Source: Rhodospirillales bacterium (GTDB lineage: Bacteria > Pseudomonadota > Alphaproteobacteria > MPNO01 > UBA2964). From it: a stretch of 64,000 bases of DNA. Of the stretch, positions 1-64,000 are shown piece by piece (position 1 is the stretch's first letter; each line of letters begins with the position of its first letter). The DNA is taken from contig JAYOEY010000002.1 of assembly GCA_038116945.1 (NCBI GenBank), forward strand, positions 20,958 through 84,957, written 5' to 3'. The position numbers were made by a program, and so were the translations under genes. Under the pieces are notes generated by a model, which was given only the letters and a program-made list of their open reading frames with translations, had not been told where the DNA came from and ran no database searches.

Positions 1-1260
1 CAGGGCAGGCCGCTCGACGAAGCGCTGGGGGGGAGCCGGTCGCTGGCCGCGCTGGAAGCGCGCGACCGCGCCTTTGCCCGCATGCTGGTGTCGACCACGC
101 TGCGCCGGCTGGGGCAGATCGACGCGGTGCTGGACGAATTCGTCGAACGCCCCCTGCCCGACCGCGCCTTCGTCATCCGCAACATTCTCAGGCTCGGCGT
201 CGCCCAGCTCCTCGTGCTGGAGACCCCGGCGCATGCCGCGGTCGACAACGCCGTCCGGCTCTGCGTGGTGGTGCGGCAGCAGGGATTCAAGGGGCTGGTC
301 AATGCGGTGATGCGCCGCGTGGCGCGCGATGGCGCCGGCCTCTTCGCAGCCTCCGACCCGATGCTGAACGCGCCGCAATGGCTCCGCGACAGCTGGACTG
401 CCGCGTATGGCGCGCAGGCCCACGACATCGCCAGGGCGCATCTCGTCGAACCGCCGCTGGACCTGACCGTGCGGGGCGACCCGAAGGCGTGGGCCGGGCG
501 GCTGGGCGGCCAGCTCCTGCCCGGCGGGACGGTGCGGCTGCAGGGCGCCGGGGAGGTCACTGCGCTGGTCGGTTTCAAGGGGGGAGGCTGGTGGGTGCAG
601 GACGCCGCGGCGGCCATCCCCGCGAAGTTGCTGCTGTCCGCCCTCGGCGATGCGGCCGGCAGGACGGTCATCGACCTGTGCGCCGCCCCCGGCGGCAAGA
701 CCGCGCAGCTGCTCGATGCCGGCGTTTCCGTGACGGCGGTCGACCGGTCCGATCAAAGGCTGGCGCGGCTGCGCGAAAATCTGAGCCGGCTGCGCTTTGA
801 TGCAAAAATCGTGAAGGCGGACGCGACCCGGTGGCGGCCTGCCGAACCCGCCGATGCGGTCCTGCTCGATGCGCCCTGCAGCGCCACGGGTACCATCCGC
901 CGCCATCCGGATATCGCGTGGAACAAGACGGCAGACGACGTTTCGCGCCTCGCGGAGCTTCAGACGGCGCTGTTGACCGGCGCCGCCGACATGCTGAAGC
1001 CCGGCGGCGTTCTCGTTTACAGCGTCTGTTCGCTTCAGCCCGAGGAAGGTCCCGAACGGATCGCCGCGTTTCTGGCCGCGGACAGCCGGTTCGAGCGGAT
1101 GCCCGTATCCGTGGATGAAGTCGGCGGGATCCCCGGCATTGTCACGCCCGGGGGAGATATCCGCACGCTGCCGGGCCATCTCGGCGATGCGGGCGGGATG
1201 GACGGATTCTTCGTGGCGCGGCTTAAACGCCGGGCGCCGGAGACAGAGTTATTGAATTGA
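1..1260 (+). CDS. rsmB: 16S rRNA (cytosine-C5)-methyltransferase RsmB/Sun, 5'-truncated by window edge
   Basis: Frame 1 is open from nt 1 to the stop at 1258-1260. NusB-like N-terminal region followed by SAM methyltransferase motifs (DLCAAPGGKT, DAPCSATGTIRRHPD, PGGVLVYSVCS). Confidence 0.8.
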   Translation, partial: QGRPLDEALGGSRSLAALEARDRAFARMLVSTTLRRLGQIDAVLDEFVERPLPDRAFVIRNILRLGVAQLLVLETPAHAAVDNAVRLCVVVRQQGFKGLVNAVMRRVARDGAGLFAASDPMLNAPQWLRDSWTAAYGAQAHDIARAHLVEPPLDLTVRGDPKAWAGRLGGQLLPGGTVRLQGAGEVTALVGFKGGGWWVQDAAAAIPAKLLLSALGDAAGRTVIDLCAAPGGKTAQLLDAGVSVTAVDRSDQRLARLRENLSRLRFDAKIVKADATRWRPAEPADAVLLDAPCSATGTIRRHPDIAWNKTADDVSRLAELQTALLTGAADMLKPGGVLVYSVCSLQPEEGPERIAAFLAADSRFERMPVSVDEVGGIPGIVTPGGDIRTLPGHLGDAGGMDGFFVARLKRRAPETELLN

Positions 1261-1327
1261 TAACCTTAGGAGCGTACAAGATTCCACCAGCAAGGTTAAC
1301 GGCCGCGCGGACGCAAGAGATACTCGT

Positions 1328-1762
1328 TTGACGGACTCTGGCACCAATCACGAAATTTTCTTACGCGAAGAAACCGTAAAGACATCAACCGATCGCAGTT
1401 TCGGAATCGTGTTTACGGTCGTTTTCGCGATCATTGGCCTGTGGCCGCTGATGGGCGGACACGGGGTGAGGCTGTGGGCGATCGCGGTCGCCGGGGTCCT
1501 GCTGGTCGTCGCCCTGGTCAGGCCGGTCTGGCTGGCGCCGGCAAACCGGCTCTGGACGAAATTCGGGCTGCTGCTGCACCACGTTACGAATCCCCTCATC
1601 ATGGGGCTGGTATTCTTCGTTGTGGTAACGCCGATGGCGTTGGGAATGCGTTTTCTGGGAAAAGATCCGCTTTGCCGCAAAATCGACAAGTCGGCGAAGA
1701 GCTACTGGATTGACCGCGAACCGCCCGGGCCCAAGCCCGAAACCATGATCAATCAGTTTTGA
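1328..1762 (+). CDS. SxtJ-like small membrane protein (TTG start)
   Basis: 144 aa with two hydrophobic segments (FGIVFTVVFAIIGLWPL, LIMGLVFFVVVTP). The family is usually found beside a carbamoyltransferase and DUF5989. No in-frame ATG lies before the first transmembrane segment, so TTG at 1328 is the likely start. Confidence 0.6.
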   Translation: MTDSGTNHEIFLREETVKTSTDRSFGIVFTVVFAIIGLWPLMGGHGVRLWAIAVAGVLLVVALVRPVWLAPANRLWTKFGLLLHHVTNPLIMGLVFFVVVTPMALGMRFLGKDPLCRKIDKSAKSYWIDREPPGPKPETMINQF

Positions 1763-1769
1763 GTTTCTG

Positions 1770-1919
1770 ATGGGATTTCTCAGGGAATTCTGGAGTTTCA
1801 TGCGGGCGCGCAAGAAATTCTGGCTGCTGCCGATTTTCATTGTGCTGTTGCTGTTCGGCGGGCTCGTGATCCTGACCCAGGGATCCGCAGTGGCGCCGTT
1901 CATCTACACGATATTCTGA
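1770..1919 (+). CDS. DUF5989-like 49-aa membrane micro-protein (absent from ORF track, below its length cut-off)
   Basis: ATG 1770 to TGA 1917-1919, translated by hand as MGFLREFWSFMRARKKFWLLPIFIVLLLFGGLVILTQGSAVAPFIYTIF. It sits 7 nt after the SxtJ-like stop and 15 nt before the carbamoyltransferase. The KKFWLLPI...GSAVAPFIYT pattern matches the conserved SxtJ/carbamoyltransferase companion. Confidence 0.7.
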   Translation: MGFLREFWSFMRARKKFWLLPIFIVLLLFGGLVILTQGSAVAPFIYTIF

Positions 1920-1934
1920 TCTGCTGTCGTGGCG

Positions 1935-3770
1935 ATGCGGATCCTGGGCATATCGGCTTTTTACCATGACAGCGCGGCGGCGCTTGTTGAAGACGGCAAG
2001 GTCGTGGCGGCAGCCCAGGAAGAACGGTTCTCGAGGAAAAAACAGGATTCCGGTTTTCCGCAGGCAGCGATCGACTATTGCCTGGACGAAGTCGGCGCCA
2101 GTCTTTCCGACATCGATTTTGTCGCGTTCTACGACAAGCCTTTCCTGAAGTTCGAAAGACTGCTCGAAACCTACGTCGCCTATGCGCCTCGCGGGTTCGA
2201 ATCGTTCCGCATGGCGATGCCGGTCTGGCTCAAGGAAAAGCTGTTCCAGAAGACGCTGCTGAAGGACAGGCTGCGCAACGAAGCGCCCGATTTCAACTGG
2301 GACAACCGGCTGCTGTTTGCGGAGCACCATCAGAGCCATGCCGCCAGCGCGTTCTATCCGTCGCCTTTCGAAAACGCGGCGATCCTGACCATGGATGGCG
2401 TCGGCGAATGGACGACGACGTCGCTTGGAATCGGCAGCGGCAACAAGGTGGAAATGACGCGGGAGATTCATTTCCCCCATTCTCTCGGCCTGCTCTATTC
2501 CGCGTTTACCTATTACACCGGCTTCCGCGTCAATTCGGGCGAGTACAAGGTGATGGGGCTGGCCCCGTACGGCGAGCCCAGATACACGAAGACGATTCTC
2601 GACAATGTCATCGACGTGAAGGAGGATGGCTCTTTCCGGCTCGACCTTTCCTATTTCGATTTCTGTACCGGTTTGCGCATGACGAACGACAGGTTTCACG
2701 ACCTGTTCGGGGCTCCGCCGCGCGATCCCGAGAGCCTGCTGACCCAGCGCGACATGGACCTCGCCGCGTCGATTCAGGAAGTGACGGAAGAAGTCGTGCT
2801 TCGCCTCGGCCGGTCGATCGCGAAAGAGACGCAGGAAAAGAACCTGTGTCTCGCGGGCGGCGTCGCGCTCAACTGCGTCGCCAACGGCAAGCTGCTGCGC
2901 GACAACTGCTTCGAGAATATCTGGATCCAGCCGGCGGCCGGCGATGCCGGCGGCGCGCTCGGCGCAGCCCTGGTGGGCTATCATTATTTTCAGGATCAGC
3001 CGCGCAAGCTGAATGGCGCGATGGACGGCATGAAAGGCGCCTATCTGGGACCTGAATTCCGGCAGACCGACATCGAGGAGCGTCTTGCGGCGGCGGGGGC
3101 GGTGTTCAGCACGCTGTCGGACGACGATACGATCCGGCGCACCGCGGCCGCCCTGGCCGACGGCAAGGCGGTCGGCTGGTTCCAGGGACGGATGGAGTTC
3201 GGGCCGAGGGCTCTCGGCGGACGCTCGATCCTCGGCGATCCGCGCGACCCGGCCATGCAGAAGACGCTGAATTTGCGGGTCAAATACAGGGAATCGTTCC
3301 GTCCGTTCGCGCCGTCGGTCCTGGGAGAACACGTGTCGGACTGGTTCGAACTCGACAGGGAAAGCCCGTACATGCTGCTTGTCGCCAATGTCAAAGAGGA
3401 ACACCGGCGCGAGATGACGGCGGAAGAGCAGGCGCTGTTCGGAATCGACAAGCTCAACGTACCGCGCTCGTCGATCCCGGCGATCACCCATGTCGACTAT
3501 TCGGCGCGGGTCCAGACCGTACACGCGGAGACCAATCCCCGCTATCACGCGCTGATTTCCGCATTCAGGGACCTGACCGGCTGCCCGGTTCTGGTCAACA
3601 CAAGCTTCAACGTCCGGGGCGAGCCCATCGTGTGTACGCCCGAAGACGCGTTCCGCTGCTTCATGGGCAGCGGCATCGAGGTTCTGGTCGTCGGAAACTG
3701 CTATCTGGCGAAAGAAGATCAGGATCCCGCGCTTGCGGAAGACTACAAAGACAAGTTTGAACTGGATTGA
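1935..3770 (+). CDS. NodU/CmcH-family O-carbamoyltransferase
   Basis: 612 aa beginning MRILGISAFYHDSAAALVEDGKVVAAAQEERFSRKK (Kae1/HypF-like N-domain), with a C-terminal carbamoyltransferase domain. The ATG at 1935 is preferred over the GTG at 1929 used by the track. Confidence 0.85.
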   Translation: MRILGISAFYHDSAAALVEDGKVVAAAQEERFSRKKQDSGFPQAAIDYCLDEVGASLSDIDFVAFYDKPFLKFERLLETYVAYAPRGFESFRMAMPVWLKEKLFQKTLLKDRLRNEAPDFNWDNRLLFAEHHQSHAASAFYPSPFENAAILTMDGVGEWTTTSLGIGSGNKVEMTREIHFPHSLGLLYSAFTYYTGFRVNSGEYKVMGLAPYGEPRYTKTILDNVIDVKEDGSFRLDLSYFDFCTGLRMTNDRFHDLFGAPPRDPESLLTQRDMDLAASIQEVTEEVVLRLGRSIAKETQEKNLCLAGGVALNCVANGKLLRDNCFENIWIQPAAGDAGGALGAALVGYHYFQDQPRKLNGAMDGMKGAYLGPEFRQTDIEERLAAAGAVFSTLSDDDTIRRTAAALADGKAVGWFQGRMEFGPRALGGRSILGDPRDPAMQKTLNLRVKYRESFRPFAPSVLGEHVSDWFELDRESPYMLLVANVKEEHRREMTAEEQALFGIDKLNVPRSSIPAITHVDYSARVQTVHAETNPRYHALISAFRDLTGCPVLVNTSFNVRGEPIVCTPEDAFRCFMGSGIEVLVVGNCYLAKEDQDPALAEDYKDKFELD

Positions 3771-3818
3771 TTCTGCCAACTGGGCGTAGAAAACATCTGC
3801 GAACCAATCGGTGGAACC

Positions 3819-4484
3819 GTGCAGAAACCAGTTCGAATCGCCCCATCCATCCTGTCCGCCGATTTCGGGCGGCTGTCCGAAGAGACCGACGCGATCATCG
3901 CGGCCGGCGGGGACTGGGTCCATGTTGATGTCATGGACGGGCATTTTGTGCCCAATATCACTATCGGTCCCGGCGTGGTGAAGGCGATCCGCAACGCGAC
4001 CCGCGCCGTGTTCGACGTTCACCTGATGATTTCGCCGGTCGATCCGTATATCGGCGATTTCGCGGACGCGGGCGCCGACATCATCACGGCGCATGTTGAA
4101 GCCGGCCCGCATCTGCACCGGACGATCCAGGCAATCCACGCGGCGGGCAAGAAGGCGGGCGTGTCGCTAAACCCGTCCACGCCGGCCGAGGCCGTCGCCC
4201 ACGTGATCGACGATGTCGACCTGATCCTCGTCATGACCGTCAATCCCGGGTTCGGCGGCCAGAGCTTTATCGAAAGCCAGCTCGCCAAGATCAGATCGCT
4301 TCGGTCGATGATCGATGCATCCGGTCGCGATATCGACCTCGAAGTGGATGGCGGCATAACCGTCGATACGGCGCCGAAAGCCATCGCGGCCGGCGCCGAT
4401 GTACTGGTAGCGGGGACGGCATCGTTTCAGGGCGGACCGGACCGTTACGCGGACAATATTCGCGCGCTTCGCGGCTCGGCCTGA
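3819..4484 (+). CDS. rpe: ribulose-phosphate 3-epimerase (GTG start)
   Basis: IAPSILSADFGRLSEE, HVDVMDGHFVPNITIGP, VMTVNPGFGGQSF, EVDGGI motifs. Confidence 0.9.
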   Translation: MQKPVRIAPSILSADFGRLSEETDAIIAAGGDWVHVDVMDGHFVPNITIGPGVVKAIRNATRAVFDVHLMISPVDPYIGDFADAGADIITAHVEAGPHLHRTIQAIHAAGKKAGVSLNPSTPAEAVAHVIDDVDLILVMTVNPGFGGQSFIESQLAKIRSLRSMIDASGRDIDLEVDGGITVDTAPKAIAAGADVLVAGTASFQGGPDRYADNIRALRGSA

Positions 4485-4499
4485 CGGCGGCGGGCGGAC

Positions 4500-6131
4500 A
4501 TGCGCTGGTCAGGATTCCGGGCCCTGAGCCATTCGGCGTTACAGCCCGTTTTCGCCAGCCGGGTCTGGCGCATGACACTGCCGGCCCAGGCCGGCGAAAG
4601 ACCGGTCTTTCCGTCGATCGACCTGTGGCCCGGCGACGCGTCCCGGGGAGCGGTCATTGTCGCCGGCGATTTTCAGTGCGCCGGCAAGACGATCCGGGCC
4701 GCCGAAGCGCCCTGGATGGCGGCCGGCGTGTCGGAAAGCTGGATTTCGATCGTCTCGTCTTTCGAATGGCTGCGCGATCTGCGCGCCGCAGGCGGAGATG
4801 CGGCGCGCGAGCGCAGCCGCCAGCTCGTTCGGCGCTGGATCGAAACGCATGGCGCCCGCTGGCGCAACGCCGGCTGGAGGCCCGATATCCTCGGCGCGCG
4901 CATTGCCAACTGGATTGAGAACGGCGCATTGCTGACGGCTGGCGCCGATGAACGTTTTCTCGATCTGCTCTCCGTGTCTCTCCGGCAGCAGGCGGCGCAT
5001 TTGCAAAGGATCGCGAGGTTCGCAGCGCCCGGCGCCCCGCGAACTCGGGCCCTCAAGGGGCTTGCATTCGCGGCGATTTCCTTTCGCAACGACCGGAACC
5101 TGGCCTCCGCCCTTTCGATGCTGCAGGCGCAGATCGCCAGGGACGTGCTCGCCGATGGAGGGCATGTCGCACGCAGCCCCGCGGTGCAGCTGGCCATCCT
5201 GCGGGATTTGATCGACATCCGCGCCGCCTTGCGCGACGCCAGACAGGAGGTCCCCGAGGATATTCAGACCGCCATCGACCGCATGGGGCCGATGCTCAGG
5301 TTTTTCCGGCACGGCGATGGCGGTCTGGCGCTGTTCAACGGAGCGGATGAGGACGAAGGCTGGCTGATCGACATAGCGCTGACGCGGTCCGAAGCGAGAG
5401 GCAAGCCCCTCGACTCCGCGCCCCATACCGGATTCGAACGCCTGACGGCCAGCCGGACGCTGGTTCTCGTGGATGCCGGCGGCCCTCCGCCTTCCGGCTA
5501 CGATCTCGACGCCCATGCCGCGCCGCTCAGCTTCGAAATGAGCAGCGGCAAGGAACGGCTGGTTGTCAATTGCGGCGCCTATCGCGGCGACAGCCAGGAA
5601 TGGCGCGTGGCGCAGCGAACCACGGCGGCGCATTCCACTGTCACCGTCGAAGACCACAATGCCGCGGAGTTGCTAGAGGGCGGCGGAATCGGGAAACGAC
5701 CGTCCACCGTCCGTGTCGACCGGCGTGAAGGCGACGGCAGCATCTGGGTCGATGGCAGCCATGACGGGTATCAGCGCCAGGACGGTCTGATTCATCGACG
5801 CCGGCTTTACCTGTCGGCCAGCGGCGGCGATCTCCGGGGCGAGGATTCGCTGACCGGCAAGGGCAACCGGAAATACGTCGCCCGGTTTCACCTCCATCCC
5901 TCTGTCCGGGCCTCGATGGTGCAGCAGGGAAGCGCCGTTCTGTTGCGGCTTGCGAGCGGCGAGGGCTGGCGTTTCCGCGCGTCCGGCGGCGCCATCACAT
6001 TGCAGGAGAGCGTCTATCTGGGCACGCGCGACAGCGTCAAAAGATGTGAACAGATCGTCGTGTCGTCGGCCACGCAAAACGGCGAAGGCCAGATCAAATG
6101 GGCGTTTACGCGTCTCGCCAGAGACGGGTAA
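4500..6131 (+). CDS. heparinase II/III-like family protein (alternative start ATG 4572)
   Basis: 543-aa ORF with the architecture of the alphaproteobacterial heparinase II/III-like protein commonly found next to rpe. No signal peptide is obvious. Confidence 0.55.
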   Translation: MRWSGFRALSHSALQPVFASRVWRMTLPAQAGERPVFPSIDLWPGDASRGAVIVAGDFQCAGKTIRAAEAPWMAAGVSESWISIVSSFEWLRDLRAAGGDAARERSRQLVRRWIETHGARWRNAGWRPDILGARIANWIENGALLTAGADERFLDLLSVSLRQQAAHLQRIARFAAPGAPRTRALKGLAFAAISFRNDRNLASALSMLQAQIARDVLADGGHVARSPAVQLAILRDLIDIRAALRDARQEVPEDIQTAIDRMGPMLRFFRHGDGGLALFNGADEDEGWLIDIALTRSEARGKPLDSAPHTGFERLTASRTLVLVDAGGPPPSGYDLDAHAAPLSFEMSSGKERLVVNCGAYRGDSQEWRVAQRTTAAHSTVTVEDHNAAELLEGGGIGKRPSTVRVDRREGDGSIWVDGSHDGYQRQDGLIHRRRLYLSASGGDLRGEDSLTGKGNRKYVARFHLHPSVRASMVQQGSAVLLRLASGEGWRFRASGGAITLQESVYLGTRDSVKRCEQIVVSSATQNGEGQIKWAFTRLARDG

Positions 6132-6141
6132 AGGGATATGT

Positions 6142-7425
6142 TCAGAGCTGCCAGCGCCGGAAATTGGCGGGGAACGAACGCAGCCGCCACATGCCCTTAA
6201 CGTCTGCGATCAGCCCGTCGCCGGCCAGCAGGGCGTTGAAGCGGTCATCCGGAAATTCGACGTAATCGGTATGCGGCACGGCGCCGACAATGCAGTCGTA
6301 CCCTGTCGCGTCGTCGAGCGAAGGCAGCAGGTCGATATTGAAAATCTGCTTCGCTTCTTCCGGATCGGCGAAGGCATCGTGAACGTCGACCGCGAACCCC
6401 CTGTCGGTCAGGCCCCTGACAATATCGATAACATGGGAGTTCCGGAGGTCGGGGACGTTTTCCTTGAAGGTCAGGCCGAGCATCAGGATGCGGCCGTTTC
6501 CGTTCCTGCCCAGGGAAGCCAGTTCCGACGCGATGCAATCCGCGACGTAGCCGCCCATTGCGTCGTTAATCCGGCGTCCGGCCAGGATGATCTCCGGGTG
6601 ATGGCCCATCGCGGTCGCGGCGTGAGCGAGGTAGAACGGATCGACGCCGATACAGTGTCCACCGACCAGACCAGGCGTGAATTTCAGGAAGTTCCACTTG
6701 GTGCCCGCGGCCTCGAGTACGTCGTAAATCGAGATCCCCATCTTCTGGAAGATCGTCGCGACCTCGTTGATGAAGGCGATGTTGATGTCGCGCTGGGCGT
6801 TTTCGATGACCTTGGCGGCTTCGGCGGTGCGGATGTCGCGCGCCTTGAACACGCCGCCCGAGGTCAGCTTGCCGTACATTTCGCACAGAGTGTCCGCGAC
6901 AGCGTCGTTCTGTCCCGCGACGACCTTTGTGATGCGATCGACCGTATGCTCGCGGTCGCCCGGATTGATTCGCTCGGGCGAGTAGCCGAGGAAGAAATCG
7001 ACGCCGCACGTCATCCCGGAGGCCGCCTCGAGCTCTGGGCCGGCGATATCCTCGGTGACGCCGGGATAGACAGTGGATTCGTAAACGACGATCGCGCCTT
7101 TCCGGATGACTCCGCCAACCAGCCGGCTGGCTCCCCGGACGGCAGTCAGGTCAGGTTCGTTGGCGCTGTCGACCGGGGTCGGGACGGTGACGATATAGAT
7201 GTCCGATCCCCGGATGTCGTCCGCCCGATCGGTGAACGTCATGGTCGTCGACGTCAGCTGGTCCGGGCCGATTTCGCGGGTCCGGTCATGGCCGGTCCGA
7301 AGCTCGTCGATCCGCCGGCGATCGATATCGAGTCCCACCACCGGAAAATGCCGGGAGAGATGGATCGCCAGAGGCAGGCCGACATATCCCAGGCCGATCA
7401 CCGCGATCTTCTCGATTTTCGCCAT
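6142..7425 (-). CDS. UDP-N-acetyl-D-glucosamine (or galactosamine) 6-dehydrogenase, TviB/WbpO family
   Basis: MAKIEKIAVIGLGYVGLPLA Rossmann start, VVYESTVYPG, GYSPERINPGD, GGHCIGVDP (catalytic Cys) and ILGLTFKEN motifs. A GGAG ribosome-binding site lies 6 nt upstream on the minus strand. Confidence 0.8.
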   Translation of the reverse strand: MAKIEKIAVIGLGYVGLPLAIHLSRHFPVVGLDIDRRRIDELRTGHDRTREIGPDQLTSTTMTFTDRADDIRGSDIYIVTVPTPVDSANEPDLTAVRGASRLVGGVIRKGAIVVYESTVYPGVTEDIAGPELEAASGMTCGVDFFLGYSPERINPGDREHTVDRITKVVAGQNDAVADTLCEMYGKLTSGGVFKARDIRTAEAAKVIENAQRDINIAFINEVATIFQKMGISIYDVLEAAGTKWNFLKFTPGLVGGHCIGVDPFYLAHAATAMGHHPEIILAGRRINDAMGGYVADCIASELASLGRNGNGRILMLGLTFKENVPDLRNSHVIDIVRGLTDRGFAVDVHDAFADPEEAKQIFNIDLLPSLDDATGYDCIVGAVPHTDYVEFPDDRFNALLAGDGLIADVKGMWRLRSFPANFRRWQL

Positions 7426-7673
7426 TTACCACTCCGTTCGTCCGGCTGGATCGTCTACTCCGGCGATCCGATACGTGTCAATCGAGGCTTGCGACCGCCG
7501 GACAGTAGCGATGAAGGTTAACCGAATCGTTGACGCGCGCGGCCGGAAAATTGCGCCGCGTCGCCAAAAAGCCGAAACCGGTCGTCGCCCGCGCAACAAA
7601 GTTGCAATATGCGTTCAGCCTGCATAGTTTGCCGGCCACTGATTTCGCCCGATTCCACACGGAGAGCCATGCC

Positions 7674-9341
7674 ATGCCGGCATCGCGGACGCCCATACAG
7701 AATGCCGACAACGCGTCAGTGCCCGCGCGCAGGAGTTCCGCGCTGAAGGCGCTGCTGACCTCGCCGCAGACCGAATTCGTCATGGAGGCTCATGACGGGC
7801 TGTCGGCGAAAATCGTCGAAGAAGCGGGGTTCAGGGGAATCTGGGCGTCGGGCCTTACGATGTCGGCGGCGCTTGGCGTTCGAGACAGCAACGAGGCGTC
7901 CTGGACGCAGGTTCTGGAAGTCCTTGAGTTCATGGCGGACGCGACATCGATCCCGATTCTGGTGGACGGCGATACGGGGTACGGCAATTTCAACAATGTG
8001 CGCCGGGTGGTCCGCAAGCTGGGCCAGCGGGGCATCGCCGGGATCTGCATCGAGGACAAGCTGTTTCCCAAGACCAACTCTTTTATCGGCGACGGGCAAC
8101 CGCTTGCCGATATCGACGAGTTCTGCGGCAAGATCAAGGCCGGCAAGGACAGCCAGGTCGACGACGATTTCTGCCTGGTTGCCCGCATCGAGGCGCTGAT
8201 TTCCGGACGCGGCATGGTGGAAGCGCTGAAGCGCGCCAAGGCCTATCACGAGGCCGGAGCCGATGCGCTGCTAATCCATTCCAAACAGCGCGACCCCGAG
8301 GAAATTCTCACCTTCCTCGCCGAATGGGGAAATCGCTGCCCGGTGGTGATCGTGCCGACAACCTATTACGACACGCCGACAGACGCGTGGCGCGATGCCG
8401 GCGTGTCGCTGGTCATCTGGGCCAACCATAATCTGCGCGCCTCCATCTCGGCGATGCGGGAGGTGTCGTCGCGGATCGCCCGCGAGCAGTCGCTGGCGGG
8501 GATCGAAAATTCGGTCGCCACCGTGCGGGAGATTTTTCAGATCGCCGGCAACGACGAGCTCGCGGAGGCCGAACGAAAATACCTGCCGGCGACCCCCGAC
8601 GCACCGCATGCGATCGTGCTGGCGGCTTCGCGCGGAGTCGAACTCGGGGCGCTGACCGAGGACCGTCCCAAATGCATGGTCGAAATTCGCGGGCAGCCGC
8701 TGCTGCGGCGGCTGGTCGATACTTTCCACGGCGGCGGGGTGCATGACATCACGGTGGTTCGCGGCTATCGCAAGGAAATGGTGAACCTTCCCTCGATCCG
8801 CGCCATCGACAACGATGCTTACGACAGCACCGGCGAGCTGGCGACGCTGGCCTGCGCGGCCGACCGGCTCGACGACGAAGTGCTGATCGCGTACGGGGAT
8901 ATCCTGTTTCGCCAGCACATTCTCGATCAGATCCGGAACGCGGATGGCGACATCGTGCTGGCGGTGGATGCGCTTTGGCGCGAACGCGATTCCGATCCCG
9001 GATCGCGCCATCGGGATCTGGTGCAGTGCAGCGCGCCGTTCCAGGTCGATTATCTTCAGGATGCTCCGGTATCGCTTCTCCGGATCGCGCCCGATATCGC
9101 CGAAAGCGACATCAACGGCGAGTGGATCGGACTGGCGCTGGCGCGCGAAAAGGGCACGGCCTCGATTCGGGCAGCAATCGCTACGATGCGCGCGGACGGA
9201 TCGCTTGAACGCGCCGGATTGCCCGGACTGTTTTCCCGGCTGATGGCGGATGGCGTCGAAATCGGCGTCGTCTATGTTGCCGGGCAGTGGCTTGATGTCG
9301 ACGATGCCGCCGACCTGAAGGCCGCGGACAGCTTTCTGTAA
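7674..9341 (+). CDS. ppm: phosphoenolpyruvate phosphomutase fused to a C-terminal LicC/PntC-like (phosphonate) cytidylyltransferase domain
   Basis: The N-domain matches PEP mutase motif for motif ([70 protein letters not shown]). The C-domain has nucleotidyltransferase motifs ([48 protein letters not shown]). The ATG at 7674 follows a GGAGAG ribosome-binding site. The track start at 7530 would add 48 aa with no homologous counterpart. Confidence 0.85.
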
Positions 9342-9348
9342 CCCGGCG

Positions 9349-10794
9349 TCAGATCAGCCCGCGCCGGCCCATATAGGCGTATATCCTGTCGGCGAGATCT
9401 TCGGGCGCATGTCCGACCGTATGCAGCACGATTTCAGCATTGTCGGGCGCCTCGTAAGGCGAATCGACACCCGTAAAGTTGCGGATTTCGCCCGCCCGGG
9501 CCCGGCGGTACAGGCCTTTCGGATCCCGCCGCTCGCATTCCTCGAGCGGCGTGTCGACGAAAATCTCGATGAATTCGTCGGGATCCACCATGTTGCGAAC
9601 CATTTCGCGTTCGCTCCTGAACGGCGAAATCAGCGCCGCCAGGACGATGGTGCCCGAATCGACGAACAGCCTCGCGACCTCGCCGACGCGTCGAATGTTC
9701 TCGACCCGGTCCTCCGGCAGGAACCCGAGGTCGCGGTTTAGCCCGAGACGCAGGTTGTCCCCGTCGAGCAGATAGGTCTGACAGCCTTCGGCATTCAGCC
9801 GCTTTTCAAGGGCGTTCGCAACGGTGGATTTGCCCGACCCGGACAGGCCCGTCAGCCAGATGAGCGCCGGCCTGTGGCCCGTGCGAGCCGAACGTGCCGC
9901 TTTGTCGACCGCCGTTTCATGCCAGGAAACGGTGCTCGATCGCCAGAGTGCGAACTCCAGCGAGCCGCCGCCGGCGGTCTCGCCCGTCGCCCGGTCGACA
10001 AGCAAGAAGCTGCCGTCCGGAGAATTTTCGGATTTCCGGTCCAGCGCAATTGCCGCGTCGAAAGCGATGTTAACATAGGCGAATTCGTATCGTCGCAGGT
10101 CCCGGGCGGCGAGCCTCTCGAGCGAGTCCGGATCGAAACGGTGTTTGATCTCCGTTACGTGAGCGGTCAGCAGCCGGTCGCCGATCCTTGCCGAATAGAG
10201 GCGCTCCGGGTAGAGCGGTTCGTCGGACAGCCAGAAAACATTCGCGGCGAAATGATCCGCGGGGCCCGTCGCATCCGCGTCCGACGATCCCGCAAAGGGC
10301 TGCCTGACCCGGCAGTTTTCCAGCCAGCGCATCACGGACGGTTCTTCCGGCTGCGACCCCGTTACCGAGCTCAAGAGCGGCCCGACGGTTACGCCGGACA
10401 GGCCGAGAGGCGACAGAATGCTCCGCGCCTGTGCCGACAGGTCGGCGAGAACGGCCGGATCTTCCGCATCGATCGCGAGAAAGATGGAGGGCACTCCCAT
10501 CCTGGCGAACAGGTATGCGAGCGACCGGACCGACGTCGACAGGCGGCGTTCCGAATCCGCGATAATGACCGCGGCGTCCGCGACAGATGCAGCAATCGCG
10601 TTCGCGCCCGGAGATTGCTCCGGGTCCCACGCCTCATCGACGCCGTACAGGCGGTCGCCTGCCGACAACCGGCCGTCAGCGACGGGCAACCCGACAGCGG
10701 GGACGGTTTCGCCGTTGCCGTTCCACCTGCGGATAAGAAGACGCAGGCGCGCGTCGCCGTCTTTCGGTTCGTCGATCATGAAACGTTGCGGCAT
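9349..10794 (-). CDS. cysC: adenylylsulfate (APS) kinase CysC fused to a degenerate CysN-like N-terminal region lacking the GTPase P-loop
   Basis: The C-terminal 180 aa are canonical APS kinase ([68 protein letters not shown]). The N-terminal 300 aa align to the late G-domain and domains II/III of CysN ([13 protein letters not shown]...IFLAIDAED; [17 protein letters not shown]), but there is no GxxxxGK[ST] P-loop and NKMD is replaced by IDAED. Confidence 0.8.
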
Positions 10795-10863
10795 CCGGAC
10801 AGAAACTCGGCACTCATGACAGCGGGGCTTTCCCGTTCGACCCAGACCGGCCTGCGCGACAGT

Positions 10864-12588
10864 CTATTGCAGCTTGTCCGTCGAGGGGGCGCAGGGGCTG
10901 ACACCGCCGTTCGCGGTTCCTCTTCTTCGCGCCAGCGCATCCTTCAGCCGGTGTTCGAATACGGTCGATGCCTCGCGCTGATACAGAACGTTCGTCAACG
11001 TCCGCCAGATTCGTTTCGGGTAGAAGAGATAGCTGATGAGGTAGTTGGTCACCATGAAACCCAAACGATAGATCGCAAGTTCCCGGCGGCCGATCGTCTC
11101 GTTGTGCGTGAGCGGCTTGAGCGATGTAAATTCGCTGTTGAGCGACGTCAGCCCGAGGAAATAGCGGTCGCTCAGCTCAATCACGCCGCTTTCCTGAAGG
11201 TGCGCGAAAATTTCCGTGCCGGGATAGGCGGAATAGATGTTGATCGATGCCTCGTCGACGCCCCTTGCGGCCATCTTGAGCCCGAACCAGACGGTCCGGT
11301 ACACATCGGCGCGCGTTTCGCCCGGAAAACCGATGATCAGGTTGGTCCGAAGCGTCAACCCCAGCCTTCGCGCCGCCATCACCGATTCCGTCAGGCGATC
11401 GAGCGACACCTTTTTCTTGATCAGCTCCAGCGTTCTGGGCGAGCCGCTTTCCGGCGCGTAACACAGATAGGTGCAGCCGGTCTTTTTCAGCAGCCCAAGC
11501 GTCTCCGCATCCAGCGCCTCCGAGCGGGTGCCCGACGGCAGCGACCATTTTACGTTGATGCCTTCGTCCAGCATCCGCTGGCACAGTTCGACGGTCCATT
11601 GTTTCTTGGTGATCGCCGTCAGGTCGTAGAGCTGTATCGACGTGATGTCGTATTCGCGGATGTAATGTTTCATCTCGGCGATGACGTCGTCGATGTCGCG
11701 CAGCAGATATCGCGTCGTCCACATCTGCGCGCTCGAGCAGAAGGTGCACTGAAACGGGCAGCCGCGCGAAATCATCATCGGCATGTCCCGTTCGGTCTGG
11801 ATGCCGAAAGACTTGCCGGCAGACCAGAATTTTTCCAGATAGCCGTTCTGCCAGTGGGGCCACGGAATGTTGTCGACATCCCGGATCCGGGTCAGGCCGA
11901 CGCTTTCCAGAAACTGTCCGTCGGGTCCGATCGTACAGACGCTGGCCAGGTTCGCCGGATCGCTTCCCTCGCGAACGGCCTCGACGATTTCGTAGAAGAC
12001 ATGCTCGCCCTCGCCCAGCGCGATGGCATCCAGCGCCGGGCAGTCGCGCAGCGAATATTCCGGCAGCGCGGTTGCGTGTTCGCCTCCCGCGACCAGAAAA
12101 GCGTCGGGAAAACGCGCGCGAACGGCTTCGATCAGCCGACGGTGTATCGGCCACTCGCCGGAAAACATGGTCGAAAACCCGATGACCCGGGCGTTTCCGG
12201 GGATCATCGCGACGGTCTGTTCGATGGTGATGCCCTGACACTGGTATCCGTCGATTCCCTCCGGGTGCCAGATGACGTTGAGCCCTTCGCCGACCGCATC
12301 GACGATGACCGGTTCATAGCCGCGTTTCTTCAGATAGCCGGCAATGAAAGCCAGCCCGATCGCGGGCGTCGCTTCGTTATTGAAAGCCGCGTAGGTGGAA
12401 AGGATCGGGCCCCGGACCAGCGCCACGCCGAATTCCGCTGCGCCGGCGTCGGCCGATACAGCGCCGACATCTCTCATGATCGGGCGCGGATTGCCGAACT
12501 TGCCGGGCGCGGGCGCGTTCAGCGAGCCCGGATCGGAACCCGGATCGGAAGTCGTGTCGATGTTCGCGGAGCCTGACATTGCAACCAT
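10864..12588 (-). CDS. cobalamin-dependent (class B-like) radical SAM enzyme number 1 (possible start at Met38, nt 12477)
   Basis: N-terminal B12-binding-like region (AIGLAFIAGYLKKRGYEPVIVDA) followed by a radical SAM core with ISRGCPFQCTFCSS (C-x3-C-x2-C). Confidence 0.8.
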   Translation of the reverse strand: MVAMSGSANIDTTSDPGSDPGSLNAPAPGKFGNPRPIMRDVGAVSADAGAAEFGVALVRGPILSTYAAFNNEATPAIGLAFIAGYLKKRGYEPVIVDAVGEGLNVIWHPEGIDGYQCQGITIEQTVAMIPGNARVIGFSTMFSGEWPIHRRLIEAVRARFPDAFLVAGGEHATALPEYSLRDCPALDAIALGEGEHVFYEIVEAVREGSDPANLASVCTIGPDGQFLESVGLTRIRDVDNIPWPHWQNGYLEKFWSAGKSFGIQTERDMPMMISRGCPFQCTFCSSAQMWTTRYLLRDIDDVIAEMKHYIREYDITSIQLYDLTAITKKQWTVELCQRMLDEGINVKWSLPSGTRSEALDAETLGLLKKTGCTYLCYAPESGSPRTLELIKKKVSLDRLTESVMAARRLGLTLRTNLIIGFPGETRADVYRTVWFGLKMAARGVDEASINIYSAYPGTEIFAHLQESGVIELSDRYFLGLTSLNSEFTSLKPLTHNETIGRRELAIYRLGFMVTNYLISYLFYPKRIWRTLTNVLYQREASTVFEHRLKDALARRRGTANGGVSPCAPSTDKLQ

Positions 12589-12767
12589 GATATGTATGGG
12601 GTTCGGATTCAGCAGTAAAGGAATTTTGAATCAAGGGTTTCCGGCTATCCTTGCCGTTTCCGGCGTTCAGCCCTCTATCTGCCGGTGTCCCCATGCCGTT
12701 CCGGGAGATCCCGACGCAGCCGGGCGGTCGCGGGAACGACATAAAATAAGGAAAATAAAGAATATTC

Positions 12768-12832
12768 TTGACGTTCATGGCGCGAACGCTTTAGTGTTCG
12801 TGCCGTGAACAAGATTGTTCAGAACGTGAACG
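12768..12832. promoter_or_regulatory. operator cluster 1: three tandem GTTC-N7-GAAC palindromes, overlapped by a TTGACG -35-like hexamer
   Basis: CGTTCATGGCGCGAACG (12772-12788), TGTTCGTGCCGTGAACA (12795-12811), TGTTCAGAACGTGAACG (12816-12832). Centre-to-centre spacings are 23 and 21 bp. TTGACG at 12768-12773. An AT-rich tract (ATAAAATAAGGAAAATAAAGAATATTC) lies immediately upstream. Confidence 0.6.
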
Positions 12833-12876
12833 TTAGCAATTCGCTTCTTTCGAACGATCGTCAAGCTGCAACGCCC

Positions 12877-13509
12877 ATGACAACGAATACTGTCTCGGAA
12901 GATGAAGCGAAAATAACGCTGGGTCTTCTCAACGCCATCGAGGCGAACAGCAAGGTGACGCAGCGAACCGTCGCCCACGACCTCGGTATCGCGCTCGGGC
13001 TGGCCAACGCTTACCTGAAACGATGCGTTCGCAAGGGGCTCATTAAGGTCCAGCAGGTTCCCGCAAACCGGTACGCCTATTATCTCACGCCGCAGGGTTT
13101 TGCGGAAAAGAGCCGGCTTACGGCCGAATATCTCACCATTTCGCTCAATTTTTTCCGCCGCGCGCGAAACGAATGCGCGGAAGTGTTTCGTCAGTGCGAA
13201 CAGCTTGGTTGGCGGCGGGTCGTTCTCGCCGGTACGGGCGACCTGACGGAAATTGCAACGCTGTGCGCGAATCATGCAGAGATCGAGCTGGTCGGTATCT
13301 ACGATCCCGCCGGGACAGCGGCGGATTTTTCCGGTCTGCGGGTGTCCGACAATCTGGCGGCGCTGGAACCCTTCGACGGCGTGGTCATTACCGCGTTCCG
13401 CAATCCGCAGGAAAGTTTCGATGCGCTGGTCCGGATGATTCCGGCCGCGCGCATCGCCGCGCCGGCGCTCCTCGGAATCTCGCGCGAACCGCCGCAGCTG
13501 ATGGAATAG
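12877..13509 (+). CDS. winged helix-turn-helix transcriptional regulator with a C-terminal Rossmann-like domain (Rex-like architecture)
   Basis: N-terminal wHTH (VTQRTVAHDLGIALGLANAYLKRCVRKGLIKV) and a C-terminal alpha/beta region with a glycine-rich loop (RRVVLAGTGDLTEIA). The track start at 12805 is GTG and overlaps the operator boxes, so the ATG at 12877 is preferred. Confidence 0.6.
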   Translation: MTTNTVSEDEAKITLGLLNAIEANSKVTQRTVAHDLGIALGLANAYLKRCVRKGLIKVQQVPANRYAYYLTPQGFAEKSRLTAEYLTISLNFFRRARNECAEVFRQCEQLGWRRVVLAGTGDLTEIATLCANHAEIELVGIYDPAGTAADFSGLRVSDNLAALEPFDGVVITAFRNPQESFDALVRMIPAARIAAPALLGISREPPQLME

Positions 13510-13512
13510 ACG

Positions 13513-14049
13513 ATGAACGCGTTTCTCGCAGATACGATGGACGGAAGCACCTGCTGGTACGTGGTGCACACCCACGCGCGGGCGGAAGAAACCGCGCAGC
13601 GCAATCTGATCCAGCAGGGTTTCCAGGCGTTTCTGCCGCAATACATGAAAAAGCGCCGGCATGCGCGGCGGACCGACTGGGTAAGCGCGCCGCTGTTTCC
13701 GCGTTACCTGTTCGTCGCGATCGATGTCGCCCGGGCGCGCTGGCGGTCGATATCGTCGACCATCGGCGTTCAGCATCTGATCTGCTGCGGGGAAATGCCG
13801 GTGGCGGTTCCTGAGGCGGTGATCGCGGAGATTCGCGCGCGCATGGATGAAACCGGAATGGTTCCGGTCAGACAGAAAGTACCGTTCCGCAAGGGCGAAA
13901 CGGTACTCGTCACCGGCGGGCCGCTTGCCGACCAGGTCGGGCTGTTCGACTGCGTCAGCGACGAGGAAAGGGTATTCCTTCTGCTCGACATTCTCGGGCG
14001 GCAGGTAAAGGTCAGGGTGCCGCTCGACGCCGTCACGCAATTCGCGTAA
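13513..14049 (+). CDS. NusG paralog (RfaH/UpxY/LoaP-like specialised transcription antiterminator)
   Basis: 178 aa with an NGN domain (WYVVHTHARAEETAQRNLIQQGFQAFLPQY...PLFPRYLFVAID) and a KOW-like C-terminus (GETVLVTGGPLADQVGLF). It is not in a secE/rplK context and its ATG lies 4 nt after the regulator's stop codon. Confidence 0.75.
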   Translation: MNAFLADTMDGSTCWYVVHTHARAEETAQRNLIQQGFQAFLPQYMKKRRHARRTDWVSAPLFPRYLFVAIDVARARWRSISSTIGVQHLICCGEMPVAVPEAVIAEIRARMDETGMVPVRQKVPFRKGETVLVTGGPLADQVGLFDCVSDEERVFLLLDILGRQVKVRVPLDAVTQFA

Positions 14050-14052
14050 CGC

Positions 14053-14065
14053 GGCGCGCGGCGCC
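14053..14065 (+). other. short GC hairpin GGCGC-GCG-GCGCC directly after the NusG-paralog stop (possible pause/attenuator; no U-tract)
   Basis: Perfect 5-bp inverted repeat with a 3-nt loop. Confidence 0.2.
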
Positions 14066-14107
14066 AGAGGCCAGCGCCCACGGGTGAGACATCGGTTTCA
14101 CCCGAAC

Positions 14108-14119
14108 GGTGGTAGCGTG
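14108..14119 (+). promoter_or_regulatory. ops-like element GGTGGTAGCGTG (11/12 match to the E. coli RfaH ops GGCGGTAGCGTG) in the leader of the plus-strand Pse operon
   Basis: On the coding strand, 19 nt upstream of the 14138 ATG and 59 nt downstream of the NusG-paralog stop codon. Confidence 0.5.
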
Positions 14120-14137
14120 GCCAAAATCACCCAAGAC

Positions 14138-14800
14138 ATGCCGCTTGCCGACAACGATAGCTGGCCGCTCAACGAAGACGGCGTGTGGATCGACCTCCGC
14201 GGGAAACCTCGGGAAAGGCCCGGTCCGGTCCTGTTTCTCGATCGCGACGGCGTCATCATTTTCGATGCCGTCTATGTCGGCGATCCCGCGGATGTGGCAA
14301 TTCTGCCGGATGCCGCCCGCATGATCGCAACGGCCAACCGGATGGAAATACCGGTCGCCGTCGTTACGAACCAGTCCGGGATCGACCGGGGATATTTCGG
14401 CTGGTCCGATTTCGATGGCGTGATGAAGCGGATTGCCGACGAGCTGGCGTCCAGGGGCGCCCATCTCGATGCGGTGGCCGCCTGTCCCTTTCATCCCGAT
14501 TTCACGCCGGGCTATGGCGCCATGCACGACGGGTGGCGCAAGCCCGGCGCGATGATGATCCTGACCCTGGCAAAAGAACTCAACGCGGATCCGTCGTCGT
14601 CCTGGATGGTCGGCGATCAGGAAAGCGACATCCTTGCGGCGGCGGCGGCGGGGCTGGGCCATGCGCTTCTGTTGAGTGACGCCGGCGGCGACAGCCGCGC
14701 CGCGCCGGTCGGGCCGTCCGGAACGAAGATCGTGACGGGCAATCTGGCGGGTTTCCTGGACAGCGGGACGGGCTTGTTCGCCAGCGCGAAAACGCGTTAG
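14138..14800 (+). CDS. HAD-family phosphatase, D,D-heptose 1,7-bisphosphate phosphatase (GmhB)/histidinol-phosphatase-like
   Basis: LFLDRDGVII (HAD motif I), VVTNQSG, GWRKPGAMMIL and VGDQESD motifs. The ATG at 14138 is preferred over the GTG at 14084, which would bury the ops-like element in coding sequence. Confidence 0.7.
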   Translation: MPLADNDSWPLNEDGVWIDLRGKPRERPGPVLFLDRDGVIIFDAVYVGDPADVAILPDAARMIATANRMEIPVAVVTNQSGIDRGYFGWSDFDGVMKRIADELASRGAHLDAVAACPFHPDFTPGYGAMHDGWRKPGAMMILTLAKELNADPSSSWMVGDQESDILAAAAAGLGHALLLSDAGGDSRAAPVGPSGTKIVTGNLAGFLDSGTGLFASAKTR

Positions 14801-14811
14801 CGGATCGTGGG

Positions 14812-15675
14812 TCAGTCGACGTCGAGACAGCTTTTCAGACCCGTCGACAGGTCGATCCCGGGTCGCCAGCCCAGCAGGGACTCGGCCTGCCTGGTGTCGG
14901 CAAACACGCATGGCGTGGGATCGTCGTCATCCTGACGCTGGGTGACGACTCCATCCTCTCCGCCGGCGATATCCCGCAGGAGCTGGACGACATCGCCGAT
15001 CCTGGTCGGTTTTCCGGTGCCGATATTGAGAGCCGTCATGGCGCCCGGTCTGGTTACGGCTTTTGCAATGGCATGGGCGACGTCGTCGACGTGAATGAAA
15101 TCCCTGATCGATTCCCGGTTTCTCACCTGTGCTTCGCCTTGGCCGCGAATCGCGCGGATAAGGTAAGGTATAAGGAAATATTCGGACTGGCCGGGCCCGT
15201 AGACATTGAACAGCCGGACAATGGTGCCCCTTACGCCGTGGACTTTCGCGTAATGTCGACAGAGTTCCTCACCCATATGTTTCGTCAAGGGATAGAGCCA
15301 GCGGGGCTCAACGGTGGCCGTCTCGGAAAGCGGTTCGGTCTCGGCGCGGGGCGCGTAGACGCCCGAGGTCGATGCAAAGACGATCGCCGCGCTGTTCCGG
15401 CGACAGGCCTCGAGGGCGTTTGCGAGCCCGGCGACGTTTACCGAAACCGTCTCGCCGGGATTTTCGGGCGCCCCGGACGGCGTCCGGGCGGCAAGGTGAA
15501 CGAGAGCGTCGAAATCGGCGCTGAACGTGTCGCTGTCGCGAACGTCTCCGTCGAGGATTCGAACGGCGGCCTTCTCACGCGACAGAGACCTGCGCACCGC
15601 CCGGCCGATGAAGCCGTTCGCTCCGGTGATGGCGATGATCGGGGCGTCGGTTTTACGGGGTTCGCGGGATGCCAT
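14812..15675 (-). CDS. NAD-dependent epimerase/dehydratase (SDR)
   Basis: IAITGANGFIGRAV Rossmann motif and YPLTK (YxxxK). Confidence 0.7.
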   Translation of the reverse strand: MASREPRKTDAPIIAITGANGFIGRAVRRSLSREKAAVRILDGDVRDSDTFSADFDALVHLAARTPSGAPENPGETVSVNVAGLANALEACRRNSAAIVFASTSGVYAPRAETEPLSETATVEPRWLYPLTKHMGEELCRHYAKVHGVRGTIVRLFNVYGPGQSEYFLIPYLIRAIRGQGEAQVRNRESIRDFIHVDDVAHAIAKAVTRPGAMTALNIGTGKPTRIGDVVQLLRDIAGGEDGVVTQRQDDDDPTPCVFADTRQAESLLGWRPGIDLSTGLKSCLDVD

Positions 15676-15719
15676 CGGATCGATCCGGCTTCGATTTCGT
15701 ATGGAGGGTGCGCCGCACC

Positions 15720-16757
15720 ATGACCGTACAGCCCAATCTAGGCAAGGGGGTGAAGGACGCGCGGGCGAACCCGGCGCGGATTTCAGTTGTCGCCCCGGCC
15801 TATAACGAATCGGAAAACCTGCCGGTACTTTTCGAGCGCGTTCGAGAAGCGCTCGAAGGCATAGACGTTCCGTTCCAGCTTCTGGTGGTGGAGAACGGCA
15901 GTACCGACAACAGCATCGATGTGCTGCGGGACATGCATGAACGCGATCCCCGCCTCAACTATATCCGGCTGTCGCGGAATTTCGGACATCAGGGCGCCCT
16001 TACCGCCGGAATGGCGGTGGCGGAGGGCGATGCGTTGATCTCCATGGATGCCGATCTGCAGCACCCGCCCGAGGTGCTGCCTGAAATGATCGCCAAGTGG
16101 CGGGAAGGATATGACGTCGTCATCGCGGTCGCGAACACCAATGCAACGCAGTCCCTTGCCCGGCGGATCATAAACCGGATTTATTATTCCGTGATAACGG
16201 GCATCTCCGGTCTCGACCTGCGCGGCGGGCTTTCGGATTTTCGCCTGATGGACGGAAGCGCCGCCCTCGTCATGAAAAGCCTGCCCGAGCGGTCCCGCTA
16301 TCTGCGCGGTCTGGCCCGCTGGATAGGGTTCTCCCAGACATCGATCAGCTATGAGATCGCCGAGCGGTTTCGCGGGGAGTCGAAATTTTCGCTGGGGCAG
16401 CTCTTTCGATTCGGGGTCGATGGCGCGCTTGCCTTTTCGATCCTGCCGCTCCGGCTGTTCCTGGTTCTCGGATTTTTTGTCGCCGGCTCGTCGTTGCTCT
16501 ACGCATGCTATCTCGTGATGTCAAAGCTGCTGTCCGACCATTTCGGTATCGGAGAGAACGCCGTAAGCGGCTTTACCACCCTCGCGGCCGGCATTTTCTT
16601 CCTGAGCGGCACGATTCTGATGGGGATCGGCATTCTAGGCGAATATATCGGCCGTATTTACGACGAGACGAAAGCGCGTCCGAGCTACATCGTCTGGGAA
16701 TCGTCCCTGAAGGATCCGGATCCTGAATCCGGCTCCGACCCGCGGGAAGCCCGTTGA
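15720..16757 (+). CDS. GT2 polyprenyl-phosphate glycosyltransferase (GtrB/ArnC/DPM1-like)
   Basis: ISVVAPAYNESENL, LLVVENGSTDNS and SMDADLQHPPE (DxD) motifs with two C-terminal transmembrane helices. GGAGGG ribosome-binding site 11 nt upstream. Confidence 0.75.
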   Translation: MTVQPNLGKGVKDARANPARISVVAPAYNESENLPVLFERVREALEGIDVPFQLLVVENGSTDNSIDVLRDMHERDPRLNYIRLSRNFGHQGALTAGMAVAEGDALISMDADLQHPPEVLPEMIAKWREGYDVVIAVANTNATQSLARRIINRIYYSVITGISGLDLRGGLSDFRLMDGSAALVMKSLPERSRYLRGLARWIGFSQTSISYEIAERFRGESKFSLGQLFRFGVDGALAFSILPLRLFLVLGFFVAGSSLLYACYLVMSKLLSDHFGIGENAVSGFTTLAAGIFFLSGTILMGIGILGEYIGRIYDETKARPSYIVWESSLKDPDPESGSDPREAR

Positions 16758-17473
16758 TGGCGGAATTGCCCCATGTCGCCATATTGTGCGGTGGCCGCGG
16801 CGTGCGGTTGCGGCCGCTGACCGAGCAGGTTCCCAAGCCCATGGTGCCGGTCAACGGCCGCCCGATGCTCGATCACGTCATCGATTTTTATGAGGCCAGA
16901 GGAATCCGGCGTTTCACCCTGTGCGCCGGCTATCGCGCGGACGTCATTCGCGAGCATTACGCCGATGCCGGGCGCCCGTCGGTCATTACGATTTCGGAGG
17001 CGGGCGAGGACGCCGGCATGCTGCGTCGTCTGTGGGCGCTCAGGGACGAGCCGTTCGACCGTCTGCTCGTCGCCTATGGCGACACGTTCGTCGACCTCGA
17101 TCTCGACGACCTGATCCGCAGGCATGAAGAGCTCGGAACGCCCGCAACCATTCTGACGGCGGAGATCACCAACCCCTTTGGCCTGGTTGACGAGACCAAC
17201 GGCCGCGTGACCTCGTTTCGCGAAAAGCCCGTGATGCGGTATTACGTAGGCTGCGCGTTGTTCGAACGAGATATTTTTTCGGAAATGACCCCGGAAATGG
17301 TCGACATGCCCGACGGGAACGGGCTGGTCGCTCTTTTTCATAAAATGCTGGGCGACGGTCGGCTCGGCGCCTACCTGCATGGCGGTCTGCAGCTCACCTT
17401 CAACACCCACGAAGAACATCGTCGGGTCGAAAGCGAAATCGGCAGCTACTACACATATAGTGAAAATCAATGA
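16757..17473 (+). CDS. sugar-1-phosphate nucleotidyltransferase (HddC/MurU-like)
   Basis: VAILCGGRGVRLRPLTEQVPKPMVPV and YGDTFVDLD motifs. ATG overlaps the upstream TGA. Confidence 0.7.
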   Translation: MAELPHVAILCGGRGVRLRPLTEQVPKPMVPVNGRPMLDHVIDFYEARGIRRFTLCAGYRADVIREHYADAGRPSVITISEAGEDAGMLRRLWALRDEPFDRLLVAYGDTFVDLDLDDLIRRHEELGTPATILTAEITNPFGLVDETNGRVTSFREKPVMRYYVGCALFERDIFSEMTPEMVDMPDGNGLVALFHKMLGDGRLGAYLHGGLQLTFNTHEEHRRVESEIGSYYTYSENQ

Positions 17474-18465
17474 ATGAACTAAAAGGCAAACGCGTTCTGA
17501 TAACCGGGGGCAGCGGTTTCATCCCGTCGCATCTCACCCGGCGTCTGGTTAAGGGCGGGGCGAACGTCACCATCACGACCAAATACAACAGCGTCATCGA
17601 CAACGCGCGGATCGCCGATGTCTGGAACGACATCAACGTCATCGAGGCGGATCTCCGCAATTTCGACATCCTGCGCCAGCTCGCGGTGCTCAAACCCGAG
17701 ATCATTTTTCACACGGCGGCCTACAATCATGTGGGCTCCAGTTTCGACAATTTCGCCGAGGCGATGGATTCCAACGCCAAGGGGACCGCGAACCTTCTGG
17801 AAGCCTACGAGGATTACGAACGCTTCATCTATATTTCGTCCTCCGAAGTGTACGGGGCGCAGGACAGCGTTCCGTTCGTCGAGACCATGACGCCGCACCC
17901 GATCTCTCCCTATGCGATCGGGAAATATGCCGGCGAGCTTTACGCCTGGATGAAAATGGACCAGGTGGGACGTCCGATTGCGATCGTCCGTCCGTTCAAC
18001 GCCTATGGCCCCTATCAGAGTCAGCGGGCCGTAATTCCCGAGATCATCGTCAAATGTTTGAAGGGCGAGGCCATACCCCTTACCGAAGGTCGCCAGACCC
18101 GCGAATTCAATTACGTCGAGAACCTTGTCGACGGTTTCATCCTCGCGGCGACCAGGGAAGCCGCGCTCGGTCAGGTCATCAATATCGGGGCGGGCGAGGA
18201 AACCTCCATCCGCGACCTGCTGCACCTGATCCATCAGCTCACCGATTCGACTTCCGAACTTCAGATCGGCGCCCTGCCGCATCGGCCGACCGAAATCTGG
18301 CGCATGTGCGCCGACGCCACGCGCGCCCGGGATCTACTCGGCTGGGAGCCAAGGGTCCGGCTGGCCGAGGGGCTCGAACGCACGATCGCCTGGCATCGCG
18401 ACTATATGGACGTGTTCGAGAACCCTGCGGGTGCGCTGCAGCGCCTGGTGACGCACGGCTCGTAA
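17470..18465 (+). CDS. NAD-dependent epimerase/dehydratase (extended SDR)
   Basis: VLITGGSGFIPSHL and YAIGKYAGE (YxxxK). Confidence 0.75.
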   Translation: MNELKGKRVLITGGSGFIPSHLTRRLVKGGANVTITTKYNSVIDNARIADVWNDINVIEADLRNFDILRQLAVLKPEIIFHTAAYNHVGSSFDNFAEAMDSNAKGTANLLEAYEDYERFIYISSSEVYGAQDSVPFVETMTPHPISPYAIGKYAGELYAWMKMDQVGRPIAIVRPFNAYGPYQSQRAVIPEIIVKCLKGEAIPLTEGRQTREFNYVENLVDGFILAATREAALGQVINIGAGEETSIRDLLHLIHQLTDSTSELQIGALPHRPTEIWRMCADATRARDLLGWEPRVRLAEGLERTIAWHRDYMDVFENPAGALQRLVTHGS

Positions 18466-18528
18466 CGCGCCTTTCATCAGGTCCGATCGACCGGAGACGA
18501 AGCAGTGCCGCCTGATGGCGGCGAAACC

Positions 18529-19707
18529 ATGCCCATGACGCAGCGACGTTATATTCCTTACGGCCGCCAGGACATCGACGATCACGACAGGGCCGCCGTC
18601 GACCGAATCCTGCGCGCTGATTTCATCACGCAGGGACCGGCTATCGACGCGTTTGAAGCAGACCTCGCCGGATTGTGCGAATCCCGCTATAGCGTTGCCG
18701 TCAGCAGCGGCACTGCCGCGCTGCACCTCGCCTATCTCGCGCTTGGCGTCGGGCCCGGCGACACCGTCTGGACCACGCCCAACAGTTTTGTCGCGACCGC
18801 GAATGCCGCCCTCCTCTGCGGGGCGAAGGTCGACTTCGTCGATATCGATCCCGACACCCGATGCATGAGCCCCCAGGCGCTGGAGCGCAAGCTGGCCGCG
18901 AGCTCCGCGACAGCGCTGCCCAAGGCGGTCGTACCGGTTCATTTCGGCGGCCATTGCTGCGATATGCCCGCCATCGCCGGGCTCGCCGCAGCGTATGGAT
19001 TCCGGGTCGTCGAGGACGGCGCGCATTCGCTGGGGGCGGCATACAGGGACGCCGACGGCGCCCGGCACATGTTCGGTTCCTGCGCGCACGCCGACCTGGC
19101 GATCGCAAGCTTCCATCCGGTGAAGATAATCACCACCGGAGAGGGCGGTGCGGTCATGACCGGCGATGCCGAACTCGATCGTCGCCTGCGGCTGCTGCGG
19201 AGCCACGGCGTGACCCGCGATGCCGGGCTGATGGAAAACCCCTCAGAGGGCGACTGGTATTACGAGCAGGTTGCGCTCGGCCTCAACTACCGCATCACGG
19301 ATCTGCAATGCGCGCTGGGCAGCAGCCAGCTCGCGCGGCTGCCCGGTTTTCTCGAAAGACGGCGTCACCTGGCGGCCCGGTACGATGAGCTGCTTTCCGG
19401 TCTGCCGGTTCGCCGGCCGACAGTCATGCCGGGACACGAACCGGCCTGGCATCTCTACGCGATAGAGGTCGACGCCGACCGACGCCGATCTGCGTTCGAT
19501 GCCATGCGCGCCGCGGGCATCGGCGTTAACGTGCATTACATCCCGATCCATCTGCAGCCCCATTACCGTCGACTTCAGTTCGCGCCCGGACAGTTCCCGG
19601 TTGCGGAACGGTATTACCGGGGGGCGCTGTCCCTGCCGCTGTTTCCCGGTCTTGAAACTGACGAGCAGGATCATGTGGTATCCGTGCTGGCCGAGGCGCT
19701 GTCGTGA
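18529..19707 (+). CDS. pseC: DegT/DnrJ/EryC1 aminotransferase, PseC-like (UDP-4-amino-4,6-dideoxy-N-acetyl-beta-L-altrosamine transaminase)
   Basis: YIPYGRQDIDDHDRAAV start typical of PseC/ArnB, SSGTAALHLA, SFHPVKIITTGEGG (PLP lysine) and LRSHGV. Confidence 0.7.
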   Translation: MPMTQRRYIPYGRQDIDDHDRAAVDRILRADFITQGPAIDAFEADLAGLCESRYSVAVSSGTAALHLAYLALGVGPGDTVWTTPNSFVATANAALLCGAKVDFVDIDPDTRCMSPQALERKLAASSATALPKAVVPVHFGGHCCDMPAIAGLAAAYGFRVVEDGAHSLGAAYRDADGARHMFGSCAHADLAIASFHPVKIITTGEGGAVMTGDAELDRRLRLLRSHGVTRDAGLMENPSEGDWYYEQVALGLNYRITDLQCALGSSQLARLPGFLERRRHLAARYDELLSGLPVRRPTVMPGHEPAWHLYAIEVDADRRRSAFDAMRAAGIGVNVHYIPIHLQPHYRRLQFAPGQFPVAERYYRGALSLPLFPGLETDEQDHVVSVLAEALS

Positions 19708-20609
19708 GGATTGTGCTGGGGTCCGCGCAGTTCGGGTCCGACTACGGCATATCGAACAAGGTCGGCCGGCTTTCCGGGGACGCGGTGAAATCGCTTCTGA
19801 CTCGCGCCCGCAGTCATGGTATCGACACGATCGACACCGCGTGCCTTTACGGCGACGCTGAAAGCGTCCTTGGCGAATCGCTCGGGGACCCGGGGTGGAA
19901 AATCGTCACCAAGACGCCAAAATTTACCGGCCTGACGGGCGCGCGGGCGGTCGAAGGCCTGCGCGCTGCTTTCGATGCCTCGCTGGAACGTCTTCGCCGG
20001 GACCGGCTGCAAGGTCTGCTGGCACATGATGCCGACGATCTGCTGGGTCCCCATGGACCGCGAATCTGGCGTGCAATGCAGGATCTGAGGGCCGATGGCC
20101 GGGTCGGGATGATCGGGGCTTCGGTCTATACCGGCGGCCAAATCGACGGCCTGCTGGCGAGATACGATCTCGATCTCATCCAGCTGCCCCTTAACATGCT
20201 CGACCGCCGCCTTGTGGATGGAGGCCAGCTGGAAAAGCTATTGGCTGCCGGCGTGACGGTTCATGCGCGATCGGTATTTCTGCAGGGGCTGCTTCTGATG
20301 CCGCCCGAAGGGTTGCCGCCGCGATTTGCGGATATCGCGCCGCGTCTCCGGGTCCTGCGCGAACGGCTGTCCTGCATGGGGTTGTCGCCGGTCGAGGGCG
20401 CCCTCGCAGCGGTCAGGGCAGGACCTGAAATCGACGCTATCGTCGTCGGCGTCACCAGCACCTGCGAGCTGGACGAAATCGTGAGCGCGGCGGAGAGGAT
20501 TGCCGGCCTCGAGACGGATTTGCCGTTTGAAGAATTTGCGGTTGCGGACGCGACCGTTCTCGATCCACAACATTGGCCGGATCGGCGCCCGCAGGGCGTC
20601 GTGGGCTAG
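19704..20609 (+). CDS. aldo/keto reductase (GTG start overlapping pseC stop)
   Basis: VLGSAQFGSDYG, DTIDTACLYGDAE. Confidence 0.7.
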   Translation: MRIVLGSAQFGSDYGISNKVGRLSGDAVKSLLTRARSHGIDTIDTACLYGDAESVLGESLGDPGWKIVTKTPKFTGLTGARAVEGLRAAFDASLERLRRDRLQGLLAHDADDLLGPHGPRIWRAMQDLRADGRVGMIGASVYTGGQIDGLLARYDLDLIQLPLNMLDRRLVDGGQLEKLLAAGVTVHARSVFLQGLLLMPPEGLPPRFADIAPRLRVLRERLSCMGLSPVEGALAAVRAGPEIDAIVVGVTSTCELDEIVSAAERIAGLETDLPFEEFAVADATVLDPQHWPDRRPQGVVG

Positions 20610-20618
20610 GAGAAACGA

Positions 20619-21830
20619 ATGCTGAAAAAATGCAGCCAGTGCGGTCTGCCGGAAACCTACGAGACGATCGAGTTCGACGGACAGGGCGTCTGCAATATCT
20701 GCAATCAGAAGTCCTATCGCGACGGCGCCATCGACTGGGACGCACGCTACGCCATTCTCGCCGATCTGATCGAGCAGTACCGGGGCAAGCACGATTACGA
20801 CTGCATCGTGCCGTTTTCCGGCGGAAAAGATTCGACCTATACGCTGTGGCGGCTGGTAACGGACTTCAAGATCAAGCCGCTGGTGGTTCAGTTCGATCAC
20901 GGCTTCATGAGACGCGGGCTCAGGGAAAACAATCTGAGAACCTTCAAGAAGCTGGGCGTGGACGTTCTTTCCTTCACGCCCAACTGGAAACTGGTCAAGC
21001 GTCTGATGCTGGAGGCGCTCGTCCGCAAGGGCGATTTCTGCTGGCACTGCCATACCGGAATCTTCTCTTACCCCATGCATGTCGCGCTCCGTTACGAGGT
21101 GCCGCTGGTCTTCTGGGGAGAGCCATCGAGCGAATACACGGCCTATTACGACTACCGCGACGACGAGATCGAGGAGGTCGACGAGGAGCGGTTCAACCGG
21201 TTCGTCAATCTGGGGATCACGGCCGAGGACATGGCCGGCATGATCGACGCCGATTTCGAATTCGACAGGCGCGATCTCGCGCCGTTTACCTACCCGCCGC
21301 TCAGGAGCCTCAAGCGGCTGGGTTACCGGTCGGTGTGTCTGGGGTCGTTCATCCCGTGGGATGTTCGCAAACAGGTTGGAATCATAGAACGCGAACTGGG
21401 CTGGAAGGGCGATCAGGTCGAAGGCATGCCGTGGGATGCGTACCCTTATGAAAAGATCGAGTGCTTCATGCAGGGTATGCGCGATTACATCAAGTACATG
21501 AAGCGGGGCTATTCGCGCGTCAGCCAGATGGTTGCGCTCGATCTTCGCAACGGGCGGATCGAAAAGGAAGCGGCGGACAGGCTGGTGGAACAGTTCGAAG
21601 GCCGGAAGCCGCCCTCGCTTGAAATCTTTCTCGAATATCTCGGCCTGACCGAGGACGAATTCAATTCGATCGTCATGAAAACCGTCGTTCCGCCGCACGC
21701 GCCAGACCTTGCGTCGCTTGAGGTTGCTCCCAGGACATGGGATTTCGATCAATGGTATCGCGAGGCGCCCGAGGACCGGGGAATCCCGTGCAAACCGGGC
21801 GCTTGCCGCACCTGTTTCGACTGCGCCTGA
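20619..21830 (+). CDS. PP-loop N-acetyl sugar amidotransferase (PseA/WbuX/WbpG family), copy 1
   Basis: N-terminal Cys cluster (CSQCGLP...CNICNQ) and PP-loop (CIVPFSGGKDSTY). AGGAGA ribosome-binding site 6 nt upstream. Confidence 0.8.
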   Translation: MLKKCSQCGLPETYETIEFDGQGVCNICNQKSYRDGAIDWDARYAILADLIEQYRGKHDYDCIVPFSGGKDSTYTLWRLVTDFKIKPLVVQFDHGFMRRGLRENNLRTFKKLGVDVLSFTPNWKLVKRLMLEALVRKGDFCWHCHTGIFSYPMHVALRYEVPLVFWGEPSSEYTAYYDYRDDEIEEVDEERFNRFVNLGITAEDMAGMIDADFEFDRRDLAPFTYPPLRSLKRLGYRSVCLGSFIPWDVRKQVGIIERELGWKGDQVEGMPWDAYPYEKIECFMQGMRDYIKYMKRGYSRVSQMVALDLRNGRIEKEAADRLVEQFEGRKPPSLEIFLEYLGLTEDEFNSIVMKTVVPPHAPDLASLEVAPRTWDFDQWYREAPEDRGIPCKPGACRTCFDCA

Positions 21831-21863
21831 CGGACGGCGCGACTGCCAACCGGCTCCCGGCGG

Positions 21864-22481
21864 ATGATCGGCATTCTCGACATCGGGATGGGCAATCTCG
21901 GCTCGGTATGGAACGCGACTTACGAGTCGGGGTTCGATCCCGAGATCGTCATCGATCCGGACGATCTCGACCAGATCGACCACCTCATCCTGCCCGGGGT
22001 CGGCCATTTCGCGACCGCGATGGAAAAACTCTGCGAAATGGGCATGGTCTCGCCGCTCAGGAGCTATGTCGAAAGCGGCCGTCCGCTGCTCGGTCTCTGC
22101 GTCGGCATGCAGGTGCTGGCCACCGAGGGAACGGAAGGCGCCAGGACGCCAGGGCTCGATATCATCGCCGGGACGGTCGACCGACTGCCGGTCAATCCGC
22201 CCTTCCGGGTACCGCATATCGGCTGGAACGCGGTCAGCGCCGTCCGGGATCATCCCGTCCTGGAGCGCATCAAACCTGAACGGGACTTTTACTTCGTCCA
22301 TTCCTACGCGTTCCGTCCGGTGGACGAGGCGAACATCGTGGCAAGAACCGAATACGGCGCGCCGTTTGCATCGATCGTCGGCCGGGCGAACGTACTCGGG
22401 TGCCAGTTCCACCCCGAGAAGAGTCAGGCCAACGGGTTGCGGATCCTGGAAAACTTCTGCCGGTGGGACGGGGTATGCTGA
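21864..22481 (+). CDS. HisH-like glutamine amidotransferase (WbuY-like), copy 1
   Basis: IGILDIGMGNLGSV, LLGLCVGMQVL (catalytic Cys), CQFHPEKS. Confidence 0.85.
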   Translation: MIGILDIGMGNLGSVWNATYESGFDPEIVIDPDDLDQIDHLILPGVGHFATAMEKLCEMGMVSPLRSYVESGRPLLGLCVGMQVLATEGTEGARTPGLDIIAGTVDRLPVNPPFRVPHIGWNAVSAVRDHPVLERIKPERDFYFVHSYAFRPVDEANIVARTEYGAPFASIVGRANVLGCQFHPEKSQANGLRILENFCRWDGVC

Positions 22482-23239
22482 AAAAACGCATCATCGCCAT
22501 CCAGCTCCTGCTCGGGGAACGGCTGGTCAAGACCCGCGAATTCGGCGGTTACCGAGATGTCGGCGATCCCGTAAAAAGCGCCGCCGTCTACAATTCGCAG
22601 CATCTCGACGAGCTGATCCTGCTGAATATCGATCGCGACCGGCGCTCGGCTGACGTTTTCGCCGACTGGCTCAAGGAAATTTCCAAGGTCTGTTTCATGC
22701 CGCTGTCGATCGGCGGCGGCATCACCGGGTTCGACGACGCGGCGTTTCTGATCAAGAACGGCGCCGACAAGGTCGTGGTCAACAGCGCCGCATACCGCGA
22801 CAAGAAGCTTCTTGGAGAAATCGCGAACCGTTTCGGATCGCAGGCAGTCGTTGTCGGCATCGATGTGAAGCGGGACCCCTCGGACGGGCGCATCCGGCTC
22901 TATTCGGATTGCGGCCGAAGCGCCGAGCCGGTCGCGCTCGCCGATCACATCCGTTCCTGCGTCGATGCCGGCGCGGGCGAAATTTTTGTCCAGTCGATCG
23001 ACAATGACGGGGTCATGAAAGGGTTCGATATCCCGCTGATCGCGGAAACGCAGGCGGCGGCCGCCGTACCGGTAATCGGCGCCGGCGGGTCCGGCACCTA
23101 CGAGATGCTCCGCGAGGCCTTTGTCGCGACCGATGTCAGCGCGCTCGCCTGCGGCAGCATGTTCAATTTTACGGACAGCCAGTGGATGCGGGCCAAGGCG
23201 CATCTGACCAATTACGGACTTCCCTTCAAGGCGGTGTGA
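22475..23239 (+). CDS. HisF-like cyclase subunit (WbuZ-like), copy 1
   Basis: MLKKRIIAIQLLLGERLVKTREF and SIGGGITGFDD. Overlaps the upstream gene by ATGCTGA. Confidence 0.85.
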   Translation: MLKKRIIAIQLLLGERLVKTREFGGYRDVGDPVKSAAVYNSQHLDELILLNIDRDRRSADVFADWLKEISKVCFMPLSIGGGITGFDDAAFLIKNGADKVVVNSAAYRDKKLLGEIANRFGSQAVVVGIDVKRDPSDGRIRLYSDCGRSAEPVALADHIRSCVDAGAGEIFVQSIDNDGVMKGFDIPLIAETQAAAAVPVIGAGGSGTYEMLREAFVATDVSALACGSMFNFTDSQWMRAKAHLTNYGLPFKAV

Positions 23240-23240
23240 C

Positions 23241-23798
23241 GTGACCGGTTCGACGGAGACGGTTCTCGAAGGGGAGATCATACGGCTGCGTTATCTCGAC
23301 GAGGACGACGCCACCCCGGTTTACGCCGGCTGGATGAATGCGCCGGAAATAAACCGCTTTCTCGAGAGCCGGTTCGCGGTCCAGACCGTCGATACCGTCC
23401 GCGATTTCATCCGTGCCGCGCGCGACAATGAAGATGTCCATCTGTTCGGCATGTTCCTGCGGCGGGACGGCCGACATGTGGGAAACATAAAGCTGGGCCC
23501 CATCGACCGCAGACACGGCACCGCCGATGTCGGGCTTCTTGTCGGGGCGGCGGATGTCTGGGGACAAGGCGTGGCAACCGATGCCATCGCGCTGGTTGCG
23601 CGGTTTGCGACCGGGCCGCTCGGGCTCCGCCGCGTGACGGCTGGCGCCTATGCCCGGAACGCCGGCTGCATCCGCGCTTTCGAGAAAGCGGGTTTCGTCA
23701 GGGAAGGCGTCCTGCGCCGGCAGGTCATCGGGGCCGACGGCGTGGCGGACGATGTGATCAAGCTGGGCGTTCTCGCCGAAGAGCTCGCCGGGTCATGA
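23241..23798 (+). CDS. GNAT family N-acetyltransferase (GTG start)
   Basis: RimL/PseH-like fold (IRLRYLDEDD...NAGCIRAFEKAGFVREGVLR). Confidence 0.65.
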   Translation: MTGSTETVLEGEIIRLRYLDEDDATPVYAGWMNAPEINRFLESRFAVQTVDTVRDFIRAARDNEDVHLFGMFLRRDGRHVGNIKLGPIDRRHGTADVGLLVGAADVWGQGVATDAIALVARFATGPLGLRRVTAGAYARNAGCIRAFEKAGFVREGVLRRQVIGADGVADDVIKLGVLAEELAGS

Positions 23799-24547
23799 TC
23801 GCGATCCTGCAGGCCCGCATGTCGTCGACCCGGCTGCCCGGCAAGGTGCTGGCTCCCATTCTGGGCCGGCCGATGCTGTCATTGCAGATTGAGCGAATCG
23901 GACGCGCGCGCGCCTGTAAAAACCTGATTGTGGCGACCAGCGACCAGGCGGAGGACCAGCCCATTGCCGATCTCTGCGCGGAGATCGGCGTTGCGGTCTA
24001 TCGCGGCTCGCTGAACGACGTCCTCGACCGGTTCTACCGGGCCGCGCTGCCCCACCGGCCGGATCGAGTGATTCGCCTGACGGCCGATTGTCCGCTGGCC
24101 GACTGGACCGTGATCGACCGTGTCTGCGATGCGGCCGAGGCCGGAGGATACGATTACTGTTCCAATACGGTGGACCCCACCTGGCCCGACGGGCTCGACG
24201 TGGAAGTCGTCAGCTTCGAAGCGCTTGAAACCGCCTGGCGGGAAGCGGAATCGCCCTCCGAGCGCGAACATGTCCTGCCGTTCATCCATCGCCGTCCGGA
24301 CAGGTTCGGCATCGGTTCGGTCCGGAACGACCGCGACCTGTCTCATCTGCGATGGACCGTCGACGAACCGGCCGATCTCGATCTGGTGCGGTGCGTGTAC
24401 GAAGCGCTCTACCCCGCCGATCCGGCCTTTACGACCGACGACATTCTCGATTTTCTGGATGCCCACCCCGAGCTTGTCCGGCTTAACGCCCATATCGAAC
24501 GCAACGAAGGCCTGAAGCGTTCGGATGGCGCCGGCAACGCCGCCTGA
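23795..24547 (+). CDS. CTP_transf_3-family cytidylyltransferase (SpsF/COG1861-like), copy 1
   Basis: MIAILQARMSSTRLPGKVL and RLTADCPL. Confidence 0.65.
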   Translation: MIAILQARMSSTRLPGKVLAPILGRPMLSLQIERIGRARACKNLIVATSDQAEDQPIADLCAEIGVAVYRGSLNDVLDRFYRAALPHRPDRVIRLTADCPLADWTVIDRVCDAAEAGGYDYCSNTVDPTWPDGLDVEVVSFEALETAWREAESPSEREHVLPFIHRRPDRFGIGSVRNDRDLSHLRWTVDEPADLDLVRCVYEALYPADPAFTTDDILDFLDAHPELVRLNAHIERNEGLKRSDGAGNAA

Positions 24548-25853
24548 AACGGAAACGCCCGTGAACAGTCCCGTATTTACTGAATCCGAAACCCTGCTCG
24601 AACGGGCGCTTCGCACCATTCCGCTGGGCGCTCAGACTTTTTCCAAGAGCGCGGTCCAGTACCCGCGCGGCGTCTCGCCCTATTTCCTCGAGCGGGGGGA
24701 TGGTTGTCGGGTATGGGATGTCGACGGCAACGAATATATCGATTTCGTCAACGGGCTGTGCGCGATGACCCTGGGCTATCGCGATCCTGACGTCGATGCC
24801 GCGGTCCGGGGGCAGCTCGATCGGGGGGTCATCTTCAGCCTCTCGCACCCGCTCGAGATGCAGGTCGCCGAAACGATTGTCGAGATGGTGCCCTGCGCCG
24901 AGATGGTTCGGTTCGGCAAGAACGGTTCCGATGCGACGACCGGCGCAATTCGTCTGGCCCGCGCCTTTACCGGCCGCGACCGCATCGCCGCGTGCGGCTA
25001 TCACGGCTGGCAGGACTGGTATATCGGATCGACCTCGCGCAATCGGGGGGTTCCGCAGGCTACGCGCGAACTGACCCATGGCTTTGCTTTCAACAAGTTG
25101 GACACATTGCGCGACCTGTTCCGGAAATTTCCCGGCGAGATCGCAGCGGTTATTCTGGAACCCATGAACACGACCCGGCCCGCCCCCGGATTTCTCGAGG
25201 GCGTGCGCGACCTGTGCAAGGCCGAAGGCGCGTTGCTGGTTTTCGACGAAATGATCACCGGTTTCCGGTTCGCCGATGGCGGTGCGCAGCAACTGTTCGG
25301 CGTGACGCCCGATCTTTGCAGCCTCGGCAAGGGCATGGCGAACGGTTATCCCCTGTCGGCGGTCGCGGGCCGGGCGGACGTGATGGCGCTGATGGAGGAG
25401 GTCTTCTTTTCGTTCACGATGGGCGGTGAAGCGCTGTCGCTCGCCGCCGCCCTGGCGACAATGGAAAAGACCAGGACGATGGCGGTTACCGCTCGCCTTG
25501 CCGAACTCGGAACCCGGCTTCAGGACGGAGTGGAGGAACGAATCGCGCGTCACGGCTGCAGCGACTTCCTTTCCAGCGCCGGGCATCCGAGCTGGTCTTT
25601 CCTGCTGTTCGCCGATTGCGGCGACTATTCGTCCTGGGACATCAAGACGCTCTGGATGCAGGAAATTCTCGCGCGCGGAATCCTGTCGTTCGGAACCCAC
25701 AACATGTCCTACGCCCACGGGCCGGCGGAAATCGACCGTCTGCTCGAAGTCTATGACGAGGTGTTTCCGGTTCTTCGCGCAGCGGTGTTAGAAAACAGGA
25801 TGAACGACTATCTGCGGTGCGCCCCGCTGCAACCTCTTTTTCGGGTCCGGTGA
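24525..25853 (+). CDS. class III aminotransferase (glutamate-1-semialdehyde aminomutase-like)
   Basis: VFDEMITGFRF and SLGKGMANGYP (PLP lysine). Confidence 0.75.
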   Translation: MAPATPPETETPVNSPVFTESETLLERALRTIPLGAQTFSKSAVQYPRGVSPYFLERGDGCRVWDVDGNEYIDFVNGLCAMTLGYRDPDVDAAVRGQLDRGVIFSLSHPLEMQVAETIVEMVPCAEMVRFGKNGSDATTGAIRLARAFTGRDRIAACGYHGWQDWYIGSTSRNRGVPQATRELTHGFAFNKLDTLRDLFRKFPGEIAAVILEPMNTTRPAPGFLEGVRDLCKAEGALLVFDEMITGFRFADGGAQQLFGVTPDLCSLGKGMANGYPLSAVAGRADVMALMEEVFFSFTMGGEALSLAAALATMEKTRTMAVTARLAELGTRLQDGVEERIARHGCSDFLSSAGHPSWSFLLFADCGDYSSWDIKTLWMQEILARGILSFGTHNMSYAHGPAEIDRLLEVYDEVFPVLRAAVLENRMNDYLRCAPLQPLFRVR

Positions 25854-27337
25854 TGCAGGCGCCGTCCCGCCGCGCCCTGTTCCGCGCTGATGCCTCTCCT
25901 GCGATCGGCGGCGGGCACGTCATGCGATGCCTGACGCTTGCAAACGAACTGGCAAGGAGGGGGTGGGAATGTCGCTTCGCATCGGTCGGGGAAACGACGC
26001 GGACCGTGCCGGCAGCTTTCTTCGCAGATCATGAAATTCACCGTCTGCCCGCCGATGCGGCCGCGGACCCGGACCGTCTTCCCGATGGCGACTGGGATCT
26101 CCTCGTGGTCGATCACTACGGCCTCGATGCGGAATACGAATGCCGGGTCCGCAACCGCGCGGGGACGGTTCTGGTTCTCGACGATCTGGCCGACCGGCCG
26201 CATGACTGCGATCTTCTGCTCGATCAGAATTTCGGCCGGCGGGGCGAGGATTACCGCTCGCTCGTGCCCGGCAATGCCCGCGTCATGGCCGGCCCCGCCT
26301 ATGCGCTTCTCCGGCCCGCCTTCGCGCGCCTCCGGCCGCAACGCCTGGCCGCGCTCGACAGGCCGGCTGAAAAGGTGGCGGTATCGATGGGGCTCGGCGA
26401 TGCCGACGGGGCCGTGCTGACGGTGATCGAGGGGTTCGCGAAATGCAGCGTGCCGATGGTCGCCGAGATCGTCATCGCCGCCGAAGCGGCCCACTATGCC
26501 GAGGCGAAGGAACGGGCGGCGTCCCTGGGCAGCGGGGTGCGGCTTCACACCCGCGTGGACGATATGGCGGCGCTGCTGGCGGGTTGCGATATCGCCATCG
26601 GCGCCGGTGGCGGAACAAGCTGGGAACGGTGTTGTCTGGCTCTGCCCACCATCCTGATTCCGATCGCCGACAACCAGCTTCCGGGATCGCGCGCCCTGGC
26701 TGCGGCCGGCGCCGTGCATCTTGTCGACCGCGGCGCCGAGCTGAGTGCCGACACGGTTGCCAAAGCGCTGGATCGACTGGTCCTGGAGGACGACTATCGA
26801 CTCGCGATGGCAAAATTGGCGGCAGGAATTTGCGACGGGATCGGGGTGCGGCGCGTCGTTCAGGCGCTCGACCCTCCCAGGGCCCGCGACGGCGGTGCGG
26901 TCATGCTGCGGCCGGCGACCGGGGCGGATGGCGATCTGTTGCTCGAATGGCAGAGTCATCCGGGCGTCCGGCGACATTTCCGCAATCCGGCCGTGCCGAC
27001 GCCCGAGGAACATTTTCGCTGGCTGGAAAGCAAGCTGTCCGACCCGGGTTGTCTTTTCAATATCATCCAGCACGACAGCCGCCCTGCCGGTGTCGTCAGG
27101 CTCGACCGGACAGGCCCGACCGCCTTCGAAGTTTCAATCCTTGCAGCCCCGGGGAGCGAACGGCTCGGGCTGGCGCGCGCCGGTCTCCTGCTCGCGCGGG
27201 ATCTTGTCCCGGACTCAAGTCTGGTCGCGGAAGTGCTGCCCGCAAACGTGGCGGCGCAAAACCTTTTCCGGTCAGCCGGCTACAAGGAAATCAGCCCGGG
27301 GCATTTCGAACAGCCGAACATGGATGCCGCCGCATGA
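25853..27337 (+). CDS. pseG: PseG (UDP-2,4-diacetamido-2,4,6-trideoxy-beta-L-altropyranose hydrolase) fused to a C-terminal PseH-like GNAT
   Basis: N-domain ALFRADASPAIGGGHVMRCLTLANEL (PseG/MurG-like GT-B). C-terminal 150 aa are GNAT (LRPATGADGDLLLEWQSHPGVRRHFRN). ATG overlaps the upstream TGA. Confidence 0.7.
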   Translation: MQAPSRRALFRADASPAIGGGHVMRCLTLANELARRGWECRFASVGETTRTVPAAFFADHEIHRLPADAAADPDRLPDGDWDLLVVDHYGLDAEYECRVRNRAGTVLVLDDLADRPHDCDLLLDQNFGRRGEDYRSLVPGNARVMAGPAYALLRPAFARLRPQRLAALDRPAEKVAVSMGLGDADGAVLTVIEGFAKCSVPMVAEIVIAAEAAHYAEAKERAASLGSGVRLHTRVDDMAALLAGCDIAIGAGGGTSWERCCLALPTILIPIADNQLPGSRALAAAGAVHLVDRGAELSADTVAKALDRLVLEDDYRLAMAKLAAGICDGIGVRRVVQALDPPRARDGGAVMLRPATGADGDLLLEWQSHPGVRRHFRNPAVPTPEEHFRWLESKLSDPGCLFNIIQHDSRPAGVVRLDRTGPTAFEVSILAAPGSERLGLARAGLLLARDLVPDSSLVAEVLPANVAAQNLFRSAGYKEISPGHFEQPNMDAAA

Positions 27338-28029
27338 CCGGCTATCTGGTGGCCGCCATAAAGCCCTGGAATGTCGATGCCTTTCAGCGTCATACGCCGT
27401 CGTTTCCGGGCGAGTGGTCTCTCGTTGACGACCCGGCCGACCTGACGCTCGAGCTGATCGAACGACTGCAACCTCGTTACGTCTTCTTTCCGCACTGGTC
27501 CTGGAAAGTACCGCCGGAAATTCTCTCTGCCGTCGAGTGCGTCTGTTTCCACATGACCGACGTTCCCTATGGCCGGGGCGGGAGCCCGTTGCAGAACCTG
27601 ATCCTCAACGGACATAATGCGACCATGCTCTCAGCGCTTCGGATGGTCGACGAGATGGATGCCGGCCCGGTATACGCAAAGACCGGACTGGATCTTTCGG
27701 GACGCGCACAGGAAATCTACGAGCGCGCGGCGAACCTGATCTACGAACTGATAGGCGATATCGTTGCGCGGGAACCCGAGCCGGTGACACAGGCCGGCGA
27801 CGTCGTGGTCTTTTCGCGTCGGTCGCCGGAGCAAAGCCTGCTTCCGACCAAGGGAACTCTTGAGGCGCTTTTCGATCACATCCGCATGCTCGATGCCGAG
27901 ACCTATCCGCGGGCCTTCCTCAGATACGGCGATTTTCAGCTCGAATTCGATCACGCGGAACTGGCCGGGGACAGGATCACCGCACGGGTTCTGATCCGGC
28001 CGGCAAATACCGAAAAGGACAGAAAATGA
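27334..28029 (+). CDS. formyltransferase-family protein (Fmt N-domain-like)
   Basis: 231 aa beginning MTGYLVAAIKPWN with LSALRMVDEMDAGPVY, read as a formyl_trans_N fold. The track's 26443..28029 ORF is rejected as a run-through N-extension. Confidence 0.6.
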   Translation: MTGYLVAAIKPWNVDAFQRHTPSFPGEWSLVDDPADLTLELIERLQPRYVFFPHWSWKVPPEILSAVECVCFHMTDVPYGRGGSPLQNLILNGHNATMLSALRMVDEMDAGPVYAKTGLDLSGRAQEIYERAANLIYELIGDIVAREPEPVTQAGDVVVFSRRSPEQSLLPTKGTLEALFDHIRMLDAETYPRAFLRYGDFQLEFDHAELAGDRITARVLIRPANTEKDRK

Positions 28030-28718
28030 GCCAGTCCGTACTGGTTGTCGCCGCGCACCCGGACGACGAGGTGCTCGGGGTCGGCGCTACGATCGCGCGT
28101 CATGCATCATCCGGCGATACGGTCCATGTTTTGATACTGGCGGACGGCGAGTCTTCCCGCGCGGCGCAGGGGTCCGATACGGCCGGCGCGGTTGAAGCGC
28201 GGAACGACGCGGCAAAAGCAGCGGCGCGTATTCTGGGGGCTCAGCCGCCCCGTTTTGCGGGTCTGCCCGACAACCGGCTTGACGGGCAGGACCTGCTTGA
28301 CGTCGTTCAGGTCATTGAGGACGCGATCTCCCGGACGACGGCATCGATTATCTATACCCATCATGGGGGCGACCTGAACATCGACCACGCGGTTGCGCAC
28401 CGGGCGACCCTGACGGCCTGCCGCCCCCTGCCCGGAAGCACGGTTCGTGAGATCTATGCCTTTGAAACCCCGTCCAGCACGGAATGGGAATCGATAGAAC
28501 AGACCGGCGGTTTCCGGCCCAACCACTGGGTAGAAATAACGTCGTCGCTGGACAGAAAAATGGCCGCGCTCGATGCCTACGCGTCGGAGATGCGTCCGTT
28601 TCCGCATGCCCGGTCGCGCGAGGCCATCGAGGCGCTGGCGCGGCTGAGAGGCTGCCAGGCCGGCGTGGCGGCGGCTGAAGCATTCGCCGTCCTTCGCTCG
28701 ATCCGGCTTTGCGCCTAG
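28026..28718 (+). CDS. PIG-L/LmbE-family N-acetyl-sugar deacetylase
   Basis: VLVVAAHPDDEVLGVG and HGGDLNIDH. Confidence 0.75.
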   Translation: MSQSVLVVAAHPDDEVLGVGATIARHASSGDTVHVLILADGESSRAAQGSDTAGAVEARNDAAKAAARILGAQPPRFAGLPDNRLDGQDLLDVVQVIEDAISRTTASIIYTHHGGDLNIDHAVAHRATLTACRPLPGSTVREIYAFETPSSTEWESIEQTGGFRPNHWVEITSSLDRKMAALDAYASEMRPFPHARSREAIEALARLRGCQAGVAAAEAFAVLRSIRLCA

Positions 28719-28814
28719 CTCGCCATGGTCGCGGTCGTCAGTCCGGATGCCGCATCCCGACCCGCTTCTGCGGAAGCCGGGAAACCCCTTTCATTCTGAA
28801 TTCATAGAAGCTTG

Positions 28815-30170
28815 ATGAAGATACTTATCCACGTCGACTCCCTTATTCGCGACTTCGCCCATCTGGGGGTGCTGGCCGAACTCCTGACGCGGATGGGGCA
28901 CAACGTCCAGCTCAGCTCGCGAATGACGACGATCCCCCTTATCAGGCTCTGGCGGCCGGATCACATTATCCACAGCCTGGGGGATCAGATCGGGGGTCTC
29001 TTCGATGCCGGGCTCATGGGCCGGAAGGGCGTCGAGGTTTCTTTTATTCCGCAGGAAGGCAGCGAGCGGCACGAACTCAACCGTCAGTTCATTTACAACC
29101 GGGTTCTCGAACCGGACTGTCTCGACAGGATCGCCCATATTTTCTGCTGGAACGACGCGCACCGGCAATGGCTCCTGTCGCGCGACGCCGGTCTCGGAGA
29201 CCGGCTTTCGGTCGTGGGCAACCCCCGTCTCGACATCGCAAAATTCTGGAGCGGCGGCGGCAAGCCCCGCCAACGCATCCGTATCGGGTTCGTCGGCCGC
29301 TTTCCGTTTATCAACAAGTACAATCGGCCCGATTTTCTCGAACTCCTGACCATGGGCGACCGTCCGCTTTGCTCGAAAGACGATTGCGACTGGGATGAGC
29401 TCGAAGCCAGCACAGAGGCGATCCTAAGCCAGGTCGCCACGTATTCGCGCTACTGCCAGCTCATTCATTACTTCATGGCCAATACGGACTACGAGGTGAG
29501 CCTGCGGCCGCATCACGAGGAAGCGGCGCGCGGGCCGGCGTTCAATGCGCTCAAGGCGGCCTACGGCGACCGGGTCGAGATCGATCACGGGTTCTCGATC
29601 TACGAATGGGCCAGCGGCCTCGACGCCATCCTGACAACCGCATCCCTGACCTTCGCCGAAGCCTACATTGCCGGGGTCCCGGTGATCTCCATCGACAAGC
29701 TGACGCGCGTCAGCGACTATCTCGGCTTCGAAGCCAGGGAAATCCTGAACTCCTATGATCGACGGTTCGTTCCCGATACTTACGACGAACTCATGCAGAC
29801 GCTTGAAGACTGCCTCGCAGATGGTTTCGTGCCGCCTAAAGTTCCCGGCATGGAAACCTATATGAAAGAGGATTTCAGCCATCCCTATACGGGGTCATCG
29901 CTCCTCAAGATCGCGCGTACCATCGATAAAAGGGTTCGCGCCGCAGGCAGCGTCGGCGGGCCCAGCCTCGTGCCGGCATGGCTGGTGCAGCAGTCGTACT
30001 GGGTGCAGCTGTTCCGTTATCATGGCAACCAGCCGAGTGTCGGGATAGACAAGCATTACCATCCGTCGCCGCATCGTACGCCCGATTACATCGGCCGCAT
30101 CGTCGCGAACATCCTGGCCGAGGAAGCGGCGGAAGCCGATCGGAAGACCGGCGCATCCGAGGCGGCGTAA
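28815..30170 (+). CDS. hypothetical protein, surface-carbohydrate-biosynthesis type (putative GT-B-like transferase)
   Basis: 451 aa with no diagnostic motif. Its position between the deacetylase and pseI is typical of uncharacterised Pse-cassette proteins. Confidence 0.35.
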   Translation: MKILIHVDSLIRDFAHLGVLAELLTRMGHNVQLSSRMTTIPLIRLWRPDHIIHSLGDQIGGLFDAGLMGRKGVEVSFIPQEGSERHELNRQFIYNRVLEPDCLDRIAHIFCWNDAHRQWLLSRDAGLGDRLSVVGNPRLDIAKFWSGGGKPRQRIRIGFVGRFPFINKYNRPDFLELLTMGDRPLCSKDDCDWDELEASTEAILSQVATYSRYCQLIHYFMANTDYEVSLRPHHEEAARGPAFNALKAAYGDRVEIDHGFSIYEWASGLDAILTTASLTFAEAYIAGVPVISIDKLTRVSDYLGFEAREILNSYDRRFVPDTYDELMQTLEDCLADGFVPPKVPGMETYMKEDFSHPYTGSSLLKIARTIDKRVRAAGSVGGPSLVPAWLVQQSYWVQLFRYHGNQPSVGIDKHYHPSPHRTPDYIGRIVANILAEEAAEADRKTGASEAA

Positions 30171-30174
30171 GGCA

Positions 30175-31251
30175 ATGGCGGCGGGCAAGAAATCCACGTC
30201 CGGTCCGGTCGTCGTCGGTGGCCGGGTCATCGGACCCGGCGAACCGCCATGGATGGTGGCGGAACTGTCCGCCAACCATAACGGAGACATCGATCGCGCC
30301 CTGGAGCTGATGCGAACAGCAAAAACGGCGGGCGCGGACGCGGTCAAGCTGCAGACCTATACCGCCGATACAATGACCATCGATTGCGACGCCGACGATT
30401 TCAGGATTTCCGGCGGACCGTGGGACGGCTACACGCTTTACGATCTCTATCGCGAAGCGCATACGCCCTGGGAATGGCACGACGCGCTGTACGAAGAAGG
30501 CCGCCGTCTCGGGCTGACGGTATTCTCCACGCCGTTCGATGCCAGCTCGGTCGAGCTGCTCGAGCGACTCGGCAACCCGGTATACAAAATCGCCTCGTTC
30601 GAGCTGGTCGACCTGCCGCTGATCGCATACGTCGCGAAAACCGGGAAACCCATGATCATGTCGACCGGCATGGCGTCGCTGGGAGAAATAGAGGATGCGG
30701 TGACGTGCGCACGCGACAACGGCTGCGATGCGCTGGTCTTGCTGCACTGCGTCAGCGCCTATCCGGCGCCGCCGGCCGACGCAAACCTGCGGACGCTGTC
30801 TCATCTCGCCGAGGCTTTCGGCGTTGCAACCGGGCTTTCCGATCATACGCTGGGCGGCTCGGTCGCCGTCGCCGCCGCGGCGCTCGGGGCGTGCGTAATC
30901 GAAAAGCACTTCACCATGCGCCGTGCGGATGGCGGTCCCGACTCCGGATTTTCGATGGAACCCGAAGAGTTCGCGGCCATGGCGGCGGATTGCCGGACGG
31001 CGGCCGCTGCGACCGGCCGAATCCATTACGAGCGGGAATCGTCCGAACAGGAGAACGTCATATTCAGAAGATCGATTTACGCGGTGCGCGACATCGCGGC
31101 GGGAGAACGGTTCACCGAACAGAATATCCGCATCATCCGCCCCGGACACGGGCTGGCGCCGAAATATTTTCCGGACGTTCTGAACCGGAGCGCCGCCAGG
31201 CCCGTGACGAGAGGCACGCCCGTATCGTGGTCGCTGGTCGCCGATGACTGA
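30175..31251 (+). CDS. pseI: pseudaminic acid synthase (NeuB family)
   Basis: MVAELSANHNGDIDRALELMRTAKTAGADAVKLQTY and SDHTLG. C-terminal SAF/antifreeze-like domain. Confidence 0.85.
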   Translation: MAAGKKSTSGPVVVGGRVIGPGEPPWMVAELSANHNGDIDRALELMRTAKTAGADAVKLQTYTADTMTIDCDADDFRISGGPWDGYTLYDLYREAHTPWEWHDALYEEGRRLGLTVFSTPFDASSVELLERLGNPVYKIASFELVDLPLIAYVAKTGKPMIMSTGMASLGEIEDAVTCARDNGCDALVLLHCVSAYPAPPADANLRTLSHLAEAFGVATGLSDHTLGGSVAVAAAALGACVIEKHFTMRRADGGPDSGFSMEPEEFAAMAADCRTAAAATGRIHYERESSEQENVIFRRSIYAVRDIAAGERFTEQNIRIIRPGHGLAPKYFPDVLNRSAARPVTRGTPVSWSLVADD

Positions 31252-32539
31252 CACGTCGCTTGCGCTGTTCGGCGGCCCGCCCGCCGTCACCCGGCCGCTT
31301 GAGCCGTACCGCTCGGTCGGTACCGAAGAGGCCGAGGCCCTCAGGGCGGTCATCGACGACAACTGCCTGTCGGGTTTTTACGGCTCGTGGGGCGCGGAGT
31401 TCCTGGGGGGGCCGCGCATCCGGGCATTCGAGGAGAGATGGGCGGAGCGGTTCGGCGGTCGCTTTGCGATTTCGTCGAACAGCGCGACCTCGAGCCTGTT
31501 TTCCGCGATGGCGGCGATAGGGATCAGCCCCGGCGACGAGGTGATCGTCCCGCCGACGACGATGTCGGCCAGCGTCATGGCGCCTCTGCTTTACGGCGGC
31601 ATCCCCGTCTTCGCCGATATCGAAGACGAAACGTTCTGCCTCGATCCGGAAGCGGTCGAAGCTGCGATTACGCCGCGCACGAAGGCGATAATCGTCGTCA
31701 ATCTTTTCGGTCATCCCGCTCAGCTCGCACGGCTGCGGGATATCGCCGACAGGCACGGTCTGTACCTCGTCGAGGACAACGCCCAGGGCCCGCTCGCTGA
31801 AGAATACGGCCGCCCTGCCGGCTCTGTCGGCCACATCGGAATCTTCAGCCTGAACTATCACAAGCACATTCATACCGGCGAGGGCGGCATGTGCCTGACC
31901 GACGACGAAACGCTCGCCGGACGGCTCAGAATGGTGCGCAATCACGGCGAGAACTGTATCGACGACAGCGGCGTCAACGACATAACCAACCTGGTCGGCT
32001 TCAACTTCCGCATGACGGAAATGAGCGCCGCCATCGGGCTGGTGCAGCTCGACCGGATCGATGCGCATGTCGAAAAGCGGATCGCGCTCGCCGAAGCGCT
32101 GTCCGGGGGTCTGCGGAATCTCGAAGGCATTACGCCGCCCGCCGTACGCTCCGATTGCCGACACGTGTATTACACCTGGACCTTCAAGCTCGACGAAGCC
32201 GCGCTCGGCGTCGACCGCGAGACGTTTCTTCAGGCCCTGCGGGCGGAAGGCTTTCCGGCCTATGGCGGTTATGTCGAGCCGCTTTATCGTCTTCCCCTGT
32301 TCCAGAGGCGTCAGGCGATCGGTCGCGACGGGTTTCCCTTTACCCTGACCGACAGGTCCTACGAAGGCGAGTTGTGCCCGGTTGCGGAAAGGCTTTACCG
32401 GCACGAGTTCGCGCTATTCGAGACCTGCGCCTTCGATGTGGACGATGAACTCGCCCGGCAGTTCGTGGCGTCGGTCCGCAAGGTTCATGAGAACCGCGAC
32501 GCCCTGGCGCGGGCCGCTGCCGTTCGAAACAGAAACTGA
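31244..32539 (+). CDS. DegT/DnrJ/EryC1-family aminotransferase, copy 2
   Basis: NSATSSLFSAMAAIGISPGDEVIVPPTT and SLNYHKHIHTGEGG (PLP lysine). Confidence 0.75.
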   Translation: MTDTSLALFGGPPAVTRPLEPYRSVGTEEAEALRAVIDDNCLSGFYGSWGAEFLGGPRIRAFEERWAERFGGRFAISSNSATSSLFSAMAAIGISPGDEVIVPPTTMSASVMAPLLYGGIPVFADIEDETFCLDPEAVEAAITPRTKAIIVVNLFGHPAQLARLRDIADRHGLYLVEDNAQGPLAEEYGRPAGSVGHIGIFSLNYHKHIHTGEGGMCLTDDETLAGRLRMVRNHGENCIDDSGVNDITNLVGFNFRMTEMSAAIGLVQLDRIDAHVEKRIALAEALSGGLRNLEGITPPAVRSDCRHVYYTWTFKLDEAALGVDRETFLQALRAEGFPAYGGYVEPLYRLPLFQRRQAIGRDGFPFTLTDRSYEGELCPVAERLYRHEFALFETCAFDVDDELARQFVASVRKVHENRDALARAAAVRNRN

Positions 32540-33279
32540 TGCCCGGAGTGGTGGCAAGCATCGAGGCGCGCATGGGCTCCTCGAGATTTCCCGGCAAGGT
32601 GCTCACCGATATTGCCGGCCAGCCGAGCCTGACGCGTTTGCTGACCCGGCTGCGGTCGGCGAAGCGGCTCGACGGCATCGTTCTCGCCACTTCCGCCCAT
32701 GCCGCCGACGATCCGGTCGAAGAATGGGCGCGTGCGCAGAATCTTCCCTGCTTTCGCGGCAGCGAAGACGATGTGCTCAACCGGGTGGTCGAAGCCCACC
32801 GAATGATGGACAGCGATATCATTGTCGAGATAACGGGCGATTGTCCGCTCGCCGATCCCGAGCTGATCGATCAGGGAATCGACACATTCCTGGTCAATGA
32901 TTGCGACGTTGTCAGCAACTGCTACCACCTCAGCTACCCGATGGGCGCCGATGTCCAGGTTTTTCGGCGCGCCGATCTGGAATGGGTGGAAAGCAATATC
33001 GGCGACCCGGCGGTGCGCGAGCATGTCTCGCTATATTTTTACGAAAACCCCGAACGCTACCGCATCATCCACATGCGGGCGCCGGCACGCTGCCATGGCC
33101 CCGACCTCCGGTTCCAGTTCGATTATCCCGAGGACCGCGAATTCATAGAAGCCGTATATCGGCGTCTCGAACCGCAGTTCGGGCCCGTCTTTGGCGTCGC
33201 CGAAGTGATGGAATTGCTTCGGCGCGAGCCCGAGCTGGCTGAAATCAACCGGCACTGCGAAGAGCGCCCGGTACGCTGA
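32539..33279 (+). CDS. CTP_transf_3-family cytidylyltransferase (SpsF/COG1861-like), copy 2
   Basis: ASIEARMGSSRFPGKVL and EITGDCPL. Confidence 0.65.
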   Translation: MPGVVASIEARMGSSRFPGKVLTDIAGQPSLTRLLTRLRSAKRLDGIVLATSAHAADDPVEEWARAQNLPCFRGSEDDVLNRVVEAHRMMDSDIIVEITGDCPLADPELIDQGIDTFLVNDCDVVSNCYHLSYPMGADVQVFRRADLEWVESNIGDPAVREHVSLYFYENPERYRIIHMRAPARCHGPDLRFQFDYPEDREFIEAVYRRLEPQFGPVFGVAEVMELLRREPELAEINRHCEERPVR

Positions 33280-34307
33280 TGGGCGCGGGGTTCCCGACGG
33301 TCGTAATCGGGTTCGGCCGGATCGGCGCCGGATATGCGGACGATCCGGTGATGGCTCGCCACTATCCGTATGCGACCCATGCCCAGGTATTGCGCGATCA
33401 CGAGGCTTTCGACTGGATCGGCGTCGTCGACCCTTCCGAAAGCGCCCGGGAGACAGCGCGAAGCCGATGGTCGGCGCCCGAAGTTGCCGCCGATGTCGGA
33501 GATCTCCGGGCGGCGGAGCGAGCCGAAATCGCCGTGCTCGCCACGCCGCCGGCTGACAGGCTGTCCCTGCTGGACGGCCTGCCGAACCTTCGGGCAGTGC
33601 TTGTCGAAAAACCGCTGGCTGCGTCTTTCGGCGAGGCGTGTGCGTTCATCGAGGCCTGCGAAGCGCGCAACATCGCAATCCAGGTCAATCTGTGGCGTCG
33701 CGCGGACCGGCTGTTCCGGGAGCTGTCCCTCGGAGGACTCGGGCGCCGCCTCGGCGAGGTGCAGACGGCGTTCGGCGTTTACAGCAACGGGCTCCGCAAT
33801 AACGGCCTCCACATGATCGACATGGTCCGGATGATGCTGGGCGAAATCGACTGGGTGGAATCTCTCGGGCCGCCCGCCGCCCGCACGGCACTGCCGCTGG
33901 CAGGCGACGTCGATATTCCCTTCGCGCTGGCGCTGGCGTCCGGGCAGAGGATCTGCTTCGCGCCGGTCGATGTCGCGAGCTATCGCGAGAACGGCCTCGA
34001 CATCTGGGGCAGCAACGGGATGCTGTCGATCCGTCAGGAGGGGCTCTGCGTCAAAGCGTTCGCCCGAAAGCCCAACCGGGCGATGGCAGGCAGCTTCGAA
34101 ATCGAGAGCGATGGCGGGGAAGAACTCCGAAGCACCGTCGGATACGCCCTGTGGGAGGTCTACGACAATCTCTCAGGTTTTCTGGCAGACCGCGCCGAGC
34201 TTTGCGCGCCGGCGAAAGAGGCGCTCGCCAGCGAAGCGGCGGTGGAGGCACTGATTCAATCCCTGGACAGCGGCGGCACCCGCGTTGCACCGGAAAAACA
34301 TGACTAA
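33279..34307 (+). CDS. Gfo/Idh/MocA-family oxidoreductase
   Basis: VVIGFGRIGAGY and LVEKPLA. Confidence 0.7.
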   Translation: MGAGFPTVVIGFGRIGAGYADDPVMARHYPYATHAQVLRDHEAFDWIGVVDPSESARETARSRWSAPEVAADVGDLRAAERAEIAVLATPPADRLSLLDGLPNLRAVLVEKPLAASFGEACAFIEACEARNIAIQVNLWRRADRLFRELSLGGLGRRLGEVQTAFGVYSNGLRNNGLHMIDMVRMMLGEIDWVESLGPPAARTALPLAGDVDIPFALALASGQRICFAPVDVASYRENGLDIWGSNGMLSIRQEGLCVKAFARKPNRAMAGSFEIESDGGEELRSTVGYALWEVYDNLSGFLADRAELCAPAKEALASEAAVEALIQSLDSGGTRVAPEKHD

Positions 34308-34309
34308 AC

Positions 34310-35533
34310 ATGTCTCGACAACGCGTCGCCGAACGAGCGGGTTTCGGCAAATCCCGCCAGGCCGTACGGCGGCGCGCTGAAATTGCCGTGACCGCCCGAG
34401 TTCTCATATTTGTCGAGGACCCCGGCGCCGCTAATTTTGCCGCGCCGCTGGCAGCGGCGCTCGGCGAATCCGGGATCGACGTCATTCGTCTCGCAGCCGG
34501 GCATGCCTCGGCGTTTCTTTCGAACGACGACGCTTCGTGGGCCACCCCCGATGACGATGCCGACGCGATCCTGTCAGCCCGACGTCCCGACGCGGTGCTG
34601 GTCGGCACTTCCGAAAATCATTGCAGTCTGGCCCACCGCCTTGTCGAGGCGGCCGGGAAGCGGCGCCTGCGGACCGCCGCGCTGATCGACGGCCTGGCCA
34701 ATGCGACGCACCGGTTTTCCGGCGGCGACGCCGCGTCGCCGCTGCGTCATTGCCCCGACTGGCTGCTGGTTCCCGACGCAGCGGTACGCAATGCCTATCT
34801 CGAGCTCGGCCTGTCCGACGAACGCGCGATCGTCGTCGGGCATCCGTATTTTGACGTCGTGCGGCGCAGGGCCTGCGATCTCGACCCGGAAAAACGTGCG
34901 ACAGCGCGGCGCGCCCTTCTGCCGGCGATTGCCCCGGATCGGCCTGTCGTCACGTTTCTCGCGGAAGTGAATGACGGGCTCGATCCCGCGGGCTACCGGC
35001 GAACGGCGGCGTACACGCTTCGCGGCCGCGGTTCCCGCGACGACCGGACCGGGATCGTTCTGGAAGAAGTCCTCGACGCGTGCGCCGGTCTGCATCCCCG
35101 GCCCGCACTCGTGCTCCGACCGCATCCGAAAAACGCGCCCGGGGATTTCGGCGGGCTGAAAAACGAAGTCGATGCCGTCATCGAGGCGGTGCCGATCTTC
35201 GACCTTCTCGCCGTCTCGGCGGTCGCGGTCGGCATGACGTCGATGCCGTTGACGGAGGCAGTGCTGATGGGCGTTCCGGCGCTCAGCGTATTGCCCCGTG
35301 CGATCGAGGCGCAATGGCTGTCGTGCACCGCGCTGGGGCTCGTTCCGGTCGCCGCCACCCGAGACGAGGTCGCGCCGTCGATCGCGTCGGCACTCGGCGG
35401 CGCAAACCAGCCGGCACGGGAAGCCGTCGATTCGGCATTTCCCCACGGCGCCATCGAAAATGCGGCGGCGGCGGTGCGGAGAATGCTGGGCGACGGTTCG
35501 GAGCGCCCGGTTATTCCGCGAGAAGCGCCCTGA
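34310..35533 (+). CDS. hypothetical protein (Rossmann/GT-B-like, function unknown)
   Basis: 407 aa with no diagnostic motif. It is the last gene of the plus-strand operon and converges on pseB with a 23 bp overlap. Confidence 0.35.
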   Translation: MSRQRVAERAGFGKSRQAVRRRAEIAVTARVLIFVEDPGAANFAAPLAAALGESGIDVIRLAAGHASAFLSNDDASWATPDDDADAILSARRPDAVLVGTSENHCSLAHRLVEAAGKRRLRTAALIDGLANATHRFSGGDAASPLRHCPDWLLVPDAAVRNAYLELGLSDERAIVVGHPYFDVVRRRACDLDPEKRATARRALLPAIAPDRPVVTFLAEVNDGLDPAGYRRTAAYTLRGRGSRDDRTGIVLEEVLDACAGLHPRPALVLRPHPKNAPGDFGGLKNEVDAVIEAVPIFDLLAVSAVAVGMTSMPLTEAVLMGVPALSVLPRAIEAQWLSCTALGLVPVAATRDEVAPSIASALGGANQPAREAVDSAFPHGAIENAAAAVRRMLGDGSERPVIPREAP

Positions 35534-36497
35534 GCCGTTCGGCGTCAAGCCAGTCCTCGTTTCGGTCGCTGGCGTATATGAAGCCTTCCGGTACCGGACG
35601 CACGCCCTTGTAGCTGACCGTCTGGTCGTGCCAGAAGGCGAAGGCCGGCCGGATAACGTACAGATCTCCCAGATCCACGCAGTTGCGACCATCGTCTTCG
35701 GTGATCATGACCTCGTGCAGCTTTTCGCCGGGCCTGATGCCGACCACCTTGATTCCCAGATCGGGCGCCATGGTCCTGGCCAGGTCGACGACCTTCATGC
35801 TCGGCAGTTTGGGAATGAAAATTTCTCCGCCGACCGTCCTCTCCAGCGCCCCGAGGACGAAATCCACGCCCTGCTGGAGCGTAATCCAGAACCGCGTCAT
35901 GCGTTCGTCGGTAATCGGCAGCTCTTCCACGCCTTCGTTTATCAGCCGCCGGAATAACGGAACGACGCTTCCCCGGCTGCCGATCACGTTGCCGTAGCGG
36001 ACGACCGCGAACCGGGCGCCCATCCCCCCCGCCAGATTGTTGGCCGCGACGAAAATCTTGTCCGCGGCCAGCTTCGACGCCCCATACAGATTGATCGGGT
36101 TCGCCGCCTTGTCCGTCGACAGGGCGATGACCCTTTCGACGCCGGCCCGCAACGCTGCGGTGACGACGTTTTCGGCCCCGAATACGTTGGTATTGATGCA
36201 TTCGAACGGGTTGTACTCAGCGGCCGGCACCTGCTTCAGGGCGGCCGCATGCACCACGTAATCGACGTCGCGCATCGCCATTTCCAGCCGCTGTGCATCC
36301 CGCACGTCGCCGATAAAGAAACGCAGTTCCTGCCGGTCCTTGAAGGCCGGGTCTTCCTGCATCTGATACTGTTTTAGTTCGTCGCGCGAAAATACGATGA
36401 CCTTCGCGGGTTCGTACCGCTCAAGAACCGTTTTTATGAACGCGCGACCGAAGGAACCGGTCGCGCCCGTCACCAGAATTGATTTGTTATTCAGCAT
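35511..36497 (-). CDS. pseB: UDP-N-acetylglucosamine 4,6-dehydratase (inverting), PseB/FlaA1
   Basis: MLNNKSILVTGATGSFG, DELKQ, HAAALKQVP, YNPFECI, LSTDKAANPINLYGASKL, VVRYGNVIGSRGSVVP, TDERMTRFWIT. Closely parallels H. pylori FlaA1 motif for motif. Confidence 0.9.
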   Translation of the reverse strand: MLNNKSILVTGATGSFGRAFIKTVLERYEPAKVIVFSRDELKQYQMQEDPAFKDRQELRFFIGDVRDAQRLEMAMRDVDYVVHAAALKQVPAAEYNPFECINTNVFGAENVVTAALRAGVERVIALSTDKAANPINLYGASKLAADKIFVAANNLAGGMGARFAVVRYGNVIGSRGSVVPLFRRLINEGVEELPITDERMTRFWITLQQGVDFVLGALERTVGGEIFIPKLPSMKVVDLARTMAPDLGIKVVGIRPGEKLHEVMITEDDGRNCVDLGDLYVIRPAFAFWHDQTVSYKGVRPVPEGFIYASDRNEDWLDAERLRALLAE

Positions 36498-36637
36498 GTT
36501 TGATTTCGGCGGTTTCTGCGGAGCAATTTCTGTTAAATGAAGCGGCCAGCGAAGTCCACCGTTCTGACCGCCCGTCCAGCCGCGCCGCGGAAGCCCGACC
36601 GGGAAAACGGCCCTGCCCTGGTCCAGCCGGCCAGGCG

Positions 36638-38455
36638 CTAGCGGCCCGCATCTTCCATCCTGTTCAGTTCCATCATGCGGCGGAACCCGGCGTCCGCTCT
36701 CGAAAGTTCGTCGAGCGTTCCCGATGCGGCGAGACGCCCATGATCGAGCAGATGGACCGTGCTGCAGCCGCTTACCGTGGACAGGCGATGAGCAATGACG
36801 ATCAGGGTAACCTTGCCCGTCAGCGCGGAAATCGATTCGGTGATGGCGGCTTCCGTTTCCGCGTCCAGCGCGCTGGTAGCCTCGTCAAGCACCAGCAGCG
36901 ACGGTTCCCGGTACAGCGCCCGGGCGATTCCGATGCGTTGTCGCTGGCCGCCCGACAGACGCACGCCGCGGTCGCCAACCATGGTCGCATAGGCGTCCGG
37001 AAGCTCGGTTTCCACGAAGTCGGCGATATGCGCCAGCCGCGCCGCCTCTTTTACCCTGGCCATGTCGATCCGGTCGTCGGGGCATCCGAACGCGATATTG
37101 CGCGCCACCGTGTCGTCGGCGAGGAAAATATGCTGCGGCACATAACCGGTCCGGGCGCGCCAGGCGACCCGGCTGTTCCCGTCGAGCGGCCTGCCGTCCA
37201 CCAGCACCCTGCCTGTTCCCGGTTCGATCAGACCCAGCAGCATGTCGACGAGGGTCGATTTGCCGGCGCCTGTCGCACCAACGAAGCCGACCGCCGAATT
37301 GCACTCGATAAACAGGCTTACGGCATCGATCGCCGGTGCCGATCGCTCCGGAAACGTATAGCTGACATTTTCGAATGCAATGCCGTCGCGGAACGTCGGC
37401 GCTTCCGCCTGGCTTTGCCGTTCCTGGGCGAAAGACGGCGGGTCGGGCCGCAACTCGTCGCCGACGATTGCCAGCGCTGCTTCGTTGAACCGGATTTCGG
37501 CCAGCGACGACGCGACGCTCCGCACCGACGGCATCAGGCGATAGGCGGCGAACGCGTAAAGGCTCACCTCGGCGACGACCGCGGCGGGATCCACCGCGTG
37601 TCGCAGAGATACCAGCATCAGCGTCATCAGGACGGCGAAAGCGGCCCCTTCCAGAACATAGTGCGGGACCTGGGACAGAAGCTTGTGAATGAGTTCGTAC
37701 CGGACGAAACGCTTCGATACCTGCGCGAACCGGGCCCCGTATTCCGCTTCGCTGCCGAATACCTTGATCTCCTTGAATCCGGTAAGCGCCTCGGTTGCGA
37801 TCTTGAAGCGGCCTTCGTCGGTTTCCGCCCGGAGAGATCCGAAACGCCGTTCGGGCCCCAGGGTCGCCAGGTACAGCGCGCCATAGATGGCGCCGATGAC
37901 GGCGATCACGACGATCGATGTCTTGGGATTGTAAACGATCAGGGCGGTTCCGATCGCGCCGGCGATGATCCCGTGCGATACGAGTTGCACGCATGGCAGC
38001 AGGACGCCGTTCACGAACCGCGGCACCTCGGAAATCAGGTTCTTGTTCAGGGCCGCAGAATTCAGCGCGAGGAAATCCTCGTAGGACCTGTTCAGATACC
38101 GCGCCAGAAGCCGTTCCGCGAAAAGATGGATGCGGGACAGTCCAAACGCGTCCTGCGTCAGCACCAGCGTGAGCGACACCAGAATTCGAAACAGAAACAC
38201 GCCGAGCACGAGCAGGCCGGTTACGGTCAGAAATTCCTTGTCTCCCGGCACGGCGAGCGTTTCCTTCAGCCATGCCAGCGCCCTGTACTGTTCCGCCGCC
38301 TGCGGGTCGACGACGAGGTTGAAAAACCAGAAGATTCCCCCGACGCCGACGACCTCGACCGCGGCGGTCAGCAGGCTGAGGACCAGGATCCCGCCGAGGA
38401 ACAGCCGGTCTCCCGGCGTGAGCACCCGTGCGACGGATCGGAATATCCGAATCAT
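36638..38455 (-). CDS. fused TMD-NBD ABC exporter (MsbA/PglK-like)
   Basis: Six predicted transmembrane helices followed by Walker A GATGAGKST, signature LSGGQRQR and Walker B LLVLDEATSALD. Met59 at 38455 is preferred over the track start at 38629. Confidence 0.8.
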   Translation of the reverse strand: MIRIFRSVARVLTPGDRLFLGGILVLSLLTAAVEVVGVGGIFWFFNLVVDPQAAEQYRALAWLKETLAVPGDKEFLTVTGLLVLGVFLFRILVSLTLVLTQDAFGLSRIHLFAERLLARYLNRSYEDFLALNSAALNKNLISEVPRFVNGVLLPCVQLVSHGIIAGAIGTALIVYNPKTSIVVIAVIGAIYGALYLATLGPERRFGSLRAETDEGRFKIATEALTGFKEIKVFGSEAEYGARFAQVSKRFVRYELIHKLLSQVPHYVLEGAAFAVLMTLMLVSLRHAVDPAAVVAEVSLYAFAAYRLMPSVRSVASSLAEIRFNEAALAIVGDELRPDPPSFAQERQSQAEAPTFRDGIAFENVSYTFPERSAPAIDAVSLFIECNSAVGFVGATGAGKSTLVDMLLGLIEPGTGRVLVDGRPLDGNSRVAWRARTGYVPQHIFLADDTVARNIAFGCPDDRIDMARVKEAARLAHIADFVETELPDAYATMVGDRGVRLSGGQRQRIGIARALYREPSLLVLDEATSALDAETEAAITESISALTGKVTLIVIAHRLSTVSGCSTVHLLDHGRLAASGTLDELSRADAGFRRMMELNRMEDAGR

Positions 38456-38504
38456 GCCAGTTCCGGCACGGGATTGCCCAGGCCCATCCGCGCGATATCG
38501 CCGG

Positions 38505-39338
38505 TCATGCGAGAAGGTTGCGCAGGCGGTGCGACAACCCTTCGAGATAACGGAAATCGAGGTGTGCATACTGTCGCGGCTTGGTGGAATGAAAAGTTCC
38601 GCGCCGGTGGAATCCCTGCGTGTTCGCAATGATGCAGGTGTTTGCCTTGCCGCACATCTGCGTTTCCTTCAGCCCCCATGCCTCCGCAAAAGGAGCCGCG
38701 TCGAAATCCGTTCCGTCCTTTCGGCGCGTCATTTCCACGCTTCGCTGGATTTCGTATGCCCGGCGCTCGGGCGTCAGCCGATGCGAGCCCGGGACATAGG
38801 TGAACGCCGCGTTTTCCTCGTCAATGTCGTTCAGACAGTAGAAAACCTTGACTGTCGGGTAATGGGTATCGGCATGCAGGATGCGGGCGGCCGTCGTGTC
38901 TTCGGCGGTTTCGTTTTCGAGCTGCAGCATCCAGATATACGGGGCGGGCGGCCGCGAAATCTTTCGATGGGTGACGGCTTCGGCAAGCGCCAGGAGAAGC
39001 GGATGGGCCGCGAATTCGCCGGTAAAGGTCGGCGTGTCGATAATTTCGCTGATTTCCGTCAGGCCGGCGGAACTGAACGGTTTCATTGACGGAAGGGTCG
39101 CCGTCAGTTCGGCCTGCAGCCTGTCCCAGGACTCCTGCGGAAGAAACTCTGGAATCGAGACCACGCCGTCGCGATCCAGCGTTCCGAGCGCGTCTTCAAA
39201 CCGCGCGTCCGGAACCGACCCCGTCGGCAGGTCGCGCGGATGGTGGCGCCAGTCTGAGTGAATCCTGATGCGCAGTTTCTGCAGGCCGAGTCTGGCCAGC
39301 GTTTCCGAACCGCAATTGTATGCCGGGGCTGATAACAT
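38505..39338 (-). CDS. phytanoyl-CoA dioxygenase (PhyH)-family Fe(II)/2-oxoglutarate oxygenase
   Basis: HADTHYP (HxD), NTQGFHRRG (distal His, Arg). Confidence 0.6.
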   Translation of the reverse strand: MLSAPAYNCGSETLARLGLQKLRIRIHSDWRHHPRDLPTGSVPDARFEDALGTLDRDGVVSIPEFLPQESWDRLQAELTATLPSMKPFSSAGLTEISEIIDTPTFTGEFAAHPLLLALAEAVTHRKISRPPAPYIWMLQLENETAEDTTAARILHADTHYPTVKVFYCLNDIDEENAAFTYVPGSHRLTPERRAYEIQRSVEMTRRKDGTDFDAAPFAEAWGLKETQMCGKANTCIIANTQGFHRRGTFHSTKPRQYAHLDFRYLEGLSHRLRNLLA

Positions 39339-39464
39339 GTCGTTCCTGATTTTCGGAAACCGGTCTCTCGGTAAAACTAATTTATCCAGACGGCCGTTGC
39401 CACGGCAAGAATCGCTTTGCCCCAGGCGGCGCCGGTTGAGCGCCGTGACAGATGACGAAACGTC

Positions 39465-40541
39465 TCATCGCCCGGTCGCCCGTCTGCGTTCAGTTGGCCT
39501 GCAGCGACTTGCCGACAACGTTTCGGAATATTCCGTTTTCAACAGGCGACCGAACCGTTCGCTGTATTTACGGGCGCCGCGCAAGGCGAGGTGGCCGTAA
39601 TCGTAAAAGTCGCCTGGAACAAGCCCCCATCCTGACGGTTCGTCGCGTTGGAGGATCTCGGCATTCCGCAGGCTGGCGGTCTCCGCCTCATAGGCCCGAA
39701 GAAATCCGCTGTGTCGCGCCGCAATGTAATCCAGATATGTCTGGCGCAACGGAACCCTTGTAACGAGAACGCGTACGCCATCCGATCGGGCCAGGTCGAT
39801 AAATCTGCGAAGCGCCCTGAAGAGGTAGCCGTCCTTCGTATAACCGCGCACCAGCCCATCGGCCGTTGCGCCGACCTCCGGGTCCACGTCCGGCCCGGTT
39901 TCCGTTTCGGCAGACCTCCACCTGATACGACCGTCTTCGGTCAGCCAGACGCGGGACGGGTCGTCTCCGGTGAAAATCGAAAGCGTCCGTGTCCAGAGAA
40001 AGGACTGGATCAGGGCGCGCGCGTCGTATGTCCGGAAAATCCATCCCGCCAGCAGGCTGAGCCTAAACTGCGACGGAAATTCGTTCAGCCTCTCGCCTAG
40101 GGTCGCGAAGCGCCGGTCCCGATGGGTCGGCGAACTTTCTCCGTTGAGATACCAGTCTTCTATACCGACAACGAAGATGCAGCTGTGTTTAAGCCGGTCC
40201 CTGTTTCGCTGGTAAAACCGCACCGCATCGAAAGGGTTGCCGGTCGTGATTCCCAAATTCATTACCGACGCTGGCGCGAGTCCCGCGGCTTTCGCGAGGC
40301 GTCGCGGCATTATGGCGTCACGCATGCGGCTCGATCCGAAAAAAACGACCGCCGGTCTGGCCGATTTGGCGATGACATGCCGTTCGAGCGCATCGAAGGC
40401 GCCGGTTGCCGATTGCGGCGTTGCGGACCAGATCCAGCCCGACCGGACCGCCAGAAACTCCACGGCCAGCAAAAGAGCCAGCGCCAGAAGACCGGCAGCG
40501 GTCAGCAGTCGCTTAAAACTGGAAATAAATGAACGGAACAT
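39465..40541 (-). CDS. membrane-anchored AlgX/AlgJ/DltD-like SGNH-fold protein (O-acyltransferase partner)
   Basis: N-terminal signal-anchor (LLTAAGLLALALLLAV), VVFFGSSRM (GDS-like block) and DYGHL (DxxH). It overlaps the 3' end of the MBOAT gene. First ATG at 40541; a TTG at 40565 is also possible. Confidence 0.5.
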   Translation of the reverse strand: MFRSFISSFKRLLTAAGLLALALLLAVEFLAVRSGWIWSATPQSATGAFDALERHVIAKSARPAVVFFGSSRMRDAIMPRRLAKAAGLAPASVMNLGITTGNPFDAVRFYQRNRDRLKHSCIFVVGIEDWYLNGESSPTHRDRRFATLGERLNEFPSQFRLSLLAGWIFRTYDARALIQSFLWTRTLSIFTGDDPSRVWLTEDGRIRWRSAETETGPDVDPEVGATADGLVRGYTKDGYLFRALRRFIDLARSDGVRVLVTRVPLRQTYLDYIAARHSGFLRAYEAETASLRNAEILQRDEPSGWGLVPGDFYDYGHLALRGARKYSERFGRLLKTEYSETLSASRCRPTERRRATGR

Positions 40542-41910
40542 CGGCGCCGCTGAAAGCAATGACAAGAACGATCAGGCCCGCATAAACGAATCCGCGGGGC
40601 ACCCAGTGCCAGGTGCGGATCAGCGTGTCTTCTTCGTTTTCCCTCTGACACAGATCAATGGCTGCAACGGCGATCAGGCAGATCGCGGCGAGCAGCGCTG
40701 TAATGAAATCGATCCCCGGCCGGAAACTCAACAGACCGCTGAAGAACGCTGCGGCCTGATCGAATGTCTGGGCGCGGAAAAATATCCAGGCCATGCCGAC
40801 TACCGTCATGGTCAGGGTCCACCCCAGAACCCGCGCGCCCCATCCCGGCTCGGGGCCGGGTTCGCCCCGCCAGCGACGCCACGCCCTGTTTGCCGCCAGC
40901 GCAAGACCGTGGATGCCGCCCCAGACCACAAAGGTCCAGGCTGCGCCGTGCCATAAGCCGCCGAGAAGCATCGTCGCGAGGAGATTGCCGTATGTCCGCA
41001 TCGGGCCGCGCCGGTTCCCGCCGAGAGGAATATAAAGGTAGTCTCGAAGCCAGAACGACAGGGATATGTGCCAGCGGCGCCAGAAATCCGTAATGGACGT
41101 CGCGAAATAGGGCCGTCTGAAATTCACGATGAGGTCGATCCCCAGCATGCGCGCGAGACCGCGCGCCATATCGGAATATCCCGCGAAATCGCCATAGATC
41201 TGCAGTCCGAACAGAAAGGCGCCGACGGCAAGGTCGATGCTGGAATGGGATGCCGGGTTCGCGAAGATGCGATCGACATGCGCCGCTGCCGTATCGGCGA
41301 TGACGACTTTCCGGGCGAGACCGATCAAGACAAGCACGAATCCGGACCGCAGCCTTTCCGCCGTTATCGGGGCGGGTCTGAGGATCTGCGGCACCAGGTG
41401 CTGCGCCCGTTCGATCGGGCCGGCCACAAGCTGGGGGAAGAAGCTCACATAGGAGGCGTACAGGGTCCAGTCCCGGATAGGCTGCATTCGGCCGCGATAG
41501 ACGTCGATCGTGTAGGCCATCGACTGAAAGGTGAAAAAGCTTATTCCAATGGGCAGGAGGATGCTCAATGTGGGCCGGTGAGCCGCCAGGCCCAGCGATT
41601 CGACGAGGACAATCGCGTTGTCCAGAAAGAAGTCAAAATATTTGAAGAATGCCAGGACGGTGAGGTCAGTTGCGACGCTTGCCACGAGCCAGAGGCGCCG
41701 GTTTGCCCCTGGACGACTCATCAGGCGGCCGCACGCCCAGTCCAGGGTAATCGTAAAAAGGATCAGCCCCAGGAAACGCCAGTCCCACCATCCGTAGAAC
41801 AACAGCGACGCCGGAAGCAGCACGAAACGCCGCCGTTCGACCGGCACGCTGGCTGAGAGCGCAAGCACGACAACGAAAAAGAACAGGAAGACGAGAGAGT
41901 TAAACTGCAT
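40513..41910 (-). CDS. MBOAT-family membrane O-acyltransferase (AlgI/DltB-like)
   Basis: Polytopic membrane protein with the conserved MBOAT His (WRRWHISLSFWLRDYLYIPLGG). Confidence 0.85.
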   Translation of the reverse strand: MQFNSLVFLFFFVVVLALSASVPVERRRFVLLPASLLFYGWWDWRFLGLILFTITLDWACGRLMSRPGANRRLWLVASVATDLTVLAFFKYFDFFLDNAIVLVESLGLAAHRPTLSILLPIGISFFTFQSMAYTIDVYRGRMQPIRDWTLYASYVSFFPQLVAGPIERAQHLVPQILRPAPITAERLRSGFVLVLIGLARKVVIADTAAAHVDRIFANPASHSSIDLAVGAFLFGLQIYGDFAGYSDMARGLARMLGIDLIVNFRRPYFATSITDFWRRWHISLSFWLRDYLYIPLGGNRRGPMRTYGNLLATMLLGGLWHGAAWTFVVWGGIHGLALAANRAWRRWRGEPGPEPGWGARVLGWTLTMTVVGMAWIFFRAQTFDQAAAFFSGLLSFRPGIDFITALLAAICLIAVAAIDLCQRENEEDTLIRTWHWVPRGFVYAGLIVLVIAFSGADVPFIYFQF

Positions 41911-41952
41911 TCCGCGGCTGTCGATACGCCCAGAGACGACGAGTGTTTGCGA

Positions 41953-41992
41953 CGTTCATTGCCTGAACAATACATTGTTCGCGGCGTGAACA
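41953..41992. promoter_or_regulatory. operator cluster 2: CGTTCATTGCCTGAACA + TGTTCGCGGCGTGAACA
   Basis: Same two-box architecture and 23 bp spacing as clusters 1 and 3. Located 43 bp upstream of the MBOAT start codon (minus strand). Confidence 0.55.
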
Positions 41993-42273
41993 GGGTAAAT
42001 TTTTCCGATGCCGGCGTCCAACATGTCGGGCACCCCGGTCCGGCTTCGCGAACGCCGTTCGATCCAGCGCGAAAGCGGGGCCGAACGGTTTCTATACGGC
42101 AGCGACTCGAGAACGTTCCCGGAAGTTATGATTCGTCAACGTTCCGGGTCCCGGTTCAGCGGGGTGAAGGAGGCGACGGAACGGCGGGGTAACCGGCTGC
42201 GAACCGGCCATGCCATGCGTCCTGAACATGCTTCGTTCCGGGTGCGACCGCTCTTCGCCCGAACGGACCCGGC

Positions 42274-44370
42274 TCAGCCGCCGGTATTGACGCCGATGCC
42301 GGCGGCCTGCCGCTTGAACATCCGGGCGAAAATGAACGTGCTGCCCCTCAGGAAGGTGACGAACTTGTCGAAGGTCCGGATATCCAGAAGGTGCTCAAGC
42401 AATTTTCTCGGGCGCAGGTAAAAGCGCCGGAAGGCATATTTCTGCAATTCCAGAATGCGTTCGTCGGACAGGCTTTCGAGATGATGCACAGGCCGCGTGT
42501 AGACCCCGTACATGGAATAGTCCCGGCTGTCGATCAGCCCTTTCTCGTCGAGCTGGTAATACACCTCGCTGCCGGGAAACGGTTTCAAAATCAGAAACTT
42601 GGCAAATTTGACATCGAGCTCGACGGCGAACTCGATGGTTTCCTTTATGCTTTCCTCGTCGTCGCCCGGCAGGCCGATCATGAAGAAGCCCCAGGTATCG
42701 AGCCCCAGACCCTTTGCGGTATCGACGGCTTTGCGGACGCGATCCTTGTTGATTCCCTTCTTGATCACCTTGAGGACCCGTTCGCTGCCCGACTCGATCC
42801 CGAATCCGACATTGGTCAGGCCGACATCGCGCAGCAGGGTCAGGATTTCCTCGTTGACCATATCGGCACGCAGCCCATTGGCTACCTGAAGTCGCAGCTT
42901 GTACGGCTCCTGTTTCAGGAGCGTACAGAACTCCCTGACGAAAGGTTTGTTGGCGGTGATGACGTCGTCGAGAAAATGAATTTCCTTTACGCCGTATGTC
43001 TCCACCAGATGCCGAATCTCCTCGATAACGTTCTGGGGAGACCGGAACCGCGTCCGGCGGCCGAAAATGTTCTTGGTCTGGCAATAGGTGCACTGACCGG
43101 GGCATCCGCGCGACACCATCACCGGCGCCACTGGCAGAAACTCCGCGTCGGCCGGCTCGTACTTGTCCAGGTGATTGATCAGATGCATCGCGGGAGGCGG
43201 ATAATCGTCCAGTTCGGGCGCAAGGCTCCGCGCGCCGGTCGCAAGGATTTCTCCATCGTCCGTACGCGTTACGATGCCCTTGATGCGCGAGATGTCGCGA
43301 TCGTTGGCCATGATCGCGTCGACCAGCTCGACCGCAGTGCACTCGGCTTCGCCCACCGCGATATAGTCGAGACAGGTCTCCTTGGCGCAATTCATCGGGT
43401 CGATGGTGGCGTGAATACCGCCAAGAATCGTGCGAATCGCCGGGTTCGCCTTCTTGGCTTCGGAAGCAATGGCGACCGCATTCGGGAATGTCGGCGTCGT
43501 TGCGGTGATGCCCAGGACATCGAAGCGACCTTCCGTCACGCGCTGCACCACTTCCGGCAGATTGATGCCGTCCGCATCCTGATCAATGACCTCGACGTAA
43601 TGCCCGGCCTTTTCGAGCATCGCCGCGATCCACAACACGCCCAGCGCCGGATAGGCCGGCGGGATTTCCACCCCGTATACGTTGAACTGAGAAGGGATCA
43701 CCAGCAAGACGCGTCCGCAAACTCTGTCGCGGCCAAGAATCGACCCGACGGTTTCCTCTTCGGGCAAAGAAGCCGGCGCAACCGGCGTATTCAGCCATAC
43801 GTCGGAAAACCCCTGACCTTCCACCGTCTTCTTGGTGTAGGAGGCAATCACTTCCGACATCTTCGCCTGGCGGTCGAAAATCGCGCGATTGACGGATACG
43901 CCCGCCGGTGCCGCGGTGGCGGCGTCGAACTCTGGATTCTCCGCGATCGCCAGCACCGGCGCGAGGCTGTCGATTGCCGCCGCGAAATGGGCGGATCTGA
44001 CCCGCTGAAACGGATCCGCATCCGAAGAGCCGGTCGCCCCGATCAGGACAGTGCGCACCTTGGGGAAATGATAAATACAGCGCTGAGCGAGCAGGGCGGG
44101 ATCGTAACCCGGCGCGGTTGCGTCCAGCAGGAAAACGACATCGGGCGCGCCCAGTTCGTTGTCCAGCATGAACATCGCGTCTTCGATGGTTTGCTCGACC
44201 GCATCGATTTCGATCAACTCATGGTCAATGTCCGCAGACCGGAGCGCATCGCGCAACGGCGGAAAGTCATTTTCCCCGCCGGTTGCCGGCGCGCGAGGCA
44301 CCAGTGCGACGATGCCGCCCTCGGTCGAACCCAGGGAGCGTGAAACCTGTCGTGTTTCGGTGGAATCCAT
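42274..44370 (-). CDS. cobalamin-dependent radical SAM enzyme number 2, with an extra N-terminal alpha/beta domain of about 220 aa
   Basis: VSRGCPGQCTYCQ (C-x3-C-x2-C) and B12-domain-like LLVIPSQ...GVLWIAAMLEKAGHYVEVID beginning around residue 236. The first ATG is at 44370; the track start at 44409 is TTG. Confidence 0.8.
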   Translation of the reverse strand: MDSTETRQVSRSLGSTEGGIVALVPRAPATGGENDFPPLRDALRSADIDHELIEIDAVEQTIEDAMFMLDNELGAPDVVFLLDATAPGYDPALLAQRCIYHFPKVRTVLIGATGSSDADPFQRVRSAHFAAAIDSLAPVLAIAENPEFDAATAAPAGVSVNRAIFDRQAKMSEVIASYTKKTVEGQGFSDVWLNTPVAPASLPEEETVGSILGRDRVCGRVLLVIPSQFNVYGVEIPPAYPALGVLWIAAMLEKAGHYVEVIDQDADGINLPEVVQRVTEGRFDVLGITATTPTFPNAVAIASEAKKANPAIRTILGGIHATIDPMNCAKETCLDYIAVGEAECTAVELVDAIMANDRDISRIKGIVTRTDDGEILATGARSLAPELDDYPPPAMHLINHLDKYEPADAEFLPVAPVMVSRGCPGQCTYCQTKNIFGRRTRFRSPQNVIEEIRHLVETYGVKEIHFLDDVITANKPFVREFCTLLKQEPYKLRLQVANGLRADMVNEEILTLLRDVGLTNVGFGIESGSERVLKVIKKGINKDRVRKAVDTAKGLGLDTWGFFMIGLPGDDEESIKETIEFAVELDVKFAKFLILKPFPGSEVYYQLDEKGLIDSRDYSMYGVYTRPVHHLESLSDERILELQKYAFRRFYLRPRKLLEHLLDIRTFDKFVTFLRGSTFIFARMFKRQAAGIGVNTGG

Positions 44371-44606
44371 TAAAGCCCCATTTCCGTTGGGCGTTACCGA
44401 ATCAAACAAGTCCCCGGCGGTCGTTCCGGGCGCCGACGGGGAATGAACTTCCGCCTGCCGACGGGGCTTGTCCGCCCGATTCCAGTATGAAATCCTGCCC
44501 TTTAGACAAAACGTTATGTAGTCTGCGCCCCCGACTCGATCAACCCTTAACTTGTCGACGCCTCGCCGATTGACCGTCGGGCGCCGGCCGGACCGCCTGC
44601 TGAACC

Positions 44607-46790
44607 ATGGAAGCTTCGATCAACGTAAACACAATAGAGACCGGCGTTCACCACGCCGTTCTGGTCGCGACCTTCGGCGCGGGCCTGTTCCTGCGTCCGC
44701 GGATCGACCGGCGCCGCGCACGGCTGTTCGTCGCCCTCTGGCTGGCGTTCTGGAGCGCGGAATTCTGGATATTCGGCCCCGCCTCCTTCATCCACTCGTT
44801 CGACGAGGCCAATCAGAGCTTTCCGCTGCTCGTATACACCGCGGAGTTTCTCAAGGGATCGTTTGCGCATGGCCATGCCGGCGGCATCGACGCGAGCACC
44901 ATGCCCTGGGCCTCCGCCTTCATAAGTTTCGAACGAACGCTTTTTCAGGTTTTCCCCCCCTGGATCGGGTTTCTGATCCACAAGGTCACGGTCGCCGGCA
45001 CGGCCATGATCGGAACGTACCTGCTGCTGCGCAGGCTGTGCCGGACCGAACGGTGGCTGGCGCTCTGGCTGGCCGCTTTCTATACGGTGTCGCATCGATA
45101 TGTCGCTCTCGTGACGCTCGCGGAAGGGATCGCCTTCGCGGGGGTTCCGCTGCTTGCCTATCTGGTTGTCGTCAGGGCGCGTCGGGTCAGCGCCACCACC
45201 GATTTCCGGTATTTTCTCGCGGTAGCGGCTTTTGCATCGTTCTACGCGATCAGCACGATGCCGGTTCACGCGGCCCTGATCTGCGCATCGACCCTGGCGG
45301 CCGTTACAGTGCTCGCGGGCGGCGTCCGCTGGTCCCGACTTGCCGGGTCCGGCGCCATCCTCCTTGCGGCGATCCTCGCGAACTGGTTCGTCTATCTCTA
45401 CGTGCTGACCGCCTATTCCCCCGAATCGGCGCGTCTGACGGGGGTCGACTTTACGTTGCCCGTCGATGCTTTTCTGACGAATCTCCTGGAGTACATCCCC
45501 GACGAAACCCAGATTTCGTCGCTGTCGCTGAGTGCGGTGGCCCTGCTTTGCCTTATTTTCTTCCGCGACGGGAGAGAACGCCTGCCACGGGTTCTCGGCG
45601 CCCTCGCCATTGTCCTGCTGACCGGCCCGATTCTGGCGGCGGTTCCCTGGGCCGACTTCGGCATTCCGCACCTGTCGGCCATCCAGTTCCGCTACATGAG
45701 TTATGGGATGCCGCTCGTTGCGGTGATCGCGCTGGCGCACGCTTTCGACGTCGTCGCCCGCCGGCCGGATTCGACGGGTCCGTCATCCGGCCTGGCATCG
45801 GCAGTGTCATGGCGCGCGACCGTGCCGGCCGCATTTGCGCTCGCCCTCGCTCTTGCGCAACTTTCCGCGAACAAGGCGAGCAACCTGATTTACTGGACCG
45901 GTCTCGGCGGCCAGCGCGCCATGCTGGGGCTGGACGGTCTGCGCAACGCGGCGTGGCATCCGGCGGAACCGTTCCGGGTCAGCGCCGTCCCGCTGCGGCT
46001 GCCGCCGTCCGCTCTCTCAACATACGGTCTCGAAGCCTTCGACGGATATCCGCAGATCCCGTCCCGGCACTGGGTATATTACTGGCTCCACGGCGTCGGC
46101 ATGCCGCCGCACTTCCTGTATGCATCCGTCGCCCAGGCCGGCCATGGCGCGCGATCCGATATCTGGCGTTGTTGCGAATCGCACGACATCACGAAGCAGA
46201 CCGACCTGGATCTGCTGCGCGTCGCAAACGTCACGCACATGATCAGCCTGGTGCCGCTGTCCGGTGGCGGCATTGCAGAAGTAGCCGGCCCTCCGCCGGA
46301 GGACCGGCCGCTGATTGTTCCGGCCCAGGCGTCGATGCGGCAGAAAATCGGAAATTATGTCTCTCGCAATTTTTCGCCCGGCCATCCGTATGTCTATGCG
46401 CTGCAGGGCGCATTGCCCCGGCTGTTCATGGCGCAAGGGGTCTATTTGACCGGGCATTCGCCCACCGACAAAGGTTACTATCGCGATGTCGCCCGGCATG
46501 CCCTGCAACGCACCCTGGTGACGCAGGACACGGCCTTTCCGAAAAGCGCCGTTTCGCGCAGGGCGGCCATCGATACGTTTTCCCGCCGGGCGGACGGTTA
46601 CGACGTTTCGGTATCCGCTCCCGAAGGCGGCGTTCTGGTGTTCAACCACAGCCGCTCCCGGTTCTGGCACGTGTCGGCGGACGGCCGGCCGCTTGAGACG
46701 TGGTCGGTAAACGGCATCCATATGGCGGTGGTCCTGCCGCCCGGAAGCCGGCGGGTCAGCGCCACTTACAGGTCGCCCCGGCCATGGTGA
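44607..46790 (+). CDS. large polytopic membrane protein (YfhO/GT-C-like, putative periplasmic glycosyltransferase)
   Basis: 727 aa with at least 12 hydrophobic segments in the first 430 aa and a C-terminal soluble domain. Confidence 0.4.
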   Translation: MEASINVNTIETGVHHAVLVATFGAGLFLRPRIDRRRARLFVALWLAFWSAEFWIFGPASFIHSFDEANQSFPLLVYTAEFLKGSFAHGHAGGIDASTMPWASAFISFERTLFQVFPPWIGFLIHKVTVAGTAMIGTYLLLRRLCRTERWLALWLAAFYTVSHRYVALVTLAEGIAFAGVPLLAYLVVVRARRVSATTDFRYFLAVAAFASFYAISTMPVHAALICASTLAAVTVLAGGVRWSRLAGSGAILLAAILANWFVYLYVLTAYSPESARLTGVDFTLPVDAFLTNLLEYIPDETQISSLSLSAVALLCLIFFRDGRERLPRVLGALAIVLLTGPILAAVPWADFGIPHLSAIQFRYMSYGMPLVAVIALAHAFDVVARRPDSTGPSSGLASAVSWRATVPAAFALALALAQLSANKASNLIYWTGLGGQRAMLGLDGLRNAAWHPAEPFRVSAVPLRLPPSALSTYGLEAFDGYPQIPSRHWVYYWLHGVGMPPHFLYASVAQAGHGARSDIWRCCESHDITKQTDLDLLRVANVTHMISLVPLSGGGIAEVAGPPPEDRPLIVPAQASMRQKIGNYVSRNFSPGHPYVYALQGALPRLFMAQGVYLTGHSPTDKGYYRDVARHALQRTLVTQDTAFPKSAVSRRAAIDTFSRRADGYDVSVSAPEGGVLVFNHSRSRFWHVSADGRPLETWSVNGIHMAVVLPPGSRRVSATYRSPRPW

Positions 46791-46844
46791 CGCCGGCGAT
46801 GGCGGTTCCGGTCCGCCGAAATTCGGGCGACGTCGCCGGCCGCG

Positions 46845-48254
46845 TTACTGCGGCCGCATTCCCTTTTCCCTGATGGCGTTCAGGACGGCCTCCGCGACAA
46901 GCCGGTATCCTTCAGGGGTATAGTGCGAAAAACGCCGGTAATAGAAATACGCTCCGGGGTCGGGCTGTTTGCGAAATTCGGCCACCATATCCAGGACAGG
47001 AATGCCTTCGCCGGCGATGGCCTGCAGCGCCGCCCGCCTGAGAGGAGTCATGTCCCATGTCCCCATGATCGTCTCATTGTCCGGCAGGTCGACGACGATC
47101 AGTTTGCCGCCGGACGCCTCGACGATGCTCTTGATGCGCCGCGCGATCTTCGGGAGCGTTTCGAGCGATTCCCGGTAATCGGCGGGATCGCTGCTGTTGA
47201 ATTTCGAGCGCCAGCCTAACGCTCTCGCTATCATGTCGCGGAGGCTGTACAGAATCCTGAAATTCGCGAAACGCTCGCGAAAGCGGTCCGCGTCACGCGT
47301 TGCTTCAACCTGTTTGATGCGGTCGTCGATGGCCCGGTCGATCTTGTCCTGCATGTCCTGGACGCCCTGACGAAAGTCCGGATCGCCAAGGTACTGGCGA
47401 AGGACCGGCTGGCGTCCCAGATTCAGGGCGATATCCTCCACGTCGTTCGGCGCGAAGAAAAACCACAGAACCAGTTTCGGCTTCAGTTTCGGGACGAACT
47501 CCTGAATCGTCGCCAGCGCAATCGATGAGTCGTTTCCGCCCTTGCCGAGATTCAGCGTCTGCGGAAATTCCTTGCGCAGATGGGCGGCCATGTTGAGCGC
47601 CGGCGGAACGCAGGCTCCCTCGGTGAAGGAATCGCCGATCATGACGATATCGACCGGCTTGCCCCAAAGCCCCGGCGGATTGTTGAAGCCGTGCCTGTCG
47701 GTCTTGTAGACGAGGCGTTCGCCGCTTTCGTTGCAGTAAACCAGTGTGGCGTTGCTTTGCGATCCGAGCGGAATAACCTGCTTTCCGTCGATCGTCACGG
47801 GATCTCCGGTCAGGGTGAAATTGGCTGGAAATGTCGCTGGATACGCCTTGACGCCTTTTTGCCTGAGGTCGTCGACGACGTCGGCGACGGAGCGCCGGTC
47901 GAAGCTCTCTGGCAGGCCCTTCATGTAGTCGGGAACGTCGAAGAAATCGAGATAGGCCTCGAATGCGTACAGGGAGACGCCGACCGAGACCGCCACCATG
48001 GCCAGGTTGACGCGAAAGGCCTCCGATCTGAGGAGCGCGGCGATGACGAGAATGTCGAACACCGCGAGGACGCCGCCGAACAGGATGACCTGCTTGCTGA
48101 TCCCGATAAACTGGATGCTGCCGTATATCCGGTACCCGGCATAGGCGGAAACGACAAGAAACAGCCACAGCAGCGTGGTTACAACGAGCGAAATACCGCG
48201 GGGAATGCTGTCTCGGGTTTCGCCAACCGGTTCGCCGTCGCCCTGTCTGCCCAT
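46845..48254 (-). CDS. membrane-anchored SGNH/GDSL hydrolase-family protein
   Basis: Three N-terminal transmembrane helices, then IVMIGDSFTEG (GDS block) and a DxxH-like HYTPEG near the C-terminus. Confidence 0.6.
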   Translation of the reverse strand: MGRQGDGEPVGETRDSIPRGISLVVTTLLWLFLVVSAYAGYRIYGSIQFIGISKQVILFGGVLAVFDILVIAALLRSEAFRVNLAMVAVSVGVSLYAFEAYLDFFDVPDYMKGLPESFDRRSVADVVDDLRQKGVKAYPATFPANFTLTGDPVTIDGKQVIPLGSQSNATLVYCNESGERLVYKTDRHGFNNPPGLWGKPVDIVMIGDSFTEGACVPPALNMAAHLRKEFPQTLNLGKGGNDSSIALATIQEFVPKLKPKLVLWFFFAPNDVEDIALNLGRQPVLRQYLGDPDFRQGVQDMQDKIDRAIDDRIKQVEATRDADRFRERFANFRILYSLRDMIARALGWRSKFNSSDPADYRESLETLPKIARRIKSIVEASGGKLIVVDLPDNETIMGTWDMTPLRRAALQAIAGEGIPVLDMVAEFRKQPDPGAYFYYRRFSHYTPEGYRLVAEAVLNAIREKGMRPQ

Positions 48255-48481
48255 GCTTCTCCGTTCGCTCCTGCGTTGCTAGGACTGTTTCTGGAACCGG
48301 ACCGCCGCCCGCCAGCGATGCGCAGATGGTTTACGCGAAACGGTATAGCTTCCGGATGGCCGATGAAGCGATATATTTGATACGTTGCCCGATGCCGGTC
48401 AACCTGTTTCGGACTCGCCCGGCGACCGCATGGAATCGCCGCTCGTCGTTTGCGGCGGGCGATTGTCCGGGTCTGTGCCGG

Positions 48482-49033
48482 TCAGGTCCGGTCGTTGGAA
48501 TACAGGGCGGCATGGATCATGTCGACCGGCTGGCCGTCGACCAGATAATGCCCCTTGCGACAGCCGTCGGGCTGCATGCCCGCCTTTTCCATGATCGCGA
48601 CCATCGCCTTGTTTGCGGCCAGCGCCCCCGCCGTGACTTTTCTGGTTCCCGCCGATCGCAACAGCCAGTCGCACACGGCGATCCATGCTTCGCCCCCGAG
48701 TCCCGAGCCCCAGGCCTTTCGCTCGCCGATCAGAATCGCCACGTCGGCAAGGCCGTTCGGCGAATCCAGTGTCGCGGTAATGTTGCCGATATGCCCGAGA
48801 GACGCATCGCGCGCCGCAATGGCCCAGATATGATGACCGGCGGCGGTGAAAGTCCGGACGTATTCGCGACAGGAACCCGCATCATGACGCCGGTGGCGCT
48901 GTTCGCTGAACCGGACGACCTCCGGATCGTTCAGCCAGGAAACATAACGCGCCGTCAAATGAAGTTTCTCGCTGAACGGCAGCAGCAAAAGGCGCCCGGT
49001 CTCGAGTACCGGCGTGGCCATGCTCCGGTCCAT
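48482..49033 (-). CDS. GNAT family N-acetyltransferase (start at Met60 or Met64)
   Basis: RimL-like (LETGRLLLLPFSE...NKAMVAIMEKAGMQPDG). The track N-extension to 49210 would run through the operator boxes. Confidence 0.65.
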   Translation of the reverse strand: MDRSMATPVLETGRLLLLPFSEKLHLTARYVSWLNDPEVVRFSEQRHRRHDAGSCREYVRTFTAAGHHIWAIAARDASLGHIGNITATLDSPNGLADVAILIGERKAWGSGLGGEAWIAVCDWLLRSAGTRKVTAGALAANKAMVAIMEKAGMQPDGCRKGHYLVDGQPVDMIHAALYSNDRT

Positions 49034-49120
49034 CAGTCGCCGCCCGGCCGAAACGCCGGTTTCAGCCTCCCGCCCGAACGGGTCGAAAATACCGTTGCCA
49101 CCTGCTATCCCCCGCACAGC

Positions 49121-49164
49121 TTGACGTTCACCGTTTGAACGATATATTGTTCGTGCCGTGAACA
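49121..49164. promoter_or_regulatory. operator cluster 3 with sigma70-like promoter: TTGACG-16-TATATT, CGTTCACCGTTTGAACG + TGTTCGTGCCGTGAACA
   Basis: The second box (49148-49164) is identical over 17/17 nt to box 12795-12811 and overlaps the -10-like TATATT (49143-49148). TTGACG at 49121-49126 overlaps the first box. The site lies between the divergent GNAT (minus) and radical SAM number 3 (plus) genes. Confidence 0.55.
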
Positions 49165-49529
49165 TGTCAATTCTGGCGATGATCGGCGGTTGCGACAAGA
49201 CCTGTAACACAGCGGGTCCGGATCGACCGCGACAGTCGGCGGGAGTGGCATTAACAGCGGATTTCCGCGGGTGCGGGAACGCGTGGCCGTCTCCGGCGGG
49301 CGGCGAATTTCTCCCGCCCCCCGAATCGGCTAAACGGGCAATATAGGCAAGCGGCGGTTTCTGCTTACCTTGCCGTCGGCACCGGAGCGCTTGTGCGCCG
49401 GAAATGCGATGCCAACGGGTGGACCTGTTTCACCCGAAGTACGGTAGTGTGCCTCATCGCAGGGTTGACATTCCCGACGATGCGCCGCCCGATATCTGTC
49501 AACATGTTTCAAGGTCACCAGCCGACGAC

Positions 49530-51578
49530 ATGAAAATATTCCTCGCCGATCTGGTTCATACCTGGGAAAAGGTCAGTCTGTGGACCTTTCCGCTTAATGT
49601 CGGCTACATCGCATCCTACGCGCAGGCCCGTATCGAGGAAAATCTCGAGATCCGTCTGTTCAAGCGTCCGGAAGTCATGATCGACGCCATCAAGGCCGAG
49701 AAACCCGATATCGTGGCGCTGGCGCATTACGTCTGGAATACGAATCTCAACAAACTCGTCTTCGGGATCGCCAAGGAGCATGTTCCCGGGGTCCTTACGG
49801 TCGGCGGCGGCCCGATCTTCACCGGCGCCAACGCCGACGCGGCCCATGCCGGCCGGTTCTTCGACGCGACGCCCGATTGCGACGCCTTTGTCGTCAACCA
49901 GGGCGAACGCGGGTTTCTGGAGCTTCTCCGGCGCTATCTCGAACTCGGCGGGGATGTCGCCCGGTTGCGACGGAACCCGGTGCCCGGCGTTCTGCTCAAC
50001 GACCCGGGCGCCGGCGACAGGGTTCATGTCGGCGAAACCCTCGACGTTATCCGCGATCTCGACGAAATTCCTTCGCCCTATCTCAACCACATGCTGGACG
50101 AATTTTTCGAAGAGCCGTTCGTCCCGATACTCGAGACCAACCGATCCTGTCCCTATCGCTGCACCTTCTGCGCCTGGGGGATCGGCACGGGCAAGCTGGC
50201 CAGGTTCAGCGATGAACGCGTCTTTGCCGAGATCGATTACCTGGGACGCAACTGCAGAAAGACGGGAAACCTGTTCGTCGCCGACGCCAATTTTTCCATT
50301 CTCGACCGGGACCGGCTGATCGCGGGCCGTCTCCGGGACAGCCACGAATCCACCGGCTATCCCGGTCATGTCAGTTGCCAGTGGAACAAGACGCGCCCCG
50401 ACAGGGTGCTCGAGGTTGCCCGCGCTCTGGGCGATCTCGGCGAGGTCGGCGCGTCGATGCAGACGCTCGACGACGACGTACTGGCCGCGATCAAGCGCCG
50501 TAACCTGCCGCTCGATTCGGTTGCCGAAATGATTGGCACGCTGCGCGCCGAAGGACACGAGACGTCGCTGTTTTCGGAACTCATATTGGGGCTGCCCAAC
50601 GAAACGCGGCAGGGCCACATCGACGCGAACAAACGGCTGATCGACCTGGGCGCCGAAGTCTTCAACTACAATCTCCACCTGCTGCCCGGCACGGAAATGG
50701 ACACGCCGGAATCCAGGTCGGCCTATTTCAAGCGGACTGGATGGCGGCTCCACGACAATGCTTTCGGCGTCTATGACGGCGAAACGGTGTTCGAAGGCCA
50801 GGAAGTCGTGCTGGCGACCAACGCGATGTCGATGGACGATCTCAGGGGCTTCCGGTTCATCCATTTCCTGCTTCAGTTCATGTGGGGCCGGAAATGGTAC
50901 TACGACTATCTCCAGCTCATGAACGAAGCCGGTTTTCACCCGGTCGACATGGTCGTCTATATCGCGGAGCGCTTTCCCGAGGACAGGGACGAGATGGGCG
51001 CCCTGTACGAACGGTTCCGGGCCGATCACGAGCTCGAAAATTTCGAAACCTTCGAGGCGCTGGCGGAATACTGGGCAAAACCCGAAAATCTCGACCGGCT
51101 CCGGCGCGGCGATTACGGCAAGCTGAACTACGTCTACACGTACGAAATTCTTCTGTCGTGCTATGAGGCGTTCAACGCCTTTCTCCTTCGAATCGCGGCG
51201 GAAAAGGCCGAGGGGCTTCCTGCCGGGGAACGCGAAGGGTTTATGGACCGCTGCACGGAAATCCTGGCATTCAGTCAGGAGCTTCGCATTACGCTCACGC
51301 AGTCGATGGACGAAGTCGTGGCCCGGAAGCGCCGCCAGTTTCGCTACGACGTGCTTGCGTGGCGCGAAAGCGGCTATCAGGGCGTGCCGGCGCCGATCAG
51401 CACCAGCGACAGGTTCGAATTCGAATTCTTTCTGCCCGAACGGCAACTTCGTATGCTGCAGACGCAGCTTGAGCAGTTCCGGTCGCATAACCAGAGCCTG
51501 ACCCTGCGCAAGATGTCCGAAGAAATGAGTGCCGACGATTTCTTCTACCGGGTTCGCGCGATAGAGGCGGCCGCCTAG
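49530..51578 (+). CDS. cobalamin-dependent radical SAM enzyme number 3
   Basis: MKIFLADLVHTWEKV...DIVALAHYVWN (B12-domain-like) and NRSCPYRCTFCAWG (C-x3-C-x2-C). The ATG at 49530 is preferred over the upstream track start. Confidence 0.8.
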   Translation: MKIFLADLVHTWEKVSLWTFPLNVGYIASYAQARIEENLEIRLFKRPEVMIDAIKAEKPDIVALAHYVWNTNLNKLVFGIAKEHVPGVLTVGGGPIFTGANADAAHAGRFFDATPDCDAFVVNQGERGFLELLRRYLELGGDVARLRRNPVPGVLLNDPGAGDRVHVGETLDVIRDLDEIPSPYLNHMLDEFFEEPFVPILETNRSCPYRCTFCAWGIGTGKLARFSDERVFAEIDYLGRNCRKTGNLFVADANFSILDRDRLIAGRLRDSHESTGYPGHVSCQWNKTRPDRVLEVARALGDLGEVGASMQTLDDDVLAAIKRRNLPLDSVAEMIGTLRAEGHETSLFSELILGLPNETRQGHIDANKRLIDLGAEVFNYNLHLLPGTEMDTPESRSAYFKRTGWRLHDNAFGVYDGETVFEGQEVVLATNAMSMDDLRGFRFIHFLLQFMWGRKWYYDYLQLMNEAGFHPVDMVVYIAERFPEDRDEMGALYERFRADHELENFETFEALAEYWAKPENLDRLRRGDYGKLNYVYTYEILLSCYEAFNAFLLRIAAEKAEGLPAGEREGFMDRCTEILAFSQELRITLTQSMDEVVARKRRQFRYDVLAWRESGYQGVPAPISTSDRFEFEFFLPERQLRMLQTQLEQFRSHNQSLTLRKMSEEMSADDFFYRVRAIEAAA

Positions 51579-51626
51579 CGGGTCTTCGGCCGCGAACGCC
51601 TTTCTCCACACAGTTTTTCAGGAACC

Positions 51627-52628
51627 ATGTCCCAGAAACACGTTCTGATTCCCGGCGGCGCCGGTTATGTCGGCACCGCGCTTGCGCGCGAACTGCTCGA
51701 CGCGAACTACCGCGTCACCGTTCTTGATTCGCTGCTTTACGGGCACGGGTTTGCGGTGCAGCAGTTTCTCAATCATCCCGCTTTCCGCTTCGTCCGGGGC
51801 GACATCAGAAACGCCGACCAGGTGGCGCAAGCGCTCGACGGCGTCGACCATGTGGTCCTCCTGGCCGCGCTCGTCGGCGATCCCGTCTGCAAGAAATATC
51901 CGGACCTCGCGCGGGCGACGAATCTCGACGCCAGCACGAGGCTGTTCGACATGGCGATGGGGCGCGGCATCGACCGTTTCGTCTTCGCGTCGACCTGCAG
52001 CAATTACGGGCTGCGCGAAACCGACGATCTGGCGACCGAGGAGGCGGAGCTCAACCCCGTATCGCTCTACGCGGAGACCAAGGTCGCGATGGAGCGGCAT
52101 ATCCTCAACAATGCCAACCGTGCGGATTTCTCCGCGACTGTGCTGCGCTTCGCAACCGCCTACGGGTTCTCCCAGCGCATGCGGTTCGACCTGACCGTTT
52201 CGGAATTCATCCGCGAACTCGCCATGGGTAAGGATCTGCTGGTGTACGACGAGAATACCTGGCGCCCATACTGCCATGTCGTCGATATTTCGCGAGCCAT
52301 CCGAACGGTGCTGGAGGCGGACGATTCCGACGTGCGGGCCGAAGTCTTCAACGTCGGAAGCCCCGACGAGAACTACACGAAAAAAATGATCGTCGAGATC
52401 GCGCTCGAATGCGGCGTGCCCGGTACGGTGCGCTACAACGAAGGCGGGGTCGATCCTCGCAATTACAGGGTTTCCGTCGATAAGTTCCGCGACCGTTTCG
52501 GCTTTGCCAACGCCCGCAACGTGCACGAAGAGGCGCCCCGGCTTATCGCTGCGGTGCAGGCGGGGCTATTCGACGACGTCGACCAGCGGCGCAACCATTA
52601 CGGCAACTATTCGATTGACGCGGAATAG
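51627..52628 (+). CDS. NAD-dependent epimerase/dehydratase (LegB/PseB-paralog-like SDR)
   Basis: VLIPGGAGYVGTALA and YAETK (YxxxK). Confidence 0.7.
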   Translation: MSQKHVLIPGGAGYVGTALARELLDANYRVTVLDSLLYGHGFAVQQFLNHPAFRFVRGDIRNADQVAQALDGVDHVVLLAALVGDPVCKKYPDLARATNLDASTRLFDMAMGRGIDRFVFASTCSNYGLRETDDLATEEAELNPVSLYAETKVAMERHILNNANRADFSATVLRFATAYGFSQRMRFDLTVSEFIRELAMGKDLLVYDENTWRPYCHVVDISRAIRTVLEADDSDVRAEVFNVGSPDENYTKKMIVEIALECGVPGTVRYNEGGVDPRNYRVSVDKFRDRFGFANARNVHEEAPRLIAAVQAGLFDDVDQRRNHYGNYSIDAE

Positions 52629-52657
52629 GTTCCGCCGGCAACACGCAGAGTTACAGG

Positions 52658-53710
52658 ATGGCATCGGCCCTTGAAGACAGCCTGCTCTCGTCGGGTGCGA
52701 CGATTCGCGACGCGATCGAAACCATAGACAGAAGCCTTCACAAGATCGCCCTGGTGATCGACGGAGACGGGCGTTTGACGGGGACGATCACCGACGGCGA
52801 TATCCGTCGCGCCCTGCTTGCGGGCAGGACGACGGAACATCCTGCGGAATCCATCATGTTCCGATCGCCGCTCTCTGCATCCGTCGATGGCGCCCTGGAT
52901 GAGGTGGAACGGATCGCGCAAAGGCGTCAGATACGCAAGGTGCCGGTTCTCGACGCCGACGGCCGGGTTGTCGCGGTGCATACAATCGACGGAGTCGGTA
53001 CGGGGCCCTTCGCCGAAAACGAAGTCGTGCTGATGGCGGGCGGGCTCGGCACCCGGCTGCAGCCGCTGACCAAGGACTCCCCCAAGCCGCTTCTCAATGT
53101 CGGCGAAAAGCCGATGCTGGAAACGATCGTCGACCAGCTCGTCAGCCAGGGTTTCCGGACGTTCCATTTTTCCGTCCGGTACAAGGCCGAGATGGTCGAA
53201 GCGCATTTCGGAAACGGAGACAGGTGGGACGCCGAGTTTCATTATCTTCACGAGGACGCGCCGCTGGGCACGGCGGGCGCCCTGTCCCTGCTGCCGAAAC
53301 GGCCGACGCTTCCATTCATCGTCATGAATGCAGACGTCCTGACCAAGGTCGATCTGATGCATCTGCTCGATTTCCACGCGGAGACCCGGGCGGTAGCAAC
53401 CATGTGCGTTCGCGCCCACGACGTTCAGATTCCCTTCGGCGTCGTTGCGACGGACGGGTCCCGGATCCTGTCCGTCGAGGAAAAGCCGGTTAAAAAATAC
53501 TTCGTGAATGCCGGTATCTACGCGCTCGCCCCGGAAGTCCTCGATCGCGTTCCCGCCGACGAGGCGCTGGACATGCCCGACCTGTTCAACGGCCTTGTCG
53601 CGGAGAACTGCAGGGTCGCGGCGTTTCCGGTTCGCGAATACTGGATCGATGTCGGACGGCACGAGGATTTTCGGCGCGCCAACGACGATTACGCGGGCCA
53701 GTTCTCGTGA
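52658..53710 (+). CDS. tandem CBS domain + sugar-1-phosphate nucleotidyltransferase (PtmE-like)
   Basis: N-terminal CBS pair, then VVLMAGGLGTRLQPLTKDSPKPLL. Confidence 0.75.
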   Translation: MASALEDSLLSSGATIRDAIETIDRSLHKIALVIDGDGRLTGTITDGDIRRALLAGRTTEHPAESIMFRSPLSASVDGALDEVERIAQRRQIRKVPVLDADGRVVAVHTIDGVGTGPFAENEVVLMAGGLGTRLQPLTKDSPKPLLNVGEKPMLETIVDQLVSQGFRTFHFSVRYKAEMVEAHFGNGDRWDAEFHYLHEDAPLGTAGALSLLPKRPTLPFIVMNADVLTKVDLMHLLDFHAETRAVATMCVRAHDVQIPFGVVATDGSRILSVEEKPVKKYFVNAGIYALAPEVLDRVPADEALDMPDLFNGLVAENCRVAAFPVREYWIDVGRHEDFRRANDDYAGQFS

Positions 53711-54396
53711 TAGACGGCCGGACCGTACTGGGGCTTGTCATCGCGCGCGGCGGGTCCAAGGGCGTGCCGCGTAAGAACGTCCTCGATGTCTGCGGCAAAC
53801 CGCTGATCGCCTGGACGATCGAAGCGGCGGCGGGTTCCCGCTATGTCGACCGGATCGTTCTCTCGTCCGAGGATGAGGAAATCATCGAGGTCGCCCGCGC
53901 CAATGGCTGCGAAGCGCCCTTTGTACGGGATGCCGCACTGGCCACCGATGAAGCGACCGGGACCGCTGTCGTTCTCGACGCCATCGAACGGGTTTCCGGT
54001 TACGATCTTGTCGTGCTGCTTCAGGCTACCTCTCCGCTTCGTCTCGCCGAGGACATCGATGGCGCGATCGAACGGTGCGTTTCGTCGGGCCGACCGGCAT
54101 GCGTTTCGGTCGCCCCGCTCGGCAAGCCGCTGGAATGGCTGCTGGATGTGGATGCTGACGGCATGCTGACGCCGGTTGCCGGGCGCGACCTGCCGGAGCG
54201 CCGGCAGGAAGCGACCGCCGTCTATGCGCCGAACGGCGCCGTTTTCGTGGCCGACTGCGCCTGGCTGAGGAAGTCGGGGTCGCTCTACGGGGATGAAACG
54301 ATAGCCTATGTCATGCCCGCCGACCGTTCCGTCGATATCGATTCGCCCACCGATCTGGCGATCGCGCGGGCGCTGCTTGCCGAACGCCGGATCTGA
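53707..54396 (+). CDS. acylneuraminate cytidylyltransferase family, CMP-nonulosonic acid synthetase (PseF/LegF/NeuA-like; GTG start)
   Basis: LGLVIARGGSKGVPRKNV, LQATSPL. Confidence 0.8.
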   Translation: MIDGRTVLGLVIARGGSKGVPRKNVLDVCGKPLIAWTIEAAAGSRYVDRIVLSSEDEEIIEVARANGCEAPFVRDAALATDEATGTAVVLDAIERVSGYDLVVLLQATSPLRLAEDIDGAIERCVSSGRPACVSVAPLGKPLEWLLDVDADGMLTPVAGRDLPERRQEATAVYAPNGAVFVADCAWLRKSGSLYGDETIAYVMPADRSVDIDSPTDLAIARALLAERRI

Positions 54397-54416
54397 TACG
54401 GCCGGACCTGATCGAC

Positions 54417-55199
54417 ATGGCCAATATCCGTCTCATCCCGCGTCTGGATGTCAAGGCTCCCAACCTGATCAAGGGAGTCCATCTCGAGGGGCTGCGGGTA
54501 GTTGGCTCGCCGGGGGAATTTGCGCGGCGATACTATGAAGAGGGCGCGGACGAACTGCTCTACATGGATATCGTGGCGAGCCTGTACGGGCGCAACAATC
54601 TGGAGCAGATCGTGTCGGATACCGCGCGCGACGTGTTCATCCCGATGTGCGTCGGCGGCGGCATCCGGTCGGTCGACGACGCCACCCGCCTGCTGCGCGC
54701 CGGCGCCGACAAGGTGGCGATCAATACCGCCGCAATCGCCAACCCTGGTTTAATAGAAACGCTGTCCCGGCGCTTCGGGTCGCAGTGCATCGTTCTGTCC
54801 ATCGAAGCCAAACAAACGCGGGCGGGCGGCTGGGAGGCCTTTACGGACAACGGGCGCGAAAAGACCGGTCGCGACGCCATCGCCTGGGCGATCGAAGCCG
54901 CCGAACGAGGCGTCGGCGAAATACTCGTCACCTCGGTCGACCGGGAAGGGACGCGAAAGGGCTTCGATATCGCGCTTGCCGACGCCATCGCCGGCGCGGT
55001 GCCGGTGCCGGTAATCGCAAGCGGCGGCATGGGTTCGGTCGAACATCTTGTCGAAGTCGTCCGCAACGGTCATGTCGACGCCGTCGCGATGGCGGATGTC
55101 CTTCACTACGAGCGGCTGAGCCTGAAGGAAATCAGACGCGCGGCGCTGGATGCAGGGCTGGCCGTCAGGCCGGAAGCGCCCGCCGCGCTGGCCTCATGA
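54417..55199 (+). CDS. HisF-like cyclase subunit, copy 2
   Basis: IRLIPRLDVKAPNLIKGVHLEG and CVGGGIRSVDD. Confidence 0.8.
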   Translation: MANIRLIPRLDVKAPNLIKGVHLEGLRVVGSPGEFARRYYEEGADELLYMDIVASLYGRNNLEQIVSDTARDVFIPMCVGGGIRSVDDATRLLRAGADKVAINTAAIANPGLIETLSRRFGSQCIVLSIEAKQTRAGGWEAFTDNGREKTGRDAIAWAIEAAERGVGEILVTSVDREGTRKGFDIALADAIAGAVPVPVIASGGMGSVEHLVEVVRNGHVDAVAMADVLHYERLSLKEIRRAALDAGLAVRPEAPAALAS

Positions 55200-55831
55200 C
55201 GAAAATTGCCGTCATCGATTACGGCGCAGGGAACCTGTTCAGCATTGCGCGCGCGCTCGAACATTGCGGCGCGACGCCGGTATTTACCGCCGATCCCGAT
55301 TCCCTTCGAAAGGCCGACAGGGCCATCCTTCCCGGCGTCGGCGCGTTCGGCGACGGCATGGCGGCCCTGCGACAGGCAAGCCTGTCAGCCGCGATTGCAG
55401 AGCTTGCCGCGGCGGGGAACCCGGTTCTCGGAATCTGCCTCGGCATGCAGATGCTGTTCGATGCCAGCGAGGAGTTCGGCGACCATACCGGTCTGGCGCT
55501 GATCCCGGGCCGGGTATTGCCGCTGCCGCGGACCCGGGCCGACGGCGCGCCGCAGAAGGTGCCGCATATCGGCTGGAACGATCTGTGCGAACCGGCTCCC
55601 GGTCGTTGGGCGGGCACTCCGCTGGCAGCCATCGCGCCGGGAACATCGGCCTATTTCGTTCACTCCTTCGCCGCCGTGCCAGCAGACGGCCGCGACGCGA
55701 TCGCGACATGCGTCTATGGCGGCCACGCGATTACCGCCGCCGTGCAAAGGGACAATGTCTGCGGCTGCCAGTTCCATCCGGAGCGCAGCGGTCCGGCGGG
55801 CCTGTCGATCATCCGGCAGTTTCTGGCCTGA
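55196..55831 (+). CDS. HisH-like glutamine amidotransferase, copy 2
   Basis: IAVIDYGAGNLFSI, VLGICLGMQML, CQFHPERS. The ATG at 55196 overlaps the upstream TGA. The track's 54647 start is a spurious extension. Confidence 0.8.
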   Translation: MTKIAVIDYGAGNLFSIARALEHCGATPVFTADPDSLRKADRAILPGVGAFGDGMAALRQASLSAAIAELAAAGNPVLGICLGMQMLFDASEEFGDHTGLALIPGRVLPLPRTRADGAPQKVPHIGWNDLCEPAPGRWAGTPLAAIAPGTSAYFVHSFAAVPADGRDAIATCVYGGHAITAAVQRDNVCGCQFHPERSGPAGLSIIRQFLA

Positions 55832-55850
55832 CAGCGAATTGCGCCGAATT

Positions 55851-55865
55851 CCCGCCGCAGGCGGG
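55851..55865 (+). other. hairpin CCCGCC-GCA-GGCGGG after the HisH-like copy 2 stop (possible factor-independent terminator lacking a U-run)
   Basis: Perfect 6-bp stem and 3-nt loop, 20 nt after the stop codon. The next gene starts about 60 nt further downstream. Confidence 0.2.
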
Positions 55866-55927
55866 AGGACGGATCCCTGAAACCCTTACCCGATGCCAGA
55901 ACGCATCAAATCTTGGAAAGTGGCTGA

Positions 55928-56638
55928 ATGACCGAAATACTGGATTACAAACATACCGAAGTTTACTACCCCGACCATCGCGACGAGCCGAAACAGCTGT
56001 TTGTCGAGATCGCCGACCGCATAGAACTGAGCGCCGGCGGCTCCCCTTTCGACCTGCTCGACGTCGGCGGCGCATCGGGCGATTTCGTATACTATATCGG
56101 GAAACGTTTTCCCGATTCCGCCTGCACCTGCATCGAGTATGACAGCGAACTGGTCGCGCTCGGCCAGGAACGCGTGCCGGCCTGCCGCTACATTCAAGGC
56201 GATGCCAACGACATGAAGGAGTTTTCCGACCGGTCGTTCGATTTCGTCACCATGACGGGCGTGCACAGCATTTTCGACGATTTTCGGCCGTCGCTGGCGG
56301 AGTCGATCCGCGTTACCCGGGATGGCGGGCGCTGCATCATTACCGGGCTTTTCAACGATTACCCCATCGATGCGCTGATCTACTGGCACTATGCCGGCGA
56401 CGAGAACGGCCTGCGGCGCGGATACAATTTCATCTCGACGCAGACCGTAAGCACGTTCCTCGAATCGCAGGATCGCGTCGCCGCGTTCCGCTTCGAGCCC
56501 TTCAGGATCCCGTTCGATCTCGAAAAACCCGACGACCCCATACGGTCCTGGACCGAACCGGGCGCCGACGGTGAGCGCGTCATCATAAACGGGATCATGC
56601 CGCTCAATATTCAGTCGCTCGTCCTCGAGATATCCTGA
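55928..56638 (+). CDS. class I SAM-dependent methyltransferase
   Basis: LLDVGGASGDF (motif I), IQGDANDM. Confidence 0.7.
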   Translation: MTEILDYKHTEVYYPDHRDEPKQLFVEIADRIELSAGGSPFDLLDVGGASGDFVYYIGKRFPDSACTCIEYDSELVALGQERVPACRYIQGDANDMKEFSDRSFDFVTMTGVHSIFDDFRPSLAESIRVTRDGGRCIITGLFNDYPIDALIYWHYAGDENGLRRGYNFISTQTVSTFLESQDRVAAFRFEPFRIPFDLEKPDDPIRSWTEPGADGERVIINGIMPLNIQSLVLEIS

Positions 56639-56672
56639 CTCCGTCCCGCAACGGACCCCGGCTCTGCCCGGC

Positions 56673-58706
56673 ATGGATCAAACAGTCATGAAATCCCCGC
56701 CGCACGCCCGCTCGCCGACGCCTGTCCGGCATTCGAGCATCGGCGTCGACCATCTGGATTTCTGGGCGGCGCTGCATCTGATCCGCAGGCCGCCCACCGG
56801 GCGAATCGTTTGCCTGACCCGGAGCACGGGGTTCTGCGCCCGGTTCGTCGTATCGCTGTTGCGCCGCAGGGGCATCCGCGTCGATACGGTCACTTCGCCG
56901 CTCGTCGAAAGACCGGCACCCGGCTATTACGCGGAGTTCATGGAGCGCAAGGTCGATTGCAGCATCAACCATGTGGAACCCGCCATCGCCCGTACGCTCG
57001 CGGACTGGCACTTTGCGAACGATCTCGAAAGGCGGCGAACGGTTCGATATCTGCTGCTTGCCCACTCGCGCGTCGTCATGCGTCAGACGGAGTTGGTCGA
57101 GGCGGCGATCCGTCTCGACAGGGCCGACGGACCCGTGGCCGTCCTGATGCAGAAAGACGGTCTGAGCGAAGGGCTGGCGGGATTTGCGCGGGCCTCCGGG
57201 CTGGAGGCCGAGTTTTACAGGGCGCCGTTCCGGCTTCGCATGACGCGACGGCCGGATCTGGGAACCCATGAGACCGATCTCTGGTCCGGCGAAGCTGCCC
57301 TGCGGCACGTACTGAGATGGTTTGCGTTGGTCGGCTTGAACGCGGGAGCCTTGCTCCGGCGTCAGACCGGCGGCGCGCCCCCCGAATTCGATATCATTGC
57401 CCTGACGGCCCGCCCGTCGCCGACCCCCGAGATCGACGACCTCTACTGGCTCGACGATTTGCGTCGGACCGGCGATGTCCGTATCGGACTGTTTTATACG
57501 ACGCCGGTATCCACCGACGCCCGGACCCGTTACGGCGGGCGTCTCGACGGGCCCTACGAAATAGCGGCGCTGACCCGCGGCCGCCAGGCCGGTTGCGATC
57601 TCGGCAGGCAGTTTCTTGCCTGCCGGCTGCGCGGGATTGTTGCGGCCGGCAAGCGCATCGTCGGCCCCGTTCTGCGCCGCCGGCTTCCCGTCGCATTCGG
57701 CGCCGCGCTGCTCACGCTCTGGGAGCGGGCGTCGCTCTATGAGGCGTTGATGCTTCGGACAGGAGCGAGAGTGGGATGGGCGATGAACGAAGGCCATGAG
57801 CTCAACACCCAGGCGATCGCGATCGCGGCGGCGCGAACCGGCGGGATCGTGGCGGGCTCGACCTGGTCGATCTGGTTCGGCCCGCAGCTCGATTCGGCGC
57901 TCAACAGGAACGATGTCATGTTCGTATGGGGCGAGCGACACGTCCGGCTGTTCGAGGCGTCCGCAGCTCTGATCGACAGCCAGGTCATCGCCGGATATCC
58001 GTCTCGGGGTTTCAGGGACGACGACAGCGCCGCGCGCGACATCGTCGCCCGCTGGCGGCATCAGGACCCCGACGCGCTTGTGTTGTGCCTCTACGACAAT
58101 GCGGCGGCGCAGGACTTTCCCGTCGTGGCGTCCGAAATCGAGGGCCTCTATCGTGCGATCGTCAACGCCATGGACCGCAGGTCCGAACTGAGGCTCATTC
58201 TCAAGACCAAGCGGCCGGACCTGGCATCGAATTCGCTGCCGTTTCGAAGCGATCTGGAACGCCTGTTCGCCGAGGACCGCATTGCCGTCGTTGACCGTTA
58301 CGGGGATCTTGCGCCGGGCCTCGCCGCCGACGTCGTGATCGGGGTTTCCGCATCGTCGCTCGGGCTCATGTGCGCCCATCGCGGCAAGCCTTTCATCGCC
58401 TTCGATCCGAGCGGCATCCTCATACGCTATCCGGCGCGCGGTCTCGCCGACCTGCGCATCGTCGAAGGACCCGAACAGCTCGAGACCGCCCTCATCGAAC
58501 TGACCGCCGACGGCGAAAAGCGGTGCCCGGCGTCGGACGATATCGACGGTTTTGCCGATACCGCCGGCGCCCGGCGCGCGGCGCAATATCTCAACGCTGT
58601 GGTTGCCGCCGCCCGCGAAGGGGCCTCCCGGGACGAAATGATTGACAGCGGCCGTCGGGAGGCAGAGTCATGGCGTTCCTGTCACACACTCGAAAAAACC
58701 GCCTGA
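56673..58706 (+). CDS. large hypothetical protein (677 aa; possible glycan transferase, unassigned)
   Basis: No diagnostic motif. It sits between the methyltransferase and amidotransferase copy 2 within a tightly packed operon. Confidence 0.35.
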   Translation: MDQTVMKSPPHARSPTPVRHSSIGVDHLDFWAALHLIRRPPTGRIVCLTRSTGFCARFVVSLLRRRGIRVDTVTSPLVERPAPGYYAEFMERKVDCSINHVEPAIARTLADWHFANDLERRRTVRYLLLAHSRVVMRQTELVEAAIRLDRADGPVAVLMQKDGLSEGLAGFARASGLEAEFYRAPFRLRMTRRPDLGTHETDLWSGEAALRHVLRWFALVGLNAGALLRRQTGGAPPEFDIIALTARPSPTPEIDDLYWLDDLRRTGDVRIGLFYTTPVSTDARTRYGGRLDGPYEIAALTRGRQAGCDLGRQFLACRLRGIVAAGKRIVGPVLRRRLPVAFGAALLTLWERASLYEALMLRTGARVGWAMNEGHELNTQAIAIAAARTGGIVAGSTWSIWFGPQLDSALNRNDVMFVWGERHVRLFEASAALIDSQVIAGYPSRGFRDDDSAARDIVARWRHQDPDALVLCLYDNAAAQDFPVVASEIEGLYRAIVNAMDRRSELRLILKTKRPDLASNSLPFRSDLERLFAEDRIAVVDRYGDLAPGLAADVVIGVSASSLGLMCAHRGKPFIAFDPSGILIRYPARGLADLRIVEGPEQLETALIELTADGEKRCPASDDIDGFADTAGARRAAQYLNAVVAAAREGASRDEMIDSGRREAESWRSCHTLEKTA

Positions 58707-60043
58707 TTATGGATTCGAAATCAGAAACGTCCCCGCCATCCGGCGCCTTCGATATCGACGCCTTCGCGCCCGAAGCCAACGAACTTCCGGCGCGTTACGG
58801 ACTTCCCCGGGATGTCGCTTTCTGTAACCGGTGCGTTATTTCCAATCAGCGTCCGTCATCCAGTATCGAATTCAAGACTCGGGCTGACAGTCCCAAGACG
58901 ACGATCCGGATGGACGACGACGGAGTCTGCGACGCCTGTCATTTCGCCGAGCACAAGCAGAAAGAGATCGACTGGAACGCGCGGGAAGACGAACTGCGCG
59001 AACTGTGCGACCGGTTCCGGCGCACCGACGGCGCTTACGACTGCGTTGTTCCCGGCTCGGGTGGAAAGGACAGCGTCTATGCGGCGCATGTCCTGAAATA
59101 CAAGTACGGCATGCATCCGCTGACGGTTACCTGGGCGCCGCATATCTATACCGACTGGGGATGGAAGAATTTCCAGGCGTGGCTCCATTCGGGTTTCGAC
59201 AATCAGCTGTTTACGCCCAACGGCCGGGTGCACCGGCTCCTGACCCGGCTGGCGCTCGACCGCCTGCTGCATCCGTTCCAGTCCTTCGTGCTGGGACAGA
59301 AGAACGTGGCTCCCAGGGTGGCGGCGCGCTACGGCATTCCCCTGATCTTTTACGGCGAAAACGAAGCCGAGTACGGCAATCCCATTGCGGACAATACAAG
59401 CGCGAGACGCGACTGGTCCTACTTCAGCGCGCAGGACGATTCCGATATTTTCATCAGCGGCGCGTCGGTGGAGGAGCTGATCGGCGACTACGGCGTCGAC
59501 CGCGCGGACCTGCAGCCGTACATGCCGGCGGATCCGTCGCAGCTCGAACGCCACAATATCGAGGTCCATTATCTCGGCTACTACCTCAAATGGCATCCGC
59601 AGAGCTGCTATTACTACGCGGTGGAACATTGCGGGTTCGAGGCCGCGCCGGAACGCACCTCGGGCACCTACAGCAAGTATAACTCGATCGACGACAAGGT
59701 CGACGACCTGCATTACTACACGACCTATATAAAGTTCGGCATCGGCCGAGCGACCTACGATGCGGCGCAGGAAATCCGTTCCGGCGATATCACGCGCGAA
59801 GAGGGCATCGCGCTGGTCAAACGGTTCGACGGCGAATATCCCGAGCGGTTCTTCGACGAGCTGATGACCTATCTCAGCATTCCGGAGGAAGAATTCCCCG
59901 TTGCGCACGGGCGCTTCGATCAGCCCCTCATGGACAGGGCCTGTTTCGATGCGCTGTGCGACAGTTTCCGGTCTCCTCATATATGGAAATACGAAGGCGG
60001 TGAATGGCGTCTGCGCCGCACCGTCTGGGAAGACGTTCTTTAA
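58670..60043 (+). CDS. PP-loop N-acetyl sugar amidotransferase, copy 2 (alternative start ATG 58709)
   Basis: CNRCVISNQ...CDACHF Cys cluster and CVVPGSGGKDSVY PP-loop. Same architecture as 20619..21830. Confidence 0.8.
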   Translation: MAFLSHTRKNRLIMDSKSETSPPSGAFDIDAFAPEANELPARYGLPRDVAFCNRCVISNQRPSSSIEFKTRADSPKTTIRMDDDGVCDACHFAEHKQKEIDWNAREDELRELCDRFRRTDGAYDCVVPGSGGKDSVYAAHVLKYKYGMHPLTVTWAPHIYTDWGWKNFQAWLHSGFDNQLFTPNGRVHRLLTRLALDRLLHPFQSFVLGQKNVAPRVAARYGIPLIFYGENEAEYGNPIADNTSARRDWSYFSAQDDSDIFISGASVEELIGDYGVDRADLQPYMPADPSQLERHNIEVHYLGYYLKWHPQSCYYYAVEHCGFEAAPERTSGTYSKYNSIDDKVDDLHYYTTYIKFGIGRATYDAAQEIRSGDITREEGIALVKRFDGEYPERFFDELMTYLSIPEEEFPVAHGRFDQPLMDRACFDALCDSFRSPHIWKYEGGEWRLRRTVWEDVL

Positions 60044-60066
60044 CCGAAGAGAGGGAGGAAGTGGCG

Positions 60067-60237
60067 ATGGCCGATATCCTGAAGGGAAATTTTGAAACCA
60101 GAAAAAAGGTCGAGCCGGCGGCGAAAAGCGCCGAGGACGAGCTGGAAGAGAAATTCGAACGAGAAGCCATGAAGCGGCTTGGCGGTTCGATCGCGTTCGT
60201 TTCCAAGAAAAAGGTCAAGTGGGACCTGGACGACTGA
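60067..60237 (+). CDS. 56-aa highly charged small protein (hypothetical)
   Basis: GAGGGAGG ribosome-binding site 8 nt upstream of ATG 60067. Translates as MADILKGNFETRKKVEPAAKSAEDELEEKFEREAMKRLGGSIAFVSKKKVKWDLDD. Confidence 0.35.
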   Translation: MADILKGNFETRKKVEPAAKSAEDELEEKFEREAMKRLGGSIAFVSKKKVKWDLDD

Positions 60238-60264
60238 CGAGCACGGATTCGGCGGACAGGATCG

Positions 60265-61296
60265 ATGGCGGATAACAAAGCCGGATCGCTCGGCGAGGCG
60301 CTGGTCGCCCGCATGGAGCAGATGACATGGGACCGAATTGGTGAACTCAGCCAGCAGAACATCCGGCGCAACGCGTCGGTGCTCGACAGGGGCCTGTCCC
60401 TGAAAGCGCTGCGCGACGCAACGGTCGGCCGGGGCGACAGCGCGATTGTCATCGCCGCAGGTCCCAGCATCCACCGCCACGATCCGATTGCCGCGATCAA
60501 GCAGAGCGGTTATCGCGGCGCCATCGTCGCGACAGAGAGCGCGATGGTCTATTGCCTGCGCAACGGCGTGGTGCCCGACCTTGTCGTGACGGTCGATCCG
60601 CACGACCGGATCAAGAGATGGTTCGGCGATCCCAACCTGAGTCAGGATGAACTTGATGCCGACGATTACTATCGCCGTCAGGACATGGACGAATCGGTTC
60701 GCCGGGAGCGCGAATTCAATGACGAAGTCCTCCGGCTGCTGGAGCGTCACGGACGGGATATCCGCATCGCCGTTGCCACGACCGCGGGCGAAAACGTGGT
60801 GAGACGCTGTATCGACACCGGCATGCAGATCTACTGGTGGAACCCGATGCTGGACGACCCCGATGCCGAAGACAGCGTCAGCCGCGCCATCTGGCGCGAA
60901 AACCGGCTGCCCCTGGTGAACGCCGGCGGCAATGTCGGCACCTCGTGCTGGATGATGGCGCACGCGGTGCTCGGCAAGGCGAAAGTTGCGCTCACCGGCA
61001 TGGATTTCTCCTATTACGGCGGCACCGATTTCCTGCGCACCCAGTACTACTACGAAATCCGCGACCTGGTCGGCGAGGACCGGCTGGGCGAGGTGTTCAT
61101 GGCGATCCGCAATCCCTATCTGGACCGGGAATTTTTCACAGACCCGGCCTATAAATGGTATTGCGAGTGTTTTCTCGAACTCGCCGCCGATGCCGAATGC
61201 GAAACGGTGAACTGTACCGAGGGCGGCATCCTGTTCGGCGATCATGTCGCGTTCCGGCCGCTTGCCGACTTTCTCGCGGAAACCGTTGACGGATAG
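60265..61296 (+). CDS. MptE-like/DUF115 protein (motility-accessory-factor-like putative nonulosonic acid transferase)
   Basis: AIVIAAGPSIHRHDP...DLVVTVDPHD arrangement reminiscent of Maf/PseE-type DUF115 proteins. Assigned from memory of the family pattern. Confidence 0.5.
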   Translation: MADNKAGSLGEALVARMEQMTWDRIGELSQQNIRRNASVLDRGLSLKALRDATVGRGDSAIVIAAGPSIHRHDPIAAIKQSGYRGAIVATESAMVYCLRNGVVPDLVVTVDPHDRIKRWFGDPNLSQDELDADDYYRRQDMDESVRREREFNDEVLRLLERHGRDIRIAVATTAGENVVRRCIDTGMQIYWWNPMLDDPDAEDSVSRAIWRENRLPLVNAGGNVGTSCWMMAHAVLGKAKVALTGMDFSYYGGTDFLRTQYYYEIRDLVGEDRLGEVFMAIRNPYLDREFFTDPAYKWYCECFLELAADAECETVNCTEGGILFGDHVAFRPLADFLAETVDG

Positions 61297-61321
61297 ATAA
61301 AGGACACAGGGGAATACCGAT

Positions 61322-62866
61322 ATGGCCAAGGTCCTGTTCATAAATCCGACAGTGCGTCAGGAAGACGTGCCCCGCCATGTGCCTTACGGCATCGCTTTGC
61401 TGGCGGCCATCGCCATGGAGAAAGGCCACCAGGTCCAGGTCTATGACGAAAACGCCTGGCGTCTTGGCCCGGAGACCCGGAAGCAGGTGCTCGAAGCCGA
61501 CGACTGGGACGTCATCGCGATGGGCGGCATCACCACCGCCTACCGGTCGATCAAAAGCGCAGTCGCCATGGCGCGGGAGGTCTGTCCCGACGCGGTGATC
61601 GTTCTGGGCGGCGGCGTCCTGACATCGATTCCGCACGACATCATGGGATGGCTCGACGCGGTCGATGTCGGCTGCGTCGGAGAGGGGTTCGTGACCTTTC
61701 CCGAGATTCTCGAGATGGTCGATTCCGGCAAGCGCGACTGGCACATGATCAAGGGCACGGTTTATCGCCGGGAAGACGGCAGGACGATGCTGTCGGGAGC
61801 GCGCGAACTGTTGCAGGATCTCGATTCGCTGCCCTATCCGGCGTGGGATCTGTTCCCGCTGGAAGATGTCTATTTCAAGAACAGCGCGGCGCTGTTTTCC
61901 GAAGAAGGCATGCTGGCGAGCCGGCGGCTCGACATCAACACGTCATACGGCTGTTCGCTCGTCTGCAAGTTCTGCTACCACCTCGGCATCGCCGGCGACA
62001 TGCGTTACGAGGAAGACGATTCCGGCAGGGTCAACGTGGCGTTTGACCAGACCGGCAGCTACACACGCGACATCCGCTACCACAGCCCGGAATATGTCGT
62101 GAAAATGGTCAAGCATGCCTACGACAAGTACAACATCAATTTTATCGGGTTCCTCGACGAGAACCTGATGACCATGGATGTGTTCTCCGGCCGGACCTGG
62201 ATGAAGGAAATCTGCCGCCTGTGGCACGAGTACGGCCTGGCGCCCAAAGCGCGGCCGGACGGGACCTGGGAGGGCATCCACTGGGGCGGCACCAGCCATG
62301 CCACGCTGTGCAATCAGGAAATCCTGAAGATCATGCGCGAAGCGGGCTGTTCGCACCTGGTCTACGGGTATGAATCCTTTGCGCCGCACGTCCTGAAAAC
62401 GATCGGCAAGGGATCGACCGTCAAGACCAACCTGCGCAGCTTCTTCTGGACGCTGGAAGCGGGCATCCGGCCCATCCCCAACCAGATCATTGGGTTTCCC
62501 AACGAGGATTTCGACTCGCTTCGCATGTCGATGGACGCGTGGCACAAGCTCGGGATCGTCGTCAAACCGCACTTCGCGACGCCCTACCCAGGATCGGAAT
62601 GGTTCACGGTGCACCGCAAGCGTATCGAAGAGCAGTACGGCGGCGACCTGGAAAAATTCATCATCGATGTCGGGGACGCGTCTCAGATTTCGGCGGTGAT
62701 TTCGCATAATTTCAACGCGGTCGAGCTGATCGGCCTGCGCGAGTTCATGGTCAATTTCCAGTACGACAAGATCGACGCTTATGAGAAAGAATGGCGCCGA
62801 CGCCACAATGTTCCCGAAGGCGCGCCATCGTCCCTCATTCCGCTCGCCAAGAGCGCCGCGGAATAA
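61322..62866 (+). CDS. cobalamin-dependent radical SAM enzyme number 4
   Basis: MAKVLFINPTVRQ...GIALLAAIAMEKGHQVQVYDEN (B12-domain-like) and SYGCSLVCKFCYH (C-x3-C-x2-C). AGGGGAA ribosome-binding site upstream. Confidence 0.8.
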   Translation: MAKVLFINPTVRQEDVPRHVPYGIALLAAIAMEKGHQVQVYDENAWRLGPETRKQVLEADDWDVIAMGGITTAYRSIKSAVAMAREVCPDAVIVLGGGVLTSIPHDIMGWLDAVDVGCVGEGFVTFPEILEMVDSGKRDWHMIKGTVYRREDGRTMLSGARELLQDLDSLPYPAWDLFPLEDVYFKNSAALFSEEGMLASRRLDINTSYGCSLVCKFCYHLGIAGDMRYEEDDSGRVNVAFDQTGSYTRDIRYHSPEYVVKMVKHAYDKYNINFIGFLDENLMTMDVFSGRTWMKEICRLWHEYGLAPKARPDGTWEGIHWGGTSHATLCNQEILKIMREAGCSHLVYGYESFAPHVLKTIGKGSTVKTNLRSFFWTLEAGIRPIPNQIIGFPNEDFDSLRMSMDAWHKLGIVVKPHFATPYPGSEWFTVHRKRIEEQYGGDLEKFIIDVGDASQISAVISHNFNAVELIGLREFMVNFQYDKIDAYEKEWRRRHNVPEGAPSSLIPLAKSAAE

Positions 62867-62923
62867 CCCGCACGCCGTCCACTCACCGGAAACCGGACCG
62901 GCCGTCCCCCGGCGGCAAAGCAC

Positions 62924-64000
62924 ATGACAGACAGAATTTTCCTTTCCGCGCCCTCGATGGGCGGTGACGAAAAGCGCCTGATCGGCGAGGCGATCGATGC
63001 CAGCGAAATCGCGCTCGGCCGTCATCTCGCCGATCTCGAAAAACGGCTCGCCGAACAGGCGGGGGTGCGCGCCGCCGCGGCGGTCGCATCCGGCACGGCA
63101 GCGCTCCATCTGGCGTACGACGTGCTCGGGATCGGTCCGGGCGATCTCGTGTTCTGTTCGTCCCTGACCTTCGTTGCGACGGTTGCGCCCGCCTGCCAGC
63201 TGGGCGCCACCCCGGTCTTTATCGACTGCGAACCGGAAAGCTGGAACATGTCGCCGCGCGCGCTCGAACGCGCCTTCGCGGACGCTGCGAAGAACAATCG
63301 GATGCCCAAGGCGGTCGTGGTAGCGAGCATTTACGGACAGAGCGCGGATTTCGACCCGCTTTCGAAAATCTGCGACCGGTTTGGCGTGCCTGTCGTCGAG
63401 GACGCCGCCGAAGTTCTCGGCGCAACCTACAGGGATCGCCCGTGCGGCGGTCTCGGGGCGATCGGAATCTATTCCTTCAACGGCAACAAGATCATCTCCA
63501 CCGGCGGGGGCGGCGCGGTGCTGTGCGACGACGAAGAGACGATCCGCCGCATCCGGTTCCTGTCCGGCCAGGCGCGCGATCCGGGCTGGCATTACGAACA
63601 TACGAGGCTCGGCTACAACTACCGCATGAGCAATATCGCGGCGGCGATGGGCATGGCGCAGATGGACCGGCTCGAGGACCGCATTGCGCGCCGTCAGGAA
63701 ATCTTTGCGCGGTACAGGGCGGCGCTCGGCGACATCGACGGAATCGGCTTCATGCCGGTTGCCGGTTACGGCAGACATACCTGCTGGCTCAGCGTGATTT
63801 CGATAGAGCCCCGTCCCGGCCGGCCGGCCATTCCGGAAATCTGCGCCGCGCTCGACGGACAGGCGATCGAGGCGCGCCCGGTCTGGAAGCCGTTGCACCG
63901 CCAGCCGGTATTCGACGGCTCCGCCTATTTCTCGCATGGCGAGAACGAGAGCGTGTCGGAGCAGGTGTTCGCCAACGGGCTGTGCCTGCCTGCCGGACCC
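62924..64000 (+). CDS. DegT/DnrJ/EryC1-family aminotransferase, copy 3 (LegC/PglE-like), 3'-truncated by window end
   Basis: Hand translation from ATG 62924 gives MTDRIFLSAPSMGGDEKRLIGEAIDAS...ASGTAALHLAYDVLGIGPGD...IYSFNGNKIISTGGGG. No stop before nt 64000. Absent from the track because it is open-ended. Confidence 0.7.
   Translation, partial: MTDRIFLSAPSMGGDEKRLIGEAIDASEIALGRHLADLEKRLAEQAGVRAAAAVASGTAALHLAYDVLGIGPGDLVFCSSLTFVATVAPACQLGATPVFIDCEPESWNMSPRALERAFADAAKNNRMPKAVVVASIYGQSADFDPLSKICDRFGVPVVEDAAEVLGATYRDRPCGGLGAIGIYSFNGNKIISTGGGGAVLCDDEETIRRIRFLSGQARDPGWHYEHTRLGYNYRMSNIAAAMGMAQMDRLEDRIARRQEIFARYRAALGDIDGIGFMPVAGYGRHTCWLSVISIEPRPGRPAIPEICAALDGQAIEARPVWKPLHRQPVFDGSAYFSHGENESVSEQVFANGLCLPAGP

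Follow-up and report, generated by a model that had tools for sequence, protein, structure and literature searches.

Paired palindromes in putative promoters of an alphaproteobacterial glycan locus, very probably the sites of an adjacent wHTH regulator, and a hairpin-ops element beyond a co-encoded RfaH-like gene

In Bacteroides, UpxY and UpxZ are encoded at the head of capsule operons (PMC7593976), an arrangement that resembles the locus described here in that the glycan operon opens with two genes whose products control it, one for a NusG paralog and one for a small partner regulator. An RfaH cluster, CL4, is said in one sentence of Wang et al. 2020 (PMC7593976) to be "associated with an HTH transcriptional regulator"; the CL4 pair is probably the same gene pair as the one analysed here, and neither operators nor promoter architecture nor the placement of ops is given for it in that paper. 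Another likeness is to the MarR-type autorepressors, including TIGR04176, the "MarR family EPS-associated transcriptional regulator", with which our regulator has in common an N-terminal wHTH, putative palindromic operators over its own -35, -10 and +1, and a setting in polysaccharide loci. The GTTCA-N5-TGAAC motif and the regulator were not found described in a literature search, and the regulator and its sites are apparently a pair new to the literature. Judged from sequence comparison, this pair is conserved across Alphaproteobacteria. The two genes in question are:

12877-13509, plus strand: wHTH regulator of 210 aa, with an N-terminal HTH_24 and a C-terminal Rossmann-like domain; the proposed binder of the boxes
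13513-14049, plus strand: RfaH-like NusG paralog of 178 aa (Pfam NusG), co-transcribed with the regulator

The window, that is, the whole stretch of 64 kb that was analysed, holds seven matches to GTTC-N7-GAAC, all of them within three sites that are intergenic on a GC3-based gene map, and paired 23 bp apart; only site 1 carries a third box besides the pair. The boxes and their cores, which as dyads are listed without a strand, are:

12772-12788: site 1 box 1, CGTTCATGGCGCGAACG; core GTTCATGGCGCGAAC at 12773-12787, within the promoter spacer
12795-12811: site 1 box 2, TGTTCGTGCCGTGAACA; core GTTCGTGCCGTGAAC at 12796-12810, 23 bp from box 1 and over the predicted transcription start
12816-12832: site 1 box 3, TGTTCAGAACGTGAACG; core GTTCAGAACGTGAAC at 12817-12831, 21 bp past box 2, in the predicted leader
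41953-41969: site 2 box 1; core GTTCATTGCCTGAAC at 41954-41968, a perfect match to GTTCA-N5-TGAAC
41976-41992: site 2 box 2; core GTTCGCGGCGTGAAC at 41977-41991
49125-49141: site 3 box 1; core GTTCACCGTTTGAAC at 49126-49140
49148-49164: site 3 box 2; core GTTCGTGCCGTGAAC at 49149-49163, the same sequence as in site 1 box 2

A preliminary description of this DNA had proposed the two-box composite at 12772-12811, 41953-41992 and 49125-49164, the third box 21 bp further on at site 1, the intergenic position of all three sites and the identity of box 2 over 17/17 nt between sites 1 and 3; coordinates, sequences and placement are all confirmed, and the same box 2 recurs in the own-promoter of an orthologous locus (L002). 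In shuffled sequence GTTC-N7-GAAC is expected 1.15 times on average and at most 4 times per shuffle, and none of 100 shuffles reaches seven. Likewise, GTTCA-N5-TGAAC with at most one mismatch has eight matches in the window against 0.7 expected, seven of them in the three intergenic sites and one intragenic, at 13768. In the repeat finder the 45-nt module appears as family D3, the sole intergenic family among the 20 listed for the window, several of the others being paralogous coding segments.

Sites 1 and 3 combine the boxes with promoter-like elements:

12768-12773, plus strand: site 1 -35 hexamer TTGACG, overlapping or abutting box 1
12792-12797, plus strand: site 1 -10-like TAGTGT (TAnnnT), 18 nt after TTGACG and overlapping the start of box 2
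49121-49126, plus strand: site 3 -35 hexamer TTGACG, overlapping box 1
49145-49150, plus strand: site 3 -10-like TATTGT, with an 18-nt spacer
49143-49148, plus strand: site 3 alternative -10 TATATT, with a 16-nt spacer

At site 3 a promoter scan calls both TATTGT (9/12 matches) and TATATT (10/12), whereas TAGTGT at site 1, with only 3/6 matches, receives no call against the E. coli consensus. TATATT, put forward earlier as the site 3 -10, thus stands as an alternative called by the scan, but the conserved TAnnnT corresponds to TATTGT there and to TAGTGT at site 1. The TTGACG over box 1, also part of the preliminary description, holds well beyond the window: in logo and sequences alike, a cTTGAC abutting box 1 is near-universal among the orthologous promoters. 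The consensus of the orthologous box 1 is GTTCA-N5-TGAAC; its fifth base is A in 100% and its eleventh T in 91-95%. In the unbiased genome set the linker has T as its fifth base in 94% and A as its sixth in 91%. A TAnnnT -10 begins 4 nt past box 1. Box 2 overlaps the end of this -10 and covers the likely start site. Boxes 1 and 2 are 23 bp apart in 32 loci and in a further 4 that carry a third box, and 22 bp apart in 21 loci, so that the two-helical-turn spacing noted at the outset is conserved in orthologs, and additional boxes at 21-24 bp lengthen the array, with triple-box promoters also at L002, L003, L023, L059 and L072. Across the orthologous modules no variation is seen in the half-sites, in contrast to the inner 5-7 nt, which vary freely. 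The half-sites of GTTCA-N5-TGAAC lie 10 bp apart, a spacing suited to a winged-helix dimer. Taken together, the geometry of promoter and boxes suggests an autorepressor.

Both genes flanking site 2 are on the minus strand (rSAM2, 42274-44409; MBOAT, 40513-41910), and the site 2 composite is therefore inverted with respect to its presumed target, unlike those at sites 1 and 3. The box pair, earlier taken for an operator of the MBOAT operon, lies 43-82 nt upstream of the MBOAT ATG (41910, minus strand). Site 2 has no convincing promoter: none of sigma-70-like type is called there on either strand. A plus-strand promoter of the L040/L050/L052 type, with TTGACA 5-6 nt ahead of box 1, was considered and does not fit there.

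What binds these boxes is strongly indicated by comparison across genomes. In 80/80 orthologous loci, which range from 43 to 72% in GC, the 450 bp ahead of the regulator gene contain boxes. These upstream stretches, roughly 36 kb in all, have 185 near-perfect boxes, whereas the other 1.22 Mb of the loci has 34; about 14 of the 34 can be recognised as secondary modules, being either paired or linked to TTGAC. In the opposite direction, a motif-first metagenome scan finds the regulator gene directly downstream in 66 of 71 usable contigs (93%); at least two of the remaining five are operator promoters followed by a hairpin and ops element. The position of the module is fixed relative to one gene family in well over 100 unrelated genomes and metagenome contigs. 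Given that boxes are also present in Chelatococcus pCO-6, where the regulator homolog is 47% identical and the next gene is gmd, and in L041, both of them cases in which an adjacent rfaH-like gene is missing, the boxes track the regulator and not the NusG paralog. The paired palindromes are very probably DNA binding sites of the adjacent wHTH regulator, and footprinting in both directions supports the local regulon and the autoregulation proposed in the preliminary description; the assignment of box to regulator is one of guilt by association, though a very tight one. The link to B12-radical-SAM genes made in that description is seen in the window, but few of the 80 loci have homologs of rSAM1, rSAM2 or rSAM3 close to the regulator gene, and we reject a radical-SAM-specific regulon as a general rule.

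The regulator belongs to a large family, with at least 7,992 homologs in a protein search and 419 stretches in species-representative genomes, where the closest relative is 81% identical and comes from a Rhodobacterales MAG; the exact protein is found in Logan on short contigs only, and the plasmid collection yields the Chelatococcus homologs alone. HTH_24 is detected above its Pfam cut-off (3.7e-9), Pfam at E up to 10 returns HTH_24 with weak MarR_2 and TrmB, and no Pfam family covers the C-terminal Rossmann-like domain. The best NCBIfam match is TIGR04176 over residues 12-106 (E 2.7e-18), and its 66 bits do not reach the cut-off of 88 for membership. As for an autoregulated wHTH protein in general, the wHTH domain is present and the dyads of its own promoter are conserved in every orthologous locus. 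The wHTH segment LGIALGLANAYLKRC...PANRYAYYLTP is nearly invariant among orthologs, which parallels the invariance of the half-sites, and the AF2 model is confident for the C-domain only; given a wHTH pLDDT below 55, we make no structural statement on DNA recognition. The top Foldseek match of the model is WbaP, a weak one (E 2.9e-4, TM 0.35).

Is the regulator a member of the Rex family, as the term Rex-like in the preliminary description implied? The loose architecture of wHTH plus Rossmann-like domain stands, but neither PF06971 nor PF02629 is found by Pfam at E up to 10. Nor is GxGxxG conserved at its second glycine, the motif at that position being LAGxGDL or LAGxSDL. The Rex box has the consensus TTGTGAA-N4-TTCACAA, whereas the conserved dyad here is GTTCA-N5-TGAAC, and we reject both Rex membership and a Rex operator.

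The gene next after the regulator gene, in 78/80 loci, is the rfaH-like one. Among NCBIfam families its product scores best with RfaH (TIGR01955), at 125.8 bits under a cut-off of 144.5, ahead of UpxY (84), NusG (59) and LoaP (49.5 bits), and its closest solved relative in the PDB is E. coli RfaH (1.9e-14). Beyond this gene, and in the leader at site 3, we observe elements that the preliminary description did not contain and that form a candidate layer for the co-encoded RfaH-like protein:

14081-14104, plus strand: hairpin CGGGTGA-N10-TCACCCG, directly 5' of the ops-like element
14108-14119, plus strand: ops-like GGTGGTAGCGTG, 11/12 against E. coli ops GGCGGTAGCGTG, between the rfaH-like and the biosynthetic genes
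49416-49436, plus strand: site 3 leader hairpin CGGGTGG-N7-TCACCCG, downstream of the site 3 promoter
49440-49451, plus strand: site 3 leader ops-like TACGGTAGTGTG, 9/12 against E. coli ops with the GGTAG core intact

Because a hairpin and ops lie within the site 3 leader, the start of rSAM3 is probably the ATG at 49531 and not that at 49404. The hairpin stem is conserved in orthologs with compensatory changes, and hairpin plus ops are found in 55/80 genome loci, mostly just past the rfaH-like gene and roughly 960-1330 nt beyond the nearest upstream box; GCGGTAGCGTG is conserved in most loci, after the rfaH-like gene or in leaders. An operator promoter followed by hairpin and ops occurs also at L004, L009, L040, L050, L052, L065, L128 and L142. 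Site 2 has no ops element. Rfam has no family that matches at the hairpin-ops elements, either in the window at the gathering threshold or in 12500-14300 at E up to 10. The presence of hairpin and ops besides the operator promoters points to control in two layers, initiation and elongation.

A question arises, by what means would the regulator act on these promoters? We consider it likely that each composite is a promoter of the sigma-70 type into which operators for the 12877-13509 regulator are built, that dimers of the regulator would occlude the polymerase, and that a second, ops-based layer follows. Dimers seated on roughly the same face of the helix would block RNA polymerase, and the regulator would thereby repress its own operon, comprising the regulator, the rfaH-like gene and about 22 kb of glycan biosynthesis genes, as well as, from site 3, the rSAM3 operon; the MBOAT/PhyH/ABC operon may be its target at site 2. 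Derepression would presumably come about through a ligand of the Rossmann-like C-terminal domain. The transcripts would bear the hairpin and ops-like element, either past the rfaH-like gene or within the leader, and the co-encoded RfaH paralog would load at ops, allowing processive transcription of the long operons.

The sign of this regulation is read from the position of the boxes alone, and the 18-nt spacer with its internal dyad could also suit a promoter-remodelling activator. The same protein and sites might then work as an activator or dual switch in the manner of MerR, realigning the spacer or recruiting polymerase, a view that fits a box 1 centred in the spacer, where MerR-type operators sit, a spacer one nucleotide above the optimum and the weak -10 of site 1. 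We regard it as unlikely: the -35 is a perfect, near-universal cTTGAC, which is unusual for activator-dependent promoters, boxes 2 and 3 lie over the start site and early leader while upstream boxes overlap the -35, and the HTH is not of the MerR family, no MerR match being found in the regulator by Pfam at E up to 10. MerR promoters have spacers of 19-20 nt, and the spacer here is 18 nt. It is more improbable still that some other factor, global or SOS-type, binds the boxes and that the wHTH gene is merely adjacent. The GTTC and GAAC tetramers do recall LexA-type boxes; yet the LexA box of Alphaproteobacteria has the form of a direct repeat, GTTC-N7-GTTC, and every box here is an inverted repeat, GTTC-N7-GAAC, which upholds the earlier statement that these are not LexA boxes. 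A foreign factor would also have to account for boxes in all 80 regulator promoters of very divergent genomes, for a regulator gene at 93% of the matches found by pattern only, and for the rarity of boxes elsewhere in 1.2 Mb.

We give slightly less credence still to the view that the palindromes are nucleic-acid structures, whether RfaH recruitment or pause signals, RNA hairpins, terminators or attenuators. Site 1 RNA folds strongly (-34.3 kcal/mol, z = -6.8), a terminator scan flags single boxes with T-rich linkers behind them, and an RfaH paralog is encoded next door. The strong predicted fold is, in fact, peculiar to site 1 among the three sites, and box 1 lies between -35 and -10 and would hence not be transcribed. 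Compensatory variation is seen neither within nor between boxes: in 159 modules the inner complementarity of box 1 and box 2 amounts to 2.99 matching positions against 2.91 with shuffled partners (p = 0.17). The boxes have no U-tracts, they occur also where a neighbouring rfaH-like gene is missing, no Rfam family matches (whole window at the gathering threshold; 12500-14300 at E up to 10), and the separate conserved hairpin and ops already explain RfaH recruitment. As terminators the flagged boxes were rejected: they are devoid of U-tracts, and their strand or their position does not suit the genes. Finally, a 45-nt module present three times in 64 kb, with box 2 the same over 17 nt at sites 1 and 3, might be taken for a dispersed REP- or MITE-like repeat or a recent local duplication that has no regulatory role. 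This is scarcely credible given that the likeness among the three sites ends at the module edges, that the module keeps its fixed place beside one gene family in so many unrelated genomes and contigs, and that the half-sites stay invariant while the inner bases drift.

Returning to promoters with built-in operators, which we favour, we tentatively put forward a further idea, in which we place appreciably less trust: regulator, RfaH paralog, operator promoter and hairpin/ops may form a self-contained and portable cassette for the expression of surface-glycan clusters in Alphaproteobacteria, with two checkpoints, in which a metabolite-sensing repressor gates initiation and the RfaH made only after the gate opens loads at an ops just past its own gene. 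If true, this would be a feed-forward design so far undescribed in RfaH systems. The metabolite could be a nucleotide-sugar or a molecule linked to a lipid carrier, the C-domain of the regulator being similar in fold to small Rossmann-like domains that accompany WbaP and UDP-sugar enzymes. Regardless, the analysis supplies a large regulator family, one that has no characterised member and that heads O-antigen, capsule and EPS clusters across Alphaproteobacteria, with a concrete motif, a promoter layout and a probable role, and by means of the motif regulon members become predictable from sequence. The joining of initiation and elongation control in one cassette is a testable model, for which Hwanghaeella grinnelliae Gri0909 and two Chelatococcus strains offer cultured hosts. 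RfaH signalling through a near-canonical ops would reach well beyond Enterobacteria, and the gene for the RfaH-like protein is located in cis to the operon on which it would act.

How does the locus differ from the systems that it resembles? Compared with TIGR04176, the regulator is about twice as long and has the extra Rossmann-like C-terminal domain, and in contrast to Rex its context is glycan synthesis, not respiration or fermentation. Unlike UpxZ, an inhibitor of other UpxY proteins, the partner of the NusG paralog is here a DNA-binding-type wHTH protein with putative operators of its own; moreover, the regulator gene comes first and the recruitment signal is ops-like. With the enterobacterial RfaH and ops/JUMPStart system the locus has in common a neighbour that matches RfaH best and leaders in which an element, GCGGTAGCGTG, that agrees with ops GGCGGTAGCGTG at 11/12 positions precedes long polysaccharide operons. 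In contrast to that system, the rfaH-like gene is part of the operon that it would act on and comes before its own ops, its partner is a regulator that would act at the promoter, and a covarying hairpin precedes the ops.

Re-reading the DNA, we find that the box sequences and coordinates, the 23-bp spacing from box 1 to box 2 at all three sites, the identity of box 2 between sites 1 and 3 (17/17, though its inner bases are weakly constrained family-wide) and the third box at site 1 are exactly as the preliminary description gave them. The boxes, each a GTTC-N7-GAAC palindrome, and their neighbours are these:

12772-12788, site 1, box 1, CGTTCATGGCGCGAACG
between box 1 and box 2, site 1 linker, 6 nt, CTTTAG
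12795-12811, site 1, box 2, TGTTCGTGCCGTGAACA
12816-12832, site 1, box 3, TGTTCAGAACGTGAACG
41953-41969 and 41976-41992, site 2 boxes
49125-49141 and 49148-49164, site 3 boxes
10864-12588, minus strand, B12-radical-SAM gene left of site 1, with a CysNC-like gene beyond
12877-13509, plus strand, wHTH protein of 210 aa (the regulator), first gene of the array right of site 1
13513-14049, plus strand, NusG paralog (rfaH-like gene), second gene of that array
14812-15675, minus strand, epimerase gene within that array
42274-44409 and 40513-41910, both minus strand, the second B12-radical-SAM gene (rSAM2) and the MBOAT gene flanking site 2
flanking site 3, a minus-strand GNAT gene and another plus-strand array, headed by the third B12-radical-SAM gene (rSAM3)

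A gene map based on third-position GC content and Pfam places all three sites between genes, as had been claimed. Apart from the epimerase gene, the site 1 array is a co-directional run of sugar-modifying and glycosyltransferase genes up to ~35.5 kb. Each plus-strand glycan array also carries one of two paralogous copies (22083-22792 and 54636-55456) of a HisH/HisF-like (imidazole glycerol phosphate synthase-like) gene pair, seen as repeat families D4, D19 and D20. Whether the box motif is equally dense in coding DNA had been raised as a test of its being an operator; in the window, GTTC-N7-GAAC occurs seven times, always within the three sites and never outside them, where shuffled sequence gives 1.15 on average and never more than 4. 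The sharper core GTTCA-N5-TGAAC, with at most one mismatch, matches eight times where 0.7 are expected, seven times in the intergenic sites and once within a gene. Repeat finding groups the 45-nt modules into one family of three copies, the sole intergenic one on our gene map among the 20 families shown, and similarity among the sites stops at the module borders.

The regulator belongs to a large, well-conserved family, and in an alignment of homologs the wHTH segment is nearly invariant. Its link to the boxes was examined in both directions. From regulator to motif, 80 loci encoding relatives were taken from species-representative genomes of 43%-72% GC, nearly all alphaproteobacterial MAGs (Rhodospirillales, Hyphomicrobiales, Rhodobacterales, Thalassospiraceae), with one cultured strain, Hwanghaeella grinnelliae. 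All 80 carry GTTC-N7-GAAC boxes, mostly pairs or triplets, in the 450 bp that precede the regulator gene, so that the co-conservation at orthologous loci proposed as a check is borne out. With at most one mismatch, GTTCA-N5-TGAAC occurs 185 times in the ~36 kb of upstream regions of these loci and 34 times in the other 1.22 Mb. About 14 of these 34 distant boxes are recognisable secondary modules (box pairs or TTGAC-linked boxes); five further ones, perfect or near-perfect (e.g. GTTCATCGCGTGAAC), lie inside the regulator coding sequence of one clade, at +244 to +277 over conserved FFR..RE codons (L059, L066, L067, L069 and L072), and are probably a coincidence of coding constraint. From motif to regulator, metagenome contigs were scanned with the DNA pattern TTGAC-GTTCA-N5-TGAAC-N4-TA-N2-GTTC alone; at least 120 stretches matched, 80 loci were obtained and 71 of them had at least 350 nt downstream. 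Among the matches listed, a regulator homolog is the next gene downstream in 66 of the 71. Of the other five, at least two (L128 and L142) have the promoter, then a hairpin with an ops element (the RfaH recruitment element of E. coli), then biosynthetic genes, and are therefore equivalents of site 3. The architecture and its conservation are thus established at the level of sequence.

A consensus -35 always directly adjoins box 1 (cTTGAC|GTTCA). All modules have A at box 1 position 5, and 91-95% have T at position 11. After a gap of four nucleotides box 1 is followed by T and A (conserved at 94% and 91% in the unbiased genome set); run on into the start of box 2, these spell TAnnnT with a linker of either 7 or 8 nt, as in TAGTGT (site 1) and TATTGT (site 3). 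The spacer that separates TTGACG from this hexamer is 18 nt. The boxes are 23 bp apart in 32 loci (plus four with a third box) and 22 bp apart in 21; several lineages have extra boxes 21-24 bp upstream or downstream. Box 2 would span roughly -9 to +7. An E. coli-consensus scan calls the site 3 promoter, as TTGACG-16-TATATT (10/12) or 18-TATTGT (9/12), and does not call that of site 1, where the -10 matches at 3/6 only.

What, then, recognises the boxes? As a single strand, the site 1 composite (12768-12836) would form a very stable hairpin (-34.3 kcal/mol, z = -6.8), as might be expected of an RNA or single-stranded signal. This stability comes from a chance complementarity there between the inner bases of boxes 1 and 2, one that is not conserved over 159 distinct modules (2.99 of 7 positions vs 2.91 for shuffled partners, p = 0.17). 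Given that the 5-bp half-sites, 10 bp apart, are invariant (save that roughly half of the modules have GTTCG as the left one of box 2), that the inner bases are free, that complementarity is not in excess and that box 1 precedes the -10, the data indicate double-stranded DNA sites for a protein dimer and not an RNA or single-stranded signal. The boxes go with the wHTH gene and not with the NusG paralog: locus L041 keeps them without an adjacent paralog, and on plasmid pCO-6 of the cultured strain Chelatococcus sp. CO-6 (NZ_CP012399.1) a 47%-identical regulator homolog in an O-antigen-type cluster is followed by gmd, with no rfaH-like gene adjoining, no hairpin with ops within 18 kb, and two perfect boxes at 8743-8784 (GTTCACGGCGTGAAC-N12-GTTCACGCCGTGAAC), the second abutted by TTGAC. 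The same homolog is found on the C. daeguensis plasmid NZ_CP018096.1. Self-regulation by the wHTH protein through the boxes is therefore the economical reading, and the earlier proposal of an adjacent autoregulator gains support from the boxes at every locus, from the regulator's recovery among the pattern matches listed and from boxes without an rfaH-like gene. Because the -35 is consensus and the operators occupy the spacer and cover the start site, we infer repression; a MerR-like activating mode at the same boxes is possible.

The protein itself had been called Rex-like: Pfam finds no Rex domain even at E up to 10, and the likeness to Rex goes no further than a loose parallel in layout, with no membership of that family. 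Pfam reports HTH_24 only, and the best NCBIfam match, TIGR04176 ("MarR family EPS-associated regulator"; 66 bits vs a cut-off of 88), is limited to the N-terminal half. A search for solved structures found none close by sequence. The AF2 model is confident for residues from about 100 to 205, a Rossmann-like alpha/beta domain, and poor for the wHTH; of the putative dinucleotide-binding motif the first glycine alone is invariant in the homolog alignment.

In 78 of the 80 loci the rfaH-like gene comes after the regulator gene, and the stop codon of the first gene often overlaps the start codon of the second. The best family of the NusG paralog is RfaH (125.8 bits vs a cut-off of 144.5) and its best solved relative E. 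coli RfaH. Of the 80 genome loci, 55 gave a detectable hairpin with ops, usually just 3' of the rfaH-like gene, at ~+1160 to +1260 relative to the start of the regulator. It has the form GGGTGA-loop-TCACCCGGACTGC followed by GGTAGCGTG; the stem, GGGTGA-loop-TCACCC and often extended to GCAGTCC...GGACTGC, shows compensatory changes (at position -4 from GGTAG, G-C in 44 sequences, C-G in 15, A-T in 4). Read jointly, hairpin end and GGTAGCGTG give GCGGTAGCGTG, 11/12 against E. coli ops GGCGGTAGCGTG. The window has two copies, neither matched in Rfam:

14081-14119, GGTGGTAGCGTG, 11/12, between the rfaH-like and HAD genes
49416-49451, TACGGTAGTGTG, 9/12, ~280 nt downstream of site 3

The longest-ORF starts of the HAD gene (14084) and rSAM3 (49404) would put these inside coding sequence; the starts are therefore probably ATG 14138 and ATG 49531 (MKIFLADL...). 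Likewise, secondary operator promoters in other genomes (L004, L009, L040, L050, L052, L065) have a hairpin with ops 70-110 nt downstream, and the divergent promoters of L018, L019, L025 and L026 are arranged alike. At the ops-contact positions of E. coli RfaH, which we take to be K10, H20, R23 and R73, the paralog has H, N, Q and I, yet the ops-like DNA is almost identical to that of E. coli.

Site 2 differs. Its boxes precede the MBOAT start codon by 43-82 nt, where they had been placed; the composite is plus-oriented as at sites 1 and 3 and thus inverted relative to its presumed minus-strand target. Both boxes are present at 23 bp (41948-41992), the plus-strand hexamers are degenerate (GCGACG and CATTGT), and the minus strand offers only an in-register TATTGT without a -35. 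No promoter was found on either strand, the E. coli-consensus scan being negative, and no ops nearby. Site 2 may be an operator-only roadblock within the rSAM2-to-MBOAT transcript.

We infer the following order of events, and with it binding to the boxes, the direction of control, the ligand and the loading of the paralog. A strong promoter would be kept closed by the wHTH protein on phased dyads; upon its release by some signal, the regulator and the RfaH paralog would be made first. The paralog could then load at the ops that lies a short way past its own gene and, in trans, at the site 3 leader, and carry polymerase through the long glycan operons.

No paper that we found in the searchable literature describes the box motif or the regulator. 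The paper of Wang et al. (2020; PMC7593976), which mentions an HTH-regulator neighbour of RfaH cluster CL4, gives no operator and no ops placement. Nothing in the searchable literature thus appears to describe the family of the regulator, its boxes or their arrangement in cis with rfaH and ops. As kinds of mechanism, promoter operators of dyad form and the pairing of RfaH with ops are both known, and the conserved element here is near-canonical to the ops of E. coli RfaH.

Follow-up and report, generated by a model that had tools for sequence, protein, structure and literature searches.

A putative RfaH-like loader and its hairpin–ops site in an alphaproteobacterial glycan locus and related polysaccharide loci

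The window analyzed here is a stretch of 64,000 nucleotides from a Rhodospirillales contig (JAYOEY010000002.1), and all coordinates refer to it. Its plus strand carries, in this order, a putative promoter/operator module (12768–12831), a gene for a wHTH regulator (12877–13509), a gene for an RfaH-like NusG paralog of 178 amino acids (13513–14049), a hairpin (14081–14104), and an ops-like 12-mer (14108–14119). The ORF of the regulator ends at 13509, and the ATG of the paralog (13513) follows 3 nt further; the start of the regulator gene is taken from the gene call on a 99% identical contig, L081.

The paralog, the proposed loader, combines an NGN and a KOW domain and is identified by profile and fold matches. 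The Pfam NusG/NGN model scores 72 bits. The best NCBIfam model is TIGR01955, RfaH (125.8 bits, below the cut-off of 144.5); lower scores are seen for the other RfaH equivalog model, NF006534 (84.7 bits, cut-off 124), UpxY (84 bits; NF033644, 84.4 with a cut-off of 100), NusG (TIGR00922, 59 bits), and LoaP (49.5 bits). PDB matches show the same preference, with E = 1.9e-14 for RfaH and approximately 3e-6 for NusG. The difference between the RfaH and NusG models (125.8 vs. 59 bits) bears out the first-pass annotation, which had taken this gene for an NGN+KOW paralog distinct from the housekeeping nusG; its neighbors are the wHTH gene and a HAD gene, and the secE–nusG–rplK context is absent. Homologues at E ≤ 1e-10 number more than 1,797, many of them labelled RfaH. 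The translation start may be M9 (13537), as residues 1–10 are unaligned and have low pLDDT.

The AF2 model of the paralog has a mean pLDDT of 86.4, and its top full-length Foldseek match is fully recruited RfaH (8phk_P, TM 0.60/0.64). An α-helical, autoinhibited KOW domain was sought with AF2, and a β-barrel (pLDDT 82–89) was predicted instead of the α-hairpin, a prediction that leaves room for a second fold. Among the five residues that contact ops in E. coli RfaH, one is kept in the window paralog (Q24, here Q35); the others are substituted, K10 by H21, H20 by N31, R23 by Q34, and R73 by I84. Over the family, Q24 is retained in 82 of 82 proteins, R23 in 61, H20 in 38, K10 in two (this position is mostly His), and R73 in none. 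The equivalents of I93, F130, and R138 are kept in the paralog; the equivalent of E48 is Ala in the window and never Glu in the family. Autoinhibition of E. coli RfaH is what makes ops obligatory. Since E48 is absent and the KOW domain is modelled as β, E. coli-style autoinhibition is not supported for the paralog by the predicted structure.

The first downstream gene encodes a HAD-IIIA/GmhB-like phosphatase (14117–14800, plus strand; TIGR01656, 109 bits; TIGR01662, 98 bits), with a start either at GTG 14117, chosen by the gene caller on L081, or at ATG 14138. Next comes an NAD-dependent epimerase/dehydratase on the minus strand (14812–15675; Pfam Epimerase, E = 1.6e-42), also on the minus strand in L081, and then a run of glycan genes of about 20 kb on the plus strand (15669–35533) with pseC, pseG, pseI, WbuX, HisH/HisF-like genes, two cytidylyltransferases, GT2, and others. 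PseC (494 bits), PseG (246 bits), and PseI (492 bits) each exceed the curated cut-off, so the earlier Pse label holds; the uninterrupted co-directional operon of about 21 kb proposed with it does not, as the minus-strand epimerase sits after the first gene.

Nor does the circuit appear to be dedicated to the Pse locus, as had been suggested, given a second site at 49.4 kb of the window and the diverse targets in the family. The second promoter/operator module (49121–49163, plus strand) contains TTGACG, TATATT, and palindromes at 49126–49140 and 49149–49163. It precedes a hairpin–ops element (49416–49451), in which the hairpin CGGGUGGA-CCUGU-UUCACCCG (49416–49436; −11.7 kcal/mol, z = −2.66) is followed by AAG and an ops copy, TACGGTAGTGTG (49440–49451), with A at the otherwise invariant G2. 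A second sugar operon starts behind it (49531–54396, plus strand: B12-binding radical SAM, epimerase, CBS-NTP transferase, cytidylyltransferase), and plus-strand ORFs run on to about 62.8 kb. Family-wide, the genes downstream of hairpin–ops are diverse polysaccharide genes.

The ops-like 12-mer GGTGGTAGCGTG (14108–14119, plus strand; family consensus TGCGGTAGCgTG) is, as first annotated, identical to E. coli ops GGCGGTAGCGTG at 11 of 12 positions. The sole change is C3 to T, which is rare, C3 being otherwise 98% conserved in the family. The 12-mer indeed lies downstream of the paralog gene, at 58 nt, not 59, from the stop codon TAA (14047–14049). The distance to the first gene, given before as 19 nt, is 18 nt when measured to ATG 14138, the first one in frame for the HAD product; the alternative start, GTG 14117–14119, is formed by the last three bases of the 12-mer and is in frame with that gene. 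Matches to ops with at most one mismatch are expected by chance about once per 130 kb of duplex, more often than the once per 450 kb estimated earlier; the whole window, both strands, has one such match vs. 0.48 expected. The chance of such a match in the leader of about 88 nt, on one strand, is approximately 3e-4.

For comparison we used 82 loci with a homologue of the RfaH-like protein (46–99% identity). By covariance model, GCGGTAGC(N)TG is found 48–125 nt past the stop codon of the rfaH-like gene in about 50 of 82 loci; an exact match to the core after the stop codon is seen in 44 of 83. Across 50 aligned sites, bases 2 and 4–9 of ops never vary, conservation reaches at least 90% at bases 3, 11, and 12, and position 10 is variable (G, A, or T); in the set picked by the ops core alone, GCGGTAGC is 98–100% conserved. 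Aligned leaders show no conservation between the rfaH-like stop codon and the hairpin–ops element, and this gap is short, mostly 50–70 nt, and variable in sequence. Conservation of the 12-mer in orthologous leaders with drifting flanks had been set beforehand as a test of its function, and this is the pattern observed. About 30 of the 82 loci have the wHTH–rfaH pair and no hairpin–ops behind it. The two sites of the window are the weakest of the family set: the covariance model gives 26.6 bits (14076–14132, E = 6e-6) and 29.1 bits (49411–49464, E = 9e-7), vs. 50–72 bits for the others.

The association of gene and site is reciprocal. A search seeded with DNA, using the exact 19-mer TCACCCGGACTGCGGTAGC, yields more than 120 metagenome contigs; 93 of them have sufficient upstream sequence, and here the rfaH-like gene is directly upstream in 78, while another 10 carry the operator module upstream. 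Other loci have further hairpin–ops copies that are not next to rfaH but follow the same operators, which suggests a regulon over shared ancestry. The carriers of the 8-nt core include Rhodospirillales, Hyphomicrobiales, and Rhodobacterales MAGs, and Bradyrhizobium, with the cultured Bradyrhizobium sp. Tv2a-2 among them. The NTG of ops was considered as a conserved start codon and rejected: it is in frame in just 8 of 49 loci, and the first downstream start codon is at a variable distance (median approximately 33–43 nt).

The hairpin in front of ops in the window, CGGGUGAGAC-AUCG-GUUUCACCCG (14081–14104, plus strand), is a proposed pause hairpin and/or upstream recognition element. Its RNA fold has −16.7 kcal/mol (z = −4.55), and none of 200 shuffles is as stable. 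The hairpin is kept in about 50 loci, with a family stem of 7–10 bp (GGGTGA…TCACCCGGAC) that abuts ops with fixed spacing, and with a loop of 3–11 nt. The 3′ arm, TCACCCG, is 98–100% conserved, and the 5′ arm far less. The covariation score is 0.109, vs. 0.078 in shuffles (none of 500 reaches 0.109) and at most 0.039 in slid controls. Compensatory changes are confined to the four outer stem pairs, while the six inner pairs never vary; wobble asymmetry (23 G–U cells vs. 17 A–C cells) is too weak to tell the folded strand. With covariation limited to the outer pairs and weak wobble asymmetry, preference for an RNA hairpin over other readings of the inverted repeat is not proven by the alignment. 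The Rfam JUMPstart family, RF01707, gives no match in the window even at E ≤ 10, and with its gathering score (35 bits) as the limit it also gives none in any of 16 canonical loci from Alphaproteobacteria; the control, E. coli JUMPstart, scores 60 bits. Other Rfam families give nothing relevant in the window and the 16 orthologous loci.

The wHTH regulator has a MarR_EPS-like N-terminus and a Rossmann-like C-terminal domain. Pfam HTH_24 matches it with E = 3.8e-9; TIGR04176 (MarR_EPS) scores 65.7 bits with a cut-off of 88, covering the N-terminal 95 residues only. The C-terminal domain is modelled by AF2 with pLDDT 95–98 and shows weak fold matches to NAD-binding domains; sequence searches with it gave nothing above threshold. 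Homologues of this wHTH protein number at least 7,990, and in all 82 loci with upstream sequence the wHTH gene is directly upstream of the rfaH-like gene on the same strand.

The module upstream of the wHTH gene would serve as its promoter, judging by its sequence. It contains a −35 box, TTGACG (12768–12773), a −10-like box, TAGTGT (12792–12797), and three GTTCN-N5-NGAAC palindromes (12773–12787, 12796–12810, and 12817–12831). Seven such palindromes are found in the window, vs. 0.7 in shuffles. In 81 of 81 loci, tandem GTTCA-N5-TGAAC palindromes, set at a fixed spacing of 22–23 bp and overlapping the promoter, precede the start of the rfaH-like gene by 650–830 nt; the consensus of the module over 43 loci is CTTGAC-GTTCAtnncnTGAAC-gnggTAgT-GTTCacgccnTGAACA. 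The neighboring wHTH regulator is the candidate binder and probably recognizes these palindromes. A third pair of GTTCA-N5-TGAAC palindromes is located at 41954–41991; it is uncertain whether it belongs to the circuit, and no hairpin–ops was found near it (about 41.95 kb).

Taken together, comparison of sequences indicates that the adjoining RfaH-like paralog is probably loaded at an alphaproteobacterial JUMPstart-like site whose ops core is the 12-mer. A loader and its loading site outside the enterobacteria and Bacteroides, as initially proposed, are thus well supported by comparative evidence.

Four other explanations were weighed. The first accepts loader and site but has the operon driven by a promoter of its own, situated in the 58-nt gap or within the last part of rfaH, with the factor always acting in trans, as in E. 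coli. In its favor, the ops copy at 49.4 kb can be reached only in trans, and distal hairpin–ops copies elsewhere have their own operator/promoter 66–236 nt upstream. A scan for sigma-70-like promoters found none in 14050–34000, vs. 4.2 ± 2.3 in shuffles, which is weak evidence; the consensus used is too strict here and insensitive, having missed the conserved family promoter. On the other hand, about 45 aligned leaders show no conserved −35/−10 or operator between the rfaH stop codon and the hairpin, in a gap that is short and variable in sequence, and the sole conserved promoter module is the one upstream of the wHTH gene. We regard a separate promoter as unlikely.

The second explanation, which we consider quite improbable, is that hairpin–ops is a conserved cis element acting without the RfaH-like protein, its adjacency to rfaH reflecting shared operon ancestry. 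Such an element might cause pausing of the generic consensus type, might serve RNA processing or stability by splitting the regulator mRNA from the structural-gene mRNA, or might be bound by another factor. According to Wang et al. (2020; PMC7593976), ops fits the general consensus pause, and ops-like sequences pause diverse RNA polymerases; moreover, the paralog lacks R73 and K10, and in about 30 loci the element is missing behind the gene pair. However, the 8-nt core GCGGTAGC is the very sequence read by E. coli RfaH, according to the available text of Saba et al. (2024; PMC11685472), and it is almost invariant beside RfaH-like genes. The reciprocal association (78 of 93 contigs) and the copies away from rfaH behind the same operators also argue against this explanation.

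Third, GGGTGA…TCACCC, with or without the 12-mer, might be a duplex-DNA operator of a dimeric protein, e.g., the wHTH regulator. This would agree with the invariance of the inner six pairs on both arms, with the weak wobble asymmetry, and with the reading of upstream duplex DNA by UpxY in Bacteroides, as described in the available part of PMC11685472. But a dimer site of fixed geometry would not allow the arm spacing to vary from 3 to 11 nt, conservation is much higher in the 3′ arm than in the 5′ arm, the outer pairs covary, and the tandem palindromes over the promoter are a far better candidate, so that a duplex operator is very improbable. Finally, a chance match, or a ribosome-binding site plus the GTG start of the HAD gene, is refuted: about 50 loci retain the element, it is found on more than 120 metagenome contigs, NTG is rarely in frame, and the first start codon lies at varying distance. 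This holds even if GTG 14117 is in frame and used by the gene caller and one match per window is unremarkable; as had been argued at the outset, coincidence is not a credible source of the match.

If the 12-mer is the ops core of a loading site, the circuit would work as follows. Transcription would start at the conserved TTGACG-N18-TAGTGT promoter upstream of the wHTH gene, where two or three overlapping GTTCA-N5-TGAAC palindromes are probably bound by the wHTH regulator. RNA polymerase would read through the wHTH and rfaH-like genes into hairpin–ops, so that the ops site would be transcribed as part of the leader and rfaH together with its target, and would pause at ops, by E. coli analogy at U11. 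The conserved hairpin stops exactly one base short of ops position 1, which would put it about 11 nt from the RNA 3′ end of the paused complex; this is the geometry of NusA-type pause hairpins, hence the hairpin would be expected to prolong the pause. The non-template-strand GCGGTAGC, perhaps with the invariant upstream TCACCCGGAC, would recruit the RfaH-like NGN domain, and the modified polymerase would cross the long, partly antisense Pse/glycan run without premature Rho-type termination. The same factor would serve the second hairpin–ops (49.4 kb) in trans.

The RfaH/ops system is the textbook example of how a universal elongation factor is loaded in a sequence-specific manner, and to our knowledge the loading mechanism is established in E. 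coli and, recently, Bacteroides only. An ops (GGCGGTAGnnTG) in the leader of the target operon characterizes RfaH, and it is present here by sequence and position. As in E. coli, the core GCGGTAGC is followed by NTG and located in the leader of long polysaccharide operons; as in JUMPstart, a hairpin is followed by 0–1 nt and then ops; and RfaH is the closest relative of the window paralog by both sequence and fold. The presence of at least two sites in one genome suggests action in trans, also as for E. coli RfaH. In contrast to JUMPstart, the stem is different and longer (7–10 bp, GGGTGA/TCACCC), its 3′ arm is invariant, and RF01707 does not recognize it. Unlike E. coli rfaH, which stands alone, the gene is found directly in front of a target site and always together with the wHTH gene and the operator-bearing promoter. 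The protein differs from E. coli RfaH in the absence of R73 and E48, in mostly His for K10, and in the β KOW domain predicted by AF2, and the window paralog is below the RfaH equivalog cut-off.

The available text of Saba et al. (2024; PMC11685472) describes further similarities with Bacteroides. There, hairpin-stabilized pauses at opsX recruit a NusG paralog, as demonstrated experimentally; as here, the paralog UpxY is encoded beside the polysaccharide operon that it serves, the first gene's start codon is near the site, and the site is multipartite (opsX, about 35–40 nt, with a hairpin just upstream of the non-template GCG..AGC hairpin). Differences are that ops is here downstream of the paralog gene, in the order wHTH, rfaH-like, ops; that the partner is a wHTH regulator, with no UpxZ-like gene present; and that the core is the E. 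coli-type GCGGTAGC, not YGCGNAGCR. The 84 bits of the window paralog with the UpxY model (cut-off 100) are below its RfaH score, and for the present hairpin a pausing function is suggested by analogy. LoaP, in the same text, is likewise a NusG paralog encoded in cis, and a conserved hairpin in its leader RNA has been implicated in recruiting it; an ops-type DNA core is not mentioned there for LoaP, whose model scores lowest among the paralog models here (49.5 bits).

Alphaproteobacterial RfaH homologues, their link to the cell envelope, and one HTH-linked cluster have already been reported (Wang et al., 2020; PMC7593976). In that study, RfaH-like genes in Alphaproteobacteria make up 18% of all rfaH, neighbors of clusters CL2–CL8 are enriched in cell-envelope genes, and CL4 is linked to an HTH regulator; the present family may be CL4. 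Neither an ops nor a hairpin or an operator is reported there for these clusters, and recruitment is given as known for E. coli RfaH only. A search of the RfaH/JUMPstart/ops literature for alphaproteobacteria, partly loosely framed, gave Wang et al. (2020) and no published account of the regulator–loader–site cassette. As far as sequence comparison goes, this cassette recurs in many alphaproteobacterial sugar-polymer loci, apparently as a two-tier arrangement of a wHTH-controlled promoter and an elongation loader. The 8-nt ops core is kept across diverse Alphaproteobacteria beside a paralog without two hallmark E. coli residues, and it is fused to a conserved hairpin akin to the pause hairpins of Bacteroides. 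The cassette is a widespread natural system for testing the evolution of ops recognition and autoinhibition. It also offers a candidate for a new Rfam family and a way to predict polysaccharide regulons from environmental genomes, and its parts could help to express long glycan clusters in hosts from the Alphaproteobacteria.

Tentatively, the paralog might represent a form of RfaH that predates autoinhibition and already reads canonical ops; this is a possibility that we find rather doubtful. The factor would be translated about 60 nt before the hairpin-stabilized pause, which would act as a timing device, and the new factor would be handed over in cis, at the pause, to the polymerase that has just transcribed its gene; the invariant TCACCCGGAC, recognized either in the duplex DNA upstream or in the RNA, would partly replace R73 and K10. 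A cis-loading mechanism has been proposed as ancestral (PMC7819879). Were the paralog such an early form, ops recognition would be older than R73 and E48, against the order given by Wang et al. (2020), and E. coli ops and Bacteroides opsX would form one evolutionary continuum.

Some conservation extends 3′ of ops, with G at position +13 followed by an A-rich run. A second hairpin at the 3′ end of ops was rejected as a conserved feature, being neither universal nor in register; by eye, a possible hairpin over this end (e.g., CATGGC-TGAAC-GCCATG) is seen in about 20 of 50 loci.

The ops-like 12-mer GGTGGTAGCGTG, read directly from the sequence (14108–14119, plus strand), lies 58 nt past the TAA stop codon (14047–14049) of the ORF 13513–14049 and differs from E. 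coli ops GGCGGTAGCGTG at position 3 only. The first-pass annotation took the NusG paralog encoded by this ORF and the 12-mer for a loader and its loading site in front of a ~21 kb Pse-glycan operon; the finding is real, and strong comparative evidence backs this reading. Its estimate of chance occurrence is somewhat optimistic: counting both strands and allowing up to one mismatch, 0.48 matches per window would arise by chance, although for the 88-nt leader the expectation is still ~3e-4. Annotation as a Pse locus is correct, with PseC, PseG, and PseI each scoring above the curated cut-off. The operon, however, is not uninterrupted: a minus-strand epimerase gene (14812–15675, E = 1.6e-42) separates the first gene from the remaining plus-strand genes. 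Any transcript that extends from ops to the Pse genes must cross it antisense. The epimerase/dehydratase and HAD genes are convergent, and the start of the former abuts or overlaps the plus-strand GT2 gene (15669/15720).

Conservation was assessed in 82 loci encoding homologues of the RfaH-like protein (46–99% identity), mostly from alphaproteobacterial MAGs (Rhodospirillales, Hyphomicrobiales, one Rhodobacterales MAG), with Bradyrhizobium sp. Tv2a-2 also represented. When the window is added, G(C/T)GGTAG is seen 48–125 nt past the rfaH-like stop in 44 of 83 sequences, and a covariance model lifts the number of loci with an element after this stop to ~50. Among 42 distinct sequences selected by the ops core alone, GCGGTAGC is 98–100% conserved, as are T11 and G12 (98%); position 10 is free (G in 67%), and 81% have T at position 1. 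From the stop codon to the element, no conservation is seen in the aligned leaders, so that the 12-mer is retained while its flanks drift. T at ops position 3 is found, in the 50-site alignment, only in the window and its near-identical twin (L081, a 99% identical contig), and the two sites of the window are the most degenerate of the set. A DNA-only search for exact copies of the 19-mer TCACCCGGACTGCGGTAGC yields more than 120 metagenome contigs, a lower bound; among the matches listed, 93 contigs have at least 650 nt of upstream sequence, and in these the rfaH-like gene is directly upstream in 78, the operator module in 10, and neither in 5. The gene–site association is reciprocal: the DNA-seeded search leads back to the rfaH-like gene.

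The distance from ops to the first start codon is variable (median ~33–43 nt). In the window, the 12-mer ends in a GTG that shares the reading frame of the HAD gene and is the gene caller's start on L081; ops NTG as a start codon was rejected, since it shares the frame of the downstream ORF in 8 of 49 cases only.

The conserved block extends upstream of ops; it reads TTTCACCCGGAC-TGCGGTAGCNTG-G and continues into an A-rich run. Here, TCACCCGGAC forms the 3' arm of a hairpin, with the 5' arm (G/C)TCCGGGTGA located 3–11 nt upstream; the stem in the window is CGGGUGAGAC/GUUUCACCCG (14081–14104, plus strand; fold energy −16.7 kcal/mol, z = −4.55). In the model-based alignment, 86% of cells are paired, and the covariation score is 0.109 vs. 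0.078 in shuffles (0 of 500 reach 0.109) and at most 0.039 with partners slid. The four outer pairs show compensatory changes, e.g., GTCC/GGAC to CTCC/GGAG, GTCT/AGAC, and AGGG/TCCT; the six inner pairs show essentially no sequence variation, conservation is far higher in the 3' arm than in the 5' arm, and the wobble asymmetry is weak (23 G-U vs. 17 A-C cells). Hence, the hairpin is supported mainly by the variable loop length, the covariation of the outer pairs, and the fixed junction with ops; its 3' arm may additionally be read as sequence. The final base of the hairpin is immediately 5' of ops position 1, ~11 nt behind a 3' end at U11; in hairpin-dependent pauses, this is where a class I pause hairpin lies. 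In the window RNA (14108–14132), ops positions 1–6 (GGUGGU) are also able to pair with AUCACC at 14127–14132; this pairing, not obviously conserved, could sequester ops in the transcript.

A second hairpin-ops element is located at 49411–49464 (plus strand) and scores 29.1 bits with the covariance model, the first element scoring 26.6. It reads CGGGUGGA-CCUGU-UUCACCCG, AAG, TACGGTAGTGTG, and 80 nt past it lies a plus-strand operon that opens with genes for a B12-binding radical SAM protein, an epimerase, a CBS-nucleotidyltransferase, and a cytidylyltransferase. Some 290 nt upstream of this element is a promoter/operator module (49121–49163), almost identical to 12768–12812 upstream of the wHTH gene and comprising TTGACG, a −10-like TA.TGT/TATATT, and tandem GTTCA-N5-TGAAC palindromes. 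The window holds seven such palindromes vs. 0.7 in shuffles. In 81 of 81 loci, they lie 650–830 nt ahead of the rfaH-like start, usually spaced by 22–23 bp, with the consensus (43 loci) CTTGAC-GTTCAtnncnTGAAC-gnggTAgT-GTTCacgccnTGAACA; in this layout, spacer, −10 region, and start site are all overlapped by palindromes. In every one of the 82 loci having upstream sequence, the wHTH gene is the immediate upstream neighbour of rfaH; its ORF in the window (12877–13509) ends 3 nt before the ATG of the rfaH-like ORF. Palindromes likewise precede distal hairpin-ops copies in other loci, at 66–236 nt. Therefore, the cassette is organized as operator-bearing promoter, wHTH, rfaH-like gene, hairpin-ops, and glycan genes, and further operons as operator-bearing promoter, hairpin-ops, and operon. 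The geometry, together with MarR-type precedent, suggests the wHTH protein as a putative repressor acting through the palindromes.

The wHTH regulator belongs to a family of at least 7,990 members. Its residues ~110–205 form a Rossmann-like alpha/beta C-terminal domain (AF2 pLDDT 95–98) with no Pfam match; its fold resembles, weakly at best, NAD-binding domains of UDP-glucose 6-dehydrogenase and a chain of S. enterica WbaP (8t53_A). This domain may be a nucleotide or nucleotide-sugar sensor. A third pair of palindromes (41954–41991) is flanked by two minus-strand genes, an MBOAT gene (40513–41910) with its start toward the palindromes and a B12-binding radical SAM gene (42274–44409) with its end toward them; the covariance model finds no hairpin-ops near it in the window.

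The product of the RfaH-like ORF (13513–14049, plus strand; 178 aa; Pfam NusG/NGN domain, 72 bits) is, as proposed, distinct from the housekeeping NusG. It is nearer to RfaH: the NCBIfam scores are 125.8 bits for RfaH (TIGR01955; under the 144.5 cut-off), 84 for UpxY, 59 for NusG, and 49.5 for LoaP, and the PDB matches are RfaH at E = 1.9e-14 and NusG at ~3e-6. In E. coli RfaH, H20, R23, and Q24 contact ops, and R138 pairs with E48. K10 and R73 are listed as determinants of DNA binding, and E48, I93, and F130 as those of autoinhibition, in the RfaH family survey (Wang et al., 2020; PMC7593976). The window protein was mapped onto E. coli RfaH, with counts over 82 family members. Among ops contacts, Q24 corresponds to Q35 and is invariant (82/82), R23 to Q34 (Arg in 61/82), H20 to N31 (His in 38, Asn in 44), K10 to H21 (His in 54, Gln in 15, Arg in 11, Lys in 2), and R73 to I84, Arg never occurring here in the family (Ile, Val, Phe, or Leu; n = 82). 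Among autoinhibition residues, E48 corresponds to A59 (never Glu; Ala in 63/82), I93 to I104 (Val in 54, Ile in 28), and F130 to F145 (Phe in 82/82); R138 corresponds to R153 (Arg in 82/82). In the AF2 model (mean pLDDT 86.4), the C-terminal domain is a beta-barrel KOW; the top full-length structural match is 8phk_P, the fully recruited RfaH on the ops-paused complex (TM 0.60/0.64), and autoinhibited RfaH aligns over the NGN domain only. The protein thus appears RfaH-like in context and fold, with two features of E. coli-type RfaH absent. Most homologues leave its residues 1–10 (13513–13539) unaligned, and the pLDDT there is below 50; the internal ATG at 13537 (M9) would yield 170 aa, the typical family length.

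In the proposed mechanism, transcription from the wHTH-controlled promoter would run through both regulator genes, and RNAP would pause at ops. The hairpin would lengthen this pause; the NGN domain would bind GCGGTAGC once exposed, perhaps together with the neighbouring TCACCCGGAC; and RNAP so modified would resist premature termination over the glycan genes, including ~860 nt antisense to the epimerase gene. Pausing, NGN binding, antitermination, and every other functional step here are predictions from sequence. As described for Bacteroides opsX (PMC11685472), hairpins were shown experimentally to stabilise NusA-enhanced pauses, giving UpxY time to bind, and upstream duplex DNA is read too. 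The region 14050–34000 has no sigma-70-like matches, vs. 4.2 ± 2.3 in shuffles, weakly suggesting a single long transcription unit.

E. coli JUMPstart is laid out alike, with a 5-bp stem, one base, and then GGCGGUAGCGUG; RF01707 scores 60 bits on the E. coli rfb leader and matches neither the window nor any of 16 orthologous loci. According to the same survey (Wang et al., 2020; PMC7593976), Alphaproteobacteria account for 18% of rfaH genes, non-CL1 RfaH clusters neighbour cell-envelope genes, the CL4 cluster neighbours an HTH regulator, and recruitment is known for E. coli RfaH only. No published ops, hairpin, or GTTCA-N5-TGAAC operators were found for Alphaproteobacteria in the searched literature, whose coverage is incomplete. 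What appears new is the conserved hairpin-ops variant; the cis arrangement, in which the site directly follows the gene of the loader; the obligatory wHTH/operator tier; and a canonical ops mismatched with a protein without R73 and E48. The interest of the locus would grow if the cis-loading or early-ops reading is correct.

Hairpin-ops is absent after rfaH in ~30 of the 82 loci. The operator–wHTH–rfaH cassette is kept without it in homologue loci L002, L004, L011, L013, L016–L018, L020, L023, L033, L035, L040, L042, and L044, and likewise in L049, L050, L052, L055, L057, L060, L061, L063, L064, L067, L073, and L075. Downstream sequences are alike in several of them: L060, L073, and L075 are mutually close, and L049 and L061 have a motif in common with these. 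Loading sites of such loci, if any, must be elsewhere. L002 carries, at positions 1282 and 2456 (plus strand), two identical 20-mers AAAGCGGCGGTAGTGTCCTA upstream of the wHTH–rfaH pair; each includes the ops-like GGCGGTAGTGTC but no TCACCC arm, and they may represent a further type of loading site.

The 64-kb glycan region has three B12-binding radical SAM genes (10864–12588 and 42274–44409, minus strand; 49531–51578, plus strand), one divergent from the wHTH promoter and one being the first gene past the second ops. The plus-strand ORFs 25817–27337 and 26443–28029 overlap by ~900 nt in different frames; one is a PseG+GNAT fusion, and the other matches a single domain, the formyltransferase C-terminal domain, located at its end. 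One of the two starts is probably wrong.

What the first reader, a model, noticed from the sequence alone, without database searches (positions are those of the whole stretch)
51627..64000. Second, paralogous nonulosonic-acid/amidino module with a Maf (MptE-like) transferase, suggesting protein O-glycosylation
A CBS-domain nucleotidyltransferase (PtmE-like, 52658), an SDR (51627), a NeuA-type CMP synthetase (53707), a second HisF/HisH pair (54417-55831), a second PP-loop amidotransferase (58670), a SAM methyltransferase (55928), radical SAM number 4 and a third DegT (62924, running off the window) resemble the Campylobacter legionaminic-acid/ptm arrangement. The MptE-like/DUF115 protein (60265-61296) belongs to the family of motility accessory factors that transfer Pse/Leg onto flagellin. 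Its presence argues that at least part of this island decorates a protein (flagellin or pilin) rather than building a polysaccharide, and that two differently amidinated, possibly N-methylated, nonulosonates are made.
Basis: partly seen in the sequence, partly recalled or inferred. Interest (0 to 1): 0.55.

Follow-up and report, generated by a model that had tools for sequence, protein, structure and literature searches.

The report
Legionaminic-acid operon with uncharacterised tailoring trio
This stretch is one operon for making a bacterial sialic-acid-like sugar (legionaminic acid); its "Maf" gene is a short relative locked into a widespread, unstudied three-gene cassette that may build the unexplained ten-carbon sialic-acid-like sugars, not a flagellin glycosyltransferase.

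Summary
Window 51.6-64 kb is one plus-strand operon for a legionaminic-acid (Leg) type CMP-sugar, with an acetamidino module (WbuX, HisF, HisH) and a SAM methyltransferase. An 83%-identical syntenic contig continues with NeuB and NeuC right where the window ends.

The inference "Maf, therefore protein O-glycosylation" is not supported. The 343-aa PF01973 protein passes Pfam's cut-off but matches only part of the profile. It fails the curated Maf/PseD model and is half the length of a Maf. In 80 related loci from more than ten phyla it is always flanked by an unnoticed 56-aa protein gene (60067-60237) and a cobalamin radical SAM enzyme. Five of those loci also carry a separate long Maf. No flagellin gene appeared in the window ORFs scanned or among the recurrent neighbour families.

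The trio's commonest neighbour is a CMP-sugar synthetase, and the other recurrent neighbours are sugar-tailoring enzymes. M. gryphiswaldense MSR-1 carries the trio and is reported to make CMP-activated ten-carbon ulosonic acids with no gene assigned.

I propose that the trio tailors CMP-Leg, probably by C-methylation. This is an inference, not a demonstration. A GT-B protein (56673-58706) is an alternative transferase candidate.

The parts
49530..51578 (+). Cobalamin-type radical SAM enzyme, first gene of the plus-strand operon and a probable extra Leg-tailoring C-methyltransferase
   Evidence: Pfam Radical_SAM and B12-binding. NCBIfam KedN5-family C-methyltransferase, 175.7 bits, below the cut-off of 700. 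The start at 49530 follows the gene call on Logan contig L001. An orthologue scoring 1075 bits lies between LegC and NeuC in trio locus L078.
51627..52628 (+). SDR dehydratase/epimerase, LegB-like by context
   Evidence: Pfam Epimerase 156.8 bits. LegB model TIGR04180 gives only 72.6 bits against 475. Homologues scoring 283-345 bits lie directly upstream of LegC-NeuC-NeuB in L023, L028, L050 and L052.
52658..53710 (+). CBS-domain sugar-1-phosphate nucleotidyltransferase (PtmE-like)
   Evidence: Pfam CBS plus NTP_transferase. Present in 42 of 80 related loci.
53707..54396 (+). CMP-nonulosonate synthetase (LegF/PseF-like)
   Evidence: CTP_transf_3 70.4 bits. PseF model 145 bits against 205.7.
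54417..55199 (+). HisF/WbuZ-type cyclase subunit of the acetamidino module
   Evidence: His_biosynth 224 bits. WbuZ 277 bits against 299.7.
55196..55831 (+). HisH-type glutamine amidotransferase subunit
   Evidence: TIGR01855 201.7 bits against 105.4.
55928..56638 (+). Class I SAM methyltransferase, a possible N- or O-methylase (PtmH-like role by analogy only)
   Evidence: Methyltransf_11 53 bits. It is not a conserved part of related loci.
56673..58706 (+). 677-aa protein with a GT-B-like fold, a candidate glycosyltransferase; the public gene call starts at 56688
   Evidence: No Pfam or NCBIfam hit in the held libraries. Precomputed weak hit to PF27878 PFTS_polysacc. AF2 model mean pLDDT 69, pTM 0.66. 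Foldseek top hits are UDP-GlcNAc 2-epimerases, OGT and GT1 enzymes, E about 4e-7.
58670..60043 (+). WbuX/PseA/PtmG-type N-acetyl sugar amidotransferase
   Evidence: TIGR03573 392.6 bits against 203.2.
60067..60237 (+). Conserved 56-aa protein, first gene of the trio (motifs LKGNF ... FEREA.KRLGGSIAFV.KKK..W)
   Evidence: ORF with a GGGAGG ribosome-binding site. 333 candidate homologues, none with a Pfam domain. 193 cluster representatives at E<=1e-3. Found directly upstream of the DUF115 gene in 79 of 80 loci. Invariant G, N, E, F, E, LGGS, V and W. Third codon positions vary most.
60265..61296 (+). Short (343 aa) PF01973/DUF115 protein, second gene of the trio
   Evidence: Pfam 55.6 bits against 34.6, partial match. 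Family members are 46-91% identical across phyla. AF2 model pLDDT 93.8. Foldseek gives Maf 5mu5 at E 4e-8, TM 0.51, 16% identity, then MptE 8sd5 at E 1e-5.
61322..62866 (+). Cobalamin-type radical SAM enzyme (514 aa), third gene of the trio
   Evidence: B12-binding 47.2 bits and Radical_SAM 52 bits. No curated equivalog; the best are BchE at 85 bits and HpnJ at 84.5. Found downstream of DUF115 in 79 of 80 loci.
62924..64000 (+). LegC-family aminotransferase, truncated by the window end
   Evidence: TIGR04181 330 bits against 420. In L012 the orthologue is followed by NeuB and NeuC.

Best explanation
Window 49.5-64 kb is one operon that makes and tailors a CMP-activated legionaminic-acid-type sugar for a surface glycan.

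Core pathway (supported by family assignments and context):
- A PtmE-like CBS-nucleotidyltransferase supplies the nucleotide-GlcNAc precursor.
- A LegB-like SDR and a LegC-family aminotransferase make the diamino sugar.
- NeuC-, NeuB- and PglD-type enzymes are expected just past the window end.
- A CMP synthetase activates the product.
- WbuX with HisH and HisF converts an N-acetyl group to an acetamidino group.
- A SAM methyltransferase may methylate the product.

The trio (inferred): the short DUF115 protein is not a flagellin Maf. Together with a 56-aa partner protein and a cobalamin radical SAM enzyme it forms a conserved accessory cassette that acts at the CMP-sugar stage. I propose that the radical SAM enzyme C-methylates the Leg skeleton. 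That would give the ten-carbon "higher-carbon ulosonic acid" reported as a CMP-sugar in M. gryphiswaldense. The DUF115 protein, which has a CMP-sugar or nucleotide-binding fold, and its small partner would bind or present the substrate, or pass on the finished sugar.

The GT-B protein at 56673 is a candidate for the actual transfer onto the glycan.
For: Leg pathway:
- The SDR is placed by context.
- The window's last 4 kb are colinear with L012 at 83% nucleotide identity. L012 then continues with NeuB_NnaB (459.6 bits against 399.65) and NeuC (399.6 against 235.9).

The trio is a unit:
- 79 of 80 loci have the small ORF and 79 of 80 have the radical SAM gene. Both misses are contig ends. The loci span Alpha-, Beta- and Gammaproteobacteria, Nitrospinota, Myxococcota, Acidobacteriota, Methylomirabilota, Planctomycetota, Chloroflexota and Latescibacterota.
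- One natural in-frame fusion of the small protein and DUF115 exists (P0369).

The trio looks like a tailoring module rather than a Maf:
- Its commonest direct neighbour is a CMP-sugar synthetase, in 24 of 71 loci upstream and 12 of 67 downstream.
- Other recurrent neighbours are tailoring enzymes. No recurrent neighbour family is a flagellin.
- Five loci also carry a long canonical Maf, and that Maf does not detect the short DUF115 by phmmer.
- The protein is conserved at 46-63% identity across phyla, which is unusual for a transferase acting on variable acceptors.

Chemistry:
- M. gryphiswaldense DSM 6361 shows CMP-linked ulosonic acids with a C10 backbone marker at m/z 679.1983, 693.2139 and 707.2296. 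No gene was assigned (bioRxiv 10.64898/2026.04.20.719630; PMC8157484).
- These masses fit a CH2 ladder on an acetamidino, O-acetylated Leg.
- M. gryphiswaldense MSR-1 carries the trio.
- From established enzymology, cobalamin radical SAM enzymes are the class known to methylate unactivated carbon. The weak PDB hits include the iterative methylase CysS.
Against: - No experiment links the trio to the C10 sugar. The link rests on co-occurrence in one studied species.
- The radical SAM enzyme's best curated matches (BchE, HpnJ, AprD4) are not methylases, so it could catalyse another radical reaction.
- The window has a second B12 radical SAM enzyme that is more clearly methylase-like (49530, KedN5-like). 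MSR-1 also has an additional B12-domain gene nearby. Either could be the C-methylase instead.
- A C10 sugar could also arise if a NeuB-type synthase condensed PEP with a seven-carbon sugar.
- The model gives no firm role to the DUF115 protein or the 56-aa protein.
- The closest solved fold is still a glycosyltransferase, Maf, so a transferase role remains plausible.
- NeuB and NeuC downstream of the window are inferred from a relative, not seen.
Confidence: 0.5

Rival explanations
1. The DUF115 protein is a motility accessory factor (Maf) that transfers Leg or Pse from the CMP-sugar onto serine or threonine of flagellin or pilin, so part of the island decorates a protein.
For: PF01973 passes its gathering score. 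The best structural match is the Maf of M. magneticum, 5mu5, at E 4e-8. The superfamily's conserved acidic motifs (D111 in ..VTVDPH.., D247 in GMDF) are invariant, and the first aligns next to the critical residue 324 of that Maf.
Against: - It has 343 aa, against 632-887 aa for Mafs, and no acceptor-binding domains.
- The PseD model gives 24.9 bits against 670.
- TM is 0.51 and identity 16% to 5mu5.
- Sequence profiles place it nearer MptE.
- No flagellin, pilin or flagellar gene was found among the window ORFs scanned.
- Long Mafs co-exist with it in 5 loci and are not detectably similar to it by phmmer.
- The family occurs in lineages far from known flagellin-glycosylating groups.
Confidence: 0.1
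2. The DUF115 protein is a minimal Leg transferase. The 56-aa protein is its cis-encoded adaptor, like GlfM for Maf-2, or is itself the conserved acceptor. The radical SAM enzyme modifies the sugar after transfer, or modifies the small protein. The product could be a Leg-carrying small protein used as a primer or carrier.
For: - Maf/GT42-like fold.
- There is a precedent for a small cis-encoded specificity factor for a Maf that lacks a binding domain (bioRxiv 10.1101/2023.12.03.569772).
- Strict adjacency and one natural fusion of the small protein and DUF115.
- Unusually high cross-phylum conservation fits a conserved, co-encoded acceptor.
- An invariant Ser in the LGGS motif and a near-constant Thr after KGNF.
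- No other universally conserved transferase candidate in the 80 loci.
Against: - GlfM is an 89-aa four-helix bundle linked to flagellin binding. No homology to it was shown.
- The C10 sugar is already found at the CMP-sugar level, so carbon modification precedes transfer in at least one trio host.
- The small protein has no signal peptide or lipid anchor motif.
- No complex model could be computed.
Confidence: 0.25
3. The trio is a RiPP-like system. The 56-aa protein is a precursor peptide that the B12 radical SAM enzyme C-methylates, the DUF115 enzyme glycosylates, and an ABC transporter exports.
For: - The radical SAM enzyme has moderate matches to RiPP C-methyltransferase families: rSAM_ocin_1 at 69 bits and ApyD at 64 bits.
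- A fused ABC exporter gene lies directly upstream of the small ORF in 4 of 71 loci.
- The small protein has a conserved Gly-Gly followed by a conserved C-terminal segment.
Against: - The whole 56-aa sequence is conserved, rather than a conserved leader with a variable core.
- The hydrophobic register before the GG does not fit double-glycine leaders.
- The window's ABC transporter has no C39 peptidase domain and best matches PglK, HepA and MsbA lipid-linked glycan exporters.
- The trio is always embedded among sugar-nucleotide genes.
Confidence: 0.07

Closest known systems
Campylobacter jejuni legionaminic acid / ptm genes (LegB, LegC, LegH, LegG, LegI, LegF, PtmE, PtmG, PtmH)
   Same: The enzyme families match: a CBS-nucleotidyltransferase, an SDR dehydratase, a LegC-family aminotransferase, a CMP synthetase, a WbuX/PtmG-type amidotransferase with HisH and HisF partners, and a methyltransferase. 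NeuB and NeuC follow in the syntenic relative.
   Different: Most proteins fall below the curated equivalog cut-offs: LegB 72.6 bits against 475, LegC 330 against 420. There are no flagellar genes and no long maf genes. This operon adds two cobalamin radical SAM enzymes, a GT-B protein and the 56-aa/DUF115 pair. From my own knowledge, the Campylobacter locus has none of these.
Maf flagellin nonulosonate glycosyltransferases (e.g. M. magneticum Maf, PDB 5mu5)
   Same: Same Pfam superfamily (PF01973). 5mu5 is the best structural match, at E 4e-8 over 316 columns. The conserved Gly-rich and acidic motifs are present.
   Different: About half the length, 16% identity and TM 0.51. It fails the curated PseD model. 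It is not detected by a long Maf in phmmer. It is always coupled to a B12 radical SAM enzyme and a 56-aa protein, and it co-exists with true Mafs in five loci.
Archaeal MptE (6-hydroxymethyl-7,8-dihydropterin pyrophosphokinase, PDB 8sd5)
   Same: The closest solved protein by sequence profile (E 1.2e-8). It shares the GPS, PD..V and GMDF motifs, and the fold match has TM 0.60 normalised to MptE.
   Different: MptE has about 215-240 aa and acts in pterin synthesis. Here there is no pterin context, the protein has extra helical insertions, and the genomic context is nonulosonate synthesis.
GlfM-Maf-2 tripartite flagellin glycosylation (Shewanella oneidensis)
   Same: A small cis-encoded protein is paired with a PF01973 enzyme that lacks its own acceptor-binding domain.
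   Different: GlfM has 89 aa, is a predicted four-helix bundle and binds flagellin through Maf-2. The protein here has 56 aa and other motifs, no homology to GlfM was tested, and a radical SAM enzyme is an obligatory third partner.
Cobalamin-dependent radical SAM C-methyltransferases acting on sugars or nucleotide-linked substrates (Fom3, GenK, CysS, TokK)
   Same: The domain architecture matches: a B12-binding domain plus a radical SAM core with CxxxCxxC. There is a weak PDB hit to CysS. By analogy, from my own knowledge of Fom3, this class can act on a cytidylylated substrate.
   Different: No curated family is matched above its cut-off. The best-scoring models (BchE, HpnJ) are not methylases. 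The substrate and reaction are unknown.

Membership tests
Maf (motility accessory factor) flagellin nonulosonate glycosyltransferases | PF01973 (Maf_flag10/MptE-like) domain | tested here: met
   55.6 bits against a gathering score of 34.6, but only profile positions 13-80 of 171. A long Maf in L043 gives 143 bits over positions 2-169.
Maf (motility accessory factor) flagellin nonulosonate glycosyltransferases | Multi-domain architecture of about 600-900 aa with flanking acceptor-binding regions | tested here: not met
   343 aa. The stop-to-stop frame allows at most 353 aa. All 120 listed homologues have 318-366 aa.
Maf (motility accessory factor) flagellin nonulosonate glycosyltransferases | Match to the curated flagellin-modification model (NF050051 PseD) | tested here: not met
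   24.9 bits against a cut-off of 670.
Maf (motility accessory factor) flagellin nonulosonate glycosyltransferases | Critical acidic residues equivalent to positions 324 and 415 of M. magneticum Maf | tested here: inconclusive
   D111 and D247 are invariant in 46 sequences. The HMM alignment places query residues 59-112 on 5mu5 residues 272-323 at E 0.1. The second residue was matched by motif only (for the literature).
Maf (motility accessory factor) flagellin nonulosonate glycosyltransferases | Genomic linkage to flagellin or flagellar genes | tested here: not met
   None among the roughly 55 window ORFs scanned. None of the 20 recurrent neighbour families scanned in the 80 loci is a flagellin. 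A few ORFs under 200 aa were not scanned.
Maf (motility accessory factor) flagellin nonulosonate glycosyltransferases | Transfers a nonulosonate to Ser/Thr of flagellin | not testable with these tools
   Needs genetics and mass spectrometry.
Legionaminic acid biosynthesis pathway | PtmE-type CBS plus nucleotidyltransferase, and a CMP-sugar synthetase | tested here: met
   CBS 49 bits plus NTP_transferase 139 bits, and CTP_transf_3 70 bits.
Legionaminic acid biosynthesis pathway | LegB dehydratase and LegC aminotransferase equivalogs | tested here: inconclusive
   LegB model 72.6 bits against 475. LegC model is the best hit at 330 bits against 420, on a truncated protein. Gene context in L023, L028, L050 and L052 supports the roles.
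Legionaminic acid biosynthesis pathway | NeuC-type hydrolysing 2-epimerase, NeuB-type synthase and PglD-type acetyltransferase | tested here: inconclusive
   Not inside the window. In colinear L012 (83% nucleotide identity) NeuB scores 459.6 bits against 399.65 and NeuC 399.6 against 235.9, starting 64 nt after the point that matches the window end. A PglD-like ORF lies at the contig end.
WbuX/WbuY/WbuZ (PseA/PtmG) acetamidino-forming module | WbuX amidotransferase plus HisH- and HisF-like subunits | tested here: met
   WbuX 392.6 bits against 203.2. HisH 201.7 against 105.4. WbuZ 277 against 299.7, slightly below its cut-off.
Cobalamin-dependent (class B) radical SAM enzymes | N-terminal B12-binding domain plus a radical SAM core with CxxxCxxC | tested here: met
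   PF02310 47.2 bits against 32.1. PF04055 52 bits against 29.5. The CSLVCKFC motif is visible in the translation.
Cobalamin-dependent (class B) radical SAM enzymes | Methyl transfer to carbon | not testable with these tools
   No curated equivalog is matched. The best hits are BchE at 85 bits and HpnJ at 84.5, far below their cut-offs.
GlfM-type adaptor of Maf-2 | About 89-aa four-helix bundle with a conserved Asp in the last helix, binding Maf and flagellin | not tested
   No GlfM sequence was at hand. The protein here has 56 aa and no family in NCBIfam or the precomputed Pfam.

The most novel reading that the evidence does not exclude
The 56-aa protein, the short DUF115 protein and the cobalamin radical SAM enzyme together form the machinery that extends the carbon skeleton of CMP-legionaminic acid. 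The products would be ten-carbon (or longer) "higher-carbon ulosonic acids". This sugar class has been seen by mass spectrometry in M. gryphiswaldense since 2020 with no genes assigned. On this reading the window organism and members of more than ten phyla make such sugars.
Probability: 0.35. Interest if true: 0.8.

Novelty: new variant of a known kind. Interest (0 to 1): 0.62.

Why it matters
Nonulosonic acids shape bacterial surfaces, phage receptors and immune recognition, and the enzymes that diversify them are wanted for glyco-engineering.

Two orphans may meet here. One is an unassigned sugar chemistry: CMP-activated C10 ulosonic acids in Magnetospirillum. The other is an unannotated three-gene cassette found next to Leg genes in at least 80 species, including that organism.

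If the link holds, it would be the first radical, cobalamin-dependent carbon-carbon modification of a sialic-acid-like sugar. It would also give a third functional type within PF01973, beside Maf transferases and MptE kinases, and a new 56-aa protein family with a defined partner.

There is a practical lesson too. A PF01973 hit alone should not be read as evidence of flagellin glycosylation.

Tried and rejected
**Extending the contig**
- Exact-product look-ups for the radical SAM and DUF115 proteins found nothing.
- Look-ups for HisF and the small protein found only short Logan contigs that end inside the window.
- The 360-kb NCBI contig that carries the identical small protein was not returned. 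Synteny with L012 was used instead.

**Modelling a small-protein/DUF115 complex**
- MAFFT misaligned the block alignments of artificial fusions.

**The 677-aa protein**
- The homologue search returned only 3 proteins.
- There were no PDB sequence hits.
- BLAST found no similarity to the other large unknown proteins: 575 aa in L007, 577 aa in L005, and 727 aa at window 44607.

**Ideas considered and dropped**
- A LysW-like C-terminal carrier role for the small protein. Its C-terminus varies in length and sequence after the invariant Trp.
- A ThiS/MoaD-like role. The protein is too short, and the Gly-Gly is internal.
- A double-glycine leader peptide. The hydrophobic register does not fit, and the transporter has no C39 domain.

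**Literature**
Searches combining nonulosonic, legionaminic or pseudaminic acid with radical SAM, cobalamin or DUF115 found no paper that links them.

Full report
**1. What is there**

The window has about 62% G+C. Most of it is one large glycan island. The island lies after rsmB, rpe and a heparinase-II/III-like gene.

From about 49.5 kb to the window end, all genes run on the plus strand, with overlaps or gaps under 100 nt.
- an SDR (51627);
- a CBS-nucleotidyltransferase (52658);
- a CMP-sugar synthetase (53707);
- HisF (54417) and HisH (55196);
- a SAM methyltransferase (55928);
- a WbuX amidotransferase (58670; 392.6 bits against a cut-off of 203.2);
- a PF01973/MptE-like protein (60265; 55.6 bits against 34.6);
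- a B12-binding radical SAM enzyme (61322);
- a DegT whose best model is the LegC family (62924; 330 bits against 420, truncated by the window end).

One is a 677-aa protein (56673-58706). The other is a 56-aa ORF (60067-60237) with a GGGAGG ribosome-binding site.

The upstream module is a genuine pseudaminic-acid pathway. PseB, PseC, PseG and PseI all score above their curated cut-offs. The island therefore encodes two different nonulosonate routes. The two acetamidino modules are only 28-39% identical, so they are family relatives and not recent duplicates.

**2. Is it a legionaminic-type module, and what lies past the window?**

Public look-ups by exact protein gave only short contigs from the same set of metagenome runs.

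A scan of species-representative genomes with an alignment of the PF01973 protein returned 80 loci. The closest is L012, a MAG contig labelled Rickettsiales. It is colinear with window 51.6-55.0 kb at 75% nucleotide identity and with 59,975-63,999 at 83%. In L012 the LegC-family gene overlaps the start of a NeuB gene (459.6 bits against 399.65). A NeuC gene follows (399.6 against 235.9), then a 647-aa unknown, then a PglD-like ORF.

The point that matches the window's last base lies 64 nt before that NeuB start.

In other related loci, close homologues of the window's SDR sit directly upstream of LegC-NeuC-NeuB-PglD-CBS-nucleotidyltransferase. This supports a LegB-like role despite a weak score on the curated LegB model.

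**3. The "Maf" is something else**

The PF01973 protein has 343 aa. Its frame allows at most 353 aa.
- The Pfam match covers only positions 13-80 of the 171-position profile.
- The curated flagellin-modification model PseD gives 24.9 bits against a cut-off of 670.
- A homologue search found a tight family of 318-366 aa proteins, 57-91% identical among the 120 best hits. It includes Magnetospirillum sp. ME-1, M. gryphiswaldense and Paramagnetospirillum caucaseum.
- An AlphaFold model built on 46 sequences is confident (pLDDT 93.8).
- Foldseek against the PDB gives the M. magneticum Maf (5mu5) first, at E 4e-8, TM 0.51 and 16% identity. Archaeal MptE kinase (8sd5) follows at E 1e-5, with TM 0.60 normalised to MptE.
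- By sequence profile the order reverses: MptE E 1.2e-8, Maf E 0.1.
- The superfamily's Gly-rich and acidic motifs are invariant, so the protein is probably an active enzyme. The motifs do not say whether it transfers a sugar or a (pyro)phosphate.

**4. A conserved three-gene cassette**

In M. gryphiswaldense and Magnetospirillum ME-1 the gene sits between a 56-57-aa ORF and a roughly 518-aa B12 radical SAM gene, inside Leg-type loci. The window has the same small ORF.

I searched six-frame ORFs of all 80 loci with the window's proteins:
- 79 of 80 loci have the small ORF just upstream of the PF01973 gene.
- 79 of 80 have the radical SAM gene downstream, in most cases within 200 nt.
- Both misses are contig ends.

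The loci come from Alpha-, Beta- and Gammaproteobacteria, Nitrospinota, Myxococcota, Acidobacteriota, Methylomirabilota, Planctomycetota, Chloroflexota and Latescibacterota. Even so, the PF01973 protein stays 46-63% identical to the window's.

The small protein is a real family:
- It has 333 candidate homologues and no Pfam domain.
- It has 193 cluster representatives in the 50% library.
- It has no NCBIfam model.
- Its invariant residues form the motifs LKGNF, E..FE, LGGSIAFV and a Trp.
- Third codon positions vary most.

One representative, P0369 (410 aa), is an in-frame fusion of the small protein to the PF01973 protein. It comes from a single short contig and is followed directly by another gene. 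This is weak Rosetta-stone evidence for a complex.

**5. What the neighbours say**

Almost all 80 loci are Leg-type.

| Neighbour | Loci (of 80) |
|---|---|
| CMP synthetase | 64 |
| NeuB | 50 |
| NeuC | 46 |
| CBS-nucleotidyltransferase | 42 |
| PglD-like | 35 |
| WbuX / HisF / HisH | 29 |

The trio's commonest immediate neighbour is a CMP-sugar synthetase: 24 of 71 loci upstream and 12 of 67 downstream.

I clustered the unassigned ORFs. The other recurrent families are GFO/IDH/MocA oxidoreductases (22 loci), SDRs, formyltransferases, methyltransferases, PIG-L deacetylases, 2-hydroxyacid dehydrogenases, an AMP-ligase, a TPR protein and several unknowns. None of the 20 families scanned is a flagellin.

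Five gammaproteobacterial loci also encode a long, canonical Maf of 765-887 aa, with PF01973 at 143 bits over the whole profile. A phmmer search with that Maf finds none of the short proteins. The two types are therefore distinct and not redundant.

The trio behaves like a sugar-tailoring add-on that does not depend on the final acceptor.

**6. The rest of the island**

I found no flagellar or pilin gene among the roughly 55 window ORFs scanned. The island carries:
- an RfaH/UpxY-like NusG paralogue at the head of the long plus-strand cluster (13510-14049);
- a GT2;
- a fused ABC exporter that best matches PglK, HepA and MsbA;
- an MBOAT and an SGNH/AlgX-like protein;
- a DUF6044/YfhO-like membrane protein.

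These fit a lipid-linked or polysaccharide-type glycan better than cytoplasmic flagellin glycosylation. They do not prove it.

The 677-aa protein inside the operon models with moderate confidence (pLDDT 69). Foldseek places it in the GT-B fold class, with UDP-GlcNAc 2-epimerases, OGT and GT1 enzymes. It is a second candidate for the actual transferase.

**7. A link to orphan chemistry**

Full-text searches found no paper that links nonulosonates with radical SAM enzymes, cobalamin or this DUF115 form.

Two papers do report an unexplained sugar in M. gryphiswaldense.
- Kleikamp et al. [quoted passage not shown]
- The 2026 SugarBase preprint (10.64898/2026.04.20.719630) detected CMP-linked species at m/z 679.1983, 693.2139 and 707.2296. 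Their DMB derivatives give a C10 backbone marker (311.10 against 297.09 for Leg). No gene was assigned, and the text mentions neither radical SAM, cobalamin nor a methyltransferase.

My arithmetic shows that the three masses are a CH2 ladder. Their formulae fit an acetamidino (or amino), O-acetylated Leg carrying extra CH2 units.

Strain MSR-1 (DSM 6361, from my own knowledge of the strain designations) carries the trio. One hit is named as coming from MSR-1 v2, and its locus shows the 55-aa ORF, the PF01973 gene and the 515-aa radical SAM gene.

From established enzymology, cobalamin radical SAM enzymes are the class known to methylate unactivated carbon, sometimes iteratively (CysS, TokK). 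Fom3 acts on a cytidylylated substrate.

The most economical reading is that the trio's radical SAM enzyme C-methylates the Leg skeleton at or near the CMP-sugar stage. This is inference. The enzyme's best curated matches are non-methylases (BchE, HpnJ). Other B12 radical SAM genes lie nearby, both in the window (49530, KedN5-like) and in MSR-1. A heptose-based NeuB route to a C10 sugar is not excluded.

**8. Roles of the PF01973 protein and the small protein**

These roles remain open. There are three options:
- They bind or present the CMP-sugar for the radical enzyme.
- They form a minimal Leg transferase with a cis-encoded adaptor. This would be analogous to GlfM with Maf-2 in Shewanella.
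- The small protein is itself the conserved acceptor or carrier.

The very high cross-phylum conservation and the natural fusion favour a fixed protein-protein or protein-small-molecule partnership over action on variable glycans. I could not compute a complex model.

**9. Verdict**

The Leg/amidino reading is supported. The step from DUF115 to flagellin or pilin glycosylation is not supported.

The operon itself is a new member of a known pathway type. The embedded cassette is an uncharacterised variant: a third kind of PF01973 protein with obligatory partners. It is widespread, and it offers a direct, testable candidate for the genes behind ten-carbon ulosonic acids.

Noticed in passing
window 13510-14049 (+): A NusG paralogue of the RfaH/UpxY type (RfaH model 125.7 bits against 144.5; UpxY 84 bits against 100) sits at the head of the long plus-strand glycan gene cluster. 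It suggests operon-specific antitermination, as in polysaccharide loci.
   Followed up: partly
window 7530-12588: A phosphonate-type module. It contains a PEP mutase (391.5 bits against 319.55) fused to a nucleotidyltransferase domain. On the minus strand it has a CysN/APS-kinase fusion (9349-10794) and a B12 radical SAM enzyme whose best match is a P-methyltransferase family (10864-12588; 162 bits against 575). The glycan may carry phosphonate and sulfate groups.
   Followed up: partly
window 10864-12588 (-), 42274-44409 (-), 49530-51578 (+), 61322-62866 (+): Four cobalamin-type radical SAM enzymes occur in one 64-kb glycan island. The one at 49530 matches the KedN5 C-methyltransferase family (175.7 bits, below the cut-off). 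Its orthologue lies between LegC and NeuC in locus L078.
   Followed up: partly
window 40513-41910 (-), 44607-46790 (+), 46845-48254 (-), 48482-49021 (-): An MBOAT, a DUF6044/YfhO-like membrane protein (weak, 21.9 bits), an SGNH/AlgX-like protein and a GNAT lie between the two nonulosonate modules. They look like a set for O-acylation of an exported glycan.
   Followed up: no
window 1929-3770 (+): A NodU/CmcH-type carbamoyltransferase at the edge of the island (Carbam_trans_N 362.7 bits) hints at carbamoylated sugars.
   Followed up: no
window 25817-28029 (+): Two long ORFs in different frames overlap by about 900 nt. One has PseG plus a GNAT domain (25817-27337). The other has a formyltransferase C-terminal domain only at its end (26443-28029). 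The second gene's true start is probably near 27.3 kb, or there is a frameshift.
   Followed up: no
L022 2021-4561, L027 567-3092, L039 1686-4346, L043 13442-15916 (-), L085 3-2297: Long canonical Maf-type proteins (765-887 aa stop-to-stop) lie in the same loci as the short DUF115 trio in five gammaproteobacterial MAGs. L043 gives a full-length PF01973 match of 143 bits.
   Followed up: partly
L092 206-1438 (protein P0369): A single 410-aa gene fuses the 56-aa protein in frame to the short DUF115 protein. It lies on one 1963-bp metagenome contig and could be a real fusion or a sequencing error.
   Followed up: partly
L075, L076, L079, L088, L090 (about 11000-12800 in locus coordinates; L088 about 3100-4800): In these loci the radical SAM gene is separated from the DUF115 gene by 1.2-1.8 kb. 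Four are Methylomirabilota/Rokubacteria or Acidobacteriota loci and one (L079) is a betaproteobacterial MAG. In L088 the insert encodes a class I SAM methyltransferase; the other inserts were not annotated.
   Followed up: partly
L005 12626-17152 (M. gryphiswaldense): Directly after the trio come a 577-aa unknown, a radical SAM/SPASM enzyme, a second DegT aminotransferase and a hexapeptide acyltransferase, then a second NeuB. This set could add another amino/acyl group to the sugar.
   Followed up: no
L093 3833-4807 and 16615-18851 (M. gryphiswaldense MSR-1-type locus): Sulfotransferase-like, sulfatase-family and APS-kinase genes flank the trio. This parallels the CysN/APS-kinase gene in the window and suggests sulfated glycans in both.
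   Followed up: no
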